A stretch of DNA of 63,981 nt, filler included, from Octopus bimaculoides (taxonomy: Eukaryota): NCBI RefSeq assembly GCF_001194135.2. It is 6 parts of 5 records of this genome, joined end to end, with 100 filler letters (N's around TTAATTAATTAA, not from the genome) between each part and the next. Parts side by side here need not be neighbours in the genome. Positions count along the whole stretch, not along the records: positions 36,740 to 42,915 come from NC_068981.1; positions 43,016 to 53,475 come from NC_068999.1; 4 more parts are not named here. The stretch is one strand, 5' to 3'. Position 1 is the stretch's first letter. Every line of letters begins with the position of its first letter. Positions 1 to 63,981 of this stretch are shown piece after piece. Made by a program: the position numbers and the translations under genes. The notes below the pieces were generated by a model. The model was not told the DNA's origin, did no database searches, and was given only the letters and a program-made list of their open reading frames with translations.

Positions 1-207
1 GGCAGAAACGTTAGCCCGCCGGGCAAAATGCTTATCGGTATTTCCTCTGTCTTTACGTTCCTGTGTTCAAATTCCGCCGAGGTCGACTTTGCTTTTCATC
101 CTTTCGAGGTCGATAAATTTAGTGCCAGTTGCGTACTGGGGTCGATCTTATCGAATGTTCCCCTCCCCAAAAATTCCGGGCCTTGTGCCTAGAGTAGAAA
201 CGAATAT
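1..207 (+). mobile_element. tRNA-type SINE, family A (5' end cut by window edge)
   Basis: B-box-like GTTCAAATTCC followed by CCGAGGTCGACTTTGCTTTTCATCCTTTCGAGGTCGATAAA; homologous to 24426-24641 (-) and to weaker copies near 38.76, 51.1 and 57.8 kb. Confidence 0.85.
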
Positions 208-1084
208 TTATGTACGTGTATGTGTGTATGTGTTGTTTCATATGTATCTGTTTGTAACAAGGACGATGATGGTTACATTAAACAACAGATAAATTCTTGA
301 TCTATTGAAATTATTTCCTTTTCTAGAGAGAGTAGGGCAATAGATGGATATCAATTGATACCACCTCCAAATAAAAAACAGAGAAAATTTTAAGAAAGAA
401 TTTACCAAAACGACATTCTGTTAAATAAAATTTTAGATATATGTTTCTGTATCAGCAGCAGCTCAGTAATAATTATACTTCACCTTCAGAAGACAAAAAG
501 AACTATATTTGATCAATTTGTTTACTAAGTAAATTGCATAAATAACACGAATATTGGCTAAGAGAAATGATTCGTTGTGTCCAGTGGTATTTATTTCAGC
601 TGCATTCCAAAATAACGTATCTTTCTTTAAATAATATGCAAGATAAATCCTTGATTGCCCTCTATTATCTCAAGCAGTCAAGATATTTATATAGATAGTT
701 ATATGTGTGTGACGCATTTAGGATTGATGTAAGACGAATGAATCTTGAACATCCGCTTTACACAAGCAAATGGTTCAGTTTCTTTACTTGAAGACAATAA
801 ATAACTTGCACAGCTTTTGAATTTATGTTACTTGAACATGAATTAATTTCGTGTAGATTCCTTGCAACTTTCTGTCACGTAGTCGCACAGTAGTTGCGTA
901 TGGACTTGGGCATAATATTCCGCAAAACACAGTTCCATCACATAAACTTATATTACAACAGGAAACAGTCTAAAAATAAAGTCATATTAAGCAAACTAAT
1001 GAAAACGCTCTGCAATATCTTCATCGACATTGATTCGCTATTCATACAAGTCTTTTAATCATTTTAAGATACCCACCAGCACCG

Positions 1085-1192
1085 CAGTTTATCACCATCA
1101 TCGTCGGCACCAGGAACAGTGGCACTTTAATAAGATAATAATAACAATCATCATTATTATCATCATCAACAACAACAACAACAAAAACATTG

Positions 1193-1227
<35 letters not shown>

Positions 1228-1270
1228 TTTATTACTAGCAAAGTAAACATCATCTTCATCATCGATAGTG
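1085..1270. repeat. Mosaic trinucleotide microsatellite (ATC/AAT/AAC/GTC)
   Basis: Direct inspection; explains ORFs 1030..1335 and 1098..1409. Confidence 0.9.
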
Positions 1271-2794
1271 TCATTATCCTGATCTTCATTATAATCTGCG
1301 TATGTATGTGTGTGTATGCTTGTGAATGCATGTGAGTATTCACGTGAGTTAGTGATAGCGATACACAGATACCGACATGCAAATACAAAATGTAACTTTT
1401 TTTAATCAATAATATAAACTCGTTCGATCAAAACAGTAAATACTTCCTTCAATTAATTTCATTAAATATTTCAAAGAAATATTTCAATATTCAACAGAAC
1501 GGAAGAAATCCAAACGCCTCCGAGTGATTCACTTATTCAACAATGTAACTGAATTGCATATTATGAATAAAGAAGAAATATGGTTATAAAACCTAATACA
1601 ATGACTTTTAATTCAACTATGCACTGCTGAGATTGAAGATTTTTTTCTTCTTTCTGTTTATCATTCAATTGCATGTGTTGCATATGTAGCATCGAATGCA
1701 GAAAGACCTGAAATCAGCTGGGATTTGAAAACTCAAAATAAATTGTAGTATTGAAGATAAAGAAAGCAAAACTCCGATCAATCGCACTATATATTGATCT
1801 TTTTCACATAAAAAAAGCAGATCCACTTCAATACAAATGGGAAAACTAAACCGAAAATATCTAATGCATTTTCTTGGCGTTTAACTTGTGTAGCCCAATA
1901 TGATATTAGGCTAAGGAATGGTGTTACATTACAGACAGTGGCAGGGAATTGCTCGCTTGTGTTAGATTTAAATATCATTAGCGTAGTTCATCTGAAAGCG
2001 AATACAATGTCAGAGTTAACAGAAAACGAGCATTAACTAAGAGAGAAAAAACAACAACAATTGCTACAGATTACTGCGCAACGTATTTGATAATTAAGGT
2101 CATTGTTATGTTAATTCTCTTCTCCCACTGCTTTAACTAACGAATATCAAACACTCTGTATGAAATGCTTTAATAGAGAGGAAAATCGGGAAAATGAATA
2201 GAATTAGGATGAAGAAAATAAGTAGCTTGATGTAGAAACGACTTGGAAATAAGACATATTATTCATACAAATATATAATTATAATCCACTTTAATGACAA
2301 AAACAACCTTCTCTGTTGGTATTATTAAATATTTCATGTGTTAATCAATCTTTCGAATGAAAATCAGATAAATATTTTGTATTTACATTTACGTTATGTT
2401 ATTGATAAAATACGGGTGGGTGAGTGATTACAGCTTTATCTCGTTACGTATATATTATTGATAATGTGCGAGTATATTCATATTCATAGTAAACCGAATT
2501 TACGAAATTTAATTTAAATGTTTCAGTACTTAGGTAACGAAAAGAATATAAAATGGATATATTGTTCACAAGTCTTGCATGCATAATTTTCAGAAACAAG
2601 TAGATTTAAAATAACATTTGGCATTTACATCTTAAAGTCTATCATTTAAGACCAATTACCATTTTCAGATTTCCGGAAATATGCTTGTTTTCGTCGGCTA
2701 TCTAAAGAGAATACATATTTGATATAGTTTAAGAGATGATATGACTACACACATATACATACATATGCCCATATATAAATATGTATGCATATAC

Positions 2795-2965
2795 AGGCGT
2801 AGGCGTGAATGTATGGTAAAAGGATTGGCTTCCCAACGGCATGGTTCTAGATGCATTCCCATTGCGCGGCACCTTGAGCAAGTATCTTTTTCTAAGCCAG
2901 CCTGCCACCGGGTCGACCAAAGGATAGTAATTTGATAGACGGAAACTGAAAGAAGCCCGTTGTTA
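2795..2965 (+). mobile_element. SINE family B, 5' half (diverged)
   Basis: GGCACCTTGAGCAAGT and GACGGAAACTGAAAGAAGCCCGT match the other family-B copies. Confidence 0.8.
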
Positions 2966-3678
2966 TATTTTTAACGCTGTTGATGCCGCTGGATTGAATG
3001 GTACTGCCCAAGTGTCGAAACACTGTACTAATATCCGTTTGGCAGCTGATGGTTGGAATGCGTACATTTTATGGTTTTTCTGTGAATGTTTATACATTTG
3101 TCTCGTTATTCTGCGTTGTTTTTCATTCTACTAAAGTGGAAAATGGTTGTGGCTTCATGGTTTGTAAAGATTACATTGATATTAATCGTTTTTCTTCAAA
3201 GATATTCTCATGCTTAGATTTCAGAGGTTCTGTAATATATATATGTGTGTGTGTCTATCTGTTTGCCTATCTGTATGTCCGTTGTATGTATATATTACAA
3301 TTGTATCAGCCCTATGTAGTGTTTTGGCATTAGCGTAATTTAGGTTAGTGAACATGTTTGTGACATATTTCAACTTCTAAAGGCAAATTCACTTCAGTTA
3401 CCATGGAGAAAAAACTTCCCTCTTATGATAAAAATGTGTAAAAATACAATATCTGTCCAATGCTACCATCTGCCGCATTCCCCAACGCGGTTCTAGCTTT
3501 TTAGCCGCTATCAATGAGGAATACCTAACAAAGGCAACTCTGGACACACTTAAAAGTCGTAGCTTTAACTAACACACAGTTAACAACATTGAATGAGTTG
3601 AGCGCTTTCAGACAGCCACAAGTTGGCGCTGATACTGCTATAATGTTTTCCGACCTAGCGGTCGAATTCACGTTTGCG

Positions 3679-3710
<32 letters not shown>

Positions 3711-4142
3711 NNNNNNNNNNNNNNNNNNNNNNNNNNNNNNNNNNNNNNNNNNNNNNNNNNNNNNNNNNNNNNNNNNNNNNNNNNNNNNNNNNNNNNNNNN
3801 NNNNNNNNNNNNNNNNNNNNNNNNNNNNNNNNNNNNNNNNNNNNNNNNNNNNNNNNNNNNNNNNNNNNNNNNNNNNNNNNNNNNNNNNNNNNNNNNNNNN
3901 NNNNNNNNNNNNNNNNNNNNNNNNNNNNNNNNNNNNNNNNNNNNNNNNNNNNNNNNNNNNNNNNNNNNNNNNNNNNNNNNNNNNNNNNNNNNNNNNNNNN
4001 NNNNNNNNNNNNNNNNNNNNNNNNNNNNNNNNNNNNNNNNNNNNNNNNNNNNNNNNNNNNNNNNNNNNNNNNNNNNNNNNNNNNNNNNNNNNNNNNNNNN
4101 NNNNNNNNNNNNNNNNNNNNNNNNNNNNNNNNNNNNNNNNNN

Positions 4143-4320
4143 ACATCATCTTTTTCCTCAGGTTTAAGAACAACCATAATTCATACGGTGCAAGGTCTGG
4201 ACTGTAGGAAGGGTGAGTAACTGTACCGAACTCCATCTCTGTCAAGTAGGTGTTTCCAGCTCGTCAGCAATGTTCAGTAAAATGTGTTCAAAGAGCTTTC
4301 CTTCAATCTTGAAAAATGAA
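4143..4320 (-). pseudogene. Mariner/Tc1 transposase fragment
   Basis: Translation HPSYSPDLAPYELWLFLNLR matches the mariner HPPYSPDLAP.D..LF..LK motif; runs into a gap. Confidence 0.85.
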
Positions 4321-4389
4321 ATTTACAGATCACTTATTGTAGCTTATTAGTTATATAGTAATGATATACTAAAATTACAGTAACCTGGG

Positions 4390-4960
4390 ACAGTTATATC
4401 AGCCTCTCCAAATAAAGTCACAAACCTAATGAAATCCACCTCCATTAAGCCTCTGCGAATTGGATACTTAGTATTTTCTTTCATTTCAGATCCTCTCGAT
4501 TGGTTTCCGACTACGGAAACTGTGCACCGTCTTAAAACGCCCTTTCCAGGCTCTACCATTTGATACTGAATACACCAGAGGGAACTGCATCTCAGTGAAT
4601 CCACCTGCAACATTATGTGTCCGACAAGTGCTGTTTGCGCATTTTGATTAGCTGTGGGACACGCTTGTGCTCATTTGTCAAGATCTAAACATGTTACTGA
4701 GAGAGAGTTATTGTTCGTCTTTGGCAATGATGAACCAAAATATTTTTTCATTGACATATAGTAGACAGATCTTTCTTTATGAGGGATAAAATAGCTTTCA
4801 GCAAGTGTCCAGAGTCAAGGTACCAGCTTCTTCCAAATCAACCTTTAAGATCTTACTAACCTCCTCAGCAGTAATGTTGAGGAGTAAATACCGATCAATG
4901 TTGGCCCACCACTGGCTCCTAATCGTCCAAAGTGAAGCCTAGTCAAGTACTAAAGTCAAT
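4390..4960 (-). pseudogene. Possible highly degraded non-LTR retrotransposon RT fragment
   Basis: Minus-strand ITAEEVSKILK resembles the LINE IT.EEV...K motif preceding KAPGPD; heavily frameshifted. Confidence 0.3.
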
Positions 4961-5413
4961 TAGATCCCTTTCCTAAACATCAAGCTGCGTATTAACGTTA
5001 GAAACACGTGAAATATCTTTTTTCAATCTAATCATCAACTTTTGGTTTTATACAATAAGGCGTTCTTATAATTGTTTTGCTTGTTTCTCTGCTTCCATGA
5101 AAAATTGAATTATATGAAGACAAGGTTCATATCTGTAAGATTTCAACTCAAAAGTAAAGAGGCATTCATACATATTCTTACAAAATGAGCTACACTTTCA
5201 GTGAATATAATAAAACTTTCTATAATTTTAACATGAACAAATATTTGTAGAAAGGCGTATTATCGAGAAATATATCCCAGTACTTGAAATGTTTATATTT
5301 CAAAGACCCAACGTTTCAATGTCAACGAATGCAGCATCATGTGAGCTTAGCTTTATAGTTATCATAACGCTAACCATATACTTCGTTTATGAATACATAC
5401 ATACATATATGCA

Positions 5414-5417
<4 letters not shown>

Positions 5418-5457
<40 letters not shown>

Positions 5458-5478
5458 TGTGTGTGTGTNNNNNNNNNN

Positions 5479-5534
<56 letters not shown>
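5418..5534. repeat. (TG)n microsatellite with internal gap
   Basis: Direct inspection. Confidence 0.95.
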
Positions 5535-5537
<3 letters not shown>

Positions 5538-6209
5538 TACGTACGTTTGTATCTGCAATGGTATTCAATTATCTTCAATTGTAAAGACTTGTAGGACAAA
5601 TAATGTTATTGTTTTTATTGATCATCCATTTGCGCAAGCCAATTATTTTTGAGGTCGGTACTGCTGATTAAATCCAAACATATAATTGACCTGTGGTTAT
5701 TATATTTGTCTGCATTCAAAGGGTGAGGGGCAAAGACGACCTTTGTGCGATATGATTTGAGAAGATACATTAGCGTTACGACATGAGCTCTACCAAATAT
5801 ATCTCTGATCGCTACTGTGAAATGTCTCACTATGTTCATTTCTATGGTTTCAGATATAGCTGAATCATTGTGAATTATAAATATACAAATATTTAAATGA
5901 TCTTAACATATTCCGATATAACATGAAGCAGGAATGGAATCAATGAACATGACAAAATAATTTGGTGAAAGATTTTCACAAGCTTAACCATAATATTAAA
6001 GAGTAATGATCTAAACAATAAGGATATGTAATGCGTGGGTTTAGATAATGTTAAAAATGATTCTTGCTAAACAAAACATTTCTTTTGTGCAATGCATTAG
6101 AGTGAATTCTTATGTAAATGATATATATTTTATGACATGCTCTGTTGAAAGGAGAAAGAAGTTTCAATAATAGTGACGATATGTGTGTGTATGTATGTGT
6201 ATATGTGTT

Positions 6210-6253
<44 letters not shown>

Positions 6254-6408
6254 TTTGTACAGTAAGAAGGTAGAATAAAGAGGCTGTAATTATAAAATAG
6301 CCAACCTTCCTGATCCTAATTGAAGATCAACTTCTAAATCTGAAGCTTTACTGTGCTTGCACTTACAATTCTATCAACCAATTCTGTATCCTGCCAATAT
6401 ATAGATAC

Positions 6409-6770
6409 TTATATTAATAGGTCCAATTTACTTAGTGTAAGAAATTTAAAGGGGTGGAAGGAAGGTGTTAATATTGGTAGGTGTGGTTCATCACAATATG
6501 TGGCCGTAATGGATACAATCAGCATTGAATCTTTGAACTTCTCTGCATTAAGATCTGAGATGTAAGATCTTTACCGTGATGATGGGGGTTCATCTTATAC
6601 AATGTTGATTGTATCCATTACAGCCACATATTGTGATGAACCATATCGATCAACATTACCATGGATCTCCGAGCCCCCAGAAACAATTCTTGGACTTATG
6701 ACACCTTTCGTCCACCCCTTCAATTTTCTCTATTGTAAGTACTCTGTGTAATTTGGTCCTATTAATATAA
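6409..6770. mobile_element. Foldback/MITE-like element with long inverted arms
   Basis: Outer TTATATTAATAGG(6409)/CCTATTAATATAA(6770); middle AAGGGGTGGAAGGAAGGTGTTA vs TGACACCTTTCGTCCACCCCTT; inner 43-bp arms 6485-6527 and 6600-6642 with two differences. Confidence 0.7.
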
Positions 6771-6943
6771 ATGTTTATATCTCTAGACTTAAAATAATTA
6801 TCAATAAAAGTCTCCACCTATTACTATCTCTCTTACAGCCATTCTTTACCATGCGGAATCGATCTCCTATAAAGAAATTGGAGACTAAGTTTGAATCTTT
6901 TAAGTGTCTTCTATACTTAAAATCTCTGGATCTCATCTGTGGA

Positions 6944-6982
<39 letters not shown>

Positions 6983-6984
<2 letters not shown>

Positions 6985-7639
6985 GCATAAACCTAAAAAA
7001 AGGTTTAAGGATGGCATAAGGACTGCTATGAAGTCAATTGGAATGGCTCCAAAATATATAGAAGTCCTCGCTTCAGATCGAGTTGGATGGCGAACAAGGG
7101 TGTGGAGTGGAGTGAAAGCATTTGAAGAGGCCAGGATGATGCAAGCAGGGCTCAAGAGACATTTAAGGAAAAAGGTGAAGACTGAGAAGGTGAATGACAA
7201 GGACCTTTTTGTGTGCACAGTCTGTGACAGACCATGTCTGNNNNNNNNNNNNNNNNNNNNNNNNNNNNNNNNNNNNNNNNNNNNNNNNNNNNNNNNNNNN
7301 NNNNNNNNNNNNNNNNNNNNNNNNNNNNNNNNNNNNNNNNNNNNNNNNNNNNNNNNNNNNNNNNNNNNNNNNNNNNNNNNNNNNNNNNNNNNNNNNNNNN
7401 NNNNNATGTGGTGTGTGCCAGAGGGTTTGCAAATCCAATGGGGGTCTTAAAAAACATGTTAGGATCCACAATGAGCAGAACTTACTTGCAGGTATTGGTA
7501 GTGCAAATCAGAGGTGCAATCTGTGTGGGTGTTTTTTCAAAACACTGTCTGGTTTAAAAAGCCACATCAGACGCCATGAAAGGGCTAAGGTGTAGGTGCA
7601 GGAGGTGGTCAAATTCTGTTTAAGGAGTAGACAACCACC
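6983..7639 (+). pseudogene. 5'-truncated RTE-clade LINE: ORF C-terminus with C2H2 zinc fingers plus short 3' UTR
   Basis: PKKRFKD...SDRVGWRTRVWSGVKAFEEAR is a typical RTE C-terminus; CGVCQRVCKSNGGLKKHVRIH and CNLCGCFFKTLSGLKSHIRRH; stop 7593-7595; (TA)n on both sides. Confidence 0.85.
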
Positions 7640-7640
7640 A

Positions 7641-7672
<32 letters not shown>

Positions 7673-8199
7673 CTCTTTAAGTAGTTTCAACTCAAGAGTT
7701 GCAGTCTTGGTGAAGCACCATGTGGGTTTTGCCACAACTACATTGTGTAACATTTGGGGAATGAATAATTTTGATGCAGGGATTTGCACTGATTTTGACC
7801 CAGGGATTGCAATCCCGCATTCAGCTTTTTGTGGTGGTAGCGCAGGGCTTGGAATGTTCCAGCATTACACTGCATGTTATATACAAAATTTTCTTTTCAA
7901 TACACATTATTAATAATAAGGACTGTTTTGTGGTTACTAATTACTACGTTTTATAATGGCTAGAATGATCAGTCACTAATAATCGATTTTTTGAGAACAG
8001 TTTCCATGTTTTCTAGGTATGTTGCATAGCTAACTTCTTGCTGCATTTTCACTTTGATTTTGCATAAATAAATGTTACCCCCTGGTTACTTTTGCGTATT
8101 TGGCACAATAAATATGTTCATGCAATATTCAGCCTGAAATGTAATACTAAGTATTATTGAAAGATTTACAAGGACTAGCGAGCTCCATACCCCCCATAC

Positions 8200-8280
8200 A
8201 CATGCACACATAGACAATGCACATACACACATGCGTGTATATACATTATATATATATGCATACACACGCAAATATATTTA

Positions 8281-8356
<76 letters not shown>

Positions 8357-8503
8357 TATATGTACATGTATATACATGTGTGTGTATGTTTGTATGTATG
8401 TATATACGTTTATGTATATATGTATATGTGTTTACATATGTATATATGCATTTATACATATACCTACATATATATATGTATCTGTATGTATGTATCTAGC
8501 TAA

Positions 8504-8574
<71 letters not shown>

Positions 8575-8580
8575 CATACA

Positions 8581-8637
<57 letters not shown>

Positions 8638-8680
8638 GCATATGCATATGTATTCATGTGTATATACATATGTGTGTGCG
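8200..8680. repeat. Compound (TA)/(GA)/(CA)/(TATG) microsatellite block
   Basis: Direct inspection. Confidence 0.9.
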
Positions 8681-9597
8681 TGTTTCATTGTTTTTATGAC
8701 ATTCATTAGATGTTACCGACAGCAGTATAGAGCTTTTACACTGAAACAATATTTTCCATTCCCGTAAATCTAACTGTTTATCTCTAAATCGGTTATCGAA
8801 GTCGCAACTCTCAGTTAATATTGTTAAGTGTGGAGCAAGTGGATACACGTATGGTTATCTTCGCAGATTTCCTGAGTTTTGCAGTAACGTAGAATAGGCA
8901 AAATATGTAAAAAGAATGATAAATTAACAAATTATATTAAACAAATAATGATAGACACACAAGTCTTACAGAAGTCAATATAATTGAAATGCATTTGGAG
9001 TTGTATTTCTGAGGAAATATATATTAGGAAAGAGGTGTGTATTGGTTCATGATTACAAAATATTATGTGCATGTTCACAACTACATTACCAAACGCTCAG
9101 ATATTTATACCAATTAAAATAATAGCTGTTATCATCTTGGAAACCAACAATTTCCTTAGGTTTCCTAAATTGGTGAAATATTTATCGTGATGTTTCAGGT
9201 ACTTGGGGAATATTTTTGATTTTGATTAAACAGAGATGATTTGTGTTACTGTAAAAAAAATATTATTTTCCAAATTAATGATTTCCGATATAAAATAACA
9301 TCAATGTGTTGTCACTTTTCTTTGCAAAATTAATCAGTGATACCCTCTCAACTGATGAAGTCTCCAAATCTTTATTCATTGTTAAAGAATAGTGATTTCA
9401 CTTACGCCCTCAAAACCTATTATTAACGATATGGAGATTGTGTGTCCCGTTTTACCTTCTCTAAAACTTTGTTGTTTAACTTCTGTCTTAAATATCCTGT
9501 AATGGTAGATTTTCCGTAAATGAATGCCGTTTTAGAATAGACTTACCAAAGATGAGTGAGGCCTTTTCTCTTTACACAAGCTGAAAAATATTTAACT

Positions 9598-9853
9598 CAG
9601 TGATTCTCAAAGTGGGCGGTACTTCACCCTGAATAAAAGTAGAGTGAGAATGGGGTGGCCAAAGTAGGATGATGGATGTAAAACAACAAAATAATGGCTT
9701 AATTAGGTTAAGTTTTATTTGTGAAATACAGTTGTTTTGAATTTGCTACGGAACGTAATCTACGTTTCTGGTGGCTAGTGAGGTCGGGGCATTGGGAATG
9801 TGGAATGAATGGTAAGAGAGAAGCAGCCTAAAAAAAAATCTTGGAAATCACTG
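9598..9853. mobile_element. Non-autonomous hAT (Charlie-like) MITE
   Basis: TIRs CAGTGATTCTCAAA / TTGGAAATCACTG; 8-bp flanks ATTTAACT (9590-9597) and ATTTAACG (9854-9861) form a near-perfect 8-bp TSD. Confidence 0.85.
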
Positions 9854-10375
9854 ATTTAACGAGTATCCAAGTAAAGGCACAACTATTATAAACATCTTTT
9901 GAGAAACTTATATTTGCAGAGGATTATATCGGACGGGCTGAAGAACAGTCACGTGATATAGATAGCAATTATATACAGGTATTCTTTATTTTGATACTAG
10001 CAGACTCATGAGAAATTAATTGCCTTCTCACACTGGTCTTTATATCTGTAATGTTTATTAGTAATCTCTGCAAAACTGCCCAACTATGATCTACTTCAAA
10101 TTCTAGGATGGAAAATTTCATGATACTGGAGGACATGTTACAAAAATATGTTTTATACATCAAACAGATCAACGTAAAGAACTGCAATAGAATTAATCCT
10201 TTGATAGATATATCACGATATCTTATAATTGTATCATGAATATGAGTCGTTTTCAAAAGCAGAAACTTAGTGTGTAGTCTACTATGTAGGCTAAATATAG
10301 TTGAGAATAAATCCTATAAACTCACACGCACGCACATACGCATACACACACACGCACGCATACATACACACACGC

Positions 10376-10411
<36 letters not shown>

Positions 10412-11829
10412 NNNNNNNNNNTGTGTGTGTGTGTGTGTTTATACATATATCATCAACATCATTATAATCTTCATATTTTTATATATAAGGGAAAATATGT
10501 ACTTTTTGTTGCGTAGACGAATATGAATTTAAACATGCACTTGAATTCTGTGAATGTCCATAGTTAAATTTGGAGTTTTCTCCTTGATTGCATGCAATGT
10601 TAAAAAGGATTGGAGAGTAACTATATGTAAATATCAGAAGAAATGAATTGAAAATAATTCTTGATGCTATAAATGAATGTTCAGATACTAACTAATGTAT
10701 ATATGAAAACGAAGAACACTCTAGAAAATAACACAAATGATAGATTATAACTGCAATGAATGCCAGAAAATTCGAACATTAAGGACAAAATATTATCATT
10801 TTCAAACAGACAACCAACGTGTAATGTCCTATTGAATGGCGCGAATATGGAGACTATTAACATTGCAGTTGAAGTATAATTCAACTCCTTGTCAGACTCC
10901 ATAACTTTACTTGCGTTTGCTTTTGGTTCAAAAACGATTTCAGTTTCATTGCATATACATAAAACTATGAAATTTAAGTATAACTGCTGAATATAAAATC
11001 ATATCTGGTATACGTCTTCACGAAAATCATTAACATACAAAAATGTAAATGTTCACAGTTTAGCAAAAAATAACTTATGTATCACTCAGCAAATTTTATC
11101 ACAACAACGTGTTACTTTTCGGAATGTACTTCATTAAAGTACCAAAGTATATAAAGTTTAAAAATATATCATAATACATCTGAGAGTAGCATGACTAGAA
11201 ACATCAAGACAATAAAATAATCTAACAATAACTTTGTAAAAGTAGATAACGTGAGAAATACATATGAAATGTACAATAACTTATAATTAATTATACATTA
11301 CAAAATACCATTAAGAACCAACTAAAAGAAAACTTTATATAGAACGTTAAATTATATAAATATTGAGGTCAAACTTACAGCGTCAAGTCTTAATACTTTG
11401 AACAGATTTGAAACGTCCGGAAAAAGACATGCGCAACATTTAAGGGCTAAAAAAATATTTTTGATTACTTCAATGACTAAATTAAAAATTCAATTAAAAT
11501 AAAATAAAGTAGAATGAGTAAAATTATATTTGTTGAAATACATATTTTAGCTAATATATGTTGATTATATGTTGGTTTTATCTAGTACATATAAAGGGGA
11601 GTAGGTATTTGTACTATTCTATTTGCTTGATTATTGCATGCCGATAGCAACATCGATGAATTTAGTTGTGCTTGACTTTGTCACCGATACGATATACAAA
11701 TAATAATACATTCAGAGAAAGTTTATTTGATTACATTGGGTATATAAGAATAATGTATACATATTTGATGCTAGTATGGAAATATTATGACCTTAGTGCT
11801 ATTTAAAATTTGCTGGTTATTTTATGGCC

Positions 11830-12860
11830 TACATGAGAGAAAATGACAGGATAGTTAAGAAACATTGCTTCGGATTACAGACCAGTCAAGTCAGGTCGGT
11901 ATTAATTGTAAAGACACATCCTAAAACATTCTATAGATCTGCAAAGAGTCTACTTCAGTATGGTACAGGGTGGGGATACTGTTCGAAGACAATAGCTCAC
12001 TGGCTACAACCCACAAAGTTTAAGTGAAATACCGAATGTGCAATATAGCAGTGTTTTCACAATTCCCTTGTGGAAATTGCAAATAGCAATGCCTCATAAG
12101 TTCTTAGACACCACAGCTCTAAACGAAGAGATAGCAATTGTTGATGACATGGTAATAGAGGAAATTGATGTAATATAAGCCATTGAGGAATTGAGCTTTA
12201 ACTCAGCCTCAGGCCCTGATGGATTTCTCGCAATCCTCCTAAAGAAATGCTAAGGGATTCTGGCAAGACCACTACAAATCCTCTTCCAAACCTTCCATGC
12301 AAATGGGAGGCTTCCCAGAAAGTTAAGTGAAAGAATATGCCCTATCCGTAAAGGAGGTAGCAGAGCAAATGCTAAAAATTATAGGCTTGTTTCTCTAACC
12401 TCACATGTCAGTAAAATCACGGAATGCATAGTCCGGTAAACGTGAGGGATAAGCTTTCCTACATTGTCTCATACAAACGACCATTGTGCATTGGAAGAGG
12501 TGAATTTTTTTCTGAGATACTAATGAAACTGAACAATAATCCTGCTACAAAATATAGACACACACAAAGACACAAACGCACACCTTGATCATGTTTCTAG
12601 AAGATAATGACCTGTACTTGACACCCAGCATGGCATCCGCTCAGGTATAATCTTCCTTAAATAGCTTCTGTGGCATTATGATTGAGTGTCTGAAACAACT
12701 AATGAATATCTCAAACGTGGGTGTGATATATCTCGATTTTGAAAGACCTTTTATTAGGATGGTCATGGGATTATATATCACAAGCTACGAAGACTACCAT
12801 GTAGATAGGAACTAACAATGGAGTAATCAAGCCAAAATTGAAGCATATTTATGAACAGTA
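11830..12860 (+). pseudogene. CR1/L2-like LINE RT fragment, interrupted
   Basis: NSASGPDGFLAILLKKC...ARPLQILF...KGGSRANAKNYRLVSLTSHVSKITECIV, then after an insert QHG...NVGVIYLDF; many stops and frameshifts. Confidence 0.85.
12436..12597 (+). repeat. Local duplicate of 13901-14081 inserted in the CR1 fragment
   Basis: Shared GGGATAAG..TTCCTACATTGTCTCATACAA...CTGAGATACTAATGAAACTGAACAATAATCCTGCTACAAAATATAGACACACACAAAG. Confidence 0.9.
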
Positions 12861-13320
12861 GACTCAGGGTATTGTTCAACGAAGAGATGGTGAAATGATA
12901 CGAGGAAATATTCAAATGAAAATGGTGACACGATAATAGAGGAAATGTGAATATTAAAATGAAATATAGATAGAACAATAACCAGAGGTAAAACGATACG
13001 CAGCATATACTAAAGTGATCTTATATATTTATTTCCTATATATTTCCTTGTAATAACGAAATAATTGCTTTGTTTGCTGCACGGAATGCCTCTGAAGTTG
13101 TTCTGATCAATAGATGCAATTGTTAAAGTTCACGGAAGCTAACTTTTATAATAGAATATATATATGGCTGTTTGTATTTTTGTATCTTAACTCAAAACTT
13201 GAATGTTTTCTCATATAAGAGGTTCAACAATTCAAATGGAAGCTAGGTTGTAAGCGTTAACAGAAGTCAGATTTCCCTCTATTTTCCTTTCAAAGAGGTG
13301 CACAAAATGATATATATTCT

Positions 13321-13665
13321 TTTATTCTTTTAATTGCTTCAGTCATTTGACTGCAGCCATGCTGGAGCACCAACCTTTAGTCGAGCAAATCGACCCCAGG
13401 ACTTATTCTTTGTAAGCCTAGTACTTATTCTATCGGACTCTTTTGCCGTTAAGTTACAGGAACGTAAACACACCAGCATCGGTTGTAAATGATGTTGGGG
13501 AGATAAACACAGACACACAAACATACACACACACACACACACATACATATATACGACGGGCTTCTTGCAGTTTCCGTCTACCAAATCCACTAAAAACGCT
13601 TTGGTCGGCCCGAGGCTATAGCAGAAAACACTTGCCCAAGGTTCTACGAAGTAATTCAATTGAAC
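13321..13665 (-). mobile_element. SINE family B (internal CA/TA microsatellite)
   Basis: Reverse complement of family-B core and tail (GACCCCAGGACTTATTCTTTGTAAGCCTAGTACTTATTCTATCGG). Confidence 0.9.
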
Positions 13666-13684
13666 AGATTAAAAAGAGATATGA

Positions 13685-13788
<104 letters not shown>

Positions 13789-13900
13789 CATGCATGTATG
13801 TATGTATGCATGTATGTATTCAGCTATTTGTTTTCCCACATAAAAGGGGAATCACAGGAAAAAGATAAGAGGTACATAAGAGAAACAAACGCCTGAAAAT

Positions 13901-14081
13901 GTAAACGTAAGGGATAAGTTTTCCTACATTGTCTCATACAACCGACCATCGTGCATTTCAAAGCACGATGGTGAAATTTTTTCTGAGATACTAATGAAAC
14001 TGAACAATAATCCTGCTACAAAATATAGACACACACAAAGGCACAAACGCACAAACGCACAAACGCAACCTTGATATGTTT
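13901..14081 (+). repeat. Second copy of the ~160-bp locally duplicated segment
   Basis: See 12436-12597; this copy has extra CACAAACG units. Confidence 0.9.
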
Positions 14082-14559
14082 GTATATTCTCATTTAAAAA
14101 CTGGAACCATAACTTAAGCACATATACTCAATTCATGAAGCAGAATGGAAACATTTATTTGATTTAGATGATGGCTCTTACAAAACTACACGTTTCCTTC
14201 AGTTTTAAAAAATCTGGGGTGATACACGTGAGCACTGCTGTAAAAGGTTGGGCTTGTAGAAGGTAGAGTTGTGGATAGTAGAATATCATTGACAAAGGAC
14301 TCGTCAGTATCTGTGATGTAATTAGTCATGTAAATAATGCGAGCGCTACTGAGAGAAGATGGCATAGTTCAAAATTTGAAAAAATAATGAAAAGCATTTC
14401 GGTAGCATTGAAATCGGAAAGTTATGAAGGAAGCTTAAGAGGAAGGAGAGAGTGAGAATGGTAAGAGAGATTAACAAAAACGAAACAAATAAAAAAATCA
14501 TATTCAAATTAGATAGTAAAAGGAGAGAGGAAGGGGAATCTTAACATTGATCAATAAAT

Positions 14560-14877
14560 ACAGCAAATATATAAGAAGAAATGTAATTCAAGTGGCCTCA
14601 ACGCAATGCTTTGCCAGGAGTCATTGTCTTGCATTAGCTTTCTTAATATCCGCAATTCTATGTTTTGCGCTTCTATCAATAACATAAATGCACCTGATAG
14701 TCTTTGTCTTTCGTTAAGTAGCCAAAATATCTCACATGGTGGGTTCAACATGACAACAATGGCCAGTTAAATCTCCCTGCCTTGAGTAATAGTAATACAA
14801 TAGATGGAATGCGTTCATAAATCTCCTTTTAGTCTTGTGTTCACCACATATAATGTTTCAGTCTCTCATACGAAAGC
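14560..14877 (-). pseudogene. RTE-like LINE fragment (post-RT region), inverted
   Basis: Degenerate LLYG.ETW-like, MNAFH and ..GHCCHVEPPCEIFW (RLAGHC.R-like) segments on the minus strand. Confidence 0.55.
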
Positions 14878-14879
14878 GT

Positions 14880-15250
14880 GATGTATGCAGGCGTATTATT
14901 GAACTATGATATACTAACTAGATAGATTAGAATAACCCATGAAGCTTTGTGAGAAGCACAGACAATTCAGCTTCCGAGTCTCCAACAAAGGCAGGAATTC
15001 TTCAGAGGGAGATTCTATCCCTTTTTGTCTTTGCCGTTGCTGTGGAGTATACTAGAAGGGAGAGTTTTGAACTCATCCAAGAGAAAGGACTCTCTATCAG
15101 GCAGAAACGATCAAGATGTCAGGAAAGCATGTGTTTCTCTGACCTTGACTAAACTGATAGTCTTGCTTTCATAGCTGATCGATTTGTTAGCATCACTTGG
15201 GAATGCTGCAGACAGAATACATGAGCATCAATAAATATATCAGCAAGGGA
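14880..15250 (+). pseudogene. RTE-like LINE RT core fragment
   Basis: AGILQREILSLFVFAVAVEY (GV.QGD.LSP.LF-like), EKGLSIRQKRSR, SDLD*TD (DLDYADD-like). Confidence 0.7.
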
Positions 15251-16119
15251 CATATACTAGACTAAATGAATTAATAGTTTAGAAATTTCATCATGATTAT
15301 CATCCATTGGAAAATTTTGGAAGATGATGTGAAAAAGTTCAGTTTTAAATAAATAAAATAATACAATAATATGTAGGCGGTAAGAATGTATTGAAAGCTC
15401 TTTCGATTTATAAAACAACTGCAAGTATCTTTAATAACTTAAATGCTAATCATATAAGTTATTAACATTGTAATAATGAACAAAGCTATCACTGACATTG
15501 ATGTTGATATTACTCATCATGCACAGAAAGAGATGATCTGCTATGACGTGCTAACTGGATAAATAGAATTTCTATGTCGGTTTGAGTGTAAATTGCTCAT
15601 CGGAGGTAAACGACTTCATCGGAGTTATTTGATATTCCACATTAGGAATAGTTTACAAGCATATTATTCAAATTCAATCCACAAATGTAAGGAAGAAGCT
15701 TTTCACTATTAAATGATGTGATAATGAATTGTAAATGTTTAATACATAATTCCATTTAAATTATGTAGCTATTATCCAGACGTCAGAGAGTAACCTAATT
15801 AACCGTACACAGGAATTAGTAGTACACTATAAGAATTTCTATAATAAATCCTTCAGCAGGTTCCCTAGATAATTTTCACTCAATAGTGAGAGACAATGGA
15901 CAAGACGGATATAATGCCTAGAGGGTAAATGCAGGTTATCTAATATAGATTTTAGATTATTTTATTATTCTATTTACTTTTTATTTTAGTTTTTATTTTA
16001 TTTTTTGTTTTATCTTTAGCCTTATATTTTCTCTCTTGCTTCCCATTTAATATCGTTGCCCTCTACACCTTCCCATTTAACACAGTTGCCCTCTCGTATA
16101 TTCATTCTATTTACCCTTT

Positions 16120-16320
16120 AATTTTCTCCAATAAACTTCACTCCCAATGGGTGATAGTAAATTACCTAATATTAACCATTTAAGTTGTCCATGGGAGTAA
16201 GTGGACAATATCAAATTTCAATACTCTATATGAACAGTAAGTGGCTTGAAGACAATGTAAATATTTTGAGAGTGATGCCCAAATTAAACACACTAATGTT
16301 TTTGATACTGTCCCGTCTTT
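16120..16320 (+). pseudogene. Possible degraded PLE RT fragment
   Basis: PINFT...DSKLP and SGQYQ resemble the PLE I.FT.E.E....LPFLD and TGQYL motifs; only recognisable across frameshifts. Confidence 0.3.
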
Positions 16321-16711
16321 GGTCCCTGGCTATCGTATACCCCTTCCTGTCTTCATTCTTCCATCCCATGCCTCCCGTCGGGCTATTTTTTCTCTTCATT
16401 TTCTTCCTTGCTCTTTCCTTTTGTCCTTCTTTCCCGCTCATCACTTTTTTTCCCCTTTTTCTCTTTATCTCTCGTCCACTCACTTGTTCTTATTGCCTGC
16501 TTTCGCTCATGTTCTGATTGGCTTTCATCAGAATAATATGACTCCGGAAGTGATAGCATTAATTTTTTAAAGTCGTTCAATTTTTCTCAACCGACCAATG
16601 AGACGATCCAGTAAACCGATTAATGAACGAACCTAAAATAAATATCGGAAACAGTCAAATTTACTGTAATAAAGGAATAAGTAATGACCATTACTTATAA
16701 CTTGCCTTGTT

Positions 16712-17510
16712 TCACTTCAGAATGCAAACTATAATCAGCGCGTTTGCAAATAGTCATATTTTATCGCAAAATATAAACCCCTTTTGAATGCTCCTACTAC
16801 AGATGACACTACTACAAGGGCCTTAGAATAACACCCACGAAAATATTAAAAACGATATATTCAGAACAGCCACTACCCACGAATTTATTCAGAACAATTC
16901 CAATCACTACTGCTATAACAACAACAGATCACTTCTAGGTTACTTGACCATTTAAGGAGGCTCCGCTACTGTCATACCACTCCCGTCTTTTTCTTCTTTC
17001 TCTTCTTTTCCTCCTCCGCCTCCTTCTTCTTCTTCTTCTTCTTCTTCTTCTTCTTCTTCTTCTTCTTCTTCTTCTTCTTCTTCTTCTTCTTCTTCTTCTT
17101 CTTCTTCTTCTTCTTCTTCTTCTTCTTCTTCTTCTTCTTCTTCTTCTTCTTCTTCTTCTTCTTCTTCTTCTTCTTCTTCTTCTTCTTCTTTCCTTCGCCG
17201 TCTCCTTCTTCAGCTACTTCTCCTTGAACAATCAAAATCCAGAACCAACACCCCTCATGTTAAACATTTCTTCAGATCTGGTACTACCTACCTAGCGATC
17301 CATCACAAAAGTAATAGAGAGAAAGAAAAAATGAAAATGTCTCACCTATTTTAAAACTATGGAAATATTTTAAAACACCACTTCATTTAATTTTTCCACA
17401 ATTTAATTGTTTTTCATGCTTTTTAAACTTGTTTTTCAAGTTGGAAAAGTCGCAAAGATTGTAACCGGTACTAAAATGTTCTTCGTAATAAAATGGTTTA
17501 AGCATTTTCT
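16712..17510 (+). mobile_element. PLE 3' terminal copy (end of GIY-YIG ORF plus 3' UTR with pyrimidine tract)
   Basis: Colinear with 21609-22366 (+); inverted homolog of 17511-17900; contains ...FIAKYKP-type ORF end. Confidence 0.8.
17023..17191. repeat. Long pure (TTC)n tract inside the PLE 3' UTR
   Basis: Direct inspection. Confidence 0.95.
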
Positions 17511-19236
17511 CAAGAAGAAGAAGAAGAAGAAGAAGAAGAAGAAGAAGAAGAAGAAGAAGAAGAAGAAGAAGGACGAGGAGGAGGAGGACGAGGAGGAGGA
17601 GGGGGAGGGGGAGGAGGGGAGGAGACAGAAGTTGTATGATGTAGTAGTAGAGGCTGACCGTGGAATCTACTTTAATGGCCAAGTGACCTAAAAGCGACCT
17701 GTTGTGGTTGTAGCAGTAGTGGTAGGAACTTTTCTAAATAAATTAATGCGTAGTGACTGTTCTAGACATATCGTTTTTAATATTTGCGTAGGTATTATTC
17801 AAAGATCCTTGTAGTAGTGGAAGCATTCAAAAGAGGATTTATATTTTGCGATAAAATATGATTCTTTGCTAACGCGCTTATTATAGGCTGCATTGTTCCT
17901 AAATTTGTAAGCGGGGAAAATTCTAAAGTTAGGTCATTCATTAGTGATGCAAATGTCGATGTGTTCACTTAATGCTATTTTTCTGTAATCCCGAACTTTA
18001 ATCTGGGATCTATGTACGGTCATTCTCTAAATATATTGCTATCGACACCCTCGGCAAGTTAACACGTATATCATGTTTTACGAAGCACATGTGAAGTTTA
18101 TTTTTTAACAGTAAAACGTTGACCCTGTTTGAAGGAGAACTCCTATTCCTTAATTAGGTTGACACATATATCACAGTTAGATCTTCCGTATTATTTTACT
18201 ATCATTTTCAATGTTGCTGACGAGTTGACCCTGTTTGAAGGAGGTCTCCGATCCCCCAAATAGGTTGACTCATATACAAAATTAGACCTTCAGTTTCGAT
18301 GTTGATGACGACTGTACCTGGGCTTGTGTTAGAATACTTTTCATTGACCTGGGTTGTCTTTTACTCTTTATGATGGTATGTGTTTGGAGGATTTGATTAT
18401 TTCTATGACCCCTTTTTAGTAAAGGAATATTCTGGAGGATGGTGTCGAAGGCCTCATTGTTTCGGGGTTGTTTGTACATATGTATCATAGGGCTTTTGGT
18501 TGTAATTCATTCTTTAGTTTGGGATGTCTGAGTTCGTGGGCGTTGAGTTGTAGGACATATTGAAAACCTATATCAATTAGTGATGGCGGGGAAATCCTGC
18601 TGATGATTGTACCCATTAGCTCATGTAGTTTTGAGTCCCTGGTGCTTGTATCAGATACTATAGTGCAAATCTTTTTTGCCAGGTTGAAAGAGATATTCAT
18701 TCTACTGTGTCTGAGGTGGCATGAGTTGAACGGTAGATATTACTTGGAGTCCGTGGATTTCTCAATGAGGATGTTGAGGAATGGAATTTGTTGATGGTTA
18801 TATTCCATCATAAATTTAATATTTATGTCAAGCCCGTTTAGAAGTGCTTGAAATTCTTTAGGTCTCCCTATACTTTCATGCCAAAGAATGAAGCAGTCAA
18901 CTAGACATCTCCTCCAGTTATTTTCTATGTAAAGGGGGAATGGGTTTCCGTATTTTTATAGTACCTTACGATAAAGTGGGATTTCTAGGTACCCCATGAC
19001 TGGGTTAGCACAGAAAGGAGCCATTATCGCACCCATCGCAATCCCTGTTTACTGTCGATAGTTTTCAATGAATACGAAGAAGTTATTCTCCGAGATGAAC
19101 TTTAGCCCTTTTACTGTAAATTCTCTTTTGATGCTGTGTGGGAGTTCACTGGATTGATTCTCTAGCCAGAATTGGATTGCCTGAATTCCTAAGTTGTGGG
19201 GGGATATTAGAATACTGGTTGACTATATCGAAGGAT
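17511..19236 (-). pseudogene. Neptune-like Penelope element: RT core, thumb, linker, GIY-YIG endonuclease, 3' UTR
   Basis: SFDIVNQYSNIPHNLGIQAIQFWL; ENNFFVF...GIAMGAIMAP; WRRCLVDCFILW (YLDD site decayed); NISFNLAKKICTIVSD; IIKSKRQP; RMTVHRSQI...LSEHID. Confidence 0.9.
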
Positions 19237-19252
19237 ACTGGTAGGATACACT

Positions 19253-19976
19253 CATCAGCAGGAATTATCCACCATCACTAGGTTTTCAACGTGCCCTACA
19301 TGTTAACATCTACAAACTCAGACATCCCAAACTAAAGAATGAGTTACAACCAAAAGCCCTATGATACATATCTACACACAACTCCGAAACAATGAGGCCT
19401 TCGACACTATCCTCCAGAATATTCTTTTACTAAAAAGGGGCCATAAAAATAATCAAATCCTCCAAACGCACACCATCGTAAAGAGCTAAAGACAACCCGA
19501 GTCAATGAAAATTCTAACACAAGCCCAAGTACACTCGTCAACAACATCGAAAATGACAGTAGAAAATGCGGAAGACCTACCTGTGGTATATGAGTCAGCC
19601 TAATTTGGGGATCAGAGTTCTCCCTCAAACAGGGTCAACGTTTTACAGTGAAGAGCAACTTCACATGTTCTTCGTAAAACATGACATGTGTTAACTTGAT
19701 TAGGGTGTCGACTGCAATTCATTGGCCAAACTAAAAACAGTCTACGCCAGAGGATGACCGTACATAGGTCCCGGATACAAATACGGGAATATAGAAAAAT
19801 ACCATTAAGTGAACACATCGATATTTGCGCTACTAATGAACAACCCAACTTTAGAATTTTCCCCTTCAATAAATTTAGGGAGAATGCAACCTATAATCAG
19901 TGCATTAGCAAAGAATTTTATTTTATCGCAAAATATAAACCTCTTTTTTAAATGCTTCCACCACAGATGACACTAG
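19253..19976 (+). pseudogene. Second copy of the same PLE (thumb to GIY-YIG end), inverted relative to the first
   Basis: Reverse-complement homolog of ~17815-18610; KCGRPTCG linker knuckle; MTVHRSRIQIREYRKIPLSEHIDIC...FIAKYKPLF. Confidence 0.9.
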
Positions 19977-20009
19977 ACACTAAAGGTATGAACACGAATA
20001 AAATGAAAA

Positions 20010-21220
20010 GCGGAACAAGCAGTAAACAGTGCGATCGGAAAGCTAAGGCATGCCGATATAGTCGGAGCGATGCAAGAAGCAAGAGCCGGTCTATGGTTGC
20101 AAAACTTCAAACCATTTTGCATAAGCAGTGTAAAAGAGGTGAAAGCGGCAGTGGTACACGAAGTGAGAAAGGAGGAAAAAGAAAGGCGAAATGTACATTT
20201 GGTGCAATGTAGGCAACAGAGATAGTGCCTAAGATGGGAGGAATATATGGTCAGCCGCAGAATCTCATGGAAGAAACTTTGTGCTTGTAATATAGCAACA
20301 ACATCCTTTCTGACCCAGTCTAACTTCGACGTTTTGCATTCACCGGCCAATTTAGTCTGATGGAACATACAAACGACTGATGAATGTAGATGCAGAGAGA
20401 AAACGACGGTGAGACATGTTCTGTCAAACTGCAGGCTAGCACTAGACAGATATACATGGCATGATAATCAAGTCCTCGTTGTCATAAGCGCAGCATTCAA
20501 GAAGTTAGAGGGATATAATAGGGAAGAATACCCCAGAATGGAAAAGAGCGAAAGGAAATACTTCCAGCAGGGAAAAGGACATAAAAGACCAGGCCTTCAA
20601 AAAAAGTATACGAGACAGACGAAAGCTGGAAGAGGTACTGGGACCTGGCCCCGTGTTTGCAAAGACTTAATATTTCCACTCATAAATACAAGACACAAAC
20701 CGGACTTAATCCTATGGAACACAGAACGAAAAAACTGGAATTTTGCTAGAACCGACAGTGTCACGGGAAGAGAACATCGCTAATGCAGAGCAACGGAAGG
20801 AGAGAATGTATGAGAGATTAATCGAAGAGTGTGGGAAACAGGGTTGGACAGACGAATATTACCACCTGGCAGTGGGGCCTAGAGGCTTCATTGAAAGGAA
20901 AATGGCGACGTTATTCAAAAGAAGGTTTGCATTTTCGAGCTCAGAGCTGAATAAACTAATAAGGAGGATACAGAAAGCAGTTGACAAAGCCAGCTTTTGT
21001 ATATGACTGAATCGAGAAGAACTGAAATGGCTCGAAAGCCATAATATGCCGACTGGGAAATAGCGTCGCTAGGTCACGCTAAAACAGCGTTGCTGCTTGA
21101 CAGGTGGGCCAGAGGAACCATCTTGTTCATTGCGCGCCCTCCTCCTCGATAGTTAAAAGGCTTGTACCACAAGACAGCTAATCGGCTCTAGCTGCTGCAG
21201 CTGACACTAACACGACTGAT
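20010..21220 (+). pseudogene. HERO/NeSL-like restriction-endonuclease LINE, 3' part plus 3' UTR
   Basis: AVNSAIGKLRHADIVG; RHVLSNCRLALDRYTWHDNQVL; KPDLILWN; EENIANAEQRKERMYERLIEECGKQGW...AVGPRGF; ORF end near 21063. Confidence 0.8.
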
Positions 21221-21240
21221 TTGGAAGGTAGGTAAAAAGA

Positions 21241-21380
21241 GGGCGCGGGCCAAAATTATGCACCCTTCTCCTCCATTGGTCAGTAGAATGTTAGATTGTG
21301 TCACGTGACAGATAGCTGGCTCTGGCTACTGGAGCCTGGTGGCGAGTATATAAAGGGAAATTTGGCAGGGTGGCCATTCG
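21241..21380 (+). promoter_or_regulatory. Candidate RNA Pol II promoter cassette
   Basis: GC-rich GGGCGCGGGCC (21241), ATTGG = reverse CCAAT (21275-21279), palindrome TGTCACGTGACA (21299-21310), TATATAAAG (21347-21355). Confidence 0.4.
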
Positions 21381-21608
21381 CCCACTGACATTCGTCGACG
21401 CTGCATCGAAGAAACCAAACAAAAAGCCAAAGGGAAAAAGAAAAAAATACTGAAGACACCTCCAAAATTGGGGGTACCCTCGACGTCGAAAATGGTAGAG
21501 GAGTAGGAGCCGAAACCGAACCTGGTTCTTTCTGATGATGTTCTTAGCCACTAGATCCTTCAAATGAGCTGCTAAGGTAGCGAACCACGAAATGTGGCTG
21601 GAATTCCT

Positions 21609-22366
21609 CAACTTCAGAATGCAACTTATAGTCAGCGCATTTGCAAATAGTCATATTATAGCAAAAAATATAAACCCATTTTTGAATGCTCGAACAACAG
21701 ATGACACTCCTACAATGACCTTAGAATAATACCTGCGCAAATATTAAAAACGATAGATATATTCAGAACAGTCGCTACCCATGAATTTATTTAGAACTGT
21801 TCCTACCACTACTGCTACAACCACAAAAGGTAAATTTTAGGTCATTTGACCATTAAAGTTGATTCCACGGACAGCCTCTACCACTCCCGTCTTTTCCTCC
21901 ATTCCTTTTCTTCTTTTTCTCTTCCTCCTCCTCCTTCTCCTTCGTCTACTTTCTCCTCCACTTCTTCCTCTTCTTCTCCTCCTCCTTCTTCTCTTTTCCC
22001 CTCCTCCTCTTTTCCTCCTCCTTCTTCGCCTTCTTCCTCGGCTGATGCTGCATAAACGATCAAACTTCAGAACCAAATATTTCTTTGCACCCACGAAAAC
22101 TATGTTTTCAGATCTGTTACTACCTACTGAGCCTTCAGAAAGGAAAACAGAGACAGAAACCAAAAAGGAAAATGTCCTATTTATTTGAAGACTATGGAAA
22201 TATTTACAAAAAAATTTATTTAATTTTTTCTTAAATTTTTATTATTTTTCTTCTTAATTAATATCCGCCTTCGTTTTAATCTTAGTTCAAAAAGTCCAAA
22301 AGACAGAAACCGGTACTAATCGTTACAAAATGTATTTCATGATAAAATTATTTTAGCATTTTCTAC
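21609..22366 (+). mobile_element. PLE 3' terminal copy with imperfect CTT/CCT tract
   Basis: Colinear with 16712-17510; same 5' start ACTTCAGAATGCAA and similar 3' end GCATTTTCT. Confidence 0.8.
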
Positions 22367-22438
22367 CTTGTCTTATTTCCTTATACATATCAACTCAACT
22401 CTGTTACTGTTCAACCTTCTACACACACACACACACAC

Positions 22439-22487
<49 letters not shown>

Positions 22488-22713
22488 TGTCTATCTATNN
22501 NNNNNNNNNNNNNNNNNNNNNNNNNNNNNNNNNNNNNNNNNNNNNNNNNNNNNNNNNNNNNNNNNNNNNNNNNNNNNNNNNNNNNNNNNNNNNNNNNNNN
22601 NNNNNNNNNNNNNNNNNNNNNNNNNNNNNNNNNNNNNNNNNNNNNNNNNNNNNNNNNNNNNNNNNNNNNNNNNNNNNNNNNNNNNNNNNNNNNNNNATAT
22701 ATATATATATATA

Positions 22714-22910
22714 TTTACTTTTATTTTTTACTTGTTTCAGTCATTAGACTGTGGCCATGCTGGGGCACCACCGTGAAGCGTCTTTAGTCGAATGAATCGA
22801 CCTCAGAACTTATTTTTCTTGTTTTAAGCCTGGTACCTATTCTATCAGTCTCTGTTGCTGAACTGCTAAGTTATGAGGACAGAAACACATCAACACTGGA
22901 TGTCAAACAC
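22714..22910 (-). mobile_element. SINE family B, 3' half
   Basis: TTGTTTCAGTCATTAGACTGTGGCCATGCTGGGGCACC is the reverse complement of the family-B tail. Confidence 0.85.
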
Positions 22911-22935
22911 AGACTCAATAACAAACACATACACA

Positions 22936-22977
<42 letters not shown>

Positions 22978-23049
22978 CTCACACACACAAATAAAGAAAA
23001 CAGAGATAAAGGTAAATATAATTGGTGTATGTGTATGTGCATGTGTATA

Positions 23050-23086
<37 letters not shown>

Positions 23087-23465
23087 GAGTGACTCAAGGG
23101 CAGAGAGTTTCGTGCAGTGGCATTTATCAAATATGTGTGTGTATGTATAGGAATATGCAGAATACATACATACTAATGTACACACATAACACATAAATAG
23201 ATTCCTATGCACACACACACATACATACACACATACATGCATGCATGCATGTATAGGCACACACACATACACACACACACTGTTCCACACACATGCGCAC
23301 AAACAAACAAAAAGGAACGCAGTGTGAGTAACGGACAGAGTCAAAACTATTGAAAAGGTTACAAGACGCAACAAAAGTTTTTAGAGAAACAAAAAAGAAA
23401 TAAGTGGAAATTCTACCGGTGNNNNNNNNNNNNNNNNNNNNNNNNNNNNNNNNNNNNNNNNNNNN

Positions 23466-23477
23466 TTAATTAATTAA
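23466..23477. other. Assembly join marker TTAATTAATTAA inside a 100-bp gap (also 36684-36695, 42960-42971, 53520-53531, 61195-61206)
   Basis: Identical 12-mer centred between two 44-N runs at five sites. Confidence 0.9.
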
Positions 23478-24425
23478 NNNNNNNNNNNNNNNNNNNNNNN
23501 NNNNNNNNNNNNNNNNNNNNNATCTTATATACATGCACACACAAACGCATGCACACATACAAGCATACACTCCGACTCACACATATGAATACATAGTGAT
23601 TAGGATATAAGTATATGTAAGTGTGTTTGTAGACATGTATGTATGTGTGAGTGTTTACTAAGAACCCTACCGGTGCTATAATATAATCTGTCTCGTATCT
23701 AATTAGGAAGCCATCAAAGACGTAGAAAATACTCAGACTAGACAAAATATTGTTCTGGTACAAAGGATTAATATAATTTTTGGCAACCGCAGATAGCATA
23801 AACAAGAAAAAAACAACAGTAACAACAGCAGTAACAGCAAGAAAATACTGCTCCAAGAACAACTGCATCATCAACAGCAACTACAACAACTATGACAACA
23901 ACAACAACAACAGCCAGGTTAGCTAATTACATGCGTTGATCATTTGTTTGTGTTATTTAGTTTGAAGGTCAGTGGATAAGAGGATGAGAAAATTAGTGGA
24001 ACGCCAGAGAAAAATGCCATCCGTCTTTTGTTTTGTCTCTTCAGATTCTGTGTTAAGTGCTTTTACATTCTCAGTTGAAACCTTACCGATATCTATGCTG
24101 CCTTTCATGTATCCTTGGTTCGACAAAATAAATACTATTGAGGAACTGATCTTTTTTTTTCTTTCTATTAAACCCTGTATTTTTCTAGTTCTTAAAAATA
24201 CAAGGCTCTGTACCTATATTGGATTGGATTGGATTGCCTATTGCCTATGTTGTATGGAGGCCTTTGCACGTTCTCTCCACCAACCATCAAGCAATGACGA
24301 GACCATGAATTTGAGCTTGAGATCATAATGGTATGATGAGCACACTCTGCCACACTGATTTCATATGGCTTGACTGAGGCATGCAGTTTGTTTTTATTAT
24401 ATTCTTACTCAGAAGTAGTTAAGTG

Positions 24426-24641
24426 GATTGCATTGACCTCAGTGCTCAACTAATACGTATTCTATCGACCCCGAAAGGATGAAAGGCTTACAAAGAATAC
24501 TAGGCTTACAAAAAATACGTCTTGGGTCGGCTTGCTCGACAAAATCGATCTTTGCGGAATTTGAACTCAGACCGTAAAGACGGACGAAATATCGCTAAGC
24601 ATTTCGCCCGGCGTGCCAACGATTCTGTCAGCTCGCTACCA
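24426..24641 (-). mobile_element. SINE family A carrying an internal family-B fragment
   Basis: Reverse complement of 1-150; extra ~53 bp at 24488-24540 matches family-B GGCTTACAAAGAATAAGTCCTGGGGTCGATTTGCTCGAC. Confidence 0.85.
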
Positions 24642-26109
24642 TATGCCTATTGTTGGAGTCAATAATTACTTGAAAGAAGAAAAAAACGGTAAGATCTGAA
24701 ACGAACAATGCTACAAACACTCAATGGGAATGTTTGATTAAGTGGTTTCATATACCTACCTACTTTTGCAGTTCAAACTGGCAGATCCGACGTGAACTTC
24801 GATATTGGAGGTTTCATAGAACAATAAAATAAACTCCGTTTGATTAAATTGATTTGTATGAGGAATCATTTCTTTTGTTTATCTTTAATGAGGGAGATAA
24901 TGTTTACATTCTTGAGCGATTATATCTCAGCGCTTTCTTTGAGGATGATAAAATGAAGAGACAAAAATTACCATCAAATCGGCTGCCCGAAAAGACAACA
25001 GCTGCCGATGTCTACGACGATTAAATGAATAGTAGCTTTGATTAAACTGATCTTTCATTAGGAACCCTTAGTTGTTGGGTTTTTTTTTCTTACCGCTTTG
25101 TGAGGGGAAGAAGGCTAACTCTATTGAGGGCTTATTTCTCAGGGCATTGGGCTGATGAGAAATGAAATCAATATCTCACTGGATACCAAGGCGGCATCCC
25201 AGCAACAAAGTGAATTTCGCTAGAGAAACCCAATGACCTGATGGTGGTGCTAAAACGGATTACGAACATAGTATAACATTCATGTCAGAAGCGCGGTGAC
25301 AGATATAACAGGAAATTGGGAGAAAATGTCATCCTTATGCAGTGAAGTTCTGGGTTCAAATCTCGTAGGAGCTGATTTTCACCATCGTCCCTTTAAGAGT
25401 CGATACTAAGTAGTGGAAGCCATTTTAACGGATAATAATCAATCCACAAATCCAATAGTTATTTGTTTATGTTAGGAATCGACAATTAATTTGAAGGATA
25501 TTGAATTTCAGAATCAGTAGAGCGTCAGGTAAATAAGCTAGCATCGCTTATATATATATACATATATTACACGCACGCGCGGCACACACAAGAATATATA
25601 ATCTATATATCTATCTAACTATATACATACATGCATATATATAATATATATATATATATATATGTATATATANNNNNNNNNNNNNNNNNNNNNNNNNNNN
25701 NNNNNNNNNNNNNNNNNNNNNNNNNNNNNNNNNNNNNNNNNNNNNNNNNATATATATAATACATCAAGTACAGGACATCAACAACGAGTGAAAAATACGT
25801 AAACACATAATGAGAGACAAGTACGTGATAAAATACCAAAAGAAGTCTAACCCCTCGTCGGTTGTCGACTGTTAATTATTCCCTATTCCGAGCTTTCAAC
25901 GACAAGATAGGGAAATTTCATACAACAGCAGCATCCAGAAATTTTGAAAATAGAAAATTTGTGGTGAGTTGGGGGGCTCCGAACGAACAAACAACAACAG
26001 GGTGGACGTACAGAGTAAACAATCGACGAAGCCAACTATCAAGGGCCGTGAAGCCAAGACGCATTGTAACGGGTAACATCTGGGAGAAATTTTGAAGGGA
26101 TATAGAATG

Positions 26110-26175
26110 TTCGGTGCCCCAGCATGGCCACAGCTCTTGAGCTGAAACTAGATAAAATGAAAAAAAAATGAAAAT
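26110..26175 (+). mobile_element. SINE family B tail fragment
   Basis: GGTGCCCCAGCATGGCCACAGCTC..GCTGAAACTAGATAAAATG. Confidence 0.65.
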
Positions 26176-26388
26176 ATATACTTACTTGGAAATGGATGCG
26201 TGGCGTTCGATCATATAAAAATATAAATAAATAATACATAAAATATATGCATATATACATACATATATGTACATACCTTTTTATGTTCACGTTTCTCAAT
26301 TTGTCCACGTTGTTTTGATGTCCTATACCTATATATGCATGTATATATACATATATATGTAAGCATGTACATATATGTATGTATATGT

Positions 26389-26447
<59 letters not shown>

Positions 26448-26529
26448 NNNNNNNNNNATATATATATATTTGTCTGTCAGTCTATCCATCCATCCATCCA
26501 TTTATCTATCTATCTATCTATCTATCGTA

Positions 26530-26700
26530 AACGATGACGATGACGATGACGATGAAGACAACAGCTACGACGGTGACGATGATTTTGGTGGTAATGATGA
26601 TGATGATGATGACGACGACAACAAAACCGACGACGACGACGACGATGATGATGCTGCTGATGATGACGTTGATGTTGATGGTAATTGTGATAAAAACGAA
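26530..26700. repeat. (GAT/GAC)n mosaic microsatellite
   Basis: Direct inspection; explains the poly-D ORF. Confidence 0.9.
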
Positions 26701-27957
26701 GGAGGTCCTGGACACGTCATAATAATTAACACTTAGACTTTGTTAAATCGACAAGGTCTATCGAGGCTGGAAATGTCCAAACTTATTATTAATTCCTGCT
26801 AAAATGTCAATTACTCTACCTCCCGAGTGTATTTATTTTTGAGTAATTTTAATTAATTTATATTTCAGCTTTCCCTCTCCGTTCCTTTCATGAGCAGCGT
26901 TAATTGTTTAGTTTCTGATGTTTCTTTGCATCAAGTGTATAATTTTCGTTAATTAAAATATCCTCCTTCATTACATTTATTATATTAGTGTCCGCTTTAT
27001 TACGAGCTAATACACGAATTAATTTATGAGTTAAAACTTGAGCATATTAAAAGGATATGAGAGACATTCAAATATAATGCTAGAACCGGATCGTGGTTGA
27101 TGTTGCTTGGTTCTGATGATGGTGATGATGATGATGATGATGTGTTTGCGACTGCGCATAATGAGGCGGCAACATACTACGATCAATTAATCATGGTTGT
27201 ATTTACGCCGCATATGTCACGTTTCGAGTTAGCCAAGATTGATAACAATCTTCTCATCAAATCAACGCAAGAAATATATTGTAACATACGTGTTAAGCGC
27301 TGGATACAAAGCTTGGGTTTACAATATGATTAAACATATTAAAGTGTGTGCACATCGTCCTAAAATTGTTTGCGGATGCAAAAGCAAAATTTCCTCCCTT
27401 ATTTTTTTCCCAGGTTTAGAAAACAGTTGGTAAAAAGTGACTTGTGAAAAGTAGCTTGAAGAAAGATGTCTTCTCAAAGAACAAGGAATAAAAATAAAAT
27501 AAGAAAACAATAAAACATTGTTTGCAAAATACTTTAGATCTGGATTTGCAACCCCTCAGCAAATTTCTTTCCCGAGTTAGTGCACATCGATTCATGCATT
27601 TTTACAAATCACTATATANNNNNNNNNNNNNNNNNNNNNNNNNNNNNNNNNNNNNNNNNNNNNNNNNNNNNNNNNNNNNNNNNNNNNNNNNNNNNNNNNN
27701 NNNNNNNNNNNNNNNNNNNNNNNNNNNNNNNNNNNNNNNNNNNNNNNNNNNNNNNNNNNNNNNNNNNNNNNNNNNNNNNNNNNNNNNNNNNNNNNNNNNN
27801 NNNNNNNNNNNNNNNNNNNNNNNNNNNNNNNNNNNNNNNNNNNNNNNNNNNNNNNNNNNNNNNNNNNNNNNNNNNNNNNNNNNNNNNNNNNNNNNNNNNN
27901 NNNNNNNNNNNNNNNNNNNNNNNNNNNNNNNNNNNNNNNNNNNNNNNNNNNNNNNNN

Positions 27958-28221
27958 AGGACTTATTCTATCAGAAGCCTTTGCCGAACCGCTAATTTTC
28001 GGGAACATCAACACACCGAAACCGATTGTCAAACGATGGTGGGGTACAAACACAGACACACACACATACAATTATACACACACACACAAACACACGCACA
28101 CACACACACACACACGCACACACACACACACACACGTATATATACATATATATATATATATACACACACACATACACACATATACGCACACACGATCCGA
28201 GTCTATGGTAGAAGACGCTTG
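27958..28221 (-). mobile_element. SINE family B, 5'-truncated, abutting a gap
   Basis: GGACTTATTCTATC..TTTGCCGAACCGCTAA..ACACC..GATTGTCAA and TATGGTAGAAGACGCTTG. Confidence 0.75.
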
Positions 28222-28224
28222 TGC

Positions 28225-28550
28225 AGGCATGGCTGTGTGCGGGTAAGAAGCTCACCTCTGCAACCACGTGCCTTCGGGTTCGGCCCTACTGCGTCGCACC
28301 TTAGGTAAGTGTCTTTTCCTAACGCAATAAGATGTGTGTATACCTTTGTGTCTATATTTGTCCCCCATCCCACCCCACCTCACTGTCAATCACCGCCTGA
28401 CAACCGGTGTTGGTTTGCCCACGTTAGCAAAACTTAGCTGTTCACTAATTTAGTAACAAAAAACAAAGCACATGAGATCAATCCTTCAAGATGGTGCCCC
28501 AGCATGGGCGTAGCCTAGTCACTGAAATTAGTAAAATGTAAGAGATGAAA
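28225..28550 (+). mobile_element. SINE family B, diverged, near full length
   Basis: Head AGGCATGGCTGTGTGCGGGTAAGAAGCT..GGGTTCGGCCCTACTGCGTCGCACCTTAGGTAAGTGTCTT; tail GGTGCCCCAGCATGG..ACTGAAATTAGTAAAA. Confidence 0.75.
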
Positions 28551-28899
28551 AAAAAAAAAAGTGTCAAACATAACTACGTAGCGGCAAATGAAAAAAAAAA
28601 ATTAGTTCTCAAACCTCACTGTTACATCTGCGCCGAGAAGTCGAAGAAGATGGTGGAAGGACACTTAATGTAATATAATAACTGCAATAACTTATACTAC
28701 GTTGTGATTATAGAAACAGCTAAGGAGAAGAAAAACACTAACTTAAGGTAGCATTTAATAAATTATATAGGTAACACGTATACATTACAAGATACATAAG
28801 GAAACGATTAGATAGAGGAGACGTTTATGGGATGTATTTGGGTAGGATCAGAGGTGTTACTTAAAACAATATATTGAGCCAAAGAAAACTAATAATAAG

Positions 28900-29064
28900 T
28901 TTAACAACAACAGCAACAACAACAACAACAATAATAATAATAATAATAATAATAAAAATACTAATGATAGTAATGAATAAGAAAAAACAACAATAATAAT
29001 ATATAAAAATAATGATGAAGATGATGATTTGTTATAAAAATATTAATAATTTCTTACGGAAATA

Positions 29065-29154
<90 letters not shown>

Positions 29155-29160
29155 GTAATA
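28900..29160. repeat. (AAC)/(AAT)n microsatellite block
   Basis: Direct inspection. Confidence 0.9.
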
Positions 29161-29901
29161 GTTATAGTGGTGCTTTCTTTGNNNNNNNNNNNNNNNNNNN
29201 NNNNNNNNNNNNNNNNNNNNNNNNNNNNNNNNNNNNNNNNNNNNNNNNNNNNNNNNNNNNNNNNNNNNNNNNNNNNNNNNNNNNNNNNNNNNNNNNNNNN
29301 NNNNNNNNNNNNNNNNNNNNNNNNNNNNNNNNNNNNNNNNNNNNNNNNNNNNNNNNNNNNNNNNNNNNNNNNNNNNNNNNNNNNNNNNNNNNNNNNNNNN
29401 NNNNNNNNNNNNNNNNNNNNNNNNNNNNNNNNNNNNNNNNNNNNNNNNNNNNNNNNNNNNNNNNNNNNNNNNNNNNNNNNNNNNNNNNNNNNNNNNNNNN
29501 NNNNNNNNNNNNNNNNNNNNNNNNNNNNNNNNNNNNNNNNNNNNNNNNNNNNNNNNNNNNNNNNNNNNNNNNNNNNNNNNNNNNNNNNNNNNNNNNNNNN
29601 NNNNNNNNNNNNNNNNNNNNNNNNNNNNNNNNNNNNNNNNNNNNNNNNNNNNNNNNNNNNNNNNNNNNNNNNNNNNNNNNNNNNNNNNNNNNNNNNNNNN
29701 NNNNNNNNNNNNNNNNNNNNNNNNNNNNNNNNNNNNNNNNNNNNNNNNNNNNNNNNNNNNNNNNNNNNNNNNNNNNNNNNNNNNNNNNNNNNNNNNNNNN
29801 NNNNNNNNNNNNNNNNNNNNNNNNNNNNNNNNNNNNNNNNNNNNNNNNNNNNNNNNNNNNNNNNNNNNNNNNNNNNNNNNNNNNNNNNNNNNNNNNNNNN
29901 N

Positions 29902-29945
<44 letters not shown>

Positions 29946-31520
29946 AACACACTTGTGCGCAGGCACAAAATCACGCAATCATACATATACACACTTTATT
30001 GAAGAAAAACTGAAGCATCGATGTGCAGCATATATATAAAAAAATATATGAACGTTTTGTTCTAAACGCTGCGATTAATCCTCTGCATGCATTTAATACC
30101 ATATTTAAAGAAGAAATCTTGTCTTGTAGCCTTACAAATACAGCGTAATGTGGCGATAAATGAGCTCCGAAAACTTTAGAAAATAGGTTATGGATTTGTT
30201 CTGAAATTATATATTCTAACAAATACAATACATCCATAAATGGATTTTCCCCCCAATCGAAAATCTGCAGCATCCGGGTTTCGAACGATACAGACAGATT
30301 AAATATGATGTATAGATGAATGTGTGCTCCTAGGGCTGTTTCTGTTGCGCAATTCGAATTATTTGTTATGTAGCGGACATTGCAAACCAGTCTATTATTC
30401 TTCAGATTCACCGATTCGATCTTGTTTCAGAAGTGACACGAGTTTGCGACAGTGACATGCAGCAAAAACGGTGAAATACGAATCTGTAAATATCGCAGTC
30501 TCTTTCAGGGAGATTTTGTTTCGCCTAACTCTGAAATATATTGAGCTTTTCAACACATTATGTCTATAAAGAAATTTTTCTCAGGAGAAAATCTGCAATG
30601 TCTGGCTTTTCAACGATACACATAAGTGAAGTATGGTACGCACACACGCAAAAATATATATATGTGCGTGTAATTATGTGTAAATATATATATATATATA
30701 TATATATANNNNNNNNNNNNNNNNNNNNNNNNNNNNNNNNNNNNNNNNNNNNNNNNNNNNNNNNNNNNNNNNNNNNNNNNNNNNNNNNNNNNNNNNNNNN
30801 NNNNNNNNNNNNNNNNNNNNNNNNNNNNNNNNNNNNNNNNNNNNNNNNNNNNNNNNNNNNNNNNNNNNNNNNNNNNNNNNNNNNNNNNNNNNNNNNNNNN
30901 NNNNNNNNNNNNNNNNNNNNNNNNNNNNNNNNNNNNNNNNNNNNNNNNNNNNNNNNNNNNNNNNNNNNNNNNNNNNNNNNNNNNNNNNNNNNNNNNNNNN
31001 NNNNNNNNNNNNNNNNNNNNNNNNNNNNNNNNNNNNNNNNNNNNNNNNNNNNNNNNNNNNNNNNNNNNNNNNNNNNNNNNNNNNNNNNNNNNNNNNNNNN
31101 NNNNNNNNNNNNNNNNNNNNNNNNNNNNNNNNNNNNNNNNNNNNNNNNNNNNNNNNNNNNNNNNNNNNNNNNNNNNNNNNNNNNNNNNNNNNNNNNNNNN
31201 NNNNNNNNNNNNNNNNNNNNNNNNNNNNNNNNNNNNNNNNNNNNNNNNNNNNNNNNNNNNNNNNNNNNNNNNNNNNNNNNNNNNNNNNNNNNNNNNNNNN
31301 NNNNNNNNNNNNNNNNNNNNNNNNNNNNNNNNNNNNNNNNNNNNNNNNNNNNNNNNNNNNNNNNNNNNNNNNNNNNNNNNNNNNNNNNNNNNNNNNNNNN
31401 NNNNNNNNNNNNNNNNNNNNNNNNNNNNNNNNNNNNNNNNNNNNNNNNNNNNNNNNNNNNNNNNNNNNNNNNNNNNNNNNNNNNNNNNNNNNNNNNNNNN
31501 NNNNNNNNNNNNNNNNNNNN

Positions 31521-31557
<37 letters not shown>

Positions 31558-33279
31558 TGGCAGACACGTATCAATGGACATGAAAGAAAAAAACATGATT
31601 AATATTTACATAAATGTGAGTATTCTATATATCAGCATAGAAACAGACAGACACAAATACGCACACACACAGACACAAACACAGACACACATTCGCACGC
31701 ACACACACACGCACACACACACACACACGCGCGCACGCTCATATGCGTACACACATATTTGAATATGCACAGATGCCTCCATAAAACATCATAAATATAG
31801 ACAATTCAGCATATCATGTGTTACTATGCGAATGTATGCGTGTGAGTGTGTGCATGTGTTTGTGTGTGTGTGTGTCTGTGTGTGTGTGCGCGCGCGTCTG
31901 TATGTGTGTGTCTGTGTGTATCTCTGTAAACATTCCATTTTATATATGGATGCTTATTAAGCATTCCGATACGCGATTGACTGTCTACAAAAAATAATAG
32001 GCAACTAACAAATATATATATATATAAATATATATANNNNNNNNNNNNNNNNNNNNNNNNNNNNNNNNNNNNNNNNNNNNNNNNNNNNNNNNNNNNNNNN
32101 NNNNNNNNNNNNNNNNNNNNNNNNNNNNNNNNNNNNNNNNNNNNNNNNNNNNNNNNNNNNNNNNNNNNNNNNNNNNNNNNNNNNNNNNNNNNNNNNNNNN
32201 NNNNNNNNNNNNNNNNNNNNNNNNNNNNNNNNNNNNNNNNNNNNNNNNNNNNNNNNNNNNNNNNNNNNNNNNNNNNNNNNNNNNNNNNNNNNNNNNNNNN
32301 NNNNNNNNNNNNNNNNNNNNNNNNNNNNNNNNNNNNNNNNNNNNNNNNNNNNNNNNNNNNNNNNNNNNNNNNNNNNNNNNNNNNNNNNNNNNNNNNNNNN
32401 NNNNNNNNNNNNNNNNNNNNNNNNNNNNNNNNNNNNNNNNNNNNNNNNNNNNNNNNNNNNNNNNNNNNNNNNNNNNNNNNNNNNNNNNNNNNNNNNNNNN
32501 NNNNNNNNNNNNNNNNNNNNNNNNNNNNNNNNNNNNNNNNNNNNNNNNNNNNNNNNNNNNNNNNNNNNNNNNNNNNNNNNNNNNNNNNNNNNNNNNNNNN
32601 NNNNNNNNNNNNNNNNNNNNNNNNNNNNNNNNNNNNNNNNNNNNNNNNNNNNNNNNNNNNNNNNNNNNNNNNNNNNNNNNNNNNNNNNNNNNNNNNNNNN
32701 NNNNNNNNNNNNNNNNNNNNNNNNNNNNNNNNNNNNNNNNNNNNNNNNNNNNNNNNNNNNNNNNNNNNNNNNNNNNNNNNNNNNNNNNNNNNNNNNNNNN
32801 NNNNNNNNNNNNNNNNNNNNNNNNNNNNNNNNNNNNNNNNNNNNNNNNNNNNNNNNNNNNNNNNNNNNNNNNNNNNNNNNNNNNNNNNNNNNNNNNNNNN
32901 NNNNNNNNNNNNNNNNNNNNNNAACTGAAAATTTCCTAGTCGATTGAAGATGAGGCAGCACCGTGCCGCTACGGTGGCTTCAAATAAAAAGTGCAGTGTG
33001 ACCTCTATGTGCGTGAAAAAAGCAGAAATTTTGTTTCAAGTCAGAAAGGGTTTGAACAAAAGATCAGAGTCCTTAGCGCTTTGTATGCACAGGGTTAAGT
33101 ATAATTTGTATGAGGTACCAGTCGCTCTGAATTGTGTCGTTATTGGTGGAGTAAAAACGTTGGTGTCGAAGAGCATTTAAAAAAAGAAAACAAAAAAAAA
33201 ATCGGGACGATATATTTTGTTGTTAAAATATTTTTTGAAAAGGTCATTTAAAAAACAGATGCTTTAAAAATATTACTTA

Positions 33280-33705
33280 TCTTTTGTCTATTGCTCGTTT
33301 CAGATATTAGAGTGTGGCCATGCCCGGGAACCAGCTTGAAGAATTTTAATGGAACGAGTCGCTCCCAGTACTTATGTTTTTAAACCTAGAACTTATTCTA
33401 TATGTCATATTTTTGCCGAACCGCTAATTTACGGGGGACGAAAACACACCAGCATCAGTTGTCAAGTGGTGATGGGAGAAATACACAGGCAAAAAACGAC
33501 ACACACACATATTAACTATACACACATACATATATATACAACAGGGTGCTTGCAGTTTCCGTCTACCAAGTTTATTATTTTCAATCAAAAGATTTTAGTC
33601 GGCTGGAAGGTAGAGTAGAACACACTAGATCTAAGTTCCACGCAGTGGGATTGAACCTCAGAACATCGGGCTTTGAAGCAAACTTCTTGCTCCACAGCCA
33701 CGCCT
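33280..33705 (-). mobile_element. SINE family B, diverged full-length
   Basis: Tail, microsatellite spacer, CAGTTTCCGTCTACCAA core and CCACGCAGTGGGATTGAACC head in reverse complement. Confidence 0.85.
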
Positions 33706-34289
33706 AAAATACTTAAAATGTTACTCAGAATATTACTTATGCAATAACAAGATTCCAGCCAGGATAGTTCTTCGATTGCTTTTACTTCTATAAAGTTTAA
33801 GATATGTGGAGCATTACCTGCCGACCATATATATATATATATATATATATATGAACATGCATGCACACGTGCACACATATCCATACACACACACAAAACA
33901 CAGACGCGCGCATATATATATATATATATATNNNNNNNNNNNNNNNNNNNNNNNNNNNNNNNNNNNNNNNNNNNNNNNNNNNNNNNNNNNNNNNNNNNNN
34001 NNNNNNNNNNNNNNNNNNNNNNNNNNNNNNNNNNNNNNNNNNNNNNNNNNNNNNNNNNNNNNNNNNNNNNNNNNNNNNNNNNNNNNNNNNNNNNNNNNNN
34101 NNNNNNNNNNNNNNNNNNNNNNNNNNNNNNNNNNNNNNNNNNNNNNNNNNNNNNNNNNNNNNNNNNNNNNNNNNNNNNNNNNNNNNNNNNNNNNNNNNNN
34201 NNNNNNNNNNNNNNNNNNNNNNNNNNNNNNNNNNNNNNNNNNNNNNNNNNNNNNNNNNNNNNNNNNNNNNNNNNNNNNNNNNNNNNTAT

Positions 34290-34416
34290 AAGTATGTGTG
34301 TGTATATGTTTCTGTGTCTGTGTTTGTCCCCCCAACATCGCTTGACGACCGATGCTGGTGTGTTTACACCCCCGTAACTTAGCAGTTCGGCAAAAGAGAC
34401 CGATAGAATAAATACA
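34290..34416 (+). mobile_element. SINE family B, 3' half after gap
   Basis: GTGTTTGTCCCCCCAACATCGCTTGACGACCGATGCTGGTGTGTTTAC..GCAGTTCGGCAAAAGAGACCGATAGAATA. Confidence 0.9.
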
Positions 34417-36567
34417 ATAAATATATATAAGAAAGAAAGAAACACATAAATAATAATGAAAATAAAATCATAAATAATAACCAAACAATATAGATTCATA
34501 TTAGGCTAACACAGTTAATGCCATACATCTAAAGCTAAAACGAACAACGTATAGAGAGCATTGTGCAATGGACTTTCCGATTGAATAAAACTGCATTGTA
34601 TAGTAAACGTAGTTATTCAACGATTTCGTAGACTATCCTGAATATGAATAGAAAATTGCATCATTTATTGCATAGGATAGAAGGAAATCTGTAAAAATGT
34701 GAAACTAATAGTTGTAGTGTATGTAATTTTAACTTGAAATAGATACAATGTATAACTCACCGCACTTCCTTGTTTCGGGTTATTTAATCCTCTGGTTTGT
34801 TACCGTTATGTAACTCTTTCGTCTTTATGAAAACCTACACGCACGCACGCACGAGCGCGCACCCGCAAAAAAAGACACATACATTACAGGCAGACGCATG
34901 CATATAATTTATATTGTTATATGTATATATAAACGTAAGCATTTATGTATAAATGGATGCTTACACACACATGAACACATACTCACACGCAAACGGACAC
35001 ACACTCACATGCACACACACACACACGCACACACACACACACACACACACGCGCAGACACACACACACATACACATACACACACACACACACANNNNNNN
35101 NNNNNNNNNNNNNNNNNNNNNNNNNNNNNNNNNNNNNNNNNNNNNNNNNNNNNNNNNNNNNNNNNNNNNNNNNNNNNNNNNNNNNNNNNNNNNNNNNNNN
35201 NNNNNNNNNNNNNNNNNNNNNNNNNNNNNNNNNNNNNNNNNNNNNNNNNNNNNNNNNNNNNNNNNNNNNNNNNNNNNNNNNNNNNNNNNNNNNNNNNNNN
35301 NNNNNNNNNNNNNNNNNNNNNNNNNNNNNNNNNNNNNNNNNNNNNNNNNNNNNNNNNNNNNNNNNNNNNNNNNNNNNNNNNNNNNNNNNNNNNNNNNNNN
35401 NNNNNNNNNNNNNNNNNNNNNNNNNNNNNNNNNNNNNNNNNNNNNNNNNNNNNNNNNNNNNNNNNNNNNNNNNNNNNNNNNNNNNNNNNNNNNNNNNNNN
35501 NNNNNNNNNNNNNNNNNNNNNNNNNNNNNNNNNNNNNNNNNNNNNNNNNNNNNNNNNNNNNNNNNNNNNNNNNNNNNNNNNNNNNNNNNNNNNNNNNNNN
35601 NNNNNNNNNNNNNNNNNNNNNNNNNNNNNNNNNNNNNNNNNNNNNNNNNNNNNNNNNNNNNNNNNNNNNNNNNNNNNNNNNNNNNNNNNNNNNNNNNNNN
35701 NNNNNNNNNNNNNNNNNNNNNNNNNNNNNNNNNNNNNNNNNNNNNNNNNNNNNNNNNNNNNNNNNNNNNNNNNNNNNNNNNNNNNNNNNNNNNNNNNNNN
35801 NNNNNNNNNNNNNNNNNNNNNNNNNNNNNNNNNNNNNNNNNNNNNNNNNNNNNNNNNNNNNNNNNNNNNNNNNNNNNNNNNNNNNNNNNNNNNNNNNNNN
35901 NNNNNNNNNNNNNNNNNNNNNNNNNNNNNNNNNNNNNNNNNNNNNNNNNNNNNNNNNNNNNNNNNNNNNNNNNNNNNNNNNNNNNNNNNTATATATATAT
36001 ATATATATATATTTACAGATATATAGATATGTATACACACACATATATTTATATTTACATATATGCATGTAAGTAAATGCGTGATCAAACATATGGCCAT
36101 GTATATGAAAATTTACATACATTCATAGATAATGCTTATGTACTTATGAACACAAGTAAACCCCGCCATGTATAGCAGACAGCTAAGGTTGTGAAAAAAA
36201 AAATTAGAAGAATATGGGGGGAAAAAATAGAGGGGAAAAGAAAAAAAGATACAGAGACGAGGGGGAGAGTGTAAGAGAAAAATTGTAGGGCATAGAGAGG
36301 GTAACATAAGCATAAAGACATTTGTTCTGTAGTATTAATTTCGGCGTCCTTTTGATAGACATTCTGACATCTGACATTGAGTCGAGAAACGCCAGAAAGA
36401 TACTTGCAAACGTCTTCGAAGAACGAGCATTTTCACAACTACATCTAGACAGAGACAAATACATACATTCCAACACACAAAAAACACAAACATACAGACA
36501 TTTACACGCACACACGCATATTTATATGCATATACATATGTAAATGTGTATGTGTGTGTGTATATAT

Positions 36568-36598
<31 letters not shown>

Positions 36599-36599
36599 A

Positions 36600-36639
<40 letters not shown>

Positions 36640-36739
36640 NNNNNNNNNNNNNNNNNNNNNNNNNNNNNNNNNNNNNNNNNNNNTTAATTAATTAANNNNN
36701 NNNNNNNNNNNNNNNNNNNNNNNNNNNNNNNNNNNNNNN

Positions 36740-36772
<33 letters not shown>

Positions 36773-36805
36773 TAGATAGATAGATAGATACATAGATAGA
36801 TACAC

Positions 36806-36838
<33 letters not shown>

Positions 36839-37167
36839 CACACATACTTATAGATACAGATACGTATTTTTGTGTACGTGGTTATGTGTGTGTGTGAGTA
36901 TAATTTCTTTTCTTTGTCTGTACATGACACCTCGTAATCAGATATGCATTCACACTTGCGCGCACAAGACCGTACACACACACATATACAGGCATTGACA
37001 ACTACACACAGACACACACACATATGTATAGTGTAAATATATTATATAGCTAATTCATACAAAGAACATAGATAAAACAACCGAAGATATAAACAAAAGC
37101 GGACACACTGCCACACACAAAGACACTGCTTTACCTTCCGTTCACTCTTTGCCTGTCTATCTGTCTG

Positions 37168-37209
<42 letters not shown>

Positions 37210-37276
37210 TGTTTCTCTCACTAACATTCTTTTATATTCATGCATTTCTATCTTTAAGTATGTATGCACGCTGGTA

Positions 37277-37307
<31 letters not shown>

Positions 37308-37790
37308 TGTATGTATGTATGTATATGCATGTATGTGTCTATATATATATATATATATATGTGTGTCTATATCCCGTTTTTCTATGTATGTATATATATG
37401 GTGTGTCGTGTGTGTGTGTGTGTGTGTATGTGTGTATATGATTTCACGTGTATGTAGATATCTATGTATCCTGCTTAAGAACTATATCATCGTATACGAC
37501 AATCTCATATGCGACTTTACGCGCTATGATCAAACTGTCAAGACAATATGGCGGAAAAACTAAAATTGAGAACGAAACAAAACAAACACGGATAATGTTC
37601 CATCTTATCAAAACGATTCTACGTACAGCAATACCACTCACAACAAGAACAAGAACAACAAGACGATAATTCACCAAAACAATATATTAGTTTTCAATTG
37701 GTTATTGTGAGAATTAGCCAAATGCATTCATTCATCTGACAATAACACGTGTAAGTACACTGATACACACACACACACGCACACACAGAG

Positions 37791-37854
<64 letters not shown>

Positions 37855-37937
37855 GCACGCATGTACACGCTATACGTTGCTGCTTACATATAAGCATAAA
37901 GCATTTATTCACTCCTACAGCTTAGGTCACTCACGTA

Positions 37938-37974
<37 letters not shown>

Positions 37975-38382
37975 AAACGCACACACATTCACATATACGC
38001 AGGCACACACACAGTCAACTCTATAACATACAGTATTCGCTATATATGTAGCTTAAACTCATGGCCACTCGTAACGGTTCGAACACAAACACATCCTAGC
38101 TTGCATAGAAATATCAATACGTATTTTCATCTACACATTTAATTTCATACACGTAAACATTTTCGTTACATATGCGCACACGGACGCACAAACACAAGAC
38201 GCGCACGCATACACATACACACATACAATTTCGTATAGGAACACATATACACGCATATATATGCACATCACATACCGATGAATGCACTAAGATATTTCTC
38301 GTTCTCATTATCTAACACAAAAGCAACATTTAGATTAATGCGCATACTCCCATACAGAACACGGTTTTATGCACACACACAC

Positions 38383-38422
<40 letters not shown>

Positions 38423-39026
38423 ACACACATACACAACGCACGCACACACATACACACACACGCGCACACATACATGTCACATACGCACACACATACATAC
38501 ACACAAGTAAAAGCTTTCGTATAACTTATCAATCGTAATCTTCAACTTATGGTGAGTCCCCTAACTGAAAAATTTCCTATTATAGTAAACCTTGAGTAAA
38601 GTCAGATGACTAAAGCATATCTCTTTCCTAAGCTTTACTCCCGACTTGAGTTTAACTTGGTATTGTGTTTAAACTCCCGTACTGTGACTTCCTGTACTAT
38701 AAATTACGGGAAGTAGCAAAATCTGTAAATTAACTCACTAATGTCCTTACAGTATTAACATTTGCTGTGAGTTCAAATCCCGATCAAGTCATTTCATCCG
38801 TCAGCGATTCAATAAAATTGACAACAACCTCCGTCCTATACATGAAGAACACTCGCAAATATTATCTACGGGAAGAATATTCGAGGTCTAGAGATTTGAT
38901 TTCTGCACAATTCACTTTGTTTTTATTATTCTGTTATTAGTTTTACTTATTGGCATCACTTTCAGATTGATCATATTGATTCTCTTCCTCACCCTACCAT
39001 TAATTACCATTAACACACATGCTCAC

Positions 39027-39477
39027 CTGGGTGTGTGGTAAGAAGCTTGCTTTCCAACCACATGAATCCAGGTTCCGTCCCACTGCGTAGCATCTTGGGT
39101 AAATGTCTTCTGCTATAGCCTCGCGCCGACCAAAACCTTGTGAGTAGATTTGGTAGACGGTAACTGAAAGATGGCCGCCGTATATATATATATGTTTGTG
39201 TGTGTGTGTGTGTGTGTGTGTTTGTGCGTGTGCGTGTGTGTCTGTGTGTGTGTGTGTCTGTGTGTCTACGTGTGTGTGTCTACGTGTGTGTGTCTTTAGA
39301 TCTGTGTTTGTCCCCTATCACCGCTTGACAACCGATGTTGGTGTGTTTAGAATAAGTATCAGGCTTAAATAAAAAGTCCTGGGGTCGATTTCTTCAACTA
39401 AAACTCTTCACAGCGATGCCGAAGCATGACCGCAGTCAAGTGACTGAAACAAGTAAAAGATATAAAAATAAAAGATG
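39027..39477 (+). mobile_element. SINE family B, full length with an internal deletion
   Basis: Head, core, (TA)/(TG) spacer and tail GTGACTGAAACAAGTAAAAG all present. Confidence 0.9.
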
Positions 39478-39979
39478 TCAAGCGAGTTGTTAAAATTGAT
39501 CTTGTTCTGTCTAGTTTCTCGAACGATTTCCCAATGAGTCAAGTTCGCAATTTTGCACTGTGGCTAACCAGTCATTTGTACATTTTGAACTACTCAAGAA
39601 ATAACTCGTCACTTTCCACTACCTCTGCATGCGGCAGAATGCGCACCACTACAGTATTCAATCTTTGGCAAGAGCCATCTGTCACGTCAGTCTGGGGTGT
39701 CCATCTACTACAGCGGCAGTCCGTGGGTGCTGATGAACCCTCCTGGTTGCCTGTTGAGGGTCTTGAAGTGGCACCATTAGCCCGAATCTATGTTATTGGA
39801 CACTCATCATGCTAGTTTCATCAACCATAATTTTCCTTGCTAGCTTAGGCCAAGATGGAAGAGGGTATTAATTCTGGAGTTTTACTTCTAGATTGATTGC
39901 TTTCACCGCATCTAAGGAGCTAAATCTGTCCTTACAAAAATCTACTCAGGATGTAAGCCGAACATATATATATACTGCG

Positions 39980-40041
<62 letters not shown>

Positions 40042-41355
40042 TACATATATACACATGTTGCCATTACAAAAATACTCTCCTCTGTATATTTGCTATAAGA
40101 ATTATTACTATCAGTAACTTGGCTTGCTACGTAGCTTTTAATAATACAAATACAGAAAAAAAAATATTGTAGCATTGAGGAAAGAAGGAAAGAAAGAAAA
40201 AAAAGTGTAATGAAGTTGAAAGAAATCAATTATGCAGTAGTTGTCTTGATACAGTCGTTGACTATTATTACTTCCACAACAATTCACAAAATCAATGGCA
40301 ATTAACCTTTAGGAAAGGGACCATTTCTAAGATGTACTATTCGGAACCATCTTCAAGCAGAAGATAAAACTGATGTAATTGTCCGAACGGTCATTAAATT
40401 TGAAACAGCCCATTAAAGCCCGACCTACACTTAGATCAATCGTTTAGATTACGGCAAACTTCTAAATCTACTAACACACAACTGAAGTGTAATAAATAAA
40501 AGCACACAGAGAGAGAGAAGAAACGGTGTGTGCGGGCGTTGTTAGAAAATCGCTGAATAAGTAACCATCTCGTATCGAGAAAATACTTCCACCACTAACT
40601 CCACTACCACCATCACCACCACCAACTATCATGTAGTACACAATTGAGTGTAAATAAATATGCAAAGTATCGTAATATATAACGAATTCTTCACATAATA
40701 AATACACTGAATGCTGTCTCCGCTAAGGGGAGAGTGAAATATTTCGATGTAAGTGTGGTTAGTTTTCACATATAAATGATGTTATAGGATGGTTTTTAAC
40801 GAATGCGGTGTTGTCTTCATGTCACCGAGCGCAGCCTAATTGACGAAATACCTGCAGTTACTCATAGCATATTTGTGCATATATTGCATATGTTTCCTAT
40901 TGTGTATGCGCGTATATATATATACATGCGTATATACAAGGATATATTTATATATAGGCGTATATGTATATATATATACATGTGTGTGTGTGCGTATATG
41001 TAGATAGATAGGAATAGAATGAAATGTATTTATATACATACATACATACATACATGCATACATACATATAAATATATATGAATATATATACATACATACA
41101 TATAAATATACATGAATATATATGTATATAGTCACCTATATACAATTACACCCACATGTATTCTTATACCTTTGTGTATGTTTTAGTTTCAAAATATGAG
41201 GTAGGATTTATTCGTTAGAATCTGTTACTACCCCTAGTTCGCTTCTTGTTTCCAGCAGAAGTTGTGATGTTTCTAAATTCTAAATTTCATTCCTTCTCTG
41301 GTGTCCAAATTCCCCCGTTAATGTCTACAAGATGCTAAGACTAGCGAATGGGTAA

Positions 41356-41513
41356 TACAGTTCTATATTTAAGAGATGAGGAATTATGTACATTATTTAC
41401 ATTATTTATAATTGACGGATATTTGTCCTCATCTGGTTTGTTGTTAACATAACGTTTCGGCTAATATACCCTCCAGCCTTCATCAGGTGTGCTGGGGAAA
41501 GTTCGAACCTAGG
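41356..41513 (-). mobile_element. Solo PLE pseudo-LTR-like repeat (family C) carrying a hammerhead motif
   Basis: Homologous to 44521-44670, 46053-46190 and 47185-47364. Confidence 0.85.
41446..41491 (-). ncRNA. Minimal type I hammerhead ribozyme motif (best-preserved core in the window)
   Basis: Minus strand: CACAC CTGATGA A GGCTG gagggtatat TAGCC GAAA C GTT ATGTT; core intact, 5-bp stem II, but a C-A mismatch at the first stem I pair. Confidence 0.7.
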
Positions 41514-41635
41514 TTGGGCAAGTGTCTTCTACTATAACCATGTGAGTGGATTTGTAAGGCGGAAGCTGAAGGAAGCTCGGCATACATATATATGTGTGTG
41601 TGTGTGTGTGTGTGCGTGCGTGTGTGTGTGTGTGT

Positions 41636-41666
<31 letters not shown>

Positions 41667-42008
41667 NNNNNNNNNNNNNNNNNNNNNNNNNNNNNNNNNN
41701 NNNNNNNNNNNNNNNNNNNNNNNNNNNNNNNNNNNNNNNNNNNNNNNNNNNNNNNNNNNNNNNNNNNNNNNNNNNNNNNNNNNNNNNNNNNNNNNNNNNN
41801 NNNNNNNNNNNNNNNNNNNNNNNNNNNNNNNNNNNNNNNNNNNNNNNNNNNNNNNNNNNNNNNNNNNNNNNNNNNNNNNNNNNNCCAAGCTGTTCGGCAA
41901 AAGTGACCGATAGAATAAGTACTAGGCTTACAAACAATAAGACCTTGGGCCGATTTGCTCGACTAAAGGTGGTGCTCTAGCATGGCCGCTGTAAAAGAAT
42001 AAAAGAAT
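41514..42008 (+). mobile_element. SINE family B, 5'-truncated, microsatellite spacer contains a gap
   Basis: TTGGGCAAGTGTCTTCTACTATA...; after the gap GCTGTTCGGCAAAAGTGACCGATAGAATAAGTACTAGGCTTAC...AAAAGAATAAAAGAAT. Confidence 0.9.
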
Positions 42009-42011
42009 CTA

Positions 42012-42606
42012 TATTATTATTATTATTATTATTGTTATTATTATTACTATTATTATTATTATTGAGTGAGAGAGCAGTGCATGCCATCAAAGTGACACTG
42101 GGGTAAAATATACGAAGCCCATTATGTCCATCATGACTACCAGTCTGCTAAGGGTACACCAGGCACATGCATCACAACCATATGTGCGCGACATGGTGAT
42201 CTCATATCATGATAAACAGCGTATGACCTCGCAGTTGGGGCCCAGTTAGAATTTTCTTCAGGTCGAATAGCCCATCCCGCTCAAAAGTTCCCTGAATAAG
42301 GTTTGTTTAAGGATGTTGAGCAAAACACCCATGTTTCCAAAGGTGAATTATTCAAACGCCAAAGAATTCCTCTCAACACATGGCTATGATGCTCCCCCAC
42401 TACTTCTGCTCATGATCAGAGATGCACATATCGTCAGCCACCAAGGGGCATGCTCAACTGGCTAAAGTCAAACAACTGACAAGCAAATCTTTGGTATTAA
42501 GCACGATATTTGCTGTAGCCCATCTTTTATACCAAGACAAAACAATGTACATAATAACACTTCCAATCAATTAAGATCAGAAGCCATGAGAGCTAGTGCC
42601 TGGTAC

Positions 42607-42607
<1 letters not shown>
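42012..42607 (-). mobile_element. Unclassified ~545-bp retroposon-like repeat with (AAT)n tail
   Basis: Discrete non-coding block bounded by (TAT)n tracts; on the minus strand ends CTCTCTCACTC-(AAT)n; recalled as a common octopus repeat, not verified. Confidence 0.55.
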
Positions 42608-42664
<57 letters not shown>

Positions 42665-42915
42665 TAGTTTTATTTTTATAACGTGCTTTCACTTCACTAC
42701 CGAGCGCAGCTCTGTGCACCTTGGGTATGTGCTGTGGTTTGCTGTGGTGCTCTTATGTTTACTGTATTGAAAGTGTTTTGCGTAGAATGTGTGCAGTACC
42801 CAGTAGTGCAATTTTCTGTATGTTATATATATTTGTAAGTCCTGGTGTTTTTGTTATGTATTTGTCTGAATATTTTTTTATTATACCTAAGGCACCTACT
42901 ATGATAGGAATTGTT
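42608..42915 (-). mobile_element. R4/Dong-like LINE 3' end with (AAT)n tail
   Basis: Near-identical reverse complement of 63677-63930; encodes TIPIIVGALG...QKIALLGTAHILRKTLSIQ*. Confidence 0.85.
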
Positions 42916-43015
42916 NNNNNNNNNNNNNNNNNNNNNNNNNNNNNNNNNNNNNNNNNNNNTTAATTAATTAANNNNNNNNNNNNNNNNNNNNNNNNNNNNN
43001 NNNNNNNNNNNNNNN

Positions 43016-43166
43016 GGCTTCTTTCAGTTTCCGTCTACCAAATCCACTCACAAGGCTTTAGTCGGACCGAGGCTATAGTAGAAGAAACTTGCCCAAGGTG
43101 CCACGCAGTGGGACTGAACCCAGAACTATATGGTTGGTGAGCAAGCTACTTACCACACATCCACTC
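43016..43166 (-). mobile_element. SINE family B, 5' half, low divergence
   Basis: CTTTCAGTTTCCGTCTACCAAATCCACTCACAAGGC..CTTGCCCAAGGTGCCACGCAGTGGGACTGAACCC. Confidence 0.92.
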
Positions 43167-44520
43167 AAGAATCTTTATTTATGCACATATGCAAGTGGTA
43201 TATATTTAGTATGGTCTCAATAAATATGATATGTCTATGACTTTTTCCGTTCTTTCAGACACCTGTGAAGTCGAAACACTTCTTGGACATGTGAAAGATG
43301 ACGAATGAAGACAATCCGTGAGAGGCAATTATTTCCAGAAGGCTGATGGTCTGAGGAAGAAGGACCGGTTATTGTGGTTTGTGTGAAGCTTGGGTGTTAG
43401 ACATAGCATGTTTAATGGAAGTGATAGATACGAGTTAATCAGATGAGAATGCATGCAAGTAATAAGAAGGAAGACATGTGTCTGCTATGTGTGAAGTTCA
43501 TATGATGTGCATATGTTCACTTTCAGAGAAAAATCTATACCGGTTAGATCGGTGGAATGGGTGGTGGGCCCTCTTTGAACTGTTACCCAAGTATCATTCC
43601 CCTTGATACCAAAGAGTCATTTCTTGTTTGTGTTTATCAAAAATTCTCGCGAGACTTTACTGAGACTACCTGTGACTTTTCGTGTTTTAATCCACAATGG
43701 GGACAAACACCAATTTTACTATGTGATCGGCTTGAAGGTAGCCTCAATATACAAATAAAGAATGTTTTTTTCCACCAATGCGGTGTTGAGCACTTATTTT
43801 CATTGTTCGACATTTACATATATATATATATATATATATANNNNNNNNNNNNNNNNNNNNNNNNNNNNNNNNNNNNNNNNNNNNNNNNNNNNNNNNNNNN
43901 NNNNNNNNNNNNNNNNNNNNNNNNNNNNNNNNNNNNNNNNNNNNNNNNNNNNNNNNNNNNNNNNNNNNNNNNNNNNNNNNNNNNNNNNNNNNNNNNNNNN
44001 NNNNNNNNNNNNNNNNNNNNNNNNNNNNNNNNNNNNNNNNNNNNNNNNNNNNNNNNNATATATATATATATATACATGCTTGTGTGCTTGTGTGTGTGTG
44101 TGCTTGAATTAGATAGAAATGATGGGTTATATACATTTATTTATTTATTTATTATTATAGGCTTACAACTTTGCCAGGTTTGCATTTTGATGCCTTCATG
44201 GTTGAATTTTATTTCTCGTGTAATCTACTGAAAATATAGATAACGACCCTCACAATGATATCTTCATCAGAGCCAAAATAAATCAACTACGAAAGTAAAA
44301 AAAAAAAGAAAAGGAAGTGGATGGACTTTAGTCAGTGTGGAATTTATATAGAACTAGATCGTCTGTTTCTAGATCATTTGTTTAAATTATTGGGCTCTCT
44401 AATCACAGGCAAATAGCATTGACATCCAGTAAAGAAATTTCATGCAGGTTTTAAAGTTTATTGCTATATGTTTGGAAACTATGTTAGGTCATTTGCATAG
44501 TTTGGAAGATTACTAATATG

Positions 44521-44667
44521 TATGCATTATTTACATTTGACGGATATTTGTCCTCATCTGGTTTGATGTTAACACAACGTTTCGGCTCATGTACTCTCCA
44601 GCATTTATCAGATGTTCAGGGAGAATTTAGAACATGGGTTCTCATTCCGAACGTATTTTTCCGATGT

Positions 44668-44670
<3 letters not shown>
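44521..44670 (-). mobile_element. Family C repeat (downstream pLTR-like copy), decayed hammerhead at 44571-44616
   Basis: AACAT CTGATAA atgctggagagtacatgagcc GAAAC GTT GTGTT: G8 changed to A and stem II broken, stem I retained. Confidence 0.8.

Positions 44671-44752
<82 letters not shown>
44669..44752. repeat. Palindromic (AAT)n-(ATT)n microsatellite
   Basis: An AAT run directly followed by its complement. Confidence 0.95.
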
Positions 44753-44755
<3 letters not shown>

Positions 44756-46052
44756 TAGGTAATTTCTGCACAGAAGATCAACATTTCCTATTGGTATACT
44801 AGTGCGTTCTTTTAGACAGGTGTCTGTCACCAGTTTTTCTTGAAGCACTGATAGTGCTTCATCAGTTGGGACTTTGGTTAACAGACTTATCACATATAGA
44901 CTCACCATCTGGTTGAATTCAATGGGTGTTTCCTTGATCAATTCTGTGAAGTGGATGGAATTCCTCACGTACGATGTTGACTTTCCTACTAATGGACTGA
45001 TTGTATCCACAAGGAAGCGGCTCAGTGGATGACATATTGAACCTCTACAGCTCACTATTGGTCCTAATGGAATACCGTCCTTGTGAATATTAGGGAAACC
45101 GTACATGTATGGTAGCTTACTGTAGTGATGAGTCAGTTGTCTGTACTTCATTGGTATAAAGTGATCCTTGTTTTTGATCACGACCTGTGACAACTTCCTC
45201 TCTGTTTTCAGAGTTGGGTCTTTCTTTACTTTATAGTAGCTACCATCACTTATGTGACTTTCCAATTTTTCAGAGTAGTCAGACTTGTTCATCACTACTG
45301 TAGCATTTCCCTTGTACACTGGAAGTATTATGATGGAATTGTCACTCTCTCTCAAGTGTTTTGATAGCGAAACTTTCTTCCTTAGTGATGTTTGGTTAAG
45401 GAAGTTTCGCTTTTTCTAGTACCTGTCTCACTTTCTACCTTAGTTCATCTCCCTGAGCTTTTGGTATCTTTATGGCTATCTCTTCAACGGGAGCTATTAT
45501 GTTCAAGTATGTAATGCGCTTGATAGTTGTCGCAGAGTTGAGACCTTTCTTTAGTACTGCTTCATCAGAGATTTCTAGATGTCGGCTACTTACATTATTA
45601 TTGCTTTCACGGATGGGTGACGGATTTCAGTCTCTGAAATTTGAGCTTCATAAATTTCTTAATCAGGCGCGTATTCACCTTTTCAACTTCTTTCTCCTAC
45701 GACTTTTCTTCATCTTGTTGGGTTCTCTTTCTATCATCTCTGGTTATTCTCCTGTGTAATGAAGATAACTTCTCTCTGATTTCGTTATTTCGTTGAATGT
45801 TTTTTTTTTCTTTTCCAACAGTCATAATAGATTCCCTCACAGACGAGGGCATGTCCTGCCATTTCCGCAACTCTTCGAGCTTTATATGAATCCACTGGTG
45901 TCATTATATTCAAACCAGGTGGTATTACCTGTCGTTGAGTCTCTACACCTACAGAAGAAAGTTAGATGGTTTGAAGGACGAGCTAGTTTCTGATGGAGTT
46001 TCTCTGTATGTCTCCATTGAAGCCTAATGTTGGCTCCGTACCAATTACATAA
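44753..46052 (-). pseudogene. Poseidon-like Penelope element: ORF N-terminus through RT motif A, 3'-truncated
   Basis: LHQKLAR..NHLTFL; TPVDSYKARRVAE; ILPVYKGNATVVMNKSDY (ADKG-like); YGFPNIHKDGIPLGPIVSCRGS; MVSLYVISLLTKVPTDEA (SFDV.SLFT.VP-like). Confidence 0.9.
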
Positions 46053-46190
46053 TACAGTTCTATTTTTCAGAGATTAGGAATTATGTACATTATTTAAATT
46101 TGATGGATATTTGTCCTCATCATTTTTCTTCTTAACACAACGTTTCAGCAGATGTACTCTACAACCTTCATCAGTTGTCCTGCGGATGAA
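46053..46190 (-). mobile_element. Family C repeat (upstream pLTR-like copy), decayed hammerhead at 46134-46179
   Basis: GACAA CTGATGA aggttgtagagtacatctgct GAAAC GTT GTGTT; runs directly into the PLE ORF (ATGTACATAATTCC..GAACTGTA). Confidence 0.85.
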
Positions 46191-46378
46191 TATAAAATAA
46201 TAGACAGAAAACACCGCTGAAAAATACAAAAACTAAAAGAGGCAGTACATATGCCAGGGCATAATAACCTCCTAAGCAGACCTAGTGCAGACATGAGTTG
46301 CATATGGGAACTGGTATTAAGGAAGGATAGGAAAATATTAGATTTATAAGCCCTAAAATTCACTGCATAAATACCCAC

Positions 46379-46450
46379 AGGCATATGGCGTTGTGGTTAT
46401 TTCGCAGGCTACTAACCCCAAAATTCCGAGTTCGATTCCAGGCAGTGATC

Positions 46451-46481
<31 letters not shown>
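46379..46481 (+). mobile_element. Mini tRNA-derived SINE (head only) with (AAT)n tail
   Basis: A-box-like TGGCGTTGTGGTTA, B-box GAGTTCGATTCC, then (AAT)n from 46453. Confidence 0.7.
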
Positions 46482-47180
46482 GATGGTGGCTCTAATCTGT
46501 GCTGCCCAATAGCAGGCACTAAGAACACACTACATAAAATACAGAATAGACAACACTTCAGAAAGTAATAAGTGCAGAATCTGTGGACAAAACGGTGAAA
46601 CCGTATGGCATATTATCAGCCAATGTACGCCACTAGCCCAGAAGGAATACAAGAGACGCCACGGCAATATAGCCAGGCTTGTCCATTGCACACATTGCAA
46701 CAAGTATGGACCTGACAGAGCGAAAATAGAAATGCAAACATTCTATGGGATTTTATGATTCAGTGCGACCATGAGATTGAGAATAGGAAGCCGGACATAG
46801 TGTTAATTGAGAAAGAAAGCAAACTATGCTGGATCATAGACATAGCATTCCCAGCTGACAACAAGGTATGCGATATGGAAGAAAGAAATGTCGAGAAATA
46901 TGACAGGTTAGCTTGGGAAGTTAAGCAGTTGTAGTCGATGAAAAAGGTAGGTGTAGTACCAATAATTGTCGGAGCCCTGGGAACAGTGAGCATACATCTT
47001 GAGAACAAATAGGGGCTGCAATAAGGGTGGAGAACTTGCAGAAAACAGCACTGCTTGGAATCGCTCGAATATTCCGGAAGGTGCTCGAAAAATAAGAGGC
47101 GTTACCTTAGTTCACTGGTAGTGAACAGCTGACACTGTAGTACATCTTCAGAGTTAGAAGCTGTACAAAGGCAACAATAA
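46482..47180 (+). pseudogene. R4/Dong-like LINE 3' fragment (CCHC knuckle plus RLE endonuclease)
   Basis: CRICGQNGETVWHIISQCTPLAQKEYKRRH; ILWDFMIQCDHEIENRKPDIVLI; IIDIAFP; VPIIVGALG; LQKTALLGIARIFRKVLEK*. Confidence 0.9.
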
Positions 47181-47184
47181 TAAC

Positions 47185-47364
47185 TATAACATCGGGCAAA
47201 TATCTTAGGAATGAGAACCCAGGATCGAAATTCCCCCAGGATACTTGATGAAGGCTGGAGTGTACATCAACCGAAACCTGAAACAAGATGAGGACAAATA
47301 TCCGTCAAATGTAAATAACCTAAATAATGTACATAATTCCTCATCTCTCAAATATAGAACTGTA
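47185..47364 (+). mobile_element. Solo family C repeat, hammerhead decayed (47240-47277)
   Basis: GATAC TTGATGA aggctggagtgtacatcaacc GAAAC, then stem III and stem I 3' strand deleted; ends GAACTGTA. Confidence 0.85.
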
Positions 47365-48429
47365 CTAATACGTGTATACAATTGCAAATTGAACTCCTAC
47401 TTAAAGTCCACACTTTCATTTTTCTCCTTGTGAAACCCACATAGTACACGAAATCCGCCTTTTAAATAATTGGATGAAGGGAAGTCTATTCTATGTTTTT
47501 TTTTGTTAAAAGCTATTGGAGTAATATAAGTATGTGTGTGTGCGCGTGTATGTACATAAATGTATATAGAGGAATGTATACATGTGTATGTATTTATGTA
47601 TGTATGTATGTATACATGCATGGTGTATTACTGTATGTACGCATGTATGCAGTGTGTTTCATAGATTTAATAAAAATATTTCCGTAAACGAGTAAACCTA
47701 TGTTAAATATATTTTGTGACGGAGGCAAATCAAATTGTAAGCATGTTATATGAAATAAAATATTTTTTTCTGTACAAATACGTGTTGTCTGCATTCGCAT
47801 TTATCTTTAACTCATGGATATTACATATTAATGCAATACAGCAGCTGTTACAAAAGTTTTAATGAAAATTCTCAACTAAAGAACAGCTTTCAAAACAATT
47901 ACTGCTATCAAATTGGCTGTGAATCACAATTCCACATGGTTTTTACTTTTGCTAATCCTATTATATTTTCTATTTTTGTATGCAATATGCAACAATGTGT
48001 ATAAAGCAAGTGGGCTTTGTATCACAATTGAATATTTTATCTTTATAACAATGCCTATGGTAAACATATTCAAGGGAGGCGATTTTCTCGACTTATTTTA
48101 AAATAACAACATTTACGTCCAATCACATCCTAATTTCTTCAACAAAAGGACTTAGATCGGAATGTAGTCCAAGTTATACTATACCTAGAATATACCGATA
48201 ATGGCTGAAATGGCTTTGTTCATACTTGTGTTCGACCATGGTTGGATCAACGAAAGAACCACAAAAGACAGTATGTTTGCCACATGATAGACATCTATCT
48301 AGTAGATTGTTTTACATGAAATCTCGTATTTGAAAAGTAACAATAAAATGTTTCAGAAATGTTAGAGAACGGATTTATTTAATCAAAGTATGATCCATGT
48401 TCATTTATGAAGCTTACCCAACGTTTCTC

Positions 48430-49400
48430 TGTGTTATATATTCCACCTTAAAAAGAAAAAAAAATCATCATTGGCTCTGATAAACTGTCCGAATGCTTCA
48501 ATTACTTCTTCTCTATTTAAGAATGTTTTATTGCTTATGAAAAACTCAAAATGCTTAAATAGGTGATGATTAGTAGGAGAAATTTCATCGAAATAGAGAG
48601 GATGTTGCAAAATCTCATAGTTCAGACTTTGCAACTTTTGGACCGTAGCTTGAGGAGTGTGAGGATGTGCATTGTCGTGGACCAAAATTGTGTCCTCACT
48701 ATTCACTTGTCTGTGTTGCCTCTTTTTCAAATTCTCATGCATACAATCAATTTCCTGCCAATATGATGTTGTTGTTACCATTTTTCCTCGTTGCAAAAAT
48801 GAATAATAAATACCTCCCTTTGCAGACCATCATACGGTGACCACTAACTTTTTAGGGTGCAATGGTGGATTTGATTAGTGTTTAGATGGCTCTCCTGCAT
48901 CTAATCACTGTCCTGTTCTCCTGCTGTTGTCAAAGAGTATCCATTTCTCATCACAAGTAATGATTTGATACAAAAATAGTCTTTTTCCAATCGAGAAAGC
49001 AATAATGAGCATACTTCGAGGCGTCTGTTTTTCTTTTTTAAAATCTCCTTTAGTTGATGTAGAACAAACCTATCCATTTCCTTGAATTTTCCAATTTTTT
49101 ACAGGTTTTCAAAAACAGTTGTGCGAGATGTTTGAAAGTTTTCGAAGCTTTGTTCTCGGACTTTGTGCAGCCAAAGTATTTAATCCATCATGCCGAATAA
49201 CTGATGTTAGCCTACCCCTTGGTTTATTTTCAAGGCTATCATCTCCTGAACGAGAGCTTTGGAACGAACCATCTCTGAACAGTTCGAATGTCAACAATAC
49301 AATTACCAAAGACCCGCTTGATATTCCGTAGCGCTTGTACTCATACGAGAAAATCACTCAACATAGTTTGGTTATCATTTTCGTAATGTCTGTGGATACG
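48430..49400 (-). pseudogene. Mariner transposase pseudogene, nearly full span
   Basis: IFSYEYK..SRSGDDSLENKPRGR (N-terminal HTH region); ILVHDNAHPH; HPLYFDEISPTNHHLFKH (HPPYSPDLSP.D-like). Confidence 0.9.
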
Positions 49401-49671
49401 GATGTTGTATACCAATATTGTTGGGAAAGAAATCGCGTCAAGATTAAATGCAAGGTATACATCATTGAGTTTTTAAATGGCTAAAATAACAAGTAATTAA
49501 AAATGCGACATTTCATGTGAAACAGCGTAATATATACTCGTACTAATGCTCACTCCACTGTAGAAGATAAATAAATACGCCAGTAATTAATATGAAAATT
49601 AGATTTCAAATATAATTCCATGTTTCTCTTTTCCTATCTTTTTATGTATGCCTATGTGTGCGTGTCTGTGT

Positions 49672-49705
<34 letters not shown>

Positions 49706-49725
49706 AACATACATACATACATACA

Positions 49726-49759
<34 letters not shown>

Positions 49760-51074
49760 CATACATACATACATACATATGTTAGAATTATCAAAATAAC
49801 GTCCACCTGCGGTCTTTTCCGCAAGGCTGGTCAGGAAGAGTAGAGAGTTTGGAGATAATTCTGATGAGGAAACTCGCCGTTCTCAGTCAAATTCTCACTA
49901 CACAACAGCCAAAGTAAAGACCAGAAATAGCTGCAACAATATTAGTAGCGCAGAAATGAGAATAGTAACAGAACAATAGCAACCGCCACAAAAAAATAGC
50001 AGAAAAATGAGTCGAGTAATTAAGTAAACATCAACAGGTAATCCATCACCATCACCCATAAAAATGCTGGGGAGAAAGAAATTCATAGCCATAGTTACCG
50101 GTTCACTTGCAACAAAACTACTGTACTACCACCAATAGAGCTCATATCGCCACACAACTAATAAGAAATGATAGCTGCACCAACAACAACACAGTTTACA
50201 GCAATGCAGGTAGGGATGGCATTGCAAAAACATTTGATTTATGACCATGGGACAAAAACATTAATTAGAGCCACCCGTCAGTGGACTTGGAGCAAGAAAG
50301 ATTGCAGTCACGGTACAACAAAAATCTTAGAGCAAAGAGTAATGTATAGGTTTATATCACTGAAGAATATACAACAGCGTGTTTTCTGAGAACAAGATGA
50401 ATTGAGCTTGAAATTACCTGGGAAGGTATAGACTATTGTTAGACATTCCAGCAAATACTTTTGCATACGAAAAAATTTTCATTCAAAGATTCTGGTCCAA
50501 AAGATTGTACTAGTGAGGAATTAACATTGATACTAAGTTTTGTAGAATGAGGAGTTTACTGGGTAAAATTTTTGAACATACCACAAGAATAATACTTCTG
50601 GCAGGCGGTGCTGCTTGCACTTTGATAGAGATATAAAGACCGGAAAGAAAAGTTTGGTTGGGATATGTGGGGCCACTTGATTCAGGTGAAACGTTAGACT
50701 TTGCAAGGTTCCTCAGTCTAATAGAGATAGCATGAGGGCAGCAACTGCAGGTAGAATTATTAAACATCTCAGATGTCGGAACACCGATCGCCTGGAAAAA
50801 ATTCTACCCTCATCAACAGGAAGTGACAGATGGAAGAATGTATCCACATCTGACAACATCAAATCAATATGGACTACAAAGCAGTAATAAATGCAGTACC
50901 GTTAGCACCAGCAACAGTAAGTGCATTGTGCAACCACAACAATAGCGATTAGAGCACGAAATGGAAGGGAAGAATCACCTATAGAAACAACACCAACAAA
51001 CTTCAGAAGATGTTGTATGGCTTTGTAATAAAGTGATGCAACAAAAGACAAAATTATCTTCTTCAAAACAGCAA

Positions 51075-51200
51075 AACAGCTGGCAGACTCATTAGCTACG
51101 TTCTGAGTTCAAATTCCGTCGAGCGAATTTACCTTTCACCCTTTCGTTCGATACTGATAGAGAATTGAGAGCTTGGTTGGATCAATTTTTCTAGTCGAAA
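51075..51200 (+). mobile_element. Old family-A-like SINE fragment
   Basis: TACGTTCTGAGTTCAAATTCCGTCGAG..CCTTTCACCCTTTCG. Confidence 0.6.
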
Positions 51201-51902
51201 TCGGGTGATTTCTACCAACGAGCTATCACCTCTCCACGACCACCGATGTCATTCCAGGGAGAGGCAAAGGCCGATACAGATTGTCACCGGTGACATCGCA
51301 ACTCATTTCTACAACTGAGTGAAATGGAGCAACGTGAAATAAAGAGTTCTGTGAGCCCGATGCTCTAACAACAGAGTCATGCGCCTTCACTGCAAATCTT
51401 ATCTCCAATTATACAATGTAAACACGGTACGTTGCTCCATCGAATCAAATATCTGAGAGAAGATACTGTCGAGTTCGCAAGATATTCTAAGCTGTATTTC
51501 TTGCGAAATTTCGACTCGTGGTTCCTAGGTATTTACTTAGCTATGTGGGGTGAAGCATCACAAAGAGCTGCTGAAATTCCCCCTTATCTCTTCGGCGAAT
51601 CTACATTAGGAAATTCTTGAATTTGGACCTGAGTATGAAGAATAGGTATAAACTTCTGTTCTACGCATTATATTGGTTTTCTATTGAATCTATATAGTCT
51701 TGTATTCTCGGAAGTGTAGAATACTATATAAATATTTTATAAATTGTCTGATACCAAACAACTAACTGTCCATTTGTTACAGATATGTGTGTGCGCGCGC
51801 GCACATGCGTATTTGTGTATATGCATGTATATGTATANNNNNNNNNNNNNNNNNNNNNNNNNNNNNNNNNNNNNNNNNNNNNNNNNNNNNNNNNNNNNNN
51901 AT

Positions 51903-51942
<40 letters not shown>

Positions 51943-52140
51943 ACGTGTGGACGATCGGTTAGTTAAATTGTTTGTGACGTTTCAAATTTACTGCAGTTAC
52001 CGTGGAGAAATGCGTAAATGCAGCGTCTGCAACTCGAACAGGGAGAAGGAGTGCACATATATGATGTTTTTCCTCATGTTAACATAAGAGGGATATATAT
52101 ATATATATATATATATATGTTTACATACATATATAGATAG

Positions 52141-52172
<32 letters not shown>

Positions 52173-53423
52173 GGAGAGAGATAATCCATATATATAATGT
52201 ATGTATGTATCTATGTATATGTATGTATTTATGTATATATATATGTATGCATCTATGTATCCCACCGAATTTCACTCACGTGATGTTAGTCATCACTAAA
52301 GAATAATGTGGTTGAGAAACGAACATCCTTACCACTGTCTGCTATCAATGTTAACACACCTCCTATTCACTCTCTCTACACAACACAATCACGCCTAGTG
52401 GCAAGACTCTCATCTGCTATTTTTTATTAATTTTTTTAGTCCTTGAAATGTAGCACTGTGAAAATCGAAGCGTCAATCTTGGACAAGCAGACAGCATTTC
52501 ATATTTCATTTTGAATTTCATTATCATAGATGCCTGATTTTCATTCGCTTCAATTGCTAACTCCTAAAGAAGACTTCTTACTGTCTTTGAAATCCTATTG
52601 TTCGTTGTACAATGCACGTCAATCCTTTAACAATATGTATTTATTTTAAGTGACCGAAGTCTCCCTGTTCATGTTGTTTTGAGGAAATTACATACCCAAT
52701 GTCATTCTATTCTGGCGTTTCTTTCTCTTTCTTTCTCCATTTCAATTCAGTCCCTGTTATTTCCATCTGTCTCGTATCTTGTCATCCAACGCCTAAGGCA
52801 TCGCATTATAATGCGTTCTAATAATCTCGGTGATAGTCATTTTTAGTTTCGCCTTTATATTTTTTCTTACATCGTCGATATTTCAGCTACGTAATGTGTT
52901 TCTTTCACTATAATATTTAATCTATGCACATATTTCTATTAGAATCATTATGTAAATGTTTTTTTTAATTATTATCACGTAAGTTAATATCACGACAATT
53001 TTGCTTTTTATGCAGGTGCGACAGGTTTTCGTGGAATTGTGCTATGCCGTTGTTCATTAGTGTTTTCGCGAGAACAGAACGAATTCTTTTACTCTTGACT
53101 GTTAACAACAACTCCTAAAGATATTTTACGATTTTACCATATATCTCGTTATTTTTCGATCTACTAGAAAGAACAACCAAATGTATTTCAGATTACACCA
53201 GCTTCTAGAAAAGAAAAAAAACAAAAGAGATAATGTGGTTCTGGACAGCCTTAAAGTGATGGGATGTTCTCTGGATTACCTTTCTTCATATGTCTGCTTA
53301 ATCCAAGAGAATTCCTGTTTCAGCTCTTGGTTTACACTGAGAAATATCAACCAATAATCCTTTGAATGTATGCATATATATTATGTATGTGTATGTATGC
53401 ATGCATGTATATATATATGTATA

Positions 53424-53474
<51 letters not shown>

Positions 53475-53575
53475 TNNNNNNNNNNNNNNNNNNNNNNNNN
53501 NNNNNNNNNNNNNNNNNNNTTAATTAATTAANNNNNNNNNNNNNNNNNNNNNNNNNNNNNNNNNNNNNNNNNNNN

Positions 53576-53618
<43 letters not shown>

Positions 53619-54676
53619 CAATCACACACACACAAATACACAGACACACACACACATACTGACATGTATATAAATGTATAGATATACTAATACGCATGTG
53701 GATACATACATATAAACGTATATATACATCTACATACGTGCATATATACATGCATATGTATGTATGTACGTATGTATGTATGTATGTATGTATATATGTA
53801 TGTACGTATGTACGTACGTACGTATGTATGTATGTATGTATGTATGTATGTATGTATGTATGTNNNNNNNNNNCGTATGTATGTATGTATGTATTGGGAG
53901 AAAGAGAGAGGAAAAGATATAGAGTGTATGATAACGGAGTAAGAGGAAAGGGTAAGGAGAAAGATGAAGAATGGCGAAGAATTTCCAAGAGTTAAAACAG
54001 CCCACATTTGCTGGCCATGTTAACCTTTCCGCTCATTTAATCACCTCATTGATGGGGGTAGGTGTGGATGAGGTATATGGAAGATCACCGACAAATTTGG
54101 GGAAAGATAACTTAAACAAAAAACAGAGAAATAATAAATTAAATAAATGAAGGAATAAATAATGAAAGAAAGTCGGAAATTAAAAAAAATGTATGAAGAG
54201 AGGTGGGAGGATAAAAATTATTCCTTATTTCCCTGTCTTCTATTCGCATTAAATAACATTAATTAATTGGTTAGTTATTATCAATTCTTTCAGAAAAATA
54301 TAAACGTCACCCACGACTGTCACATCGACGAAAATACTCTAAGAACGTCTGCGTGGTTGTTCATTCTACAAGAAATAGCAGTCAAATCTCCCTCAAAGAC
54401 AAACAAGTTGGATTGCTTACGTCTTGAAAAAAGAAGAGATGGTCACAACTGGAATGGTCTTTTTCATAAATCTATGAGAAAAGGTTGTCGAGGAGTTAGA
54501 TAATAACATCACTAAGGTAGCCACACCGTCGTTATTCGATCTGCTGCAAATAATAGCCAAATCTCCTTCAAAATATAGACCACCATCTTAAAAACTGACA
54601 CGCTAGGTAATGTTGTCCACTGCTTGAAATAAAGAGAATAAGATGCTCATTCATTATGGGGTTACATGATCAGGGT

Positions 54677-55047
54677 GGAGGCGCAATGGCCCAGTGATTA
54701 GGGCAGCGGACTCGCGGTCATAGGATCGCGGTTTCGATTCCCAGACCGGGCGTTGTGAGTGTTTATTGAACGAAAACACGGCAGGGGTGGGCAGGGGGTG
54801 GCGGCGAACTCTGCTGTACTCTTTCACCACAATTTTCTCTCACTCTTTCTTCCTGTTTCTGTTGTACCTGTATTTCAAAGGGCCAGCCTTGTCACACTCT
54901 GTGTCACGCTGAATCTCCCCCGTCAACTACGTTAAGGGTACACGTGTCGGTGGAATGCTCAGCCACTTGCACGTTAATTTCACGAGCAAGCTGTTCCGTT
55001 GATCGGATCAACTGGAATCCTAGTCGTCGTAACCGACGGAGGGCCAC
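54677..55047 (+). mobile_element. tRNA-derived SINE, family D, near full length
   Basis: tRNA-like head GGAGGCGCAATGGCCCAGTGATTAGGGCAGCGGACTCGCGG..GGTTTCGATTCCC with A and B boxes; GC-rich body ending CGTAACCGACGGAGGGCC. Confidence 0.85.
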
Positions 55048-55079
55048 GATAGGATCAGGACTGACCTTGGGCCAAACAA

Positions 55080-55570
55080 CAGCAGCAACGACTACTTCTA
55101 CTTGAAAGTTCCATTACCACTCATACCGCTGCTACCACTAACATTTTAACCATTATTACCACGCACCATCCACCAACAACACCATCACCTCCAAATACAA
55201 CATTAGAATGATCGCCATAACTACTAACCACCCTCTATCCCACGCTACCATCACCTCCGCACCACCCTTACTTCTTGTACCACCAACACCACCACCACCA
55301 CCACCACCACTACATCCATTTCCACCCTTATCGTTATTGCTGCCACCTTCAGATCGATTTCCACCTCACCACATCACATCAGTCACCGCCTCCACAAACC
55401 ACCATCACCGTCATCACCACCGCTACCATGGTCCCCACCAATAACCATGATCACCACCACCATCATCTTTACCACCGCCTCCATCATAGCCACCAACATC
55501 ACCACCCACCTTCCAAAGACTTCTACCGCCACTTTCATGATCACTATTTCTACTAACTACCACTACCTCC
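55080..55570. repeat. (ACC/ATC)-rich low-complexity tract
   Basis: Direct inspection; explains poly-H and poly-P ORFs. Confidence 0.85.
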
Positions 55571-55849
55571 ATTTCTATCATCCCACTTTCTGTCCATGAG
55601 GGTTATTTTGTGAAATAACAATAAAAAACCCATTACATTTATTTATTAATAGTTTATTTATTTGTTTTCATTAAATTAACTACTTCTTTCCCCACCCATC
55701 CGCTTCACCACATCTAGTTCTGAGTGTTTTAATTCCGACCGTATTTTCAACTCTGAACAAATATCTCAGTCAATTCACTCCTATATCTAGCAGGTCGAAC
55801 CATCACATTGTAGTTTTTACCTTCGGCCACATTTATCCTCTTTTACCCT

Positions 55850-56000
55850 TTTATTCGGTCCAGTAACTGTACCCCATGCTGGAGCACCGACTTGAAGGGT
55901 TTAGTTGAACAAATCTCCGAGCTGGTAAGTCACGGCGACGTGAAGAAATCAATACCTGTTGACAAACGGAGAGATGAGCACAAACACATACACAAGTGCG
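55850..56000 (-). mobile_element. Degenerate SINE family B, 3' part
   Basis: CCATGCTGGAGCACCGACTTGAAGGGTTTAG. Confidence 0.6.
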
Positions 56001-56064
56001 TGCGCACATTGACAAACACACGAGCATGTGCGTGCGTAACATACATACATTTATACCTACATAC

Positions 56065-56105
<41 letters not shown>

Positions 56106-56257
56106 NNNNNNNNNNNNNNNNNNNNNNNNNNNNNNNNNNNNNNNNNNNNNNNNNNNNNNNNNNNNNNNNNNNNNNNNNNNNNNNNNNNNNNNNNNNNNNN
56201 NNNNNNNNTAAACAACAAACAGGTGTATTAGTTTAACGCTCGGGAAGGTGAGAAAGT

Positions 56258-56293
56258 ATTTTACGTTTCGAGCCTACGCTCTTTAATAGAAAG
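56258..56293 (-). ncRNA. Hammerhead-shaped relic of a second family (probably inactive)
   Basis: CTTT CTATTAA A GAGC GTAG GCTC GAAA C GTA AAAT: stem II, GAAAC-GUA and 3-bp stem I present; CUGANGA core has three substitutions. Confidence 0.45.
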
Positions 56294-56371
56294 GAACACG
56301 AGGAAATAAACAGAGAGAGAATGAAAAAAACTTTTGGAGCTAGCGGTCAATCATGGCGGCTGGCTGGACAA

Positions 56372-56428
<57 letters not shown>

Positions 56429-56439
56429 GCACTCACACA

Positions 56440-56570
56440 TAACAGGTTTCCTCAGCTTCTATCAACCATATAGACTCAAAAGTCACTGGTTGACCTGGAG
56501 TTATATAGTAGAAGACACTTGCCCCTGGTGCTGCCTTGTGGGACTGAACCATAAACCGATTGCGAAGCGA
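56440..56570 (-). mobile_element. Degenerate SINE family B, 5' half
   Basis: ATAGTAGAAGACACTTGCCCCTGGTGC..GTGGGACTGAACC. Confidence 0.75.
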
Positions 56571-58726
56571 CTGCTTTTTATATAATTTTTGTCGTTATTG
56601 TTGAATTGTTCTTTTGTTACTTTTTCTTGCTGTTTTGCTTTTTTTGTTGTTTTTGTTGTTCTCCACATAATTTCTACGTATTCTATTCTTCCCCCGTATT
56701 TCCCACAATCCGTACAACATCACCTCGCTTCATCTTATATCTGCACCGAGTTATTTACGACATTCTCGTACCAAACGTTCGGCAGCAACACATTTTAAAT
56801 CATGGAGAGTCTGTAACTTTGTCGTTCTTTAACAATGATACACTCTAATGCCCGGAAATGAGCCTCACAAAATGCTCAGCCGGACATGGTACGTTTGTAG
56901 TTAGTTAAGATTATGCTAATTAAGTAGATTTTTTACTGAATTTGATATTTGTTTTTATTTGCTGGATCTGGAGGAAGCTGCATTATCCATGCACTTCTCA
57001 GTCCTCCCTGGACCTGAGAGATTGATGTCATTGTTGTTCCTCCCGAACCTTTGTAAGTCAATGCTAGCAGGATAGACATGAGCAGGAAAGGAATGTCAGA
57101 AAGTCGTTCTTGAAAAGAAGTACAGGGAAGAGAGACTCGTGTAGGTTCTTATGAATTGGTTACAATAAGGGTAATGAGAGAAACGGAAGAAGAGAATGCT
57201 TGCGTAGAGGCAGCATTACTCTAGCCAGCTCTGAAGAGCAGAGGACCTTAGAGCAACAGTAAAAAGACAAAGACAGAAGGATAGTTAGTGATTTTTGCCT
57301 TTCCTTTTTAAATAATTTGACTTACTTTTGACTTTGAACATTGGTTTCTGGTTTTTGGACCACAAATGATATAAAATATTGTAGACAAAAACAGCTAAAC
57401 AAATGAAGAACTTGATGGAGTTTATTTCTAGAGCGTATTCTTGGGATCGTTGCATCGGGCTTTAAATGTGATTTTTCTTATCTATATCCATCATTTCAGT
57501 ATTTCTAAAGATTGTGTGTAGCATTTTTCTGTCATTGCTAAGCTTTCCCAGAATTTTCAAAATATCTGTTGAGTTTTTCTAGTCTCCCACATAAGAGGAG
57601 TAGTTCGCTGCCGAACGTATACTTCTTAATGCTTACAAGTCTCTCTCGTACCACTCACTCATTTCCGTTGTTGCGCTAACACGACGCCAACCGGAAGCCC
57701 AGTCTGAATACTCAGTTTTGTCATCTGAATGGAACAAGGAGAATCTTTAAAGCGTTTGGCAAAATATTTTGTGGGTTTTTTTTTAACGGCTATTTACGTT
57801 CTGAATTCAAATACTGCCGAGGATAACTTCGCTTTTCAGCAGCTAAAACTTCCTCGAATTACACCCTGTGGTCTTGGAACAGTAAATATTGAATAACATA
57901 GCTCTTAGATCCCTGCAAATTAAAAAAAGAAATCAGATGAATGCGATTAGAAGGACTTTGACCACAGTGCTGACCTGCACTTAAAGCACAAAAGCGACTA
58001 CCTTCACCTCTACTATAACTACCTCGATTACTTCTTTAACATAAACACCAAGACCAAACTGCGGATCACCCACCACCAGACACATGCCAACTCAATTACT
58101 TCTGTTGTTAAAAAGAAACATCACCACCAATCACCTTAATCAATACACAAGTAACACAGTCCCGATTACTATACTTAAGCACTATCGCTCACACACATCA
58201 ACTGCCTCCACTGATAGTAACACTCTGTAATACCATCATGTCAAGCGCTCCACTACCAACACCATACCACCACTACCACGACTAAGATTACCCCACCTTC
58301 AACCCATCGGTCTTCAGAATCTCATTATGGTCGTCAGTTAACTCAGCCGGCTTTATACATCTTTTTATTGGTATAATAGAAGATACAGCCATTATATCGG
58401 ATACCCGCAGCTATCAATCCTTCGATTACACACACACATACACACGCACACACACACGCCTCTCACACAGATACATACGCATGTGCATACATACAAGCGT
58501 ACATGCATGGATACGTGCGTACAAGCTCGCACATAAATGCATAAACAAATGCTCGCACATACACACACGCGTGCAGACACAGACTTAAGCATATAATCAT
58601 GAATTCACATATACAAACGCATACACGTATAAAATGAAAGGATTCTCCGTCGGTTTCGGTAAGGAATATTCTTATTGTTCGACCAACTAGCTGATAATAA
58701 TAATTATTATTATTCTATGAACATGT

Positions 58727-58871
58727 AGGCGCTGGCGCGGGTGTATGGTAAGAAGCTTGCTTTCCAACAGCATGGTTTCGGCACTTTGGGAAAATAGTTC
58801 TCTACTATAGCCTCGGCCCGATCAAAGCCTTCTGAGTGCATTTAGCAGACGGAAACTGAAGGAAGCCCGCC

Positions 58872-58911
<40 letters not shown>

Positions 58912-59025
58912 NNNNNNNNNNNNNNNNNNNNNNNNNNNNNNNNNNNNNNNNNNNNNNNNNNNNNNNNNNNNNNNNNNNNNNNNNNNNNNNNNNNNNNNNN
59001 NNNNNNNNNNNNNNNNNNNNNNNNN

Positions 59026-59120
<95 letters not shown>

Positions 59121-59342
59121 TTGTGTGTGTATGTAGGTATTATGTATGTACGTGTGTGTGTGTTTGTCATCCCCATTACTATTGACAACTGGTGTTGGTG
59201 TGTTTACGTCCCCTTTAACTTTGAGGTTCGGCAAAAGATACCGATAGAATAAGTACTAGGCTTAAGAAATAAGTCCTGGAGTCGAATTGTTCGATTAAAA
59301 TCCACCAAGGCGGTGTTCCAGCATGACTGAAACAAGTTAAAG
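58727..59342 (+). mobile_element. SINE family B, full length, expanded internal (TA)/(TG) with gap
   Basis: Head, core GCAGACGGAAACTGAAGGAAGCCCGCCG and tail CCGATAGAATAAGTACTAGGCTTAAGAAATAAGTCCTGG. Confidence 0.9.
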
Positions 59343-59395
59343 TGTATATATATATACGCGTGTGTGTGTATGCATGTATATATACACAAGTAAAA

Positions 59396-59437
<42 letters not shown>

Positions 59438-60126
59438 NNNNNNNNNNNNNNNNNNNNNNNNNNNNNNNNNNNNNNNNNNNNNNNNNNNNNNNNNNNNNNN
59501 NNNNNNNNNNNNNNNNNNNNNNNNNNNNNNNNNNNNNNNNNNNNNNNNNNNNNNNNNNNNNNNNNNNNNNNNNNNNNNNNNNNNNNNNNNNNNNNNNNNN
59601 NNNNNNNNNNNNNNNNNNNNNNNNNNNNNNNNNNNNNNNNNNNNNNNNNNNNNNNNNNNNNNNNNNNNNNNNNNNNNNNNNNNNNNNNNNNNNNNNNNNN
59701 NNNNNNNNNNNNNNNNNNNNNNNNNNNNNNNNNNNNNNNNNNNNNNNNNNNNNNNNNNNNNNNNNNNNNNNNNNNNNNNNNNNNNNNNNNNNNNNNNNNN
59801 NNNNNNNNNNNNNNNNNNNNNNNNNNNNNNNNNNNNNNNNNNNNNNNNNNNNNNNNNNNNNNNNNNNNNNNNNNNNNNNNNNNNNNNNNNNNNNNNNNNN
59901 NNNNNNNNNNNNNNNNNNNNNNNNNNNNNNNNNNNNNNNNNNNNNNNNNNNNNNNNNNNNNNNNNNNNNNNNNNNNNNNNNNNNNNNNNNNNNNNNNNNN
60001 NNNNNNNNNNNNNNNNNNNNNNNNNNNNNNNNNNNNNNNNNNNNNNNNNNNNNNNNNNNNNNNNNNNNNNNNNNNNNNNNNNNNNNNNNNNNNNNNNNNN
60101 NNNNNNNNNNNNNNNNNNNNNNNNNN

Positions 60127-60160
<34 letters not shown>

Positions 60161-60609
60161 ATAAACACGCGCAAAAACACAAGCACACTCATATGTTTGT
60201 GATTCGTAGATGTCTGTTTGTGTGGAGTTGGAGTAGGGAAATTGGTTTTTAGGGATTTGCGAAGCTTTTTCTTTTTTTTTTTTTTATTCACAGACGAATA
60301 AGAAAGAGAAGCACCTCCATCACACTGAACAGTCCATATCTTCTTTTCATATCATCAGGAATTGGGTCAGGAACAGCTGATTTAATTGCCAATATATTAT
60401 TAACAACGGAAAAACAAAAACAACAAAAGTACTCATTTTATACATAGGTACGTACACACTTATTGTACATAGATAATTACATAGTCATACAAGCATAGAT
60501 ATATATATCTATCTACCTTCGTACATACATGCACATTTAAACGCATATACATAAAGACATATAAATGTACACACACACACACACACACACATGCATACAC
60601 ACACGCACG

Positions 60610-60663
<54 letters not shown>

Positions 60664-61269
60664 CACGCATGGAAAATACCATAATATAACAAGACTATGT
60701 ATGAACACGAGAATTCGTCCTTGAAGGTGCCAAATGATTCGCTCTACTAAATACCAATATTGGCGATGGAAGGATGTGTACATGAATGCGTGCCTCTGTG
60801 TGTGTATGTATATATGTATGCACGTGTACGTTTGCGCGTGCGTGCTCGTGTGTGTGAGTGTAAACTGTGGAAATTGGATTAAGAGCTAAAATCTTTTATC
60901 AATTTTTTTTGTTATAAGTTGGACAGAGAGACTCGCAAGTCTAATGAGAGAATAGGAAATCGTTTATTTCTTTTATTTCATTCTATTTATTCTTTGATAT
61001 TACTATTATTATTGTGAAAATATTGTTGATAGCCTTGAGAGTCGTGTTTATTTTTTAAAATTAGTTTATAGAATATATATGTGTGCATATGTGTATGTGT
61101 CTGTGAATTAATACATGCACACGTATATGTGTACACCGAAATGAATATATNNNNNNNNNNNNNNNNNNNNNNNNNNNNNNNNNNNNNNNNNNNNTTAATT
61201 AATTAANNNNNNNNNNNNNNNNNNNNNNNNNNNNNNNNNNNNNNNNNNNNGGTTGCATTTTGGTTCTAC

Positions 61270-61640
61270 GTTGGTGGTGGTGGTGGTGGTGGTGGTGGTG
61301 GTGGTGGTTTTGGCAGCGATTGTGGTGGCGCTGTAGGCAGTGGCGGAGGCGTATGCGGCAGTACTGCTAGTGTCAGTTTGGAGATGGCAATATAGATGGG
61401 TTCGGCGTGGTGATGGTGGTGGTAGTGGTGGGGCTAGTGCTTCTTATGGTGGTGTTGATGGAAGTGACGGTGGGATGACCCTGAGGAGGTTCATAGGTTA
61501 GCGCTAAGGTCACTGATGGCAGTGGTAGAGATGGTGGTGGTAATGGGGAGAGTGAATGTTGTGTTGAATGGTGGTGACAGCGATGGTGATGGGGGAATGT
61601 TGATAAGGAGGGTGGTTGAAGAGATGGCACGCGGTACATG
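61270..61640. repeat. (GGT)-rich low-complexity tract
   Basis: Direct inspection. Confidence 0.85.
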
Positions 61641-63480
61641 AAATACTAGCAACCCAATTGAATGAGTGTGTCCAGAAAGGTACAGTCCCCGCGTGGATGG
61701 TGACTGGGAGGACAGCACTTATAATGAAAGATACAAGAAAGGGGAATACTGTGGGAATCTACCGTCCCATAGCATACCTAAATATAATCTAGAAGATACT
61801 CACTGGAATATGTGCGGCAAAGACATATACTTTCCTGGCACAGGAAGAAATACTACCAAGGAAGCAAAAAGGATGTAGGAAGAGTTCTCAGGGTACCAAG
61901 GATCACCTGGTCATCGATAAAGCAGTTTTGAGGCATTGTAAAAAAACATCATACAAACATGTCTATCGCTTGGATTGACTTTAAGAAGGCATATGATATG
62001 GTGCCTCATTCTTGGATCGTTGATTGTCTGCAGATGTTTGGTGTTGCTGACAATAACACAAATTTTCTGATGCATTGCATGAAAGAGTAGAAAGCCAAAT
62101 TGTTCTCAAGTAATGTATTCCTTGGAGAAGTTAATATTAAAAGGGGAATCTTCCAAGGTGACTCGTTTTCTCCGTTCCTTTTTGTAATTGCACTAATACC
62201 TATAACAATGAAACTTAGGGGGTTACCGATGTGGGAAGAAAGGCCCATCATTGGACCATCTTCTGTTTATAACCTGAAATTGTTTGGGAAATCTTAAAAA
62301 CAGATAGATTCCTCAACCAAAATAGTCCAGAAGTGTGGTAGAGACATCGGTATGGAATTTGGGATTACCAAATGCTCAGTAATTAATATGAAAAGAGGGA
62401 AGAAGCATCCTGCAGAGGTTTGCGGTTACCAACAGGAGAGACTGTGGATAAACCCGACGGTAGTGGGTATAGATATTTAGGGATTTTGGAGCTGGATGAC
62501 ATTCTACACAGAGAAATGAAAGTTAAGGTCAGCGAGCCGTATCAAAAAAGGGTGAAGATGGTGTTGAAATCCAACCTGAATGCCAAAAATGTGATCGCCG
62601 CAATGAATATCTGGGTAGTTGCAGTTGTCGGATATAATGCGTCCATCCTCAAATGGACTAAGGAAGAAATATTAACACTGGACGATAGAAGGACGAGAAA
62701 GTTGATGAAACTGCATGGGGCGCTACACCCTTTGATTGGAATACACAGGACCTTACGGATAATACAAGCGTCGTGGGCATGGATTGAGCGAGGTGATTTG
62801 AAGCGTACTACGGAAAGCCTGATCATTGCTGCACAAGACCAGGCTCTCGCTACAAATTCAGTGAAGTATAACATCTATAAAATTTCTAACACCCAAAAAT
62901 ACAGACTCTGTGGAAAGAGTGTGGAAAATATGACCCACTTGGTAAGTGGACATGAGAGCCTTGCACAAAAAGAATACAAGTGCCACCACGATAAAGTGTG
63001 TGTGTATCTTCATTGGCTTTATGTCATAAATGCCAATATGAAGTAACAGTAAACTGGTATGAAAAAGTACCGAGAAAAGTTATGCAGGAAGATGGAAAAG
63101 TAACGATACTCTGGAACTATGGTTTTCAGACGGATCGTATAATCGAACACCGTCGCCCGGATATTGCCATATTGAATAAGAGAGACAAATACTGTCAGAT
63201 CATTGATGTAGCCATACCAAACGACATGAATGTTGTGAGTAAAGAGGTTGACAAATTCAACAAGTACTCCGAATTGACAGTGGAAATGGCAAGACTGTAT
63301 AGGATGCGAGAGGGTAATGTAAAGGTTATACCAGTGATACAACTGGAAATCCCGTGCAAGATTGATGTCTTACAGAAAGCAGCCTTATTGGGCACAGGGC
63401 ACATCTTAAGGAAAGAATTATCTAGTTGAGGTCCTTGTTGTGACTTGACAGATGTCTAAAGACTCCGGTCCAGTTTTACG
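61640..63480 (+). pseudogene. R4/Dong-like LINE: RT, CCHC knuckle and RLE endonuclease, 5'-truncated
   Basis: GTKDHLVID; AWIDFKKAYDMVPHSW; RGIFQGDSFSPFLF; YRYLGILE; ESLIIAAQDQAL; RRPDIAILNK; IIDVAIP; LQKAALLGTGHILRK; stops and frameshifts. Confidence 0.92.
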
Positions 63481-63523
63481 AAGGAATACTGATTAAAACA
63501 ACAACAACAATAATAATAATAAT

Positions 63524-63635
63524 AGGCGCAAGAGTAGCTGTGTGGTAATTAGCTTGCTCACCAACCACATAGTCCCGGGTTCAGTCCCACTGCGTCAAAT
63601 GACTGAAACAAGTAAAAGAGAGTAAATGAGAGTAA
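63524..63635 (+). mobile_element. Internally deleted SINE family B (head fused to tail)
   Basis: GGGTTCAGTCCCACTGCGT joined directly to CAAATGACTGAAACAAGTAAAAG at 63595/63596. Confidence 0.85.
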
Positions 63636-63660
63636 AATAATAGTAATAATAATAATAATA

Positions 63661-63981
63661 ATATCTAAAAACAGAAACAATTCCTATCATAGTAGGTGCC
63701 TTAGGTATAATACAAAAATATTCAGACAAATACATAACAAAAACACCAGGACTTACAAATATATATAACATACAGAAAATTGCACTACTGGGTACTGCAC
63801 ACATTCTACGCAAAACACTTTCAATACAGTAAACATGAGAGCACCACAGCAAACCACAGCACATATACAAGGCGCACAGAGCTGCGCTCGGTAGTGAAGT
63901 GAAAGCACGTTATAAAAATAAAACTACTGAACAATAATAATAATAATAATGATAATAATAATAATAATAATAATAATAATA
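63661..63981 (+). mobile_element. Young R4/Dong-like 3'-end copy between (AAT)n tracts
   Basis: LKTETIPIIVGALG...LLGTAHILRKTLSIQ*; near-identical to 42662-42915 (-). Confidence 0.88.

Follow-up and report, generated by a model that had tools for sequence, protein, structure and literature searches.

A minimal hammerhead in the reading frame of a probable Penelope-like pseudo-LTR in Octopus bimaculoides

A short unit with the boxes of a hammerhead ribozyme occurs four times (c1 to c4) in the stretch of Octopus bimaculoides DNA analysed here (63,981 nt, hereafter the window), which raises the question of whether it is a ribozyme repeat that spreads on its own or a part of a larger element. Our reading, to which we assign a probability of about 0.88, is that the unit represents the 3'-terminal pseudo-LTR of a retrotransposon of Penelope-like type (likely clade: Penelope/Poseidon), with a minimal type I hammerhead in frame within the first codons of the element's ORF. 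On this reading, a single inverted composite insertion likely accounts for c2, c3 and c4, and a 5'-truncated insertion likely for c1.

Four damaged copies of one unit

Blastn recovered the copies at the places and on the strands given in an earlier note on this DNA: c1 at 41356-41513 (-), c2 at 44521-44670 (-), c3 at 46053-46190 (-) and c4 at 47185-47364 (+). Pairwise identity among them is 73-85% (E 1e-22 to 1e-42), and no fifth full copy was found by blastn in the 64-kb window. The proposed boundaries hold for c1 and c4, whereas the limit of c2 lies at ~44528 instead of 44521, and c3, although correctly placed and oriented, is not a bounded unit, its sequence continuing into an ORF. The 5' edge of c1 abuts a SINE-like fragment, head to head, and no other element parts were found near this copy. 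The features of the locus are read as follows (strand in brackets where one applies).

41356-41514 (-): c1, solo 5'-truncated 3' end of a Penelope-like element, with tail (blastn, relatives' tblastn)
Core from 41486, predicted cut after 41451 (-): c1 hammerhead
44510-44527 (approximate): candidate target-site duplication, left copy, 16-18 bp, decayed
44528-44670 (-): c2, pseudo-LTR end without tail; its end equals the family 3' end at 47318 in c4 coordinates
44645-44643 (-): in-frame ATG of c2; damaged core from 44611, predicted cut after 44576
44669-44752: (AAT)n(ATT)n microsatellite in the position of ~1.5 kb of absent element sequence (remaining RT, endonuclease and UTR)
44755-46052 (-): decayed Penelope-like ORF, covering the N-terminal domain plus the RT's first half (65% identity, E 5e-73)
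46053-46186 (-): c3, 5'-truncated upstream pseudo-LTR, continuous with the ORF
Core from 46174, predicted cut after 46139 (-): c3 hammerhead
46179-46349 (+): inverted copy, C-terminal ORF end (end of the GIY-YIG region; E 2e-10 to 5e-8)
46350-46451 (+): 3' UTR / upstream part of the pseudo-LTR
46452-46481 (+): (TAA)10 microsatellite within the pseudo-LTR
46482-47180 (+): later-inserted 3' piece of a different non-LTR element, which has a zinc knuckle and a motif of restriction-like endonuclease type
47185-47364 (+): c4, 3' pseudo-LTR end of the inverted copy, tail at 47319-47364
47211-47213 (+): in-frame ATG of c4; damaged core from 47245, cut site deleted
47358-47376 (approximate): candidate target-site duplication, right copy

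That every copy is damaged, as had been claimed, was confirmed for each individually. The first stem I pair is mismatched in both c1 and c3, with the core intact in both and stem II additionally weakened in c3; in c2, G8 is altered and the base of stem II is broken; in c4, C3 is altered and an 11-nt deletion takes out the cut site. All four local hammerheads are predicted to be inactive.

A minimal hammerhead in the majority sequence

The column majority of the four copies, computed by script, reproduced the consensus of the earlier note (stem I GACAC/GUGUU, CUGAUGA, an extra A, stem II and GAAA-CG-UU). It has a stem I of 5 bp and a stem II of 6 bp closed by G-C, and it combines the hallmarks of minimal hammerheads: CUGANGA and GAAA boxes, an extra base after A9, G10.1-C11.1, a palindromic 15.2-16.2, a UH cut triplet, and stems I and II. 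It passes a minimal-hammerhead descriptor, the relaxed form of which none of 20,000 dinucleotide shuffles passed. The individual copies match this majority, which was built from the same four sequences, at 88-94% identity. In the raw window, the strict descriptor gave 0 matches, no single copy shows the full set of hallmarks and the relaxed descriptor matched c3 only. Rfam reported no hammerhead at c1 and c2, nor among the window matches listed (150 of 209).

In public reads (two DNA contig runs and two RNA runs), each of the four runs shows a restored 3' half of the hammerhead (340, 337, 938 and 759 records; agreement 0.64-0.67). The four-copy majority and the reads together support the previous proposal of a minimal type I hammerhead in Penelope pseudo-LTRs, with an intact majority behind broken local copies. 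Furthermore, a hammerhead of the same build was found in 3 of 12 related loci, one per element, either near the ORF start or downstream of the ORF, while the remaining 9 gave no hammerhead match that was used. Changes on both sides affect 8 of the 11 stem pairs across 6 sequences, a count reached by 0 of 500 shuffles, which is partly circular, since the outside sequences L001-L003 came from scans demanding core or stems. In the two RNA runs (fragmented, apparently unstranded, ~6% of each), neither read starts nor read ends pile up at the cut site. For the dimer, a fold with two hammerheads reaches -24.5 kcal/mol, compared to -34.4 for the predicted minimum, in which core bases are paired and stem II strands exchanged; the double hammerhead is thus the less stable fold.

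A Penelope-like element with the hammerhead in its reading frame

Using RT-bearing relatives as queries, tblastn placed the ORF N-terminus and RT at 46178-44755 (-) and the ORF C-terminus at 46179-46334 (+). The ORF at 44755-46052 (-) contains frameshifts and stops and ends short of the catalytic motif; residues 18-99, 213-296 and 296-486 of the relative P0004 match this decayed ORF plus c3. Identity of 58-65% to RVT_1-bearing relatives with a DKG motif marks the enzyme as a telomerase-related RT, and the relatives' profile matches telomerase RT weakly (E 0.003) and a group II intron-like RT (E 4e-5). Locally, the DKG motif has decayed, and its codon (place 45316) is not the same in the read majority as in the window. 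From the GIY-YIG region, only the last ~55 residues are present in the window; full-length relatives have a GIY-YIG-type motif with two cysteines, and the Pfam GIY-YIG model passes for the distant P0013 alone among five scanned relatives. A zinc-finger linker between RT and EN separates Neptune and Nematis from Penelope/Poseidon. This linker is absent in all 5 close relatives, and the corresponding region is missing from the window; the clade assignment is one by motifs in the relatives and not by a tree with named references.

The unit itself encodes the N-terminus of the Penelope-like ORF, with the entire hammerhead in frame. Starting at an ATG that c2 and c4 share, the majority has 55 open codons, and tblastn aligned P0004 residues 18-99 across the hammerhead of c3 and residues 15-44 across that of c1. 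The in-frame hammerhead peptide also begins the relatives P0004/P0174, P0178 (spotted by eye) and P0055, and a strict peptide pattern occurs in 2 of 170 N-termini compared to 0 of 1,299 background windows. The candidate ATG lies 34 nt before the core and the predicted cut at +70; as the whole hammerhead is within the reading frame, any cleavage would remove the start codon.

The right-hand copies as a likely composite insertion

Upstream of c4, on the same strand, lie the C-terminal end of a Penelope ORF and a 3' UTR, interrupted by a LINE fragment (46482-47180), which we take to be of the R4/Dong type. c4 thus terminates an inverted and truncated copy into which another LINE has inserted, which leaves c1 as the only solo copy. 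Upstream of the inverted ORF end, 404 reads in X21 extend as family ORF, and family reads have (AAT)n upstream of the unit (loose ends before 47198); as repeats were skipped in the read analysis, no read connects the 3' UTR with c4 over the (AAT)n run. The pseudo-LTRs are found in both direct and inverted arrangement and include the ORF start, and c2, c3 and c4 likely form a single inverted composite insertion at 44528-47364.

Alternatively, the three right-hand copies could be separate adjacent insertions or the product of a misassembled region, which we regard as rather unlikely and which would alter the history of the locus, not the identity of the unit. The window contains many gaps (6,764 N), none of the contigs examined spans the locus, and Penelope copies tend toward neighbouring insertion sites (PMC6765202). 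A further point in favour of this alternative is the microsatellite junction at 44669-44755. The microsatellite beside c2 is inverted relative to the family, and the link from the RT fragment to c2 skips ~1.5 kb across it, unspanned by any of the reads. Against this alternative stand three features shared with the single-event structure described in the available text of PMC3846280, i.e. a candidate target duplication bracketing 44528-47364, an inverted copy that overlaps c3 by a few bases at the junction (~46179-46186), and a tail at one end only. The candidate target duplication is short, AT-rich and was noticed by eye before testing; among 20,000 random window pairs, 96 scored at least as high, as did 36 of 8,024 and 14 of 8,024 windows with one side fixed, corresponding to a chance of 0.2-0.5%.

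A possible tRNA-like A/B-box module

In the upstream part of the pseudo-LTR (+), an A-box-like motif (46386-46396) and a B-box-like motif (46428-46439) lie 43 nt apart, with one mismatch allowed relative to patterns that we assume to represent these boxes. This pair, at tRNA spacing and one of just 5 such sites in the window, could mean that the pseudo-LTR holds a captured tRNA-type Pol III promoter, and that a short RNA composed of a tRNA-like head, the AAT run, the hammerhead and both RT start sites represents a Penelope-dependent SINE or a source of hammerheads acting in trans. The box pair seems to be a part of the family, since it has about the same read depth as the adjoining ORF end and its 5' edge lacks a large unlike loose end among those listed. 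One contig joins at the 5' edge of the head. Furthermore, sense-strand runs of at least four T number 0 in 1,881 nt, compared to 6-27 in 9 of 10 related stretches and 2 in L002. However, this deficit is not significant (89 of 1,000 dinucleotide and 304 of 1,000 trinucleotide shuffles), two other retroelement fragments in the window are equally poor in T-runs, and the parallel in L002 is at chance level (750 of 2,000 shuffles) and comes without an Rfam tRNA. Neither ARAGORN nor Rfam reported a tRNA at the A/B-box region, and a fixed 5' end with unrelated flanks at ~46375 was not found, as there is no unlike loose end among the best-supported ones and no depth step at the 5' edge of the head, such as an abundant SINE would be expected to leave. 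We regard this reading as very unlikely. In a further model, which we consider distinctly unlikely, a single pseudo-LTR of this Poseidon-type family would unite a start codon and an entirely protein-coding hammerhead with a Pol III promoter derived from a tRNA. Short Pol III RNAs containing the ribozyme and both RT start sites would then be Penelope-dependent SINEs and, in trans, the partner needed by a dimer-only ribozyme to detach the start codon from full-length mRNA. If true, this arrangement would tie autonomous Penelope elements to tRNA-bearing non-coding repeats that mimic their mode of insertion.

Two 3' ends, copy depth and the role of the hammerhead

In all four runs, two family-wide 3' ends were found, behind 47318 and 47364, followed by unlike AT-rich flanks (agreement 0.42-0.51). 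They lie 49 and ~86-95 nt past the predicted cut and delimit a tail of 37-46 nt, which is present in c1 and c4 and absent in c2; these ends are the known Penelope 'tail' signature, a tail of 30-40 bp on one side, and not a ribozyme cut site. Read depth at the 3' end is ~80-150x that of the RT body and declines stepwise from there, and the simplest account of solo pieces like c1 is insertion with 5' truncation.

It is very improbable that the unit is a non-autonomous retrozyme-like element, excised by hammerheads, circularised and reinserted by the Penelope enzyme: while the excess of end-pieces over RT bodies, the isolation of c1, the common start point of c2 and c4, and the pseudo-LTR origin proposed for animal retrozymes (preprint 10.64898/2026.07.22.740005, available text) would fit, there are no tandem units in 41000-47600, the hammerhead is of the minimal Penelope type and not the canonical type of coral tandem retrozymes (PMC7229834, available text), the common 5' point coincides with the border of the (AAT)n run seen in the family, both 3' ends lie beyond the cut, the stepwise fall in depth is what truncation predicts, no back-joint at the cut site occurs among 15 of 258 joints (in libraries unsuited to circles), and the unit is coding rather than ORF-independent. 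The earlier suggestion that the family 'spreads as solo units, possibly retrozyme-like' is not upheld, since c4 ends an inverted copy, the unit codes for the ORF N-terminus, tandems are lacking in 41000-47600 and the 3' ends correspond to the tail.

For a Penelope-like pseudo-LTR, the available text on the Anolis Poseidon element (PMC11167929) suggests how insertion may proceed. The element protein would nick AT-rich DNA, reverse transcription would begin inside the RNA at one of the two sites downstream of the hammerhead, most events would stop early and leave end-pieces of 150-200 bp, and a second, inverted strand would yield two outward-facing ends, one with and one without a tail. Lacking a stem III (palindromic ACGU), a single hammerhead would not cut by itself; cleavage would require a dimer or the help of a protein. 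Uncut RNA would serve as mRNA and template. With the start codon 70 nt upstream, cleavage would detach it from the RT; thus, the hammerhead is likely a late processing step or an off switch rather than a step required for insertion.

Comparison with known systems

Published precedents exist for hammerheads in pseudo-LTRs and for their overlap with the ORF start, as well as for tails and inverted ends. In the largely open-access main texts searched, neither a hammerhead of this family nor a Poseidon pseudo-LTR with a tRNA-like module is described. According to the available text of Cervera and de la Pena (2014, PMC4209133), which names no cephalopod example, although its supplements may list one, the minimal hammerheads of metazoan Penelope pseudo-LTRs are likewise of type I, with a short helix I of 5 bp, a long helix II of 6 bp, an extra base between 9 and 10.1, G10.1-C11.1, a palindromic 15.2-16.2 and no loop 3, and mostly occur as single dispersed copies tied to truncated elements; relative to the available text, only the sequence family differs. 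Animal non-LTR retrozymes are also short type I hammerhead repeats related to Penelope pseudo-LTRs but, in the portions of PMC7229834 and preprint 10.64898/2026.07.22.740005 available to us, they are tandem, non-coding and expressed as circles, whereas the Octopus unit is not tandem, codes for the ORF N-terminus and gives no sign of circles in the reads examined.

The arrangement of the locus resembles that of Penelope elements of Adineta vaga (Arkhipova et al. 2013, PMC3846280) and the scheme that Craig et al. (2021, PMC8557442) give for such elements generally, as far as the available texts describe them: two pseudo-LTRs in direct order beside an inverted one, ends that overlap slightly where the inversion joins, a (here candidate) target duplication around the whole, a one-sided tail, pseudo-LTRs that include the first codons, internal deletions and solo pseudo-LTRs. 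It differs from them in its longer inverted arm (ORF end and UTR), which is divided by a later LINE insertion, and in the (AAT)n run and A/B-box-like motifs of its pseudo-LTR.

A close parallel to the in-frame hammerhead is PAc, the Poseidon element of Anolis carolinensis (Frangieh et al. 2024, PMC11167929, available text), where the hammerhead also overlaps the ORF start, two 3' ends within the ORF define a tail (the first at +111-118 in PAc and ~+119 here), targets are AT-rich and RNA-seq ends at the cut site are likewise lacking. In PAc, however, the start codon is positioned at stem II, C3 and G8 precede it and cleavage falls at +26, whereas the candidate ATG of the Octopus unit precedes the core by 34 nt, placing the predicted cut at +70 and the whole ribozyme in the reading frame. 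The tail also differs, at 37-46 nt in the Octopus unit. The locus adds one further animal family to a well-described association and serves as a teaching example of inverted ends, a one-sided tail, a candidate target duplication and 5'-truncated end-pieces. The small new point is the entire hammerhead within the reading frame in this subclade, a placement that makes the role of Penelope hammerheads testable as a translation switch.

Four damaged copies of a minimal hammerhead motif

An earlier note had described four copies of a repeat with a hammerhead ribozyme motif (hereafter the unit), and all four were recovered at the positions and on the strands that it had given:

41356-41513 (-): copy c1
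44521-44670 (-): copy c2, which ends at ~44528
46053-46190 (-): copy c3
47185-47364 (+): copy c4

The copies share 73-85% pairwise identity (E 1e-22 or better), and no fifth full copy was found in the 64-kb window. The column majority of the four, built by script, reproduced the consensus motif of the earlier note: a 5-bp stem I, CUGAUGA, one extra A, a 6-bp stem II closed by G-C, and GAAA-CG-UU. This majority passes a minimal-hammerhead descriptor that none of 20,000 dinucleotide shuffles passes. No single copy passes the strict descriptor, in agreement with the claim that each is damaged: c1 and c3 keep the core and have lost the first stem I pair, c2 is altered in the core and broken in stem II, and c4 combines a core change with an 11-nt deletion that takes out the cut site.

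Rfam returned no hammerhead in the window among the matches listed (150 of 209), which were all microsatellite-driven microRNA matches, and none at c1 and c2. Since Rfam also returned no hammerhead in four related metagenome loci that carry the motif or a candidate for it (L001, L002, L003, and L011), this result is uninformative for the minimal type. Furthermore, the motif had no match in the prokaryote genomes searched, and the viral sequence collection searched contained no relative.

The unit is part of a Penelope-like reading frame

The protein of a related reverse transcriptase (RT) element, P0004, aligns to c1 with residues 15-44, and the alignment of its residues 18-99 crosses the c3 hammerhead and extends into the ORF. 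An in-frame candidate ATG is present in c2 and c4, 34 nt upstream of the core, and across the majority this reading frame stays open over 55 codons. To detect in-frame hammerheads at the peptide level, a strict pattern was composed after seeing P0004 and P0055 (another such protein), the sequences it matches; it occurs in 2 of 170 N-termini and in none of 1,299 background windows, and was used instead of a loose pattern, which proved unselective (5/170 vs 17/1,299). Moreover, P0178 was seen by eye to represent a third family with an in-frame hammerhead peptide. A protein search with residues 1-130 of P0004 returned only P0004 itself. The candidate ATG may be the true start, or an intron may intervene, as it does in the Drosophila Penelope.

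An inverted, truncated copy at the locus

A 224-codon frame at 45415-44744 (-) has 20 relatives among 775 candidates, the best with 65% identity, and those relatives that were scanned contain an RT domain; the RT fragment of the window itself was not recognised by Pfam. Using the proteins of the RT-bearing relatives in tblastn, the locus was mapped as follows:

From the hammerhead of c3 to 44755 (-): Penelope-like ORF, with the N-terminal domain followed by the first half of the RT
After 44755, in (-) order: (AAT)n(ATT)n run, then c2
From 46179 (+): C-terminus of an ORF of this kind, with a short overlap (a few bases) with c3
After the end of the (+) ORF: ~100 bases of UTR, (TAA)10, a 700-base fragment of another LINE, then c4

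Because the ORF end, the UTR, and the LINE fragment precede c4 on the (+) strand, c4 forms the distal terminus of an inverted copy that is truncated at its 5' side; c2 and c4 are thus a pair of ends that face outward. A decayed candidate duplication of 16-18 bp flanks the c2/c4 block; it was spotted by eye first, and 96 of 20,000 random pairs reach its score. Copy c1 stands alone, with no other element part beside it. The junction at 44669-44755 is without explanation and without a read aligned across it, which speaks for c2, c3, and c4 being separate neighbouring insertions, or for a misassembly; we consider this reading unlikely and favour a single composite insertion with an inverted arm.

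At the break of the Penelope RT (44752-44758), a short junction motif (repeat family D9) was observed that is shared with the non-LTR ends at 42610-42915 and 63676-63981, and that may mark a microhomology deletion at this site. A further fragment of the same LINE type as the one splitting the inverted copy is found at 62840-63297 (+), with ~39-40% identity in protein.

Hammerheads in related elements

The motif was identified in 3 of 12 metagenome loci, in L001 and L002 by the descriptor and in L003 by a looser scan; the three hammerheads have the same build and different stems. In L002, the frame crosses the hammerhead without a stop, and stem I contains an ATG; in L003 the motif lies ~200 nt upstream of the ORF. 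At positions 180-5862 of L002, a Penelope-like element that looks intact is perfectly repeated head to tail (100% identity, period 2,791), and a perfect minimal hammerhead stands at each tandem junction; so exact a duplication may be an artefact that arose when a circular or tandem unit was assembled. L003 (1-2959, 99 bases) and L011 (1-3717, 123 bases) have identical terminal repeats, and are thus elements assembled as circles or tandems. At 3569, L011 also contains a candidate that resembles a hammerhead more loosely, with a palindromic loop. A candidate tRNA gene in the pseudo-LTR of L002 was rejected as chance-level.

Across c1-c3 and L001-L003, 8 of 11 stem pairs change on both sides, which none of 500 shuffles reaches, in a test that comprises only 6 sequences, is partly circular, and excludes the L011 candidate and 8 other loci without a usable hit.

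Family ends and RNA in public reads

Four runs, two of DNA contigs (organisms A and B) and two of RNA reads, were aligned to 44760-47420 at 80% likeness, and the best 15 of 258 joints and the best 24 of 3,085 loose ends were considered. Among these, each of the four runs has loose ends before 47281 in which the 3' half of the ribozyme is restored, and loose ends behind 47318 and 47364 that enter unlike AT-rich DNA. The family therefore possesses two fixed 3' termini, of which the first is shown by c2 and the second by c1 and c4. They lie 49 and ~86-95 nt past the predicted cut, or at ~+119 and +156 to +165 from the ATG, the range of the second resulting from a 9-nt duplication that differs between copies. 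Upstream of the unit, most records contain (AAT)n, not the LINE of this locus. Furthermore, upstream of 46184 the ORF continues in 404 reads from one of the RNA runs, and thus the inversion junction is local. The depth at the 3' end is ~80-150x that at the RT, a rough gradient, since contig depth does not equal copy number. In the RNA runs, 80-83% of the aligned reads run into unlike sequence, the two directions are equal, and no pile-up of RNA ends was found at the predicted cut site in either run. An opposite-strand joint (47281-47321) is supported by 64 and 56 reads in the two RNA runs and is absent from both DNA contig runs; its probable source is a single expressed locus elsewhere that has a short end-piece in inverted orientation.

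A Pol III promoter in the pseudo-LTR might be proposed from an A/B-box pair at 46386-46439; the window contains 5 such sites, and by read depth this one seems part of the family. However, this pair has no tRNA model match, no depth step was found at the 5' edge of the A/B-box head, and the deficit of sense-strand T-runs (terminator avoidance) is not significant, which makes such a promoter improbable. Further A/B-box pairs are located at 54679-54687 and 63535. The retrozyme-like spread as a solo element that the earlier note had suggested is improbable as well, since there are no tandem units in 41000-47600, the unit is coding, and its ends are misplaced for it.

Other repeats in the window

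Repeat detection across the window was dominated by microsatellites. Another Penelope-like RT fragment, far more diverged (18572-19265 (-), 26-30% identity to the proteins used for the tblastn map), is surrounded by long inverted and direct repeats (16714-22364). The segments 42610-42915 and 63676-63981 form an inverted pair with 97.7% identity, corresponding to the 3' terminus of a young non-LTR element that finishes with an (AAT)n run. Between two (ATT)n runs lies a 540-base non-microsatellite stretch (42063-42600) that occurs only once in the window and may be another microsatellite-targeting repeat. A decayed mariner-type transposase is found at 48434-49098 (-) (Pfam Transposase_1, E 8e-8). 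In addition, one SINE-like family is abundant (70-90% identity between copies), and a fragment of it adjoins c1 head to head, at the 5' edge of c1. Copies of the family include, among others:

13320-13652: SINE-like copy
22707-23008: SINE-like copy
33335-33701: SINE-like copy
39028-39472: SINE-like copy
41517-41580: SINE-like copy
41890-41996: SINE-like copy
43016-43166: SINE-like copy
58739-59309: SINE-like copy

A possible route of insertion

The anatomy, the reading frame, the two 3' ends, and the AT-rich flanks were observed directly. Based on the Poseidon element of Anolis carolinensis (PAc) and the available parts of PMC4209133, the element endonuclease would nick AT-rich DNA, and the RT would begin at an internal RNA site past the ribozyme. 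If it stopped early, end-pieces such as c1 could be left, and an inverted second strand could give rise to structures such as 44528-47364. The ribozyme has no stem III of its own, and its palindromic ACGU permits a double hammerhead, with a computed energy of -24.5 kcal/mol vs -34.4 for the predicted dimer minimum. Because this minimum is more stable and pairs core bases, the double hammerhead would need help to fold. This agrees with the low or protein-assisted activity described in parts of PMC4209133 and PMC11167929. Since the predicted cut lies 70 nt past the candidate start codon, cleavage would likely end translation of that RNA. For PAc, cleavage is not needed for insertion in vitro, according to the sections available of PMC11167929.

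Comparison with known Penelope elements

Octopus genomes are known to contain Penelope elements in abundance (PMC13282606 and PMC8967140, in part), and 235 Rfam hammerhead matches are given for a squid genome in the accessible text of PMC6962438. No description of this hammerhead-bearing Penelope family was found in the literature, supplements and repeat databases lying outside the search. Pseudo-LTR hammerheads, their overlap with the ORF, tails (an extra 3' segment on one end only), inverted ends, and solo pieces are already in print. As far as the consulted portions of PMC11167929 extend, the ribozyme of PAc likewise overlaps the ORF start, with the start codon at stem II, whereas the candidate ATG here lies 34 nt before the core. 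Reverse transcription of PAc has one start at +111-118 and another farther on by the length of a tail, and PAc also has no pile of RNA ends at the cut site (PMC11167929, same portions). Finally, rotifer Penelope elements (PMC3846280) and the general scheme for such elements (PMC8557442), each as far as available, present the same structure as the c2/c3/c4 block.
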